NCBI GenBank assembly: GCA_001938485.1
Contig: MQRK01217006.1
Span: forward strand, 1 to 49,516
Source of the DNA: Girardia tigrina
Taxonomy: Eukaryota
Direction of reading: 5' to 3'
DNA length: 49,516 bases
Both the position numbers and the translations under genes were made by a program. How positions within the stretch are numbered: position 1 is the stretch's first letter; each line of letters opens with the position of its first letter. Of this stretch, positions 1 through 49,516 are shown piece after piece. Below the pieces are notes generated by a model. The model did no database searches. It saw nothing but the letters and a program-made list of their open reading frames with translations, and was not told where the DNA came from.

Positions 1-515
1 TAAATTTTCGAAATACATTTTCAGGGTTTTAAAAATTAAATCGAAAAGAATTTAATAGATTAATTTGGGTCGAGATAATTAAATTAAATTAACAGGAAAA
101 TTTGTTTTAGAAATGTGAAATGTTATAGCAATAAATTTTTGGTGGTGTTAAATTATGGCTTTAGAATATGATAATAATGAAAGTGAGCTAATAAACTGAG
201 CTAAGAAATTCTCTATCTTTTATAAACATTCTGTTTAATGTCAATTGCGTCAAATAAGTTTCAGAAATTTAGGCTAGGCCTATGTCAAAGCGTTCAAATA
301 TATATAGGCAAAAGCCGCATAATACTGCATCAACTTTATCGGTTAAAAACGTGGAATTAACCAAACGCGACCTACAATTCCTAAAATCAAAACGTGTGAC
401 ATCATCAATTTCTTAATGTTATTTTTTCGACCAGCATAACCAGTTATAGACTTTATAGTAAAACAACAATCTAAGCATAGCTGCAATGGTAGCATTATAT
501 ATGGATGATGTATAT

Positions 516-551
516 AATTTAATTTAATTTAATTTAATTTAATTTAATTTA
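516..551. repeat. (AATTT)n pentanucleotide microsatellite, probable 3' tail of the minus-strand non-LTR element
   Basis: About 7 tandem AATTT units directly beyond the element's 3' UTR. Confidence 0.75.
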
Positions 552-713
552 AATACACGTCTTAGGTGCAATTAAAATTAAATGCAAGCGCGTTTCCGAT
601 CGAGATCGGAAAAGGCTCCATATTCCAGCGGTTTTAAATCTGCCTTTGTCGCGCTGACGGCAAAGAGTTGAGCCCTCCAAGAGAGTCAACTAGGTGCTGT
701 TGCCTGCCTGATG

Positions 714-2272
714 TTAAGCAGTGCCATCTCTTTGAATTTCTTCTTCAGAGATATATAATAGGTGTTGGTTGTAGTGTTTCGCGCATAGTTCGATGTTTCG
801 CCTACCTACTCTGGTAGCATATGCAGCGATGTCGTCGTCATTCCATCCAATGTCGGCGAGGAGGAAATTGTTGGTGTAGTGCCATCGGTCAAGGCTGCCT
901 ACGACGAAAGGGTAGATGGCTACTTCTTTTTTGCCTTTGGATTGTATGAGGTCAAGCTGGGCGTCAAGGTAAGTTTCACAAGCGCGATCGAAGGCGTAGT
1001 TGAAGGTGTCTTCTGCGTCCCAGGGGCTTTTGACTTCGATGATCCAAGCGTCACGACCAAAATCAACATAGATGTCAAAAATGAAAAGCTTTCCGTTAGG
1101 CATGGTGTGTCTGTGTTCGGTCTCTACAGTAGCGCTATTGCCGANNNNNNNNNNNNNNNNNNNNNNNNNNNNNNNNNNNNNNNNNNNNNNNNNNCATTCT
1201 TGATTTTGTCGTGTTTCATGGTGGTGAAAGGAAAGGAGTAGTTGCAACCGTTAATGATATGCATTGGAGTTTCGAAGAATTTTCCACATTTACGGCATAG
1301 GTTGCAAATTTCACTAACGTAAAGATGATTTAGGAAATTGCAAGAGAGAAGGCCAAGTCTGGCGCGGTGGATGAAAAACCATCCTTCGAAGTTAATCCAT
1401 CCTCTCATGATGGATTTGTTGAGATTTTCGTTGATTGTACAAACATCGAAGGTGTTGGTCAGTCTCTTGTCTTGAAGGAGAAGATGTTTATGTGCTTTGT
1501 TGATATAGTTGAAGAGGATAGAAGAGATAGCAGCTTCGTTGGAGGTGTTGATAAAACCGGTTTGGTTAAGAAAGTTGATAGAGATGTTGGTTCTGTTAGA
1601 GTGTGGTATCCACTCAAGTTTGATGTCGACACCCAATTCTTTGGCGAGTAACCTTCTTGCCATAGTGAACTTGGACCATTGACAATGGGAGTCTTTCTGA
1701 GGTTTGGCGTTGATGTTGTTCAAGTCAAGATAGATATTAGGAATATCGGAAGGAAGTTGGTCGTATTGATAGAAAGAGGTCAGATTATTGAAAGCGGCTT
1801 CTTTTAATCTAGGGTCTTTGGAATTTGCAAGACGGAAGATGTAGATGATTGATTGAATGGCATATTCGTCGACCATTCGTCGGAAGCCAGCGCCACCTTC
1901 AGAGGTCGTGGTGTAGAAGAAGTGATCGCATGTGGTTTCTGGTAATCGCATGAAGTTACGAACTTCAGCACGAATTTTGATATCAAGAGCAGGTGCTTGT
2001 GGTTTGTTATTGGAGAAGTTATTGATAGCGATTTTGTTAGATCTCAAGTGAAAGGGGATTTTAGAGTGAAGAAAGAGCTTNNNNNNNNNNNNNNNNNNNN
2101 NNNGGTAAAGATCAGATCTCTCGATTTTGCGAAGGCAATCGAGGAGGTCATCGAATTTAGAGCGAGGGTTGAGATATTGGTGATGATCGACGGGAGCTCC
2201 AAGGAATTTGATAGGTTTATCGTTAGTGACAAAAGGTATTGGAGTTTCCTTGATGAAGAAAGGTGAAGTGCG
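714..2272 (-). pseudogene. C-terminal part of RT / CCHC / RLE polyprotein
   Basis: ORFs 714-1247 and 1124-2047 join across an N-gap; the frame change falls at the gap. The upstream RT segment was read manually. Confidence 0.85.
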
Positions 2273-3639
2273 ATTAATGTGGATGGCAGGTTCTCCAAAT
2301 GCTCACTTTCAAAATTTGACTTCCCCCACCTATTGATCCCCTCTCTATTTCTCTCCATAATATCCAAAATTGAATTCCCTTTAAGTAATAATTTACCTAT
2401 AAATGTCGGTTTATTAAACTCCATAGATAAAGATTAGTGACTTAAAAATCTCTTCCTCTCAATTAAATCACTTCTTATTAATTTCTGAACATATCCCACC
2501 CAGCAACAAATGTATTGATTTTCTCAAAATAGTATGTCATCCAGACCAATTTGATAAATTATCACCACAATTTAATATAGAAAACAATACAACCCTTACC
2601 GATAATGTAGATATGGATGATGTTATTTTAAGCCAATATGATGATGAAACCCCCCCCACAGACCCCACCCGCTACAGGGCCAAATAGTAATAATAATATT
2701 AAACATCAATCATTCAGCTACCCCAGTGATGATCCTCATCGATCCCAATTGCTCAATAACACTATAAATATACCCAACACCATTCATTCCTCGGGTAACC
2801 CTAGTGTTCCTAATAACTCACCTGCCATTAATGTTTCTCCAGTTTAAGCCAGCAATGCACTAGATAATACATTAGCACCTATCCCATTTGTTCCTAGTAG
2901 CTCCCCTACCACCTATAAAACATTAGCTTGTTCATCCCCCATACCACTATCCTCATAGAAGAAGAACCTCCAATAATTCCTTTTCTGGAATTAATGCCCC
3001 CCCCTTCNNNNNNNNNNNNNNNNNNNNNNNNNNNNNNNNNNNNNNNNNNNNNNNNNNTTGCCCCCCATTTTGTTCCACCCCTAGAATTCAAACCCCTGCT
3101 CCATTTCCCCAAGTCCCAATTTCCCAAGAAGATCTATTTCCCACCTATAATTCCACCCAAGATCCCATTGAAACACCCTTTTCCCCATCAGAACCCCCCC
3201 CCTGGCAACCCATAGCTCAATAGATGAAAACACCTCCCAGAACACTCAAGATCTAAGTGGTATTAACTTGTCCATCACAGAAACGCAAGTTAATAATATC
3301 ATTGAATGCATTATAGGCAAGCTTCCGATTTCTAAATATAGCTCCCAGTTAATAGAAAAAGTTGTCACTGGCATTAAAAGAAATTCATTTCCTAGTGGGC
3401 CTGAAGATATTCTGAATATCCTCCTTTGTATGTTTTGCAAAACATACTCCGTACCTAAAGATACGACTTATAGGAATAGAAAACTGTCTGTCAATTTGAA
3501 GAAATATGTGGTGGTAGAAGTTATTAAGCAGCTAGAGACTACTTCTCCCTCAGATTGACTAGATAATATTACCCCAATTAATAAGTTAATTGAACTAACC
3601 AACTCCCTACCCGACCTGCCAGCTGAGCTCTTCAACACT

Positions 3640-5200
3640 TCATTAGCTGGCAGTGATATAGATAACTTTTTAAACTACTTTTCCAACAATAGTAGTATCT
3701 GTATAATTGATGATTTGCTATAACATACAAATCACCAATTCTACTATAAAAGAGATAATAATAATTCTATTAAGATCTAACTTAATCCAAAATAAATCAC
3801 GGAATTTGATTAAGTTAACTTTTTAACGAACAAAAAAAATATTAATCAAAAGTAAAAAAAAATCACACGGTAGTAGAATGAACTTTTAATTATTAATAAC
3901 AAATAAAAATAGTACCACTTTTCCAGCAATTCGGTAAATAAGTTCTGATCGGTAATAACTCAAATAATAAATAGTTTCAGTTTGGCAATAAGGCTTAGAG
4001 ATGGATTGACAACAAATGATTTCAACTGGATAATAATTTGACAACAAATAATTTTGGCTGGACGATAACTCGACGACAAATAATTTCGGCTGGATGAAAA
4101 CTCGTTGATAAAATTGGTAGCATAAAATTTTTAATGAATTTGAATTTGTGTTCGATTTATCGATCACAAGTTCAAATTCATATTATTGCCTATGGCAATA
4201 TTGTTGAATTGCTACCAAATTAAAATAATTTAAATTAATGTAAAAAAAAGAAAAATAAAATTACAAAATTAAAAAAGGGAACTAATAAAAAAATAATTTT
4301 AAAAATCTCATTCGAGAAAAAGTCTAATTGGTATTTATCGATTTCTTTCATTATTTACGTCAATGGCCGTTTGAAAGGTCTAAAACGATATATCCAAGTT
4401 TTCCTTCTCAACAAATCTCAAACGAATAATCCCAACTGAACTTTTAAAATTGAAAAAATATCGACTGATTCCTTTAACGAAATATTATGAGATTAGATTT
4501 GTGTCATGTCGTATCGATTGATGTCGAATCCTAACTGCCGAATTGATATCAGTCAACAGTGTCACAGTCGAATGAGTTTTAGTGAGAGAGAAAATCGAAC
4601 ATACAATTTTGTACAATTATTAAAATAAAAAAAACATAATTATTATTGAAACTCTAAAAGTTTTACATTGATCTAACTTTTCCCTAATAAAATTTATGAG
4701 ACCATCCGCGTAAATTTATTATTATTATTGTCTTATAATAATAATGACATCTCTGGTACACACAAAAAACACACACACACAAACAAAAGAACAATTCACC
4801 CTGTAAATTGAGTGTGGGTTATACAGTATCCTATATATCCCTACAGAGGTCGCCTCTGAACTTACCCTCATTGACCTTAATTCCTCAGAAATAGCAATCA
4901 GTAACACAACCCTCGCCCACACATTAAATCATTATCCCCCTTAACATTGAGGAACATCACTGGATTCTGATGGTAATTGATTTTAATCATATGCAATCCT
5001 TCTGGATTGATCCCCTAGGTAGTAAATCCCCTTTTTCTCATACTTCTAAAATTATTTGCAATTTGATATTTAATAAGTTACTTTTTTTGATAAAATGTTT
5101 GGGATGGAAAGTCCAATCCTTTGTATGTTTGACTTTCCACTCTAAATTAACCCTGCAGATTGCGGGCCCCTGATTTGCCACTATATGATGCGGCTTTGTT
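3640..5200 (+). pseudogene. Ulp1/SENP-like (peptidase C48) domain of the NeSL-like element, split by an insertion
   Basis: DIDNFLNYF (~3655-3680); IIPLNIEEHHWILMVIDF...WIDPLG (4931-5020); PL*(Q)INPADCGPLICHYM (5137-5187). This gives His-Asp-Cys plus the Q-x-N-x-x-D-C-G motif, with TAA 5143-5145 read as a mutated CAA. Confidence 0.8.
3721..4840. mobile_element. Unclassified AT-rich insertion interrupting the protease domain
   Basis: Coding-like sequence stops at ~3720 and resumes at ~4843. Degenerate ~33-bp repeats (aatttYggctggaYgaWaactcg) lie at 4020-4105. No clear TSD. Confidence 0.5.
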
Positions 5201-8200
5201 TCCCCACTGTTGCCCCTCGTATATCAGTTTTTCAAATCCGCAAAATCATTTTATCCATCTCACCTAACAAGCATAGTGAATCTATAGGATATGGGGAAGA
5301 GCAAAACGAACATCTCATTTGATTTCTATCCTTTAATCATAACTATGTTGATGTCTATAGTGCTAAGTACATATCAGACTCTACACATTTTGTTTTCCCC
5401 ACAATTTCAACCCGTGCAATCATTGCCAAAAATAAGGAGTATGTTTTACGCCATTTTTGCCTTCAAGATATTGCATCTTGCAAAATCATTTTCTATCCAG
5501 TCTACTTTCGCCAATCTAGATGAACTTAATAGTAACTAATATCAACACTAACACTATATCAGTTTATGACCCAACAGGTTGCCTTGACATGAGTTGCTAT
5601 CTAATTGAAATCAACTCTATCAACCAATTTATCTCCAACATACTCCTCCTACGCGATAAGTTTCTTGTCACCAAGAGTTCCCCAACATTTCAAACATCGA
5701 AAAAATTTGCCGACTAGAACGCCATATATGGGGAACAAAGCGGCTGACAATAAGCTAAAGGGAGCCCAACTGCAACAACTTTTCATGAGGAACCTTAAAG
5801 CAGCTATGAAACATGTTTTATCCGACACGAGCTCGGATACTCATCCTTCCCCTGATTGTTTCACTGAGTTTCACATTAAAAATGCTGCGACTGACCCCCT
5901 TAGTATTGAAATCAAACCCGAGACACCTAATAAAGTGGAAATTTGAATTTCATGTCCCCACTCCTGAAGAGATTATGGCATGCTTAAAATCCAAAGACCC
6001 TTCCTCTCCAGGTAACAATGGTATTACTTATAAAGATATAATTTATTGTGATCCGTCGGGTATTATTACATATAATCTTTTAAAATAATTTTTGATAAGG
6101 GTCTCCCCCCAAATAGCTGGAAAAATTATCTAACGTTAATGATCCCTAAACCAAATAAAGATGGTGAATATCACTTCCCCTCCTCTTGGAGAGGTATTGC
6201 CCTACAAGAATGTATTTACAAATTATTAACTACTCTCTTGTGTAAAGTAATTGGGTGGATCCGGCAACACCACCTTCTTCACCCCCTCCAAAAGAGCTTA
6301 GGACCCAATGATGGTTGTGCTGACCACACTTTTTTACTTCGCTCAATTATTGATTATTATCAGAGGTATCTTAAAAAACAACTTAAAATCTCTTTTATGG
6401 ATATGGCTGCTGCGTTTGACACAATCTCAGTTAGCTATATATTTGAATTAATGAATAAAATGAACGCTGAACAAAAATCAACTGACTTAATTAAAGAATT
6501 CTATAATAATTGCACTACAACTATTGTGTGTGCACAAGAATCCACCAAACCTTTAGCTGTTAACATAGGAGTTTGGCAAGGTTGCCCCCTTTCGATGCTC
6601 TTATTTAATATAGGAATTAATCCAATTTTAATTGAAATAGATTTATTTAGATGTGGTGGAATTCTTTTAGGTAGTCGCAAAATTTCATGTATGGCCTATG
6701 CTGATGACTTGGTCTTCCTGGCTACCAATAAAAATGAGCTTCAGGATGTCATTGAAGCCGCGTCTTCTGCTGTCAAAAACCTTCAAATGTCGTTTCGTGC
6801 ATCCAAATGTGCAGTGCTGGATGTCCCCTTTGTCAAGAAAGACAATTATATCATTGGTGGTGTGAATATTCCCAATCTTACCACTAAGGAAGGATACCTA
6901 TATTTGGATTGTTTTGTAACCCGTCTCATTACCTACACCCCCCAACAGCTTTTTGATGAGGTAACTCGTGAAGTTGAGCTTATTTACTCCTCTTCCCTAT
7001 CCGCCAACCAAAAACTCCATACCTATAAGTTTTTCGAGCACTCCAAATTCATTTTTTATTTTCGCAACACCTTCATCCCATTTTATATTTTTGAAATGGC
7101 AAGCTGTGCTTGGGACATCCAACTGCGCTTGTTTCACAAAAAGATCCTTGGCCTTCAGGATAATGCCTCCACTTCCTATCTTTATTGTCCCAAAGCATTC
7201 GGTGGAGTTGGTATCACCTCCCTTAAAGATGAGTAGTATGTCCAGTCCATCACTCATTCTTTCTACTCCACTGACCCCAATATTATTGCTGTCAATGATG
7301 TCACCCTCCGTAGACTGTTAGGAGACATGAACATAACGCACTCCCAGGTTTTTGACTGGCTAAATGATGGCTTCCGAGCACATGCTAACACTTCTTCGTG
7401 GAACAAAACTCAGCCCGCTATACATGATCTTAAGGAATTTCATAAAATAATTGTCAACTTTAAATATTCTAACCCGGATGTAATTTTAACTATTAAACAA
7501 CATATTCAAAATGAAGGACATAATTTTATTACAGACGAAATTTTTAGAATCAAAGATAAGGATAAAATATCAGAAACACTTAGGGAATATATTGGATACT
7601 CGTGGGTTATAAAATGGGACGAACAGAGTAGTGCTGGTCGATACTCTGAATGCCTTTCTAAATCTCCCCTCTCCACTTCCCCTATCTATAATGGTCCCCT
7701 TGGGCACAGCGAATGGAGATTCATCCACCAAGCTCGGTCGTACACTGTTCCTGTGCGCTGCAGACCTGGAGCTCTGACCAGTATCTTGTGTAGACGTGGT
7801 TGTCCTGCTGAAGAAAACTTGGCTCATATACTGGTGGGCTGTTACTCCATGAGTAGTTTCTAGATTGCCCGACACAGTTCAATTCAGCACATCATTGCCA
7901 AAGAACTATCCACTTTCACGGACGCAGAAGTCTATGTCAAGGAAGATTGTGTCTTCATTCGATCTGCCCAGAGAGTAGACCTTCAAGTTTGTTTCCGGGA
8001 AAAGCGTAAAATATTCTTAATAGATATTAAATGCCCATATGAGACTGAAAGAAATATAAATAATGCTGATAAGAGAAAAATAAATAAATACTGGGACTTA
8101 AAAACAAATTCAACAAGCATATGGGAACTCGTGGAAAGTTGAACTTGACACCTTCATTGTTGGGCCACTAGGATCATGGTTACCCGACAATGAACTTATT

Positions 8201-9385
8201 CTTAATGATTTACTTCTAGGAAAAAGGAAAATAGCGATCGTTCGCGCCTGTGTTCTATCCAACATCATTCTATTCAGCCCTTCAGTGGAGAGACTTTCAG
8301 GATCCGCGTGCCAACCTACAAGAAATCCAATGCCCGATTCCTGCTCACAATCCGGCTGACTGACGATGGGATACTGGACACTGAAGGAGACATCTTTGAG
8401 CATGATGAGCCGTTAGATGTCCCCCCTCAGGATAATTTGTAGTGTAGGATTGGTTGAGATTTTGTGAGAGAGGGTTCAACCTTAGTGGTGAGAGCATGTA
8501 TGTCTGACCTTTTTTTTATCGACTCAATATAAAAGCCAATGCACTGTTGTCTTAGCAGTTTTTCATTTTTTTCTGCCAACAATGTATTGTGTTAGCTGAT
8601 ATATGGTATAACTCTATTTAGAGTATAGGATTAGTGATTGTATGATGAAAATTACTTATTAAAAATATTTTTATTTATAAATAAATATATAATATTTTTG
8701 TTTTCTTGATTTTTTTAATTTTAAGATATTTAATAGATACATTAAAAGATATTTTTTATTTTTAAATAAATATTTTAGTTTTTATGATTTTCTTTTATCA
8801 TATCATTTTTAATTTTTTAAAATATTTAAAAACACATTAAAAAATATTTTATTTTTTAAAAACGTTTTTGATTTTTTAATAGTTGTTTTACTATATCATT
8901 TTTAATTTTAAAATATTGAATAAGCATATTAACATAAAAATATTTTACCTTTTAAATTAAAAAAATAATAAACTATTCAGGTGAGATAAAAATTTAAATT
9001 AACCCCTCATAATTTATATTACCGATAATAAACTCTTTAGTTTTTTACGTTAAAGGAGTTCATTGAAACACGTTTTCAGTTAGCTCCTTTACATCTATCA
9101 CTCGTCACACGCCTCGAACCAGTAATCAAGCATTCATTTTTCTCACTCATTTTTATTCCCAAATTCTACTCAAGACATATTTACAACTTATACGACTAAT
9201 TTTTACATTATGTACACGTACTCTTTTCCCCCTCACATCTCGACCCTTCTCTCAACTACCTCGCCTCTCTCGTCTGCCTCGTGTCTACCTTCTCTCATCT
9301 CCATTTCCTCACAACTAATGTCAATACAGGAGTTCTCCATTCTCGGGAGACTTTTCCGTTTCACCACTTCGCAACGTAATACATT

Positions 9386-12300
9386 TGTTGTGCTCCCCTT
9401 CAAAACAACACTTTCAAAAGCTGAGAGCCCCATCCGCTTTAAGAGTTCAACGGCAACTCTGTTATAAACTCAATCAACTTCAATTCAATCTTTGGGAGCC
9501 AACACGCCTCCTTTGCTCACATCAACAAGTTGTGTGTACATCGGAGCGCCTACGGGTTCTTGACCAGTATCGAGGATGACCCGACTGGTTACTCAACTTT
9601 TTGAGGGGTTGATATTAGTTCGAATTAAGATTTATATTTCAAATTGCATTGATGACGAAAGGCAAAGCTAATTACAAGGAAACAGACGTCGAACTGCCCG
9701 CGTGCCCCTTACATGCTACGAGCACCATACGTCGTTGCCGAAGGTCCTTTGTCTCAAATTATATTTCAGATTTACATATTTATATATATCTTTATGCAAT
9801 ATATTTGATATTCGTGCTCAGTCACATACATGATTAGTTATGTTAGATTCGATGATACTTGCTTATTTAGTGATACTTGTTGAGTAGCAGCGAGAATTTT
9901 ACAATTCAACAATTTATTTATTCTTGAAGTTATTGTTCAAGAAAATCTTAAATGACGCTCAATACTTCGAACGCCTCAATTATTTGTGATCATGATTGTC
10001 TAAAATGCTTATAACTTTATTCATATAAATGTTCAAAATTTAACGATATTTTATCTAATTACGCGCCGATAAGAAAATGATTGTGTTGAAACATAAATTA
10101 ATTCTAATGTGACATTACTCGACATTGTATTAAGCTTACTCAAATATTCGTGTCATTAGTCGACAAAGCAAAACAACCAGCAACAAAATTTTATTTTAAT
10201 CAGCGCACTTTCAATAACTCATGAGGAATTAAGTTAATCGTATGAAGCTCGTCTATATCAATAACTCTCACTCGTGATTCTCTACATTTCCTCATTTCAA
10301 CTCTCAATCAAATAGTACTTTTAAATTCATAGACACTTCGCGCAAGGATAGATCGCTCATATCTCGTTTCTGCAATCACTCTTGGTAGTCATAAAGAGGA
10401 CCGATGCTCGTTCGATAGTGACTTTTTATAACATCTCACACTCCTCTTGTACTCATTATGATAATAACTCTCATTGCACAGTTTTATCTCATCTTTATTG
10501 AGTTTGACCATTTATTCGAATACCATTTATTCCAAGATACTTGACTTGGTTTGGTTCAGTCATTTATTTGTATATCATTTAATTAAAATCATTTAAGCAC
10601 TTTTAAAATACAATTTGATAACAACAAGGCAATCCAAGAATTAAATGAAAATTATAAAAGATGAGAATTAATTATTACCGTTTAATAAAAGAAAATCATT
10701 AAGACTTTAGTTCTTTACAAATTATACATTAAATGAGAATTTAATAAAAATTAATTAAACTCGTTAAATCCAAGTTGTTAATGAAAATAAACTTTAATTT
10801 CGAATTACTGTAATGACATTATCAAATATTAACAAAATTAGTAAACCAGTGATAAAATTGGTAATTATGATATATACAATAATAAGGTTATAATCGAATT
10901 AATTTTCCAACAATTCTAACTTCTTCCATAAATCTGTTATATACACTATCTATAAGACCTGCATACGACTCAATTACACTTCGAAGTCCAAGGACCACTC
11001 CTCCTGATCCCTTGGACACAGAAGTGAACTGTATTCGCATTTTTTCCACCTGGACCTCTAACCTCTTTGCCAATGGCGGCCTGATTAAATTTAGACACTG
11101 CGATTTCCGAACTCAAAATACAGATAAGGTTATCACCATGGCGAATTATTGGTAATATGATATTCAAAATTAACCAGATTAAATCAATAAATTAAAGAAA
11201 AAATTAAATTAAAATTTTATTAGGAATAACTCAAATTATATTGTTAAATCGAACATAAAATTAAAACAAAATTCCGAAATCAAAATCAGCAACACAATTA
11301 AACCAAGAATAATGGTAAATTAGAACTTTAAAGCCGATATTAATAAATAAAACATTAATAAAACGAAATTAAATCGGAGTAAAGAATCAAGAAAACAAAA
11401 TAATTGAATTGAGAATCAGGAGTAAAATACCTCTTAGTTTTGATGCTGTATCGTCACTCAAACACAATCGAAATTCGACTGCAATCGTATAGAGTTCAAA
11501 ATTATTAAAAGCGTTCTCGTCACAATGGTATGAATTCGTGCCGAAATATCGTATCGCAAAATATTAAAATGTTGTGTCAGAATTTTCGAAAGTGCGAAAG
11601 TGTGCGAACCGGTTCGGGTATTTATACCCTACCGGATACACGCAAACTTCGATGGTTCGGCATCCTGTATGCCGATTACTGCAAGGCAGGATGTTGCGAC
11701 GAAAATCTGACTGTCATCTCGACAGTTGTTTATCTGTCGTTCAATGGCAGATTGTAGGGAGGGGTTTTTTACCTCTCTGTTCTGTTTACTTCGCCATCCG
11801 CGATTCGTTGCTAAACTCTAACCGGCTGATGGTTTTCGACAGAATGGGAGAGATGAAAGATCATTGCGCGTCCGGCTGACCGATTAGGTAGATTTCGTTT
11901 TTTTTCACATTGAACAAGCATCGTTGTTTATTCAGGATGTTCATGAACAGATGTTTGTTTATCGGGGTGCAATATCGGGTTATCGCAAACTGCTGTCTTC
12001 CATCCTAGACGGTGTTATGATTCATGGTTTGTTAATTAATTTGCTCTTAATTAGTCTACCTTTATTTCAATTTTTTGGCTTTTTCCAAAGGTCTACTAAG
12101 GGTTCTGCCAAACGTTTTTTTGTGTCTATTCGAAGTTAGGGCTGGCCTATTATGGAGGAACTAAACCTGACCCGTTTTTCCGGCCTCTCTCGCTTTCAGG
12201 TGGGTTTCGACGGACTTTTCGAAAAACTTTTTCATTTATTTATTTCACTTCTAGCTTATGGCCAGTTCGACAATTATCGCAAAGGGTAGAGGCTTCCCAG

Positions 12301-12446
12301 TCTCATCCATCACTTCACATGCTCTGGGACCTATTTACACCCACTTGTTATAGTCGAGCCAGACTATAGCCAACTCAATCTTCTCTCAAAGGTTCCTGGC
12401 GTGGGATGGTGGCGTTATTGGGGAGCTCAGGATCTTCACCGTAACA
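9386..12446 (-). mobile_element. Giant LTR-like unit A (~3.06 kb)
   Basis: Termini TGTTGTG...CGTAACA. Colinear blocks shared with 13409-16209 and 30659-33070. Minus-strand TATAAATA at 11619-11626. Confidence 0.75.
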
Positions 12447-12472
12447 TTATGGAACTCTATCAGGGTCTCTAT

Positions 12473-13405
12473 TGTAACAGATTATACTAAATGAATGACG
12501 ATAATATAACTTTATATATGGGTTAAGCAAAAAGGGGAAAATAAAATAAAATAACACAATTAATGATCAAAATGATATATTATCAATACATAAAATAAAT
12601 TCAATGAAGTAATGTATCGCAAATAACTACAATAATAATTAATAAATCGTAACCCGTACTTGTTGTAGTCCTCCAATGAAATAGCAATGAACAACCGAAA
12701 TATCAATTCTTCAATATAGTATTCGAACTCAAAAATTAATAACTAGTAGAATATCAGATTAGAATCTGGGACTTATGCAAAAGTCGTGTTGTATCAAAAT
12801 TGGGGCTCGTATAAAATTTCGTTCAAAATTTTGTGTGTAAATTTTTTTGTTGTTAAAATTTGGTTTAAAAATTTGTTTGTAAAATTTTGTTCTTAAAAAT
12901 TTGTTCGACTTGTGCAAACCGATTCGGGTATTTATACCCTACCGGATGCACATATTTCTCGGTACGCTCGGGCATCTCATGTACTGATTACCTCGAGGCA
13001 GGATGAGAGAAAGGGTGCTGCGACGTCCTGTCAGATTATGTCGAGATTGTAATCTGAATCCAACTATTTCGGATTGTCAGGGACTATTCTGTTAACAAAA
13101 TACCGACAGTTGTTTATCTGACAGGAAGAAGGGGTAAACTGCGACTATATTATTCTGTCTGTCAGTTTATTCATTCTGTTTATTAAGCTATTTCATTCGC
13201 TAATCTCATCATCCTTGATTCACGGAAACGACAATTTATTCTAGGTAATCGGTGAATATTCGATAGTGGTTATATTAATGATTATTCTGTTTATTATTTT
13301 TCGTCTAAATTGCTCTTCGCTCCGACCGTCGTTGATGCTTTGTGGTTGCCGCCATCAGATTAACGATTCCAGATGATGCGTAGGTGACTGCGTACCGACC
13401 TTACA
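12473..13405 (-). mobile_element. Shorter related solo-LTR-like unit E (~0.93 kb)
   Basis: Inverted termini TGTAA...TTACA. Shares the ttcgggtatttataccctaccggat block (12923-12947) and gacagttgtttatctg with unit A. Confidence 0.6.
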
Positions 13406-13408
13406 ATA

Positions 13409-16209
13409 TGTCGTGCTCCCTTTCAAAACAACATTTTCGTTGGCTCTGAGCCCCATCCGCTTTTAGAGTTAAACGGCAACTCTGTCACGAAACATATTCA
13501 ACCTCATGCTATTGGGGAACAGACGCGCCTCCTTTGCTCACATCAACAAGTTGTGTGTACATCGGAGCGCCTTCGGGTTCTTGACCAGTATCGAGGATGA
13601 CCCGACTGGAAGCTCAGTTTCTGGAGGGGATGATTACAACTTTACTCACACAATTCGTCAAGTTCGATTTTATTTATTCACGTCGGACAAGGATACCTTC
13701 GAGAAACAAGTGACGGTCAGCCCACGTGCCCATATGCATTCTATGGTCTGCCTGCACCGTCTTTCTAAGTTCCTCGCCCGAACAATAACTTCATCATTAT
13801 TCATAATTATGTTCAATTCATGAGTGACACCTCGTATCTAAATTATCTTTGATGATCTAATTATGTATACGTTATGTTATTATGCTGGTTATATTTCATT
13901 AAAATTTTTTTATATTTTATTATATTTTTTTATATTCACTTACACTGGAGAATCTAATTCTCATAACTTGATTTGTGCTCGTGGCAAATTAATATTTGAT
14001 ATATATCAGCCCACACCTTAATCGTCACAGAACTCTAGTTTCTCAGTAGATTTTAAAACCTGGCTTTGATTTTATAAGTATTGATTGAATTTTGAAACGA
14101 TAATTTACTCGACATTTTGATCTTGGAGACCTTGAAAGCCTTTAATTTAACGCATATGTCTTTGCCTCTAAACATTGAACTAATCATTGTTACACAAGGT
14201 TAAAGGAACGTTACAATCATCATTTCAGTCATACATTGGTAAGGATAACTTATATTCAACACCAAGATCTGCATTACTTTACTTAAGATAATCGTTTCAA
14301 GACGTTTACTCTTATCAATCAGAACTGCCCTGATTATCATTTTTAACTTCACTTGTATCATACGACACCTCTCAGAAGTTAGCGTCACACTAGTTTATAT
14401 TTAGATCTCATTGCTTTAATCGTCACCTCAGAGTTATCTTTTCGACTTCAACTTTATCTTTCCGTCTCCTCATAATAATCATCGGTTGTAGTCCTGATGA
14501 GAACTGTGTCTCGTTCTCTCATAATATCTTAGCATCATGCCGATCACAATTAACTTAGTACCAGTCTTTAGCGATGTATCCAGTGCAATCGTATTAGAGA
14601 ACCGCGAAATATTTTTTTTCTAATAGGATTCTACTTTCGACTGTATAAACTTTCAATTCATCAAATCCACTTTAAAATCATATAATTTACGAGATAAATT
14701 GTCATTACATGAATTACAAAACAAATTGAAATTTATATTAAATTAAAATAATTTATTACATCATTACAAAAACCATTAAATCTTTACACTTTTAAATTAA
14801 ATTAATTATAAAATAGTCCATAAAATAAAATTAAATTAAATAATCATAATTAACTTTACTTAAAAATAATCAAATAATCAGAATTAAAGTTACTTAAGAA
14901 CAATCAAATATCAAACGAAAAGTGTAATGACGATGTAATAAAGTCTAATCAAATTCTGTATAGAGTATTGCTCTGGAATTATGCACAAATATTTACATCG
15001 ATTTCATCCGTACGACCTGATTACGTACCCGAACCCAAGGATCGCTCTGCTGGATCCCTTGGATACGGAGACGAACCGTAATCGTACTTCCGAATCTCAA
15101 GTTCTATCGACTCTATCTCAGTATTAATCATTATGTGATTGAATAATATTGCGAAACAAATCAAATACAATAATGAGAGCAATAAATGGAATTAAATATT
15201 TATTTGAAACCAAATATACCAATTGATAAATAAAATTACACCTTTAATTAATAAAAATGAAAATACGACTTAGGGTCATTAAGTAAAAGAATAAATTAAA
15301 TCGACAAAGTTACGAAACGAATAATCCTTGTTAATAAATATGTGAATAAATAGCAATTAAATTAAATCAAGATGAAATAAATGACTAGACCAAAGTAATG
15401 ACGATACCTCTTATAAGTTTTTTCTCCTTCGAAATAATCGTAATAGTCGTCTGGCAGATAATGAATCGTAAAAATGTTTACTTTGAAAATATACGTTAAC
15501 AAAAGTGTGTTTTTGTGGGCGTTTGTGCATAATTAGCACAAGTATTTATATGGACAGGATGTGCATGTTATTCGGTAAACTGATTATCTGGTTATCGGCA
15601 TCCTGTCAGACCAAAATCTGACTATAAACAATTTGGTTTAGCCGGGATTCATCTGCTTTCCTTTAGCAGGTTGTAAGGGGTTTTTACTGTCATACTTTGT
15701 TTATTCTGTCGTCCAGGATTCGCGAGTTTTCACTGCAGAATGATGCACTACCGTGGGAGGGATGAAGGATTATTGCGCGTTTTGTCGGCCGATTAGGTAA
15801 ACTTCGTTATTTTCACATCGAATAATCATCATTGTTTATTCAGGATGTTCGTTTGTTTATCCGGCTTATCTCGAAATCGTATGGGATCTTGAATCATCCG
15901 ATTCGTAATTCTAATTAAAATTCTTAATTAACTTTAATTTTTTTCATCTTTTCAGACTTTTCCAGGGGATCTTTAAGGATATCAGACTCCGGGCTCACAA
16001 TCAACCTCAGCAAATCATCACAGGTCCCTCTGGACTGCACTGCCTTGCTGACGCACAGAAGACATTTAAACATAACCGGGAATAGTCGAGTTTGACTATT
16101 CCCGAACTCTACAACAATGCCGTGCTCGCGGGTGGTGCAATGGACAGAAGGGATCTAACAGGGTGTCTGATTAGCGGTCGTAATAGGGATCTAATTATTG
16201 GTCGTAACA
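13409..16209 (-). mobile_element. Giant LTR-like unit B (~2.8 kb)
   Basis: Termini TGTCGTG...CGTAACA. Same block order as unit A. Flanks aata/aatg may be an imperfect 4-bp TSD. Confidence 0.78.
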
Positions 16210-16225
16210 AATGTTATCGACAGTT

Positions 16226-19082
16226 TGTTACGGTCGGAAACTCATTAAAGCATTACAATACATCCACAAACACGCAAACATAGCACATAACACACAAAAA
16301 ACAAAGAAAAAATCAGCAAATTTTATACATATATTTAAAAACCTTAACAACATAATAATTCTTCATATCCGGTTCCCTCGAAGCTCGTAGATGAAAACTA
16401 AAAACAATCATATAAATGAGCAAAATAGATAAAAAGTCGACAAAAATTACCCGATTCCAAAAAGAAGACCGACCCCTGGATAGCATAAGGCAAGAGAAAC
16501 TCCGGAGTAATGACCCGCCGAGAATTTTCATGACCTGAGAGTAGCTACAAATCTTGAAAGAAAAAAGAATTAATTAAAATAAACCCAAAAATTAATAAAT
16601 CGCCTGCCGAATTATCTATTGGAGCTGAGAAGTCAACCGACCCCCTCCGCATAGCCCCTTGCGAAACGGATCCATGGTCGGAGCGTATAAGTTGATAACG
16701 GACCCCTGTAAAAAGTTATTCACCCTTAAAGAGAAAAAATTAATTAAAAACTAGACAAAAATAACAAAGTCACCTACTAGACTATCCAATGGAGCTACGG
16801 GGTCAACCGACCCTCCCATAATAGATTATCGCGCGGGCAATCCGTGAACGAAACCCGCGAAGTCACCGGACCACCCTGAGGAAAGTTATAAGCCCTGAAA
16901 GTTCAAATAATTAATTAAGAAAAATAGAAAATTAATTAATCTTACCGTGAGTCAGCCAAAAATCCGAAAATAATCGTCAGCTGACGATTCATCCATGAAT
17001 CAGCAGCAAGCATGTTCCACAGATTTGAGAGTGTTTAAAGACACACGAGCTGCGGATTCTATAATAAAATAAAAAATTTCCAAAAATTTTAGAGACACAC
17101 TTACCAGTCCGACCAACCAGCATCGCAGAAATCTCAGACAGTTGGTTGGCAAGATTCGGTTGGATAGAGGAGGACGACAGGATGACATATCTACAATATA
17201 AAAGGAAAATCATTTTTTGACCAAGTCGCACAGAATTGCTCACCATTAATCAACGAGACTGAATCCACGTTTACACGAGCTCTACTTCCAAGCAGAAATA
17301 TTCGACCGACGATCAGTGTTTAGCCGAGTGATAGCCGAACGAAATCCATAACCGAGAAACGCGAAGGCGATAACCGAACTCGAGAATCCGGACCCAGCAG
17401 AACGCTTCTATCTACAGACGCGTCGACGAGTAAAGAATACTAAACACCGACTGAGCAACAACTTTTCCGACAGTCCTCCGGTTATCGATCAATTTGTAAT
17501 TATTTTATCTTGTTAATTTGCTACCCTAAATACATGAGTTTAATATTATTATTTAGTTATCAATAATTATTAATTAATGGTTAAATTTCTTACCAAGCAC
17601 CCGTTTTTATCATAAGTAGGTCCAGTCGTCGCCGCCGCTCCTTGTCGTAAATGTCCCAGATTAGCCTTCAGCCGAGTCAATCAATTAGGGTTGAGAACGA
17701 TCACGTTGTCATAGTGATCATTAATGCGGGATCGATACAGTTAAACCATGTATCGGAGGCGACCGCGTCGAACGAATTTCCGGCAGAGCGAAATCCCGAA
17801 TTCACGACCGAACCCGATAGTCCCGCCGCGAACAGCGACCCCGGCGTCGAACAGCAACTGGTTATCATCGATGTGAAGCCGATATCGATAGACGATATGT
17901 CGGGACTGATTAGTTCCCGCATAAACGATAACCCACCGACGTGGGATGAAAACATTCAAATTAACGCCTGCGACCTTCAGATTATTTAAACAAATATATT
18001 ATTTCTATTATTTTAGGTTTTCTTATATTATAAATTTAGGAATTATTACTATTTTGAAGTTGGAATTACTATAAAAAAAACTAAAAATTAAATCTTACGA
18101 TTATTTTGAACTATTCCAAAAACTAAAATTGAATTATTATTGGGGTAATGATATTTAAAAAATTTATTAAAATTGAATTTTGAGAGCGATTTAATTATTA
18201 TTATGAGTTTTCCGGAATTGAAAATTTTAAGACTCGATGAATAGTTTAATTTATTATAATTAGGATTTTTTTACGATTTATATAATTTACTGAGATTTTA
18301 TTTATGAACCGTTTATTGATATTTTACTAGAAAACAATTTTTCTACCCAATTTACTTCGACTACTACTGTAAATAGAATTGAAAACCCGATAATAAATAT
18401 TTCGACAACAAATTGTCTGGGATCGCAAAATAAATTTTATCATTTTGCCCCATAAATTTGATTTGTTGATTTAGCCGCGATGACTTCCTGATTTTACCTG
18501 CTGATATCGTTTTAATTCAATCTATTGTCATACGAATTGATTAGTGTTGCGCGTTAACAGAGCTGTCTCGATGCGAACAAATTTTGCAGCGTAAGCCTGT
18601 TCCCGAATTGCTGAAGACAAACTTTGTGGTAAAAGTCGAATAGCTCTACTGATATAAAGTATCACCATGGCGAATAGGGATGATCTAGTTAAGGGGCTTG
18701 TAGATAGTGTAGCGATGTGCATCTAAAATGTTATAATAAGGACCCCTAATGATCATGAACTCGACGTAGTTATGACAAGAATATGTCACGATATAACGCT
18801 CACCACTTATTCGTTCAAACCGATAGTAAATTACTTCATCACGTCAGGCACGAGCAACGCATCCATTGGAGGAATACACAATTATATAGAGTAGAAACAT
18901 ACTCCTATCGACACTGACCAAGGTGGGGGGCCCACAGCCTATCCCACCTTTAACTGAACCCGAAGGCCCCTTGAGCTTGGCACTGCTAAGCAGATGTCAA
19001 GCAAGATAGGAGGCGTCCGACCCTACTTATAATGACAATAAAATTAAATAGGTTTAATATGGGTTGTGGTTGACCCTTAACA
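16226..19082 (+). mobile_element. Giant LTR-like unit C (~2.86 kb), divergent relative in opposite orientation, probable 5' LTR
   Basis: Starts TGTTACG, the same start as A and B read on the minus strand, and ends TTAACA. TATAAAAG at 17197-17204, AATAAA at 19037-19042, GAACCCGAAGGC...GGAGGCG motif at 18956-19015. A PBS follows. Confidence 0.72.
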
Positions 19083-19087
19083 ATCAC

Positions 19088-19097
19088 TGGGGGCTCG
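19088..19097 (+). promoter_or_regulatory. Primer-binding site complementary to the tRNA-Pro 3' end
   Basis: TGGGGGCTCG matches the first 10 nt of the canonical Pro PBS (TGGGGGCTCGTCCGGGAT) and lies 5 nt after the LTR-like end. Confidence 0.65.
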
Positions 19098-19129
19098 CGA
19101 GCTGTTAAAAATGTTTGCACTCGAGAGGG

Positions 19130-19816
19130 TCGTGACAAGTTGTTTATCGGAGACAAGGCACAGGGTAGGGGTTTTTTCAGTCTTCACTTCTCGAATGCAT
19201 TCTATTGCGAAGTGACTGTTATCTGGGGTAATTATTTATCGTTAATCATTTTCGCTCTGATTGACAGATGACTTTTTTACAGATGACTTCCTGCAACCGC
19301 GTAATTCGTGCTTATTCATGTTGGTAACTTTTAATTAACTAATTAAGATTTCATTAATTTCTAAAGTTTTTCAGGGTTTCAGAAGCTTTTTCGCTAACTG
19401 GAATCGATCAAAAAGGAATGGGTCGACGTTCAGGGAGCTCTCCTCGCGTCCTTCGTCCCGTGTGCTCGGAACTGATTTACAAATAATTAGTATAGTCGAG
19501 TTTGATGACTTCCTGCAACCGCGTAATTCGTGCTTATTCATGTTGGTAACTTTTAATTAACTAATTAAGATTTCATTAATTTCTAAAGTTTTTCAGGGTT
19601 TCAGAAGCTTTTTCGCTAACTGGAATCGATCAAAAAGGAATGGGTCGAAGTTCAGGGAGCTCTCCTCGCGTCCTTCGTCCCGTGTGCTCGGAACCGATTT
19701 ACAAATAATGAGGATAGTCGAGTTTGACTATCCTCACAACTTTCGCTAAAGGTTTCGGGCGTATGGACGCGTAGGAGGGTTTCCTTCGGATTGTCGTTCA
19801 ATATCGCGTCGTTGCA
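19130..19816 (-). mobile_element. U3-side fragment of another giant LTR with an internal 222-bp tandem duplication
   Basis: Shares the agttgtttatc...gtaggggtttttt block and the ATAGTC-GAGTTT-GACTAT hairpin; ends CGTTGCA. 19282-19503 is repeated at 19504-19725. Confidence 0.7.
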
Positions 19817-22800
19817 TATCTATTTCTTTGTTCTTCCAATTCTAATATCTTCTCTGATCTGATTTATTTCTTCATTATCTTTCTGCCACTTGAACTATTT
19901 TGATTCTTCGTCTAAAGCCAAGATTGGTGTTTTAATCTTTCATTTTTTTAGCTTATTCGTGCATTGTTTGACACTGACAAAATAATTCACAAAAATTTCT
20001 CGACATTGCATCTGCATTTGAGTGTTCTCCTTTTCGATATTCCATTCTCATATCCAGACTACTAAGAAAATTTATCCACGTTTGAAATTGCGGTGTTATT
20101 CGGTTTTTGGTATTCAGCATAAAAGTAATAATTTTATGATCAGTTCTTAGTGAAAATGTTTACCGTATAATAAGTTTTTAAAATTTTGCGTAAAATATTA
20201 AATTACCAGCAGCTCTTTCCTTGTAACACAATATCCAAGCTCGTGTTTGTTCATTTTATGTGAGCCATACGCAATCACTTTCTCTCTTTCAGACGTATCC
20301 TTCTGTGATAACACTGCCCGATTGTATCGAAATTTACATCCGTATCCACTATAAACTCCTTCTTAAAATCTGGATACGCCAGTATCTGGGTGTCAATCAT
20401 TTTTTCTTTCAATTTTCGAAAAGCTTCCTCGCATTCTGCAGTCCATATTATTTTCTTCTCTTTATTCTAACCACACAAACCCTCCAATACTTTTGAGTAT
20501 TTTGGTTAATCTTTTAAAAATTTTATGTAGTAATTTGTTAGACCCAAGAAACTTCTCAAATGCTTGATACATGATGGGTGCTGAAATTTTTTAATGGCCT
20601 CAATCTTTGTTTGATCAGTTTATATACCATTCTTACTGACAATATATCCTAAAAATCTTGTTCTTTCTGTTAAAAATTCACACTTTTCTGGGTTAATTCT
20701 TAAACCTTCTTCCTTTATTTTTTTCCAGTACATGTTTTATTTGTTGCATATGCTCTTCTTTATTTTTTGCAAATATCAAAATTTCGTCCAAATATACTAC
20801 TGCCGCTTTCCAATTCAAGTCTCCTAGAATTTGACCTAGAATTTGGAAAGTTACGGGGTTGCTACTATCCCGAAAAGCATTCTTTTGAAACAATACTGTC
20901 TGCTCTTTGTTGAGAATGCTGTTTTAATCTTTGATTCTTCTACCAACTCGACTTGGTCGTAAGCGTTTCCAAGATCAATTGTACTTAAGTATTGCGCACC
21001 ATTCAGTGTGTTCAGCATATCATCTACATTCTGCATAAGAAACGCTGGTCTGACGATAATTCTATTAAACTGGCGGAAGTCTACACACATTCGAATATCT
21101 TGTTTTTCCATCTTCCACACACATACTAATGGGAAATTCCATGGTGAACTGCACTTTTCGATTATGTCATTTTCTTCAAAATTTTTAATAACATCATCCA
21201 ATTTTTCTTCAAAATGTTGTGGTTGCTGATAAGGCTTTACTAGTATTGGATCCCCGAGTGTTTCTATTCTGTATTTTGTCAATGATGTTTTCCCAATATC
21301 CTACTTGTCAACCATAAATAATGATTTATAATTTGTTAAAATCTCCATTAATTTCCTGTCAAATTGCTTGTTAAATATTTCCATTATTCTTTTTAGATTG
21401 TCCTAATCTGGTGGGTTGTATCTAATCACAAATATTTCCCCATCTCGAGGTATCTGTCTTTTCAGTTTCATTCCGAATGTATCCAAAAAATCTATACCTG
21501 CGATCATTTCGGGGTCTAGTTCTTTGACCACATAGAACTCTATTAAATTTTGTTCCCTCAATAGCAACATTCAATTGAACGATTCCATAATTAACCAGTT
21601 CTGAATCCATTGCGCAATGGATACGTTTTTTCGTTTCTCTTATTTTAATATCTTTCATATTTTTAAATATCTGCGCTAGTCATTTACACTGGCCCCGGTG
21701 TGCAAAAGGCAATGAACTTTTCTATCTTTCACGTAAAAATCCACTCTTGGACGTCCTTTCAGTTCTTTATAAGTTATCTTAAACTTTGATATCTTCAATA
21801 TTTCCGTTTTACTTTTAGTTTCTTATCATCTTGAGTTTTCATAATATTACACTGGTCTCGATTTCCAATATGTTCACATTCAAGTTCGCAAATCTCTCGA
21901 GGAATATTTTCATACGTAAAATCAAATATATATTTAAATTGATTTCCTAATGAAGCACACCTCTCCTTGTGATCGGGCGTCCTCATTTCCCTGATCGTCT
22001 CCGAATCTTCTTTTACCTCTAGAATAATCCCTTGCTGTATTCTCTTCTCTTCTATCAGATATTTCCGATCTCTTGTCCATTTCATCATCTCTGTTGTCTA
22101 ACCCCATCAAATGTTGTTTCTTATTCATAAATGCCGGTCGTTCTCTATATCCCTGATTAGAATAATCTCTCCTGTCATTCCAACGATTTCTATTATTGTC
22201 CCATTTCCGTTAGTCACGTTCTTTAAACCTATTTGGGTTTCATAACATTGTGTTCGTAGATGTCCTTTTCTTTGACAGTGATGCCACTTAACGTTCGGAC
22301 ATTCTCTTCTAACATGACTTTCCTAATGGCATGCCCAACAAATTATTTTTCTGACTTTATAATTTTGACTTGTACCTTCTCTCTTTACTTCTTCGTTCCG
22401 TAGTTTTAATTTTCTTTAATTCTCCAAAATTTTCCAATCGTTTTCTTTCCTTGTGTTATATGCTGCAATCGGTGAATTTCTTTTCTTTTTCCCGCATTCG
22501 TACATCCTCATTTGTATGTTTTCGATCTCCTCTGACTTTTTTAAACCTCAAATCGCTATTTCTTGATATTACGAGGGGTGTCCCAAAAGTAACAACAAAT
22601 TCAAAAAGTTTACTCCAGTTAACAAAATTGATCAATCCTCATCAGAATCGCTATTCAACTTTTCAATATAATCACCATTCTGTTTCACATACGTTTACCA
22701 TCTGTGTCAACTTCCTAATACCATTATCGAAGAAAATGCGCAGTGTCTCCGCAATCCACGCACTGACTACTGTTTTCATTTCATCCAAATTCGCGAAATG

Positions 22801-24696
22801 ATGCCCTCGAAGAGGTTTCTTCAATGCTGAGAAAAAGTGATAATCACTCGGAGCAAGGTCCGGTAAATGTGGGGGATGAGGCAAAAGTATCCAGCCCAAT
22901 CATTGCACGGTACTGGCAGTCAACTTCGCTGTATGGGGACGTGCGTTGTCCTATTGCAATAATGGGATGGATGAAAATTTTTCCCGTCGTTTGTTCTTGA
23001 AAGCTTTGCGCAGATCTTTGTCGAGCAGGTTCGTGTAGTATGCGCTGTTGATGGTGACCCCCTTTGGCAGGTAATCAATGTGAATTATCACATCACAGTT
23101 CCGAAAGACTGTAACCATTACCTTCCCGCTGAAGGGACGGTCTTCGCCTTTAAAAGGGGTCTGTCACCTGGGCGACACCATTGATGGGACTACTCCTTGG
23201 TTTCAGGAAGCTAAAACGGGAGCTACGTTTCGCCCACTGTCACAATCCGGGACCAGAACGCCTCACCGAGATCATGAACCAGTTGCAGCAGTTCTTGACA
23301 AGCAGACTTTCGATTAGCCTTCTGGTCGTTGTTGAGCACGCACGGCACCCACCTGGCAGTCAGTTTCCTCATATGCAGCTCCTCTGACATGATGCGGTGC
23401 ACCTGACTTTTAGAAACGCCTATAATAGCTGCTATCTCACGGATAGTGAGACATCTATCACCAAGAATGACTTCCTCGATAACTTTCACATTTTCTTGAC
23501 ATCCGGACGTTGTTGGTCGCTCACTGCGTTCATCATCGTCCAATGATTGATGCCCTGCCTGAAATCGTTGCACCCACGTAAAGATAGCCGTTCTTCCCAT
23601 AGCGGCATCACCAAAGACGCGGTGTAAACGGTGCAAAATATCTGCAGCGGGTGTGTCTTCCTTCCAGAAGAAATAGATGATTGATCGTTGAGATTTCACT
23701 GCCTCTTCCATACTAACTACAAGAGAGAAAAATGACAAATTAATACATTCGTATGTCACGCACATGCCGACGAGCAGCCAATGAAAGTTCACCTCAATTA
23801 CAATTGGTTAGTTCCCCCCTCATGTCATCATACACACACCGCACGTTACAGTCACGCACACCCGTCACCACGCCATATTCTCTCAGTCCGTGAACTTTTG
23901 TTACACTCCTCGTAGCATAGACCAAATTTGATAGTTCTTTCTTACCAAACGTGTTCTCCACTAATTTTCGATTATCTCCTCTGCTTTGCGGAACGCAATT
24001 GACGGGTCACAGCAACCTACTCTTAACTCTATGAGATCTTTCATCAAATCCAAAATAGATTTTTCTTTTGACAATGTCACTCGCATTTTCTCTTCGCAAG
24101 TACTCCCTGGGGTCTTCTCGTATCTCAGAATCGCATCTGGAGTCAAGTAGGGCATTACCAGTAGGATTTTCCTCTCTTCTGATAATCCCATAATCTTTGA
24201 ATACCTGTTAAAACTTATCAGGAATTCTTTTAATTTGTGCTCGGATCCATCAAATGTTTCTGGACCTTTGAAGGTCGGAGTCACGTGGTGTGAAGCCGCC
24301 ATGTTAAGAGAACTGACACATTTGACAGAACATTTACTACATTCACATTTTTGATTTCATTTATCTCTATGATGATCAATAGCATTGCTTTCACTTAAAT
24401 CCATCACTCAATGTTTTATACATCTCATTCTAATCTGAACTAACTTGAAGAAAATTATTTTATTTAAATTATTTAAAAATTTACAAAAATAAAATCAATA
24501 AATTATGTAAAATTTAAAATAATAAAAATTAAAAAAATTGAATATTAAATCTAAATTTGAATAAATTAGTTTCAGATTATAAGAATTAAAATATTAATCA
24601 TCCATCTGATTAGGAGAGACACAATCCAAAATCAGCACACAACATTTAAACATGCAAACCCTACACTAAACATCATCATACTAAATATTCCTCACA
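19817..24696 (-). mobile_element. Decayed Ty3/Gypsy LTR retrotransposon (5' LTR, gag, PR, RT, RNase H; integrase missing)
   Basis: LTR 24302-24696. gag MAASHH...GPETFDGS with CCHC knuckles; RT SSPWNFPLV, RMCVDFRQ, IDLGNAY, VYLDEI; RNase H remnants. Confidence 0.92.
22572..23912 (-). mobile_element. Full-length decayed mariner (DD34D) transposon nested in Gypsy gag
   Basis: TA on both sides (22570-71, 23913-14). TIRs cgaggggtgtcccaaaagt / cgaggagtgtaacaaaagt. Motifs WVPCVL, TVGET, DNARPH, HPPHLPDLAPSDYHFF. Confidence 0.95.
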
Positions 24697-25379
24697 ATGG
24701 TGATGCGATGTTGAATTGGAAGAAAACAAAAGATGAAGAGGAAAAAATATGCAATTGCTAAAAATTGCAATTTTAAAAGTAGTTATTGATTATTGTCATT
24801 TTTGGGTAATCATAAAATAATACTACTTCTTTATTTGTTTTAATTCAGTCTTTCACAATAATAAATGTCTGACTTCTTTTCAGGAGGTTCTTCCGACAAT
24901 AAAAGCTTAATTGTTCATTTCACTCTTGATGATTTAATTCAATACAAATCTCGCAAGACATTTAATTTCATATTGATTTCGCTAGAGATACTACCCATGT
25001 GAGTTTCACAAGAGTCACGACCAATTTGAATTTCAAATATTTTATCTCGCAAGAGATAGTACCTTTATTTGTTACTCTCGAAACAAATAATAATGATAAT
25101 ATCAAATTTGACCCAAGTTTTATTTTATTATAAAACTAATTATAAAATGAGGATACAAACACGGATTAACAATTGAAGATCTGTTATTATAAATTTTTAT
25201 TCAAACTTTCCCTTGTTTCAAAACTCTCTTATTAATTTTTTTAATCTTTATTTGATTAATTCTGGCCCAAATTACCTACAATAATCATCTGAAATATCTT
25301 TATCAATGTAGGGGTATTTATATCTAATTCAAATTAATATTTAAAAAAATTATTTTTATTAATGAAAACGGTAGAAAAT

Positions 25380-26230
25380 CGTGATCGATTTTCAAGGAAG
25401 ACACTTTTGTGTGTTTGGTAAAATTCATTTCGAGATACTTTCAAGTGGTTGAACTATCAACCCTGACATAACCCAACTGGATTAAATATTTGCAGCTCTT
25501 GGTAAAAATTCATCGCTTTGATCAATCGAAAGAAAGCTCTTCTGCAGCAAGACAATGCAAAACCACAAACCGCCAGACAAACTCAAGAAAGATAAAAAAT
25601 CTGGACACCATTTAACTTTTTCCACACCCAGATTATAGTTCAAACCTTAAGTCATCCGTTCAATGCCGCGTTTTCTTCGTGGCCGAAATTTCAAAAATTT
25701 GGGAGATGTCAAAAACGGTTTCCGTGAGATTTTTTTAAATGTACATTTTTATTTTTTGTACCGGTGTATGTTTAACTTTTATGTACTTTTTATCATTTTT
25801 GTAATATATTTTATGAATGCAATTTTTTTTTCTTTTTGTTAAATCCATTCTAATTATTATTATTATTTTGATAATTATTTAATTCGAGGGTGGGGGAAAT
25901 AATTTGCTTTCTTCATTCATTTCTTTATTTTCTTTTAAATAAAATTAAACTTTTTTCTTCGTTAAAAATAATAAAAAAACTTTATATTCATAGAAAATAT
26001 TAAAAAAGTGATAAAAAATACATGAGTTAAACATACACCGGTACAAAAAATAAAAATGTACATTTACAGTTTTTGTCTCTAAAATCTAAAGATGGTATCG
26101 TTGAAGGATAGACCAACTTGCTGATGGATGGATTCAAGTCATTGATTCAAATTGTCTTTAGTTTGAATCTTGATTGCTTTTAGTTTTTGTAAAATAATGT
26201 TTTCTTTAATCGGAAAGAAAAATTTGGTTC
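25380..26230 (+). mobile_element. Degenerate mariner 3' fragment
   Basis: LQQDNAKPQTA (~25540-25575) and FPHPDYSSNL (~25618-25650); interrupted by a MITE. Confidence 0.7.
25736..26066. mobile_element. MITE with ~65-bp terminal inverted repeats
   Basis: taaatgtacatttttattttttgtaccggtgtatgtttaact is matched by its reverse complement ending at 26066. Confidence 0.85.
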
Positions 26231-26842
26231 ACCATAAATTAAGAGTAAATAAAATTAGAAACCTCCCTGACGAAACGAGATAAAAGAAAATTCATAAAAC
26301 TACTTTTAGAAAGAAGTCATCATTTTGTCATACGTAATTATTACGATAAATAATTTTTTCCAGAAAAGATAAATGGAAATATCTATATATTTGTTCTAAG
26401 AATCATATGGGCTAATAGCATTTGATATTAAACGTCATAAGTTTCAGAAAGCCGAATAATTAGTCACTAAAAATGACTTATATAGTATAAATAATTGATT
26501 TTCATGATAAATGTGGAAAACTCTTCGACCCAAGAAAACATTTTTTTCACAAAAAATAAAAATTTATTAATATTTAAAATGTTACAATCGATCAAGTTGT
26601 CAAGGGGTCGTTATGTTACATAGGACTTCGAGTTTCAGATAAAATTTACTCGACAGGTGCAGCAATCATTACCGGTTATAAAACTATTTTCTCACAGAGA
26701 AGAAATATTTCTGAAAAATTTAAATCATTTAAAAATTATTGGTACAAAAAAATTTCTAATGGGGTGAGCAGAAGAATTTCCAAAAAAAGAAATTTATATC
26801 ATGAATATTTACTGTTAAATATATTTATTCAAAAATTAACAG

Positions 26843-28508
26843 TTATGAAAATTTATTCATAAAGTAAGCATGACCTTTCGGTTTAATATACCATATACGG
26901 TTACCACTATTTTCGCAATTTTTACAAATCCACTCAGCATGGGGTTCATTTCTTAACAGTTGATAGGCTTCAAACGTTAGTCCGGTACAACTTCGATGAT
27001 ACCAGTGGCCACAAGCATACCCACATTGAATAGACTCAAATTGCATATTACTAGGAACAATTTCTTTCTGGCATTGGCCACACACTTGTATTATTTGCAT
27101 TCTGTCCGACGGAACATTGGGATTGATAATTCCTTGTGGAATTTGTTGAGGACCATGTACTGGAATATTTCCCATCATATGAGCAGGTACATAAGACGAG
27201 ATCTGTCCAAAATGATAATTCGGCATTAAGTGCATCATCTCTGGGTGCATATTACCGCCTGTTACAAATTTATATTTCTAAATCTTATGCGAAAGTTATA
27301 TTTGTTCACGCAACTGTCATGCATTTATTATTCAAATGTCTTTGTATCAATATTATATTTAACAATATTTAAGTAAGTCATCAAAACTATAGAAACATTG
27401 TTTTCAAATTCTATTACATCTACTTCTAGTAATTACATTAAAAAAATTTTCCGAAAATTCAAAATCATATTTTTAAATTAAAGAAATCTAATAGTAGAAG
27501 TAACATAATCAACAAAAAACTAAAATGAAAATCTAATAATAAAAATTCCTATTTTTTGAGAATAGATAAAAATTAATGTTTTCTTCGATAGTTGTGTTCA
27601 TTTCTTGTGTATTCGTGACTTCATATGTATTTCGTAAGTTGAGTAGTTTATTTTCCTTCGCTAAGTAGAAAAACATAGTCAGAGGAAACTCTGATGGAGG
27701 ACCGCCGCGGTTCTGACGTGCAAATCGATCGTCGGACATGAGTATAGGGGCGAAAGACTAATCGAACCATCTAGTAGCTTGTTCCTTCCGAAGTTTCCCT
27801 CAGGATAGCTGGCGTTTATGATTCCATAGTTGAACCTGGTAAAGCGAATGATTAGAAAGAAGTATTGGGGGCGAAATGCTCTCAACTTATTCTCAAACAT
27901 TAAATGCGTTCGAAGTGCGCCTCTCTTTAATATTTTTGTTGGAGGTGTACATCGAATACAAATGCCTAGTGGGCCATTTTTGGTAAGCAGAACTGGCGAT
28001 GTGGGATGAACCAAAACATAAAGGATTTCTCTTTAATGTTAAAATAAAAAATTTATTATGAAAACACTAATATATACTTTAAAGATTAAAAATTAATTTT
28101 AAGTCTGTCAGTTGCGTAAACAAAAGTTTTGTTTTTCTAACCAGTAATTTGAGTCAGAGAAGCAGCATTACTGGGAATATTATGATAACCATAGTGACAT
28201 CCTTCTGCATTTGGATTTACATTAGGGTTATTAGGATTATTATGCCTTACAGACACTGGATATTGGTTATAATGCATTAAAGGCATCATTATTTGAGATT
28301 GGTTATCCTACACTATTTAAATAAAAAAGATTATAAAAATAATAACTTGAAATTGACATGGATGGGCAGAATATGCTTGCGGAGGAGTTTTAGAAGTGTT
28401 AGAATTTGCACTACTACTCATAGGATAATTAATAATGCTAGAACCATGTTGGCTCTGAAAACTCTGAGCATTAATGTTAGCACAATTGTCTAACGAAGCA
28501 TTATCCAT
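26843..28508 (-). CDS. pygo: Pygopus-like PHD-finger protein; exons 28508-28347, 28307-28142, 27258-26843 (~247 aa)
   Basis: C-terminal PHD CGQCQKEI...CGYACGHWYHRSCTGLTFEAYQLLRNEPHAEWICKNC closely resembles Pygopus PHDs (HRxCTG[LM]TxxAYxLLxxExxAxWxCxxC). Two GT-AG introns (39 nt phase 0; 883 nt phase 1) join the exons in one open frame with an N/P/Q-rich linker. The 5' end is uncertain. Confidence 0.8.
27678..28012 (+). pseudogene. Isolated 28S (LSU) rRNA fragment within intron 2 of the PHD gene
   Basis: Conserved eukaryotic LSU blocks: gaggaaactctg, ctgacgtgcaaatcg, ggggcgaaagactaatcgaaccatctagtagc, ccgaagtttccctcaggatagc, gggccatttttggtaagcagaactggcg. Flanked by the direct repeat AAAACATA. 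Confidence 0.95.
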
Positions 28509-29838
28509 GTGAAGTAATTAATTGCTAATATTTTGCAATATTTAATTTGTATAAATAATGAATGAATTATATATCCATTTCTGTTTTTAAAATATTTGAT
28601 TTTATCTATATATAAACAAACAAAACTTAGAAATATAAATATTTTCCAATATGAAATACATAATATTATTGTTAATCGTTAAATCCTTAATTTTTTAGTA
28701 TTTATTGAAATATTTTTTTTCTTATTAGATTTTTTATCTATAAGATACGTAAAGTAAAATTTTTTACAGTAATTGTTATTATAATCATAAACAATAATGT
28801 ACAAACAAGATAAATATTTGAAACAATTGTTTTATCAGATACGATACAAGATGCATATAAAGGTTGAATACTGAACAGAACTAAAACTTGTAATCTATTA
28901 TTGAAATATATTTACATTTCGATAACAAAAGTTATTGAGATTATTTATTAGACATGTTTGCGTATTTAGGTGATTGATAGATTTATTATTAAAACGAAAT
29001 AAAAAGACAATTATTTTCTTTAAAAATATATATTTATTATTTACAGGTTACAAAAGAATTAAAAATTTAAATCGTAACTTTTGATTTTAAATAGTTAAAG
29101 AAGTACTTCGTACTTGCCCTAAATGATTTTAAATATATAAAAATGTTGGCGTATCTATGTGATAATAAAATTTAAAAGGAAAATCAAAATAATTGACAAT
29201 TCTTTTAAAAATATTTATTTGTAAATCACAGTCTATAATTACAATTTTACAAAAGCTTTATCTTATTTCCTGAATTTTGAATTTGAATAATTATAGAAGT
29301 GAAGTTCACTTGCCCTAAGTAATTTTAATTATATAAATATATAATTACTTAAATACATAAATTATATTTGATTGCTCACTTGTTTCGAGACTTATTCGAT
29401 TCAATTCAACTTTACTCCATTCAATCTGTAACTGTACTACTTTTTATACTGTACAAATGACTTAATAAGTCTTCGACGGTGACTTTATTAATTAAGCTAG
29501 ATCTTTGTGGGTTGTTTAACAAATTCTGTTGACCGAATTCTTAACCTTTAAGATCGATGAGACTTTTTCTCTTCTTTTAATACAAATAATTAAGATTTCC
29601 TTGCTTGAGATTTATGTGCTTTTTTGTGTGAATCTTTCTTTTAAATTCTAATGTCTTTTATATTCTTCCTGTTCTTTTAATATTTTTCTTAGATAAATTT
29701 ATTTAAATCAAAAAATCTTTGTTATTTTGCTTAATATTTTTATTTACATAATCTGAACTATTTTTATTCAAAACATGCTTAAAATACCCGAAATCAAAAC
29801 TATGAAAATAAGAAATATTATATAAATAATAAAATAAT

Positions 29839-30625
29839 AATGTGAAAAGACATGAAACAAACCCCATAGTTTATGAGAAATAAGAATGCCCAATACATGT
29901 TTCCAAATTAAAGGAGTTGAAGACTAATTCAACACAGCAACAAGCATGTTTTAGGAAAATTCTGAAAGGTATTGTGACTTTCGTTACAGCAAGCGATGAA
30001 TTCAGCAAAACGCTTTGAACAGGAAGTCTTATAATGAAAGGGATTTTATAACGTAATGTCTTGTTTAGCGTTTTTGGTGTTAAGTTAATATAAAGAAAAT
30101 TAAATGATAAACATTAATGATGTGGATTATATTTTTAATTAAGTTTAATTTGTTATGAATTTTATGTTTGAAATTAAAATTATAAAGCTAGTTTGTTGTA
30201 AAAATTAGTCATTCTTGTATCGGTGTCAATGAACTTTATTGTGTTGATAAACAGTTTCGGTGTTAAAATGTGATTGTAAATAGCGTTTATGCCACTTTCA
30301 GTATTATCAAATTCCGAAATCATAATTTAACACCAAAAAATTTAATAATATCAACAATTCACATATTTAAACAAATTTCTTAATAATTCAATTATTTCGC
30401 CTAAAATTAATTCATTAAATTTTTTCGATTAAATTTTGAAAATTTACGAAATTTAAACTTTAAATTATTTTATATTTTTTATGAACTATTACGAAATTTA
30501 AACCTTAAAATAATTTTACATTTTTTCCGAAAATTTTATGAAACTTTATCATAAAAATTAATTAATTTAAATTTACAATAAACCCTTTTATTAAAAAAAT
30601 TATTTCTTAAAAGATTAATCCGTTA
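29839..30625 (+). repeat. ~790-bp repeat, copy 1 of an inverted pair
   Basis: Near-identical reverse complement at 41146-41915. Confidence 0.9.
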
Positions 30626-30658
30626 ATAGAAATATTAATCCGTTAATTTCGAGAGCAA

Positions 30659-33070
30659 TGTCGTGTTCCCTCCTCTGGACAACATTTTTGTTAGCTCAGA
30701 GCCCCCATCCGTTTTTTTGAGTTCAACGGCAACTCTTATGCACCGCTTATTCCTCTCGGTCATTGTTCACTGTTTGAGAGAACAGACGCGCCTCCTCCGT
30801 GCAAATCAAGAAGTTGTGTGTGCTTTGGAGCGCCTTCGGGTTCAAACCAGTAACAAGTATTGTCCGACTTGTGGTCTCAGTGCCTGATAGGGTTAATTTT
30901 GTATCTCATTGTTGTTTAAATATTTTAATTTTGATTATGATGAACGAAGAGGGCCTCAAGGAAATAAGCGACGATCGGACCATGTGCCCCTATGCATGCT
31001 GTGGTCGACCTGTGCCCTCTCCAAAAGGTTCTTCGCCCTAAGTAGCAACACAATTATTGTTTGTAATTTATATTCAGTTCATAGTTACACAGATTTATAT
31101 TTAATTTAATTATATGTGACGATACTTTGTTGCACTGGGTATTTTATAATTAAACTTACTCATTTATATCGTTATAAATCGGAAGAACAAACCGCCCTGT
31201 TTCCTTTAACTACTAACCTCACACTCAGCTCAAAGGGTCTCGAACTCATTCCCCGTTTGAGAATCTTGCTATTACCCGCGGTCACCTTAGTCACGTTTCG
31301 CCTCAGCAATAGGGAATTGGTTATCAAACAATAGAGTTTGATTCTCATAAGAAATTTTTTATTCGGGATGAAGTAATACTGTCGGGCAATTATAAAGTGG
31401 TTATTCGTGTGTGAAATGATTGAGTCAAGAAATATAAATCTGAATAAAAAAATGAATGATTTCGAATGTAATTAGTTTTGTACATCTTTCGACAAAATTT
31501 TAAAACACTATCAAAATGTTAGAGTCGTTCAAAATGTATCGCGTCTCGCTCACGTTTGTTCTTCCAGGACTCAAAGGTTTAGGTACAAAATATTAATACA
31601 ATTACAAAATGTATTTTCATTACATAATATTAGAATAAATTTATTTAATACATATTTTGAAATTATTATTAAACCTTTTCATTAAATATTAAACTTAATA
31701 CCAAAATAATGTCGAAAAATATAATGTTTAACAAATCTCAAGCAAATAATTCTGAATAAATTAATTTTCTTTTAATTTCAGAATAAATTAATTAATTCTA
31801 AACTCAATATAAAAGAATATACATTAAATAAAATTATATTTTATATATTTATTCAATTCTTGTTTACGTTATAAAATCTAGGAATATTCGAAAATTAAGA
31901 TTATTTTACACATGAAATCTTAACAAGGCTTGATGATAAAAGTTAATTGTTTAATAAAATATAAATTATTGTCAGCTTTCTAATATTCTGGTAATTATTT
32001 ATTGAGGGAACATTAAACATTTTTTAAGCGATCGGAATTATTAAAATACAATCTATCCGTGGAACTATTGGGTTTAAAAATGAAACGAGGAGTAGGTATG
32101 AAAGGGATGGACTATGCAAGCTATTTACAAAACATAATTAACCTTGGAGAAACGCTCCGACACTCAACTCAAAACAGTGTCGAGGTTTAGATTCTACGCC
32201 CTTCTCTGCCATTATTGTTTCGTCGTTCCTATACAAACCGTCATATCGTTTTCTTACGGGAGGTTTGGGCGTCCAACAAGGTTGATAAACCGCCATGACA
32301 TCGTAAGGGTTTGACCTCATATATAATGCCAAGATAGTCCATGCCTCTCATACATCACTGCCACTAATCGCAAACTAATTATTATATATTAAGGCAAAAT
32401 ATATTAAAATTAAACCAAACGCGTTTATCAAATTATTATAATCGAACTAAAATAAAATCAACATATTTATCAAAATATTACAATTAAACTAAAATCAAAT
32501 CAAACATATTTATCAAAATGTTATGAACGAATAACAATCGTACTTGTGTATTAATTTTGATCTCTTCACAATAACTAAATAATTAATGGAAATTTTCTAA
32601 TCGCAGGATCCAAAGTTACAAGGATTGTAAATTGTGCAAAATATATACGAAAGTGTGCTTGCTAATGACGTTTTAATAAGTGTACAAAATACTTAGTTCA
32701 GCAAAATAGTTAGTTAGGTAATTATTTTCTTCTGAGCTTTGTGCACACTCCTTCAGGTATTTATACCCGACAGGATGTGCATCTTTCTCGACACACTCGG
32801 GTTTCACGTGTGTCGACAATTTCGGTCATCATCTTGTTTACCGATGACATTGAAGTAAGGTAGAGGGGAAGTCTCTGCAACATCCGCGATTCACGAATGT
32901 TACATCTGCAATGCAAAATCTACAATCATCATGCCGGTCGAAGTGCACAGGATGTCGCTGTCGCTCACTCTACAGGTATTCGCGGTGTTTATCGTTATTC
33001 ACAATGCTGAATACGCACCGCGGTATCTTGCTCTTCAACGACAAGGTGTAAGGGGACGGTAAGTTGTTAA
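30659..33070 (-). mobile_element. Giant LTR-like unit D, truncated at the U3 end
   Basis: Starts TGTCGTGTTCCC like units A and B. Shares the structured blocks and the ggtatttatacccgacaggatg TATA block (32756-32777). Confidence 0.72.
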
Positions 33071-33179
33071 GTTAACTAATTATTTCAAATATATTCCAGA
33101 ATCGTGCATATTGATAAATTGTTGTATGTTGATTAATTTTTTTAAAATCAGAACAAAACATTTAAATTGATTCTAAATA

Positions 33180-33800
33180 GAATTTCATCAATTTAAATTC
33201 CCGGGAAAATGCTTGGTTTTAGATTTCCCGAATCCCGGGAATTTGAAAATTTTTCCCAGGACTTTCAATGTGATGTTAAAATATTTGAAATTTGAATTTA
33301 ATTATATTTAATTTTAGTTGGTAATTTATCAGTTATTTAATTTTACAGTAGAGTAGATATTTATAATTACATGAGTTTACAAGTGATATACTAAAAAAAT
33401 AGAAATGATAAAAGTTTGTTTGAATATTCAGAATTTGAGAATTTTTAAAAAATCAGTTTGGTATGATTAACGAACCTAACATAAAAGATTAAAAAAGGGA
33501 ATTGAAGAATCAAAAAAGAACTTTGTACCCACTCCCACTACTTACACCTTGAACTTCAACCAAATATTGAGGAAAGCAATGTTATTATTTGAAGGGTCTG
33601 GTAAAATGACACTAAATTTAGAAAAAATATTTAATGCACTTAATTATATTCAACCGACATCTACGGAGAGCTAACGAGTGTTTTCTACTTCGTCAAATAT
33701 TTGTTCCAAAAAAACGATCAAATTTAACTGACAAGTCAATTAATGCATTATGTTTCCTTAAAACTTATTTTATTGGACATGATAAAAAATAAAATGTATT
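33180..33800 (+). mobile_element. hAT transposon remnant
   Basis: Subterminal TTCCCGGGAA-type repeats at 33198-33260. Dimerization-domain peptide IQPTSTES*RVFSTS...LTDKSINALCFLK at ~33645-33770. Confidence 0.75.
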
Positions 33801-33984
33801 TCAATTTGTTTAAAATTTGTTTTGTTAATAATTATTTTGATTTAAATGAAAGTTATGTGATTTATGATTTAATTATTTTTGAATGAACAAATACACTAAC
33901 AAGCCTGTAGTCACCCGCACAGATGCTAGTCCTGTAACAATGGAATTGAATTAAATACAAATAAAATAAGAATAAGTTAATTAC

Positions 33985-34110
33985 CGGTTGAGCGCATTCT
34001 TCGGCACGCGCGACCAATCAGGTGCACCGCAACAGAATTTGCCGGCGGTCTCGGCCAGCGTGTGCGGCTAAAATATTATAAATAACAATCAGTCGTACAC
34101 CACATCACAC
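33985..34110 (+). promoter_or_regulatory. GC-rich island with CCAAT and TATAAATA, possibly an LTR promoter
   Basis: gaccaatca at ~34012-34020, tataaata at 34077-34084, TGTAAC at 33934. No TSD found. Confidence 0.3.
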
Positions 34111-34716
34111 ATTTTTATAAAACACACTACTATTGATATTGCACTATATTACACACAAATTTTCTGCACAAAAATCTCGTCGTACAACTTATCAACACGA
34201 TATTATTTACAGACAATCTGTTGAACGATAATAATTATTATTTTACTCGTACGTTTATTCAAATTGAACAGACACCGAATTTAAAATTATCAAGAGGTAC
34301 ATTGTATATGGTGATGGTATATTTGTAAATATTAGTTTTATTTGAATTAATTTATTGATTTTACCTTTGTTTTATTGGTATAATATCTAAAATACAATTT
34401 ATTTCATGATACTCTTAACTATTGTTTTCTTTATTACATTTTTTGCATGATAATTTTAGTGATTAGAGAACGAATTAAATCAACGCCTGTGGTTAAGAAG
34501 TTATGAAGCACTCATCTATAAATGTTTATTAAGACGTAAAGGAATGGTGTAAAAGACGTAAAGGAAAGGAAAGAGGAACAGAGAGGTTTGGTTCATGTCG
34601 TGAATCGTAGATAATCTACATAATTTAAATGAGCAGTTAGCATGCGAAAGTAATGATAGAGAATAATTGGATATTTTGTCATGACAGGTGTTTGTAAGTA
34701 ATATAATTAATTATAC

Positions 34717-35137
34717 ATTTTCTGATTCGACAGTGACGATCGGATTGTTGCTGTTGTTGTTTCTCAGCAGAAGGTTTTTCGGTAATTGGAGATTTTGAAA
34801 CTCTTTTCCAGTCATCTAGAACTGAATTTGAAGGGTTAGAGTGAAGTGTTTTTAAAGCTGTTTGAGCATCTTCAACGGGATCATGGAATTCATCCAAACC
34901 ATAAATTCGAGAACTTGATGCACTCAGAAAGTCGATACTAGAGAAATTCTCCATTTGAAGAAAGTGGCTCAGAGAATCAGTTCGATTAGCATTTTGATCG
35001 CGAATGAAATCTTCTTTCGATAGATTTTCAACGATGATTATTTGAAAGAAATTTATCGATTTATTAAATTAAACTTTGATTGGAGAACTGTCCAACGATT
35101 CATGGAGTTTTAATTCTTCGAATATTGAATTATCCAT
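34717..35137 (-). CDS. Putative 5' exons of an unknown host gene (35137-35075 and 35041-34717)
   Basis: MDNSIFEELKLHESLDSSPIK continues in frame after a 33-nt GT...CAA segment into IIIVENLSKEDF...MENFSSIDFL...EKQQQQQSDRHCRIRK, then a GT donor. The acceptor is non-canonical and no domain is recognised. Confidence 0.35.
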
Positions 35138-38100
35138 TTGTAATAACTCTATTTTCTTACACGCAAGTCTATTTTTCTTACACAGTTCTGTTTTTACGGG
35201 GGCTGCGTTTTGATTTTTGTTTTTTTGTTTTGTTTGAGTCAATCCACGCATTTTACGTTAGGCCACGCGCATTTTTCATTAAACCATTTTTTCTCAAGCC
35301 ATGCGCATTTCTTGCTGAAAGTATAGAAAAGACAAGAAAAGCAATAACAAACGCATATTTTACATTTTCACACAGGAAACTGATTCAGAAATCCGGATCT
35401 AGAATCCCGAATTAACTCATCTCGAATTTGATTCTTATCGATTTATCTAATATCTAGAGATTAATTCCTAATTTCAATTTGGCCTATTCAGTATTGTCGG
35501 ATCTCAAATTTTGACCCAATCTTTGGATTTTTGATTGCGAAGGAAATCCTATCTGAGTTTAATTGTTGATTTCTGACGAGGAGAATTTAATTTACGCATC
35601 GGTGAGGCTCACGTTTTAGTTTCTTAAATATTTTCTTATTTAAATTAATATATTTTAAATTCTATAAATTTTATAATTATTATTATATCAAAATAATAAT
35701 TCCTATTTACATACTTTAAACTTACTGCGACCGAAGAACTGTGTTTCTCAGTCACATAATATCCTACAAGTCACAAAGAGATATTACTTTATACTTTTAT
35801 AAAAAAATTGTTTCGATTATTTGTTTTATTTCATTATTATTCTTCTGCCATTTAAGAGCATCTGATTCTTCGCTTAATGCGAGTATTATTGTTTTAATCT
35901 TTCCTTTCTTGGCCTCTTCATGCATTGTTTGACACTGATTGCATAGTTCGCACGAATTTCTTGACATTGCATCCGCATTTGAATGTTTTTTCACCTTTTC
36001 GATATTCCATTTTCATGTCAAGACTACTCAGAAAATTTATCCATGTTTTGAACTGTGGTGTGATAGGGTTCTTTGTAGTCATCATAAACGTAATAGCTTT
36101 ATGATCTTTTCGGAACACAAATCTTTTTCCATACAAGAAATGTTTAAAATGCTGTGTCAAATAATAAATTGCAAGTATTTCTTTCCTTTTAATTCAATAT
36201 CCTAGTTCATGTTTATTCATTTTATGTGATCCATACGCAATCACCCTTTGTCTTCCACATTCGTCTTTCTGTGATAACACCGCCCCTATCGTATCAAAAC
36301 TTGCATCTGTATCAAGTATGAAGTCTTTGGCAAAATCAGGATATGGCAAAATTGGAGTTTTAATCATTCAGTCTTTTAGTTTTTGAAAAGCTTCATCACA
36401 TTCTTTAGTCCAAATCAGTTTCTTATCCTTACTTTTACCACATAAACTTTCCAATACTTTTGCATATCTTGCGTAATCCTTTATAAATTTTCTGTAGTAA
36501 TTTGTCAAGCCCAAAAATCTTCGTAAATGTTTAATGTATGATGGGCTTTGAAACTTGCTTAACGCGTCAATCTTTGATTTATCTGTTTCAATACCATCTT
36601 TACTTATGATATATCCTAAGAATTTAGTCTTTTCTACTAAAAATTAACATTTCTCCGGATTTATTCTCAAACCTAATTGTTTAATCTTCTCAAATACGTT
36701 ATTTACTATTTGAAGATGTTCTTTCTTATCTTTTGAGAAAGTCAAAATATCATCCAAATATACGACTGCTTCTTTCCAATTCAAATCTCCCAAAACTTTT
36801 ACCATTAGCTCCTGAAAAGTTGCTGGGGCCGCAGCAATTCCAAAAGGCATTCTCTTGAAACAGTACTGACCGTACTTTGTTGAGAATGCCGTCTTAATCT
36901 TTGATTCAACTTCTAATTCTACTTGATGGTAAGCGTTTCCCAAACTGATAGTTCTAAAGTATTTTGTCCCATTTGGTGTATCAACATATCGTCCACATTT
37001 GGCATTGGAAACGCTGGTCGGACGGTTATTTTATTTAACTGACCAAAATCTACACATACTCGAATATCTTGCTTTTCTTTTTTCCAAACACATACTAAAG
37101 GAAAGTTCCAAGGAGAACTACACTTTTCGATAATATCGTTTTCTTCAAAGTGTTTTATAATATCATCTAGTTTCTCTTCAAAATGTTTCGGTTGTCTATA
37201 CGATTTTACCAGTACTGGTTCTCCATGTAATTCTATCTTGTGTTTCGTTAACGAAGTTTTCCAATATCCCATTTATCAGCCATGAATATTGATCTGTACT
37301 TTGTTAAAAGTTCCATTAGCTCATTTTCACTTGTAGTATTGTACAATTCTCTTATTCTTTTTAATCTATCTTCATCAGAAGGGCTATCTCTAATGGCCAA
37401 TATCATATCGATATTTGATGCTTCTTTCTTCAGTTTTATTCCAAATTTATCCAAAAAATTTATACCAGTAATCATTTCCGGATCTATTTCTTTGACAACA
37501 TAAAACTCTATTGTTTTCCGTACCCTTTCTATTATCACCTTTAATTGTACAGTTCCATAGTTTACAAGTTCTGAGTCATTCGCATAGTGAATACGCTTTC
37601 TTGTTCCTCTAATCTGAATATTTTTCATAACTTTGATTAAATCCGCTTTAATGACATCCACTCGGGCTCATGTGTCTAAAAGGCACTGAACATTTTTATA
37701 TTTTATACGAAATTCTACACTAGGCCGTCTTTTTAATTTTTTATAATTTATGTCAAACTTTTCTATTTTTGATATATCTGGTCTAATATTTCTTTCCTTT
37801 CTTTCTTTTTCAAAATCCATGCTATCACATTTTTCATTATTTTCTTTATTCAAACTATCTAATTCACACATTTCTAGAGGAATATTTTCATACATACAAT
37901 CACACACACATTCATATGTACAATCAAACATACATCTGCATTGACTTTCTAATGAAGCACACTGATCACTTCTCACTATGATCGTGCATCCTTGTTTCTC
38001 TGATCCTCTCTGACTTTTATGTAACCTCTGTGATATTCCTGTCTTTTATAATCTTCTTTTCTATTGGTTTTTCTACGGTATAGCCTCGTCTTGAAGAGTT

Positions 38101-39339
38101 ATCTCCTTCATACAATTCATCGTCTAATTCGTCCAATTCCGCTACTGAATATTTCCTATTTGTGTACGTCGGCCGGTCTCTATATCTTTGATTCAAGTAA
38201 TTTTTCCTATCATTTTCCCATCGATTTCTTCAATTATCTCGTTTCCATTGCTCGCGTTCCTTAAAACTATACGGGTTTTCATAACATTGTGTTCTTATGT
38301 GTCCTTTTATATTGCAATAATTACATGTCACATTTGGACAATCTCTTCTAACATGTCCTTCTTCATGACATGCCCAACAAGTAATTTTCCTGACTTTAAA
38401 ATTTCTTCTTGCGTCTTCTGGAATTTCTCTATTCCGCGGTCTTGTTGTTCTCTTTTTATTTTCCACTGTTTTCCATTCATTTTCTCTTTTTGTATTATAT
38501 GCTGCCACTGGTGCATTTCTTTTCTTTTTCTTATGTTCGAACATTCTTGTTTGTATTTCTTCAATCTCATCAGATTTCGTGATACCTTGAATGGCTATTT
38601 GTTTTTGTACATCATAATCATCTATCAAGTTAGTGTATACTAAATTCAATAGTTCTTTCTTACCCAGCTTTTTCTCTGCCAATTTCTCTATTAGTTCGTC
38701 TGCCTTTCTAAATATTATTGTGGGATCGCTGGAGCAAATTCTCAAATCTAATATTTCTTTCATTAAATCTAGTACGGTTTTTTCCTTGGAGAACTCTGCT
38801 CTTAACTTTTCTTCATATGTATTACCGGGTGCTGTTTCATACTTAATTATTGCCTCCGGAGTCATGTAGGCGTAAGTAAAAGGATTTTCCTTTCCTCCGA
38901 AAATCCCATTATCTTCGAGTATCTGTTGAAATTCTTTATAAATGCTTCCACTTTTGTCTCAGATCCATCGAATGTTTCTGGACCTTTGATATTCGGAGTC
39001 ACGTGGTCGTCAATTATCGCCATATTAAGAACACCAATTTGACTTTTCATATTTTTATTTAAACAACAATTTTGATTGTCCTTAAGACAATCAAAGCTTT
39101 CGTACCTTTGCATTCTAAACTAAATTGATTAATGAATTAATTCTCATTATTTTTTTAGCAAATGAAGGAATAAATATTTTAATAAAATATTTAGTTAAAA
39201 CTTATTGGATGATAATTAAAATGGTTATTATTTATTTAAAAATATTAATTTGATTTATTTATTAAAAATTGTAAAAATTAGTTAACTTATTTAAAATTGT
39301 AGAATTATTTGAAATTAAAAATAAATTTAAACATAACAT

Positions 39340-39886
39340 ATTTTTACCACGTTTTTATTAGCTTGCTTTCTTGTCTGTTTGTCTGTTTGTTTGGAACAAA
39401 TCTTGCGATTGATTTTTCGACCACTTTCAGTCATCCAATTGAGCTGAATTTTCTTATACAGGCTTGCTTCTGATGATAATACAATTTGATAAAAAAAATT
39501 TTGAAAAGAAATAATTTTTCTAATTTTTTTTGCAAAAAACCACTTACGGTTATCTACAAATTTATACACTGTATTAAATAGCAATCTTTTCGTTTATTTT
39601 CATGAATGAAGTTAAAACTCTTTCAAATTACCAAATAATTTTATTTTGAAGATTGAAATATTTTCAAAAATTTTTTTTCAATTAATTTTTTTACATTTTA
39701 TACACACACACACATGTATATATTGAAATAATCAATGGTTTTTTACCACATTTTTCTTAGCTTGGTTTCTTGTCTGTCTGTCTGTTTGTCTGTCTGGAAC
39801 AAATCTTGCGATTGATTTTTTGACCACTTTCAGTCATCCAATTGAGCTGAATTTTTTTATACAGGCTTGCTTCCGATGACAATACA
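39340..39886. repeat. Two ~145-bp direct repeats (39340-39486, 39740-39886) with a (TGTC/TGTT)n tract
   Basis: Directly visible duplication inside the insertion that splits the Gypsy LTR. Confidence 0.8.
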
Positions 39887-40070
39887 ATATTTTAAAACAT
39901 AAACCGTATATGCTATAATTAAATAGCTTATGTCTTATACGGGAAAATAATCCGTGTTAATGATGTACGGAAAAAAGTAATAAATTGAACAAACAAAAAC
40001 ACGCCATTTGTTAAATTTATTTTTTATGACAATTAATTTCGACGGTATAACCGTCATCGTCAGGTCTCAA

Positions 40071-40336
40071 GAAAGAAATGAATTTTAAATCTGCTTACAT
40101 AGGCAAGCAGTGATTATGTCATCAATGGATTATTATGTCATCTAAACATGTCATTAAAAAAAACTATTGGGAGAGGGTGGCCTGTGAAGCACTTTATATC
40201 AGATCTTTAGATCCTATGATTAATGTGCAAACGGGTCTTTCGAAAACCCTATTAAGCGTGTTTAGATGACATAATAATCCATTGATGACATAATCACTGC
40301 TTGCCTATATAAGCAGATTTAAAATTCATTTCTTTC
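40071..40336. repeat. ~80-bp near-perfect inverted repeat (MITE/foldback) abutting an assembly gap
   Basis: 40071-40150 is the reverse complement of 40257-40336. Confidence 0.85.
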
Positions 40337-41145
40337 NNNNNNNNNNNNNNNNNNNNNNNNNNNNNNNNNNNNNNNNNNNNNNNNNNNNNNNNNNNNNNNN
40401 NNNNNNNNNNNNNNNNNNNNNNNNNNNNNNNNNNNNNNNNNNNNNNNNNNNNNNNNNNNNNNNNNNNNNNNNNNNNNNNNNNNNNNNNNNNNNNNNNNNN
40501 NNNNNNNNNNNNNNNNNNNNNNNNNNNNNNNNNNNNNNNNNNNNNNNNNNNNNNNNNNNNNNNNNNNNNNNNNNNNNNNNNNNNNNNNNNNNNNNNNNNN
40601 NNNNNNNNNNNNNNNNNNNNNNNNNNNNNNNNNNNNNNNNNNNNNNNNNNNNNNNNNNNNNNNNNNNNNNNNNNNNNNNNNNNNNNNNNNNNNNNNNNNN
40701 NNNNNNNNNNNNNNNNNNNNNNNNNNNNNNNNNNNNNNAGGTATAAAATTTCTCACATGTCTAGAAAAAAATTATTTTCCTCTTTTTAGTGCATTGGTAA
40801 TGCTTGAAAAACGTGGTTGTTTTTATAAAAAATTTTTTTATTAATAATATTATTAGATAATAAGAATTCAAATATTAATCATCCATCTGGGTAGGAGAGA
40901 CACATTTCCAAATCAACATAAACATTCAAACACAAAACATCGAACATTCAAAATATTCCTCACATCACCAAAATAGTTTATTATTTTTTAATTTGAAAAT
41001 TTAAAAGAAATAAATTAAAAAACTAAAATGTAGAGTAAAAGTATGATAATAAATACTTATTTAAAATATGCTTACAGTAATAACAATTGATATATTTTAA
41101 TAAAATTTATGAAATAACTTTAAATATATTTTAAAATAAAAAATG

Positions 41146-41915
41146 AACGGATTAATATTTTAAGAAATAATTTTTTTAATAAAAGGGTTTATTGTAAATT
41201 TAAATTAATTAATTTTTATGATATTTTCGTAAAATTTTCGAAAAAAATGTAAAATTATTTTAAGGTTTAAATTTCGTAATAGTTCATAAAAAATATAAAA
41301 TAATTTAAAGTTTAAATTTCGTAAATTTTCAAAATTTAATGAATTAATTTTAGGCGAAATAATTGAATTATTAAGAAATTTGTATAAATATGTGAATTGT
41401 TGATATTATTAAATTTTTTGGTGTTAAATTATGATTTCGGAATTTGATAATACTGAAAGTGGCATAAACGCTATTTACAATCACATTTTAACACCGAAAC
41501 TGTTTATCAACACAATAAAGTTCATTGACACCGATACAAGAATGACTAATTTTTACAACAAACTAGCTTTATAATTTTAATTTCAAACATAAAATTCATA
41601 ACAAATTAAACTTAATTAAAAATATAATCCACATCATTAATGTTTATCATTTAATTTTCTTTATATTAACTTAACACCAAAAACGCTAAACAAGACATTA
41701 CGTTATAAAATCCCTTTCATTATAAGACTTCCTGTTCAAAGCGTTTTGCTGAATTCATCGCTTGCTGTAACGAAAGTCACAATACCTTTCAGAATTTTCC
41801 TAAAACATGCTTGTTGCTGCGTTGAATTAGTCTTCAACTCCTTTAATTTGGAAACATGTATTGAGCATTCCTATTTCTCATAAACTATGGGGTTTGTATC
41901 ATGTCTTTTCACATT
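41146..41915 (-). repeat. ~770-bp repeat, copy 2 of the inverted pair
   Basis: Reverse complement of 29839-30625. Confidence 0.9.
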
Positions 41916-42835
41916 GTACTTTTTTGATTTTCCGATGCAAATTGGACAGTGTATTTTCACGTCTACTATTAGGCAAATATATTGTGATTCACAATTCTCT
42001 TAAAATACGCGTTGTTCATCGATCAATTTTCTTATTCTCATTGCTAGGGTCGCATTAGCAATTTTGCATTCATTTTTTTTATTTTTAGAATACATCTATC
42101 TGTTTCCAAACTTTACAACACTTAATAAACTGGCCATGTGATTGGCCATGACTCTATGTTATAGATTTTAGGTGGTTGTATGTACTTTAAAGTTGGAAGA
42201 ATTTGTGGGGGCCGTAGTCATGCCACTAAAGGGCTGCATGGGGCCCGCGTGTCACATGTTTGACATGCATGATTCAAAAGAAAAAAAATTTAAATAGATG
42301 TTTTAAAGGAGGCGACAGAATTCCTGAGAACTACAGTAATAATGGCTGAAATTTTTGCCAAAACTGGGAAAAAGGATAGTATCATTTCAGTGGATAATTA
42401 AAGAGGAAAATCCTTGTTAATTAATCGCAAAAACTATGTCGAGTAAAAAAATCATTAAAAATGAGGAATGCCACAGAAAATGAAAAGATACAGGAAAATA
42501 TCAATAAAATGAAGTCAAGGCAGAAATTAGACAGATAAATGTAGTGAAATTATCTTATTCCAACGAGGTTCAATGAAAAATCAAATAAATAGTAAAGCGT
42601 AGATGGGAAAGAATAAAGAGCATATGACATGGGATTATAATGAAGAGTAAAGTCATGTTTTTGGATGTGATCAGAAAGGTAATATCCGACTAGATCAAAT
42701 GAATAAATTAGGCATTGATTAGAAATTTCTTAATGGCCAAGACATAAATTATTACATAAAAAATACATAAAAGAATAATTTGAAATTTAGAGACAAATTA
42801 AGACTTCCTAATAGCGGAATGCATATTGTATTTAA

Positions 42836-43105
42836 CACTAGGTTTACGGAGATTTTTTATATACCTATCTCTACGGCACGCGTCAATTTGACGCATGACC
42901 GAAACATATATGTAAAGAAAAAACAATCCCTTATAAAGCAATATAATTATACACAATAAGTAAAAAATGAAAATATGAGATATACATTTACAGAAAAAAA
43001 AACTGATAAAAGTCAGCACAAGAGATAAAATAAAAATGAGGTTTTCTGTAATTTTACTAAAAAAAATCGAAATGCGTCAAAATGACGCGTCCAGTAAACC
43101 TAGTG
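42836..43105. mobile_element. piggyBac-like MITE
   Basis: TTAA on both sides; TIR cactaggtttac / gtaaacctagtg; internal inverted acgcgtcaa..tgacgc motifs. Confidence 0.85.
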
Positions 43106-44559
43106 TTAAAAAATACAATATTTTTAAAATACTAATAATTAACGAATTCCGTATTACAACATTATATATATAAAAGCCCAATGTTTTATCTGCGTAACGC
43201 TCATATTATTTACTTACAATTGTAAGTAGATAATTAAATTAATTTAAATTGTGGCAAAAATCGTTTTTTGGTTAGTGTTAGGGTTATGTTTAGGTTAAAT
43301 GTTAACGTTAGGGTTTGTAAAGGAAATAAAAAAAATTAAATTTAAAAAATTGAAAACTTAAACACCCAGTTCGAAACAATAAATAATAAATTATAACTAA
43401 GATTTTTATTATTAAAACAGAAACTTTGAGAGACGAAATTTTACTCTCCCGTCATACATGAGAGGTTTTTTCTTTTGCTTAAATAATAAGGTAAATAATG
43501 TGAAACTGAAAATCTGTATAAATTTTCCAATACAACTTTTTGTATCAGTTGTATATAATAAAAATCGTGTCCCATCAAAGCTTTTAAGAAGCACATAAAA
43601 AATTCATTTTTATAATGAATTATTATTTAAAATTATAATTAACTCAATTCAAAACCATACAGATTTTAAAATGACACATTGTACAAGGAAATCCAGAGAA
43701 TAATTTAAATTATTTACATGAAACTTTTAACAAGCCTGGAATACTCAGATTATGTAACCCTTTAAAAGCAAGAATGAATTAAATTATAAAATTATGGCTA
43801 TAATTATTAAACTTATGACTATAATTAAAAATAAAACATCATTTCTTGATATCATGATTCAAACATTTTATTTATATTGGACCTATTCACAACACATTTT
43901 CAAAAATTTATGATTAAAATCGTAGTCAATTTCAAAGATAAATTAAGATATTTTATATTTCTGAATATCTCATTGTATAACACGCGATCACATTTTGGTC
44001 AACTTGGAATGAACGCGTTAAAGTAACATATTAAAATAAGAAAATTGATTAATAAATTATATTTAAAATAGGTTATTCTAATTATCTTCCAGATGAATCC
44101 GAGAATTCTGGGTGTGATGGACAAGTTTGATTACGTTGAAACCATTGTTCAATGCAGCTAAAAATTATATTTTAAATGCAATATTGAAACATAACTATAC
44201 CTTTTGTGATATATACATAAACAGGGAAGTCTTGCTATAATATCGCCACGAATAAGTTCGACTAGACAAATTACACATTCTCCTTGATCTTCTGTTAGTA
44301 TATCGTCTTCATAATAAAAATAGAATAAATCAACACTTTAAAAAAGAAATAATGATCATTATATAATTATAGTTTATCAATAAATAATTATTATTGGGTT
44401 GGTGAAAACTATTGCTTCGACTGATGGAAATTCCGTTGTATTACTGAGTGGGAAGAGTGAGCAATTTGATATTGGGAAGTGTTTGTAAATGAATGAACAA
44501 CAGCAGAAAACAAAATAAATCTATATTGAGATCAACTTCAATAGTGTTACTATTGCGGC

Positions 44560-47500
44560 TGATTATGGAGGTAAAACTGGGAGATATGATTAGTGGGTAC
44601 GATGGTACCGATTATTTTTCGGAGTGGATCGCCAAATGACTCAAGAAGGCTGGGGATTTCGAATCGGTAATGCCGCTCTTCTTATTCAAAACGTTCATTG
44701 TATACGACGGTCAGGTGAACAACATGAAGCGAGAGTAGCGGAAGCCGAGGCGCGCGCTGGAAAAGGAGTTTTTCATCGACCGAGTCGCGGCGTTCGGTGA
44801 GCTATTCCACATGAGGTTGGCGGATAATGAGACGGTAGACGTATTTTTAACCGACATAAAAAGTTTGGTGTGTTTAATTGACCCTAACGCTAGCGATGAG
44901 TGGGTAAACAGCACCGTTATTGTGGGACTAACGGAGTCCGTCCAGCAGCAGATCAAATTGGCCTGTTCACTGGTTGATCGGCAGCTATATAAGATTAGTG
45001 TAACGGCTCGGGCGATGATTAGTTCAGATCCGTGTATGGTGACACCGGTCCGGAAATAATGACATAGCAGTAATTCCGGAAAAAAAACGGTTGATGGCGG
45101 TCGATCGGCAGATGATTGGCGGTTTTTTTCTGTGATTTTTTTTGACAAGGTTTTTCAGATGTAACAACATCGGGAAAATAGCCCGATTTTGTAGAATAGC
45201 ACCTTGAAAGTATTTTGTTTGTGGTGATGAGGGACATGTAGTTAGTCCACATAAGTGTGTGGAGCAACCAAAAAACGAATGAAGCAACGACAGGCTGGCG
45301 CAACTGTCTTTCCATGTCAAAATGCGCAGTTACCAAGGTTCGATGTTGAATTAAATGGAAGAACCGTACTAATGTTTATAGATTCATGCAGTAGTAGATC
45401 ACTCGTGGTTCAGAGGGTGGTGGAATTTCGTGCGATTAAAAGGACTTACGTGAATGCTGAAGGGAGAGGCGCTTGAAGGCACACAAGTGTGTGATGCAGT
45501 AGTGAATGTCAGGGGGATTGAAATTCCGTTAACTTGCGTGGTTGTAGAGGAGTTGCCTAGGTGTAAATTGCGTATAGGTCTCGATGGAATTAGAAATCTG
45601 AGCGGGGTTTATATTCGAGCAAATGGAGGCGTAACACTTGGAACTGAGGTGAAGTCGTTGGAAGAGGCAAACGTCTGCAACATTTGGGTTGATCCGCTCG
45701 CCGGTAATGGGAAAATCATCGGGACAGTTAGCGACGCGGAATACGAAAAGAAAGACAGTTCAGCGAAACTATACTTTTTCAACTTTAATGGGAATAGTAA
45801 ATTTCAAAAGGAGAATAGTAACAATTAATTATAACTTTAATTGTGACTTTTAATATAAGCATAAAGTAGTACACAATAACTTTTATATCGAAATAAAATA
45901 CATAGTTAATCAATAAATTATATGCATTTCTTATTAAAATGATTAATATAAAAAAATCAGAGAAAGAAAAGAAAAAACTGTAACTGCTAACTGTTGCGAA
46001 CTCAGGTGGTGATTGGAGAACACTTACTAGTGAATTAAAGATTCCACTGTCGACATCGTATTGGTGGGTGATGGAAGGAGAAGGTACAGATAGACGAGGG
46101 GGTGAGAGATTAAAAAAAATCAAACAAATCCACCTAGATTTTTTTATTGAAATGATTGAAAAAAATAATCGTATTATATTGGCTGAACTCGCATCTGTAT
46201 TTGAGGAAAGATTTTCAACATCAATATTTCAAAAACAGCAATCGCAAAAAAATCTTGATTCCTTCTGCTACTCACTTAAAAATGTGCGGTTTGCACCTGA
46301 GAGAGCAAATAACATAGAAAATAAAGTGAAGAGAAAGATGTTTGTAGAAGGACTGTTGGAATTCCCATTTCAAAACGTACCGATTTTATTTATGGGTGAG
46401 ACGAATTTGAACATCCATATTTCGAGATCACAAGGCAGATCGGTTAGAGGTACAAGATATACATCTATAGCTGCAGGATCTAAAGGTGCTAATGTCCATA
46501 TAATAGGATGTATAAAAAGCATTGGCTTTAAAAAATATGAAATAAAACGAAGCTCCTTTAAAAGTGAAAATGCCAAAATTTGGATGAAGGATTGTCTTAG
46601 GGAAGCAATGATTAGACATGGATCACCTGTTGTTATTGTCATTGACAATGCAGCCTGCCATACTAGGATAAAAAGGTTTTACAGGAACATGAATTTTCTC
46701 CAAACAAAATACTTAGGCTGGCTCCACACAGCCCTATGATGAATCCGATTAAAAATGTTTCGTCTATTATGAAGAGTTACGTAAAGAGAAGAATTTCTCA
46801 AAACATAGTTTCCATTCTTAATGAAAGGAACATTGAATTAACCCTAAAAAAGCAGAGATTAAGGGCCTTAGAAAGTCTTATGGAGGAAGATCTCCAAACT
46901 TTAACGTCAACAATATGTGCTAATTGTATAGCAAGTATTCAAGGAAAAGTTCCTGTAGCCCTCAGATTAGAGGATATTGAATTTTGAAATAAAATTTATG
47001 TGGTGTTTTCTTATTATTTAGTAATTATGTTAAGATTGTTTTCTTTTGATAATTTTATTTTTTCTCTTAATATCTCATCAAATCTTAAAATATCTATCAA
47101 GACTGAATCAAGAATAAAAAATTAGTGTGTTATAGGTAAAACCATTTAATTATTAAATTCGTCCATTTTAGTAGTGAGTAAATTAACATTTGGCATTTCA
47201 TTGCGTTTTAAATATAAAATTTATTAACTTAATCAAATTTTTTTAATTTAAACTTAATTATTATATTTTTTAAAATTATTATATAGAATTTATGAGCTTG
47301 TTTATTAAAATTAGACTTATTCTCCCATTTTTTTATATGTTTAATTTCTTAAATTTACTATTCCCATTTTGAAATTTACTATTCTTATTTTGAAATTTAG
47401 TTTTCTCATTTTGAAGTTTACTATTCTCATTTTTATGTTGAAAATGTATAAAGCCGAAGATCGTAGATAAAGATTTCGAGGCGTGGTTCGACAGCGAAGT

Positions 47501-49270
47501 GTTCTGAGGTATCGATTAATCACGCAAGGTGAGCGAGTTGCGTTAATAAAAGTGTGAAGAACAGAGAATTCGATGCTGAGGTTAAGAGATGGATCCAAGA
47601 AGGTTAGTTACAAGAGCACTGAGCGCATGCAGGAGTGATCATTCTGCTAATAGCCGTTCATCAGGACAACAAAGGTAAGGTCATACCGGTGCTGGACTTC
47701 AGGAAACTGAATAGATTTCTATCCAGTCATTCCACGGAAAGCGATATTTGCACTAAGAAGCTCAAAAATTGGCGTCAGATGGGATCGAACCTTTGTAAAA
47801 TAGATTTGAAGACAGCATAAAAGCAGTTGCATGCATCAGAGTGTTGTAGGAGTTACAGATGGTTCGATTTAAAGGAAATTTGTATGTGCTAACTCGCCTC
47901 AGACTCTGGTTGAAGGAAGCGAAGTTTATGTCTGCGGTGATCAAATTTGTGTTGTCGAGCAACTCTGTTGTTAAAAATACCACCGATTAATATGTGGATG
48001 ACATCGCTGGGAATTTGAGCAAAGTTAGTAGTCAGTATGTGTTAAAGGTGCTCAGGAATTTTGGACAGACTAAACCAGTTGAACCATTGCGTGGGGGTTG
48101 AGTTTTAGGATTGCGAGTAATTGAAGAAGGTTGAGTGATGAAGTGGAAACGAGATAATGTCATTCAAGAGGTGAATCGTGAAGTGACGAAGCGAAAAGTA
48201 TTTTCGTGGTTTGGCAAAGTAATTGGGGATTTTCCTGTCGCTGGATGGTTACGACCCGCATGTAGTCTTCTGAAGAGAATGACGAGCGAGACGAAGTTGA
48301 AAGAGAAGTTATATGAGACAAGTACTGGAATGTTGATGGATATTAAGAAACGTTTGGATGAATGTGATCTGGTGACTGAAGTATGAAATATTCCGAAATC
48401 AGAGAAGGATCGAGTATGGTGCGACGCGAGTAGTCTTGGGATCGGCGTCTGTTTGGAATTGGATCACATCATTGTGGCAGACAATTAATGACTGTGGAAG
48501 GAGGATAATGTTTGCCACATTATTTTGGTGAAATTAGAAGCGGTGTCGAAAGGAGTCAACATAGCTTTGGCGTGGAGTTTAACGGAAGTGATTTTTCTTG
48601 TTGGAGAGATTGGCGAGCAAATGCAATATGACTCTAGCGATTTCCTTGGTGGAATCTATTGAAAACAAATCCGATATTCTGATCAGAGTTCCTTCAGGTT
48701 GGTTCAAATAATCAAAATATTTACTGATTGTTAGTTCTTGGCAATTGCCATCGGTTGAAGATGTTAAAGTAATTCATAAGGAGCACCACTTTGGTGTGAA
48801 CAGAGCACTCTTCAGTTAAAACAATCTATGGAACTGTAGATGAAGGCGTAGTCGCTAAGGTAGTACCGGAATGTGACCGTTGCTTGTCGATCGATCCGAG
48901 AATGTACGGTGGAGTAGAGGTGAGCTGGAAGTTCCAAGAAACTGGCAATGTCGGGCGTGTGACATCTCTCACTTCCGTGGAGCAATATTATTTACGAGTA
49001 TTGATTGCTGTCCAAGCATTTCGCGATTTGGAGATGTAGTGAGAGTGCAGAAATTATTTTGGACACGTTGCTGGGAATCTTGCGGGGAAGAGGACCTCCT
49101 GATGAATTGTTGTGCAACAATTGGAAAAGCTTCCGATCGGAGTTATTGCGAAGAATGTGCGGATCGTGGAATGTGACGGTTAGATATCGCCCTTAAAGAA
49201 ATAGTATTGCCGAGATGAACCACCGAACAATAAAAAGGATGGCAGCGAGAGACGGAAGGGATGTGCTCGC
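44560..49270 (+). mobile_element. Decayed Ty3/Gypsy-type element (gag, PR, RT, RNase H, IN)
   Basis: Knuckle remnants FRCNNIGKIARFC and FVCGDEGHV; protease MFIDSCSSRS; RT PVLDFRKLN, IDLKTA, YVDDI; RNase H VWCDASSLGIG; integrase remnants HHFG, DISH, PDELLCNN. Confidence 0.85.
45774..47446 (+). mobile_element. IS630/Tc1-type DDE transposon nested between Gypsy PR and RT
   Basis: TATA on both flanks; imperfect TIRs; 22-bp subterminal tandem repeats at 47350-47432. Transposase LFMGETN, VIDNAACH, and (after a frameshift) LAPHSPMMNPIK. Confidence 0.9.
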
Positions 49271-49460
49271 CATGCGAAGAACATTAACTGCTTTTCGTTA
49301 ACGATTAGGGATAGTTTCAACTAATTATCTGAGTATAAGATGACCTAGATGGGAAAGAAGTAATACATTCTTAAGATATCTAAAATAATTAATCTTGATA
49401 GTAGGGGAAAAATGGGCATTCTCCCCACATGACCCCCCCCCCGGGGGGGGGTCGTACCTA

Positions 49461-49516
49461 GTTACCGTGGTTGCCATGGCAACGGTCGCGGTTACCATAG
49501 CAACGGTCGCGGTTAC
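49461..49516. repeat. 21-bp tandem repeat containing RFX X-box-like palindromes
   Basis: GTTGCCATGGCAAC then GTTACCATAGCAAC, each followed by GGTCGCG; runs off the window end. Confidence 0.7.

Follow-up and report, generated by a model that had tools for sequence, protein, structure and literature searches.

A Conserved Predicted RNA Fold with tRNA-Pro Complements at the 3' End of Giant LTRs in Girardia tigrina

Results and Discussion

LTRs of the Window and Their Elements

The window is a 49,516-nt stretch of Girardia tigrina contig MQRK01217006.1 (GCA_001938485.1). Four LTRs, A to D, carry the RNA module described below. Three of them adjoin or interrupt one another:

9386..13408, minus strand: LTR A, about 4.0 kb (TG..CA 3' end read at 9386; repeat D11)
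13409..16225, minus strand: 3' portion of LTR B (whole LTR about 3.5 kb, interrupted by C)
16226..19137, plus strand: LTR C, a solo LTR of 2912 bp inserted in LTR B
19142..19816, minus strand: 5' portion of LTR B, which contains a tandem duplication of 222 nt

Homologous LTR starts align with that of LTR A as far as 13411, and the 5' end of A abuts the 3' end of B in a tandem junction. LTR A has two TATA-like modules, near 11620 and 12930; a target-site duplication was sought at its ends and none was found. LTR C is bounded by TG..CA and by a 4-bp target-site duplication, AGTT (16222-16225 and 19138-19141), and its homologues have the 5' start in common and unrelated flanks. An earlier note on this DNA had read the repeats as LTRs, which is borne out by solo LTR C and by 215 junctions of an LTR end with a primer site genome-wide, versus 0 in the control. 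This primer site directly follows the 5' LTR and comprises 17 nt complementary to the 3' end of tRNA-Pro. The reference was the tRNA-Pro genes of the same genome; a separate tRNA-Pro pattern gave no match.

Module-carrying LTRs are 2.9–4 kb long, with the module at their 3' end. In the module-bearing element of G000:C240315, a Monjiviricetes_fusion domain lies between Ty3_capsid/zf-CCHC and RVP, and the internal region exceeds 20 kb (the primer site lies at 26009, and the integrase is still open at 4000). An ORF with zf-TRAF and MATH domains is positioned after the primer site in module-bearing elements. Full-length family F is flanked by LTRs of a C-type subfamily. A-type LTRs are tied to full-length elements only by the module and a common internal ORF remnant, the window containing LTRs only. 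Short elements without pol retain the module. The only other env-bearing lineage examined, gypsy lineage G, has a short LTR, another primer site, and no module of its own. We rejected the pol fragments of the window (19850-24300 and 35812-39100) as element interior: LTRs of several types lie inside that pol family with no primer site, so these fragments are probably insertion targets.

A Module of About 250 nt at the LTR 3' End

The module occupies about 250 nt, starting about 55 nt upstream of a 12-mer and extending to the LTR end, and is thus bigger than first described. A covariance model, built partly from these copies, found exactly four in the window and no fifth:

9386..9613, minus strand: copy A, LTR end 9386; alpha 9605-9613, beta 9591-9597, hairpin P3 9564-9588, gamma 9553-9559, long stem P4 9505-9550, pseudoknot 9434-9459, epsilon 9425-9432 (one G short)
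13409..13634, minus strand: copy B, LTR end 13409; alpha 13626-13634, beta 13611-13618, P3 13585-13609, gamma 13574-13580, P4 13526-13571, pseudoknot 13457-13482, epsilon 13448-13455 (one G short)
18897..19137, plus strand: copy C, LTR end 19137; alpha 18897-18905, beta 18913-18919, P3 18920-18950, gamma 18956-18962, P4 18965-19015 with the bulged-A motif at 18981-18997, AATAAA 19037-19042, pseudoknot 19061-19087, epsilon 19088-19096
30659..30897, minus strand: copy D, LTR end 30659; alpha 30889-30897, beta 30875-30882, P3 30846-30875, gamma 30837-30843, P4 30789-30834, pseudoknot 30709-30735, epsilon 30699-30707

The four copies reported by the earlier note were all recovered, with the 12-mer exactly at 9548-9559 (minus), 13569-13580 (minus), 18956-18967 (plus), and 30832-30843 (minus). 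We found the hairpins, the bulged-A stem, and GGAGGCG in the form it described, and the AATAAA that it placed about 20 nt past the domain in C lies 21 nt after the stem. LTR C had been thought little similar beyond this domain; it has the entire architecture through to the LTR end. Likewise, the 12-mer had been called near-invariant, yet it is exact in 7 of 23 readable copies anchored on the primer site (read by eye), and only its first 7 nt are fixed.

The module is abundant in this genome. The core word occurs in more than 4,000 copies, versus 17 for reversed controls; exact GAACCCGWAGGC is found 3103 times (9 for the reversed control) and the 12-mer with C or G at the W position 1245 times (8 for the control). 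This position is A, T, or C; among 100 listed matches of the C/G variant, 98 have C and 2 have G. By eye, 96 of 100 fetched matches lie inside an LTR module. Elsewhere, 30 loose-pattern matches in viral contigs are GC-rich, include no epsilon (0/30), and were taken as chance, and no module was seen among the 26 of 28 metagenome matches listed. In three public runs, the word share is 4–5%, and contigs cluster on the module and on the 5' region of C, most of them 80–95% alike; as these contigs show neither ends nor strand and two runs may be DNA, we make no claim on expression or host range. No Rfam family, for which the earlier note had proposed a search, matches the module in the window or in 12 diverse loci. 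We found no description of it in the literature searched; a prior note may exist in Repbase entries or supplements.

Predicted Fold

In the long stem P4, 93.7% of the cells are paired and 10 of 13 pairs show two-sided change. None of 500 shuffles is as good, and slid controls reach 30–53% pairing. The GGC of the 12-mer pairs with GGAGGCG-type strands, with compensatory changes. AGGC and GGAGGCG, regarded in the earlier note as fixed junction nucleotides, are stem strands, and most of the "junction" nucleotides lie in helices. The bulged-A motif, CAC facing G-A-UG, is fixed in sequence in all lineages, family E included. P3 has modest stability only (median z −1.19; 17 of 79 copies below −2), and no alignment of it was obtained across LTR types.

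Near the LTR end, two crossing stems with short loops and compensatory changes form a predicted H-type pseudoknot. The GAGUU/AACUC hairpin noted before in A, B, and D is stem 1 of this pseudoknot, which is present in C too. Covariation is again matched by 0 of 500 shuffles. A perfect H-type parse is possible for 70 of 79 copies, compared with 40 of 395 for shuffled and 13 of 79 for antisense sequences. Stem 2 is 91.8% paired, and two-sided cells number 74 overall versus 30 when shuffled. The 79.7% pairing of stem 1 is an underestimate because its register is shifted between LTR types (alignment A1).

On the LTR-sense strand, G-U pairs outnumber A-C pairs in the long stem (104:18) and in the pseudoknot (34:7), counts biased by the prediction of pairs on that strand. 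In 62 of 79 copies, the antisense strand has the lower minimum free energy. An antisense cUNCGg tetraloop fits the 12-mer; it was rejected because it does not hold in family E and the G-U bias speaks against it. The covariation of both structures and the excess of G-U over A-C support the earlier proposal of a functional RNA fold on the LTR-sense strand.

Boxes Complementary to tRNA-Pro

By sequence, the fixed boxes are complements of tRNA-Pro: of its 5' strand and D arm (alpha and beta), its T arm (gamma, GAACCCG), and its 3' end (epsilon). This complementarity, the most telling feature of the module, was missing from the candidate functions listed earlier.

The alpha/beta region played no part in selecting the copies. 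Against 14 tRNA sequences, tRNA-Pro scores best (−24.0 vs. −19.9 kcal/mol for the next; upstream control −16.7), the match falls on its nucleotides 1–25, and 2 of 300 dinucleotide shuffles equal it. Shuffles that keep GGGG never reach the score (0/2000), for a tRNA window of nucleotides 1–30 picked after the result was seen. In a panel restricted to nine isotypes, Pro ranks first in 9 of 10 lineages, which are of common ancestry (56–80% identity) and so do not amount to ten independent trials; the exception is family F, whose region ranks Pro seventh of nine. The alpha variants ATCAT-CCCC, ATCA-ACCCC, and ATCATACCCC all match the D arm, none needing more than one bulge. Beta matches poorly in several C-type subfamilies.

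Gamma is a T-arm complement upstream of the primer site, its register shifted toward the T loop. Thirty-seven copies anchored without gamma gave 20 GAACCCG, 13 GAACCTG, 1 GGACCCG, 1 GAACCCA, and 2 mis-anchored sequences; GAACCTG and GGACCCG would keep pairing through G-U. Among the nine isotypes, only Pro and Ala contain the gamma complement, as do 1.8% of shuffled tRNAs; when any 7-mer from the 12-mer is allowed to match, the chance figure for shuffled tRNAs is 6.9%. The base 3' of GAACCCG is seldom the G that would extend the duplex. GAACCCG does not have a unique partner, as it also matches the tRNA-Pro(CGG) anticodon loop and, in family F, an internal antisense look-alike. Epsilon, 9 nt long, is a second site for the CCA end and abuts the pseudoknot about 50 nt before the LTR end, with at most one mismatch in 28 of 28 readable copies anchored on the primer site (by eye). 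Alpha and gamma are 43–51 nt apart in 66 of 72 scored copies. A fourth candidate box, CGTCYG, was dropped as it is absent in family E and L046. All module-bearing families found use tRNA-Pro; no lineage with another primer carries the module among those examined, and the pairing of module and tRNA is accordingly one that we infer.

A Putative Platform for the Primer tRNA

We consider it likely, with some reserve, that the module is an extended platform that binds and activates the proline tRNA priming reverse transcription. Annealing of the tRNA 3' end to the primer site would free the 5' acceptor strand and the T-arm strand. Alpha and beta could then take nucleotides 1–25 and gamma the T arm and T loop, with a fixed spacing between the boxes maintained by the variable hairpins P3 and P4. 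Epsilon may be the first landing or parking site of the CCA end, and the sequence-fixed bulged-A motif a contact for Gag or reverse transcriptase. A bolder form of this proposal, which we find doubtful, is that Burro LTRs encode a dedicated tRNA loading dock. A single fold would grip nearly all arms of the primer except the anticodon arm, while the CCA end would be parked on the second site, itself stacked on a pseudoknot that blocks premature extension, and later be passed to the true primer site. If true, no more elaborate primer-handling RNA is known in a retroelement, and it would be the first conserved RNA module in this group of env-bearing giants.

Among other explanations, the module may be a signal that serves packaging, dimerisation, or export through recognition by Gag or a host protein, which we judge unlikely as a replacement for the platform. 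The tRNA-like complements would then be relics of primer read-through kept for shape or protein contacts. Such a signal would account for the fixed CAC/G-A-UG motif, which tRNA pairing leaves unexplained, and for the module in short elements without pol, and Ty1 Gag is described as binding the Ty1 5' pseudoknot (PMC4974528). It offers no reason for three separate boxes to have remained complementary to the primer, through variants that preserve the pairing. The two roles are compatible and both may hold. Control of 3'-end formation or stability of LTR transcripts, with the pseudoknot blocking a 5'-to-3' nuclease or suppressing polyadenylation in the 5' LTR, is quite improbable. Poly(A) hexamer profiles differ between LTR types: C-type copies show an AATAAA peak in the linker that precedes the pseudoknot (18 of 45 copies, or 28 when variants are counted), and the GU-rich pseudoknot strand resembles a downstream element, but the A-type hexamer peak lies upstream of the module (14 of 30 at −100; linker 3 of 32).

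Slightly less probable again is that gamma is fixed by pairing with a distant internal sequence of the element RNA, as in U5:AUG or PAS-masking switches, and not with tRNA. Family F has a near-complement of about 24 nt to P3-3'/gamma/P4-5', some 6.5 kb after the primer site, which is the best of 311 windows (−40.2 vs. a mean of −18.1, sd 6.8) and occurs in all 30 of the copies retrieved through that region. However, its conservation is scarcely above that of its flanks (0.954 vs. 0.92 and 0.91), family E has no significant equivalent, and a free partner would permit gamma to drift, whereas gamma is fixed. The near-complement fits the primer platform too, as a masking strand. Very improbably, the boxes are decoys or targets of tRNA-Pro fragments that silence or regulate the element. 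Alpha/beta and epsilon do match the two common fragment classes (tRNA nucleotides 1–25 and the 3' end), and primer sites are reported targets of 3'-tRFs (PMC7472051; 10.64898/2026.01.22.698655); the T-arm box and the fixed spacing are unaccounted for, and epsilon is short at 9 nt. The suggestion of an unrecognised ribozyme, made in the earlier note, is the one we credit least. The pseudoknot and conserved unpaired residues would suit a self-cleaving RNA, and GAA facing GUC has what we take to be a loose likeness to loop A of the hairpin ribozyme. Against it, Rfam gives no match, the GUC strand is lost in family E and L046, the supposed junctions are mostly helix strands, core words of five ribozyme classes occur in 0 of 79 sense copies, and cleavage in the 5' LTR would sever the genome from its cap and R region.

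Comparison with Known Systems

Extended pairing between primer and template is disputed even in HIV-1 and has been detailed for few elements. By analogy, the module resembles the HIV primer activation signal (PAS) and the Ty1 boxes, only larger. The PAS pairs with the freed T arm of the primer (PMC3675109), and avian sarcoma virus has a U5-TPsiC interaction (PMC3185550); as in both, a short element upstream of the primer site is complementary to the T arm freed by annealing. Unlike the PAS, gamma matches canonical positions 50–56 rather than 48–55, lies about 170–200 nt upstream, and is accompanied by two further tRNA boxes, two hairpins with sequence turnover, and a pseudoknot. Ty1 boxes are described as pairing with the TPsiC and DHU arms, and the Ty1 5' pseudoknot as required for reverse transcription (PMC4974528). 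The multipartite Ty1 and bipartite Ty3 sites and the gypsy 3' PBS likewise have extra TPsiC or D-arm boxes (PMC4974528, PMC1635307). These supplement short primer sites of 8–11 nt and lie downstream or at the far end, whereas our elements have a full-length primer site, boxes that are non-colinear and located upstream of it within the LTR, and a duplicate of the CCA-end site. Two reports count against the platform: the available passage of PMC3185550 mentions no additional interactions for MLV, whose primer is tRNA-Pro as well, and the 3' tRNA site of Drosophila gypsy is said to bind tRNA and to be dispensable for cDNA synthesis (PMC1635307).

By description rather than sequence, the elements are like Burro/GYPSM1 of planarians, with an upstream TRAF/MATH ORF, a CCHC Gag, a fusion protein like that of mononegaviruses placed between gag and protease, PR-RT-RH-IN after these, and an internal region above 20 kb; the available passages of that description contain nothing on LTR RNA structure or primer (PMC6431247). 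Helenus TRIMs also have tRNA-related sequence within the LTR, but they are no longer than about 1 kb and have retained a tRNA-like Pol III promoter (PMC10886601). In our module, by contrast, the pieces are permuted tRNA complements, B-like preceding A-like on the other strand. A tRNA-derived Pol III promoter was rejected, since the box order is reversed on the antisense strand and the B-box fails; no tRNA was called within the window.

The module is phylogenetically conserved, covarying, and present in thousands of copies, and its natural variants predict which pairs count, so that one tRNA and a transcript of 300 nt would suffice to test the pairing. The module can further serve as a short structural marker for Burro-like LTRs, whose divergence otherwise prevents alignment, and it adds a new natural H-type pseudoknot in the size range of 18–27 nt.

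Burro-Like Elements Carrying a Conserved LTR Module

The four giant repeats of the window are LTRs, A, B, and D lying on the minus strand and C on the plus strand:

LTR A: about 4.0 kb, head to tail with LTR B
LTR B: about 3.5 kb, interrupted by LTR C
LTR C: solo LTR of 2912 bp inserted into LTR B, its ends TG..CA, flanked by an AGTT duplication

No target-site duplication was found for LTR A or LTR B, nor was the 5' end of LTR D. At 215 places in the genome (controls, 0), the same LTR end runs into a 17-nt primer site that complements the tRNA-Pro of this genome at its 3' end.

Each LTR bears at its 3' end one copy of a conserved predicted RNA fold of ~250 nt, here called the module, and the module-bearing elements are Burro-like. 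In dozens of copies of one family, E, a TRAF ORF lies downstream of the primer site. In contig C240315, this ORF is followed by Gag, a mononegavirus-like fusion domain, protease, RT, RNase H, and integrase, the whole exceeding 20 kb; the same anatomy is reported for planarian Burro elements (PMC6431247). A second family, F, has an env about 59% identical to that of family E, and its 5' LTR contains a module resembling that of copy C (C-type) and the Pro site; its module also lies 3' of env in four further contigs. LTRs resembling A (A-type) are tied to these elements only through a common internal ORF remnant and often seem to flank short interiors.

Several additional frames were observed. 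C-type elements have, downstream of the primer site, a 176-codon frame matching no Pfam family (L157:790-1317 and homologues); remnants of it lie in A-type interiors, at a depth of about 1.4-1.7 kb. A captured TRAF-like ORF (zf-TRAF, MATH; L227:7842-9206), often stop-free, shows about 37% identity to the genome's other TRAF-like genes. Family E LTRs (L306:2583-3011 and others) contain, on the sense strand upstream of the module, a 143-codon coiled-coil-like frame whose copies are 72-100% identical. Env likewise lies between gag and protease in a small gypsy lineage of at least 150 copies (L399:4130-4925, L172), which differs in its primer site and has an LTR of ~0.8 kb.

Layout and Predicted Fold of the Module

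The domain proposed in the earlier note is real and extends further than described there. In LTR sense, boxes alpha and beta precede hairpin P3, box gamma (GAACCCG), and the long stem P4 with its bulged A. Next come an A/T-rich linker and a pseudoknot; box epsilon follows, leaving some 50 nt before the LTR terminates. The 12-mer GAACCCG(A/U)AGGC was found in all four copies where the note had placed it. Its exact copies number 3103 in the genome versus 9 for the reversed control, and a further 1245 copies carry C or G in place of A/U (reversed control, 8). Among 100 retrieved matches judged by eye, 96 lie in the module, two in an internal look-alike, and two are unrelated. The predicted hairpins and bulged-A stem form as described in local folds, but copy D takes another minimum in whole-module folds.

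Counting started from 111 distinct copies; an 88% identity cutoff left 82, and removing three with mis-picked epsilon left 79. Alignments A1 (73 of the 82 and two others, 75 in all) and A2 (69 of the 82 and two additional window copies, 71 in all) exclude short-pseudoknot, deleted, and mis-picked rows. P4 is paired in 93.7% of cells, with two-sided changes in 10 of 13 pairs, cell counts here and for the pseudoknot being sequences and not independent events. None of 500 shuffles covaried as well, and slid partners were 30-53% paired. The fixed nucleotides had been taken for a junction; the GGC of the 12-mer pairs with the GGAGGCG-type strand at the P4 base, so that both belong to a helix. The CAC / G-A-UG bulge is sequence-fixed. 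The second pseudoknot stem occurs in at least six different paired states, and a perfect H-type parse was obtained for 70/79 copies, versus 40/395 shuffles and 13/79 antisense strands; it extends, in an 18-nt form, to three very divergent lineages. P3 is a weaker structure than either. The excess of G-U over A-C pairs (104:18 and 34:7) points to the sense strand; against this, free energy is lower for the antisense in 62/79 copies.

A, B, and D share a further conserved block, rich in GC and densely covered by public contigs, at 130-200 nt 5' of the module (9680-9755, 13690-13790, and 30960-31045).

Complementarity to tRNA-Pro

Gamma complements positions 49-55 of the tRNA-Pro gene (T stem and loop) and epsilon its 3' end. 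As both boxes had helped to select copies, unbiased sets were built for testing them. Epsilon has at most one mismatch in 28/28 readable copies anchored on the primer site. Of 37 copies located through the bulged-A stem, 20 have gamma exact, 14 have a wobble-compatible form, one has it broken, and two are mis-anchored. The best binder of the alpha/beta region among 14 tRNA sequences is tRNA-Pro, on nt 1-25 (2/300 shuffles as good); it ranks first in nine of ten lineages and seventh in family F. Mere pairing of a C-run with GGGG does not account for this (0/2000 shuffles retaining the GGGG run did as well). The boxes do not follow tRNA order, which excludes both a simple antisense tRNA copy and a Pol III promoter. 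Host tRNA-Pro genes, CGG and TGG, lie in small tandem clusters (L114, L176-L181); a pattern search of the genome found no AGG gene.

A Candidate Primer-Binding Platform

Annealing of the 3' 18 nt of the primer tRNA would free its T-arm strand and 5' acceptor strand, just the parts matched by gamma and alpha/beta. The freed T arm is reported to pair with the U5 PAS in HIV-1 (PMC3675109, PMC11251516, PMC11181671), and in Ty1 primer packaging and initiation are reported to be helped by boxes that match the TPsiC and DHU arms (PMC4974528). Gamma resembles the PAS in complementing the freed T arm; the additional boxes matching further arms recall Ty1. On these likenesses, we take the module to be, more likely than not, an extended platform for binding and activation of tRNA-Pro. 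Roles for epsilon, the pseudoknot, and the bulged A can be proposed more tentatively than those of gamma and alpha/beta.

Against such a platform, tRNA-Pro is the only primer among the module-bearing lineages, which share ancestry (56-80% identity). Beta is weak in some subfamilies, and the predicted gamma duplex lacks extension, with alternative partners for gamma. Poly(A)-hexamer profiles of the LTR types disagree on where the module lies relative to R and U5. The cited account of MLV, also primed by tRNA-Pro, describes no additional primer interactions (PMC3185550), and a gypsy tRNA site is reported to bind tRNA yet be dispensable (PMC1635307).

The family F interior contains a ~24-nt near-complement of the LTR gamma region, about 0.8 kb upstream of the polyprotein frame (L316:6650-6690 in G000:C249044; also L325, L054, L001, and L334-L363). 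From its sequence, it is possibly a long-range masking strand.

No Rfam family matches the module, and no description was found in the literature searched, which did not extend to Repbase or to the first Burro publication with its supplementary files. Extended primer pairing is already known as a principle; the module's size, three-box layout, and duplicate CCA site on the pseudoknot appear new.

Other Features of the Window

Another gypsy family is represented by two decayed gag-pro-RT-RH copies (19850-24300 and 35812-39100), both of which stop just 3' of RNase H; the former has a mariner-like insertion near 22700-23800. The window also contains:

27625-28115: 28S rRNA gene fragment
29824-30627 and 41143-41930: 800-bp repeat, two inverted copies, 96% alike
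6076-7863: reverse-transcriptase frame with one stop, probably of a non-LTR element
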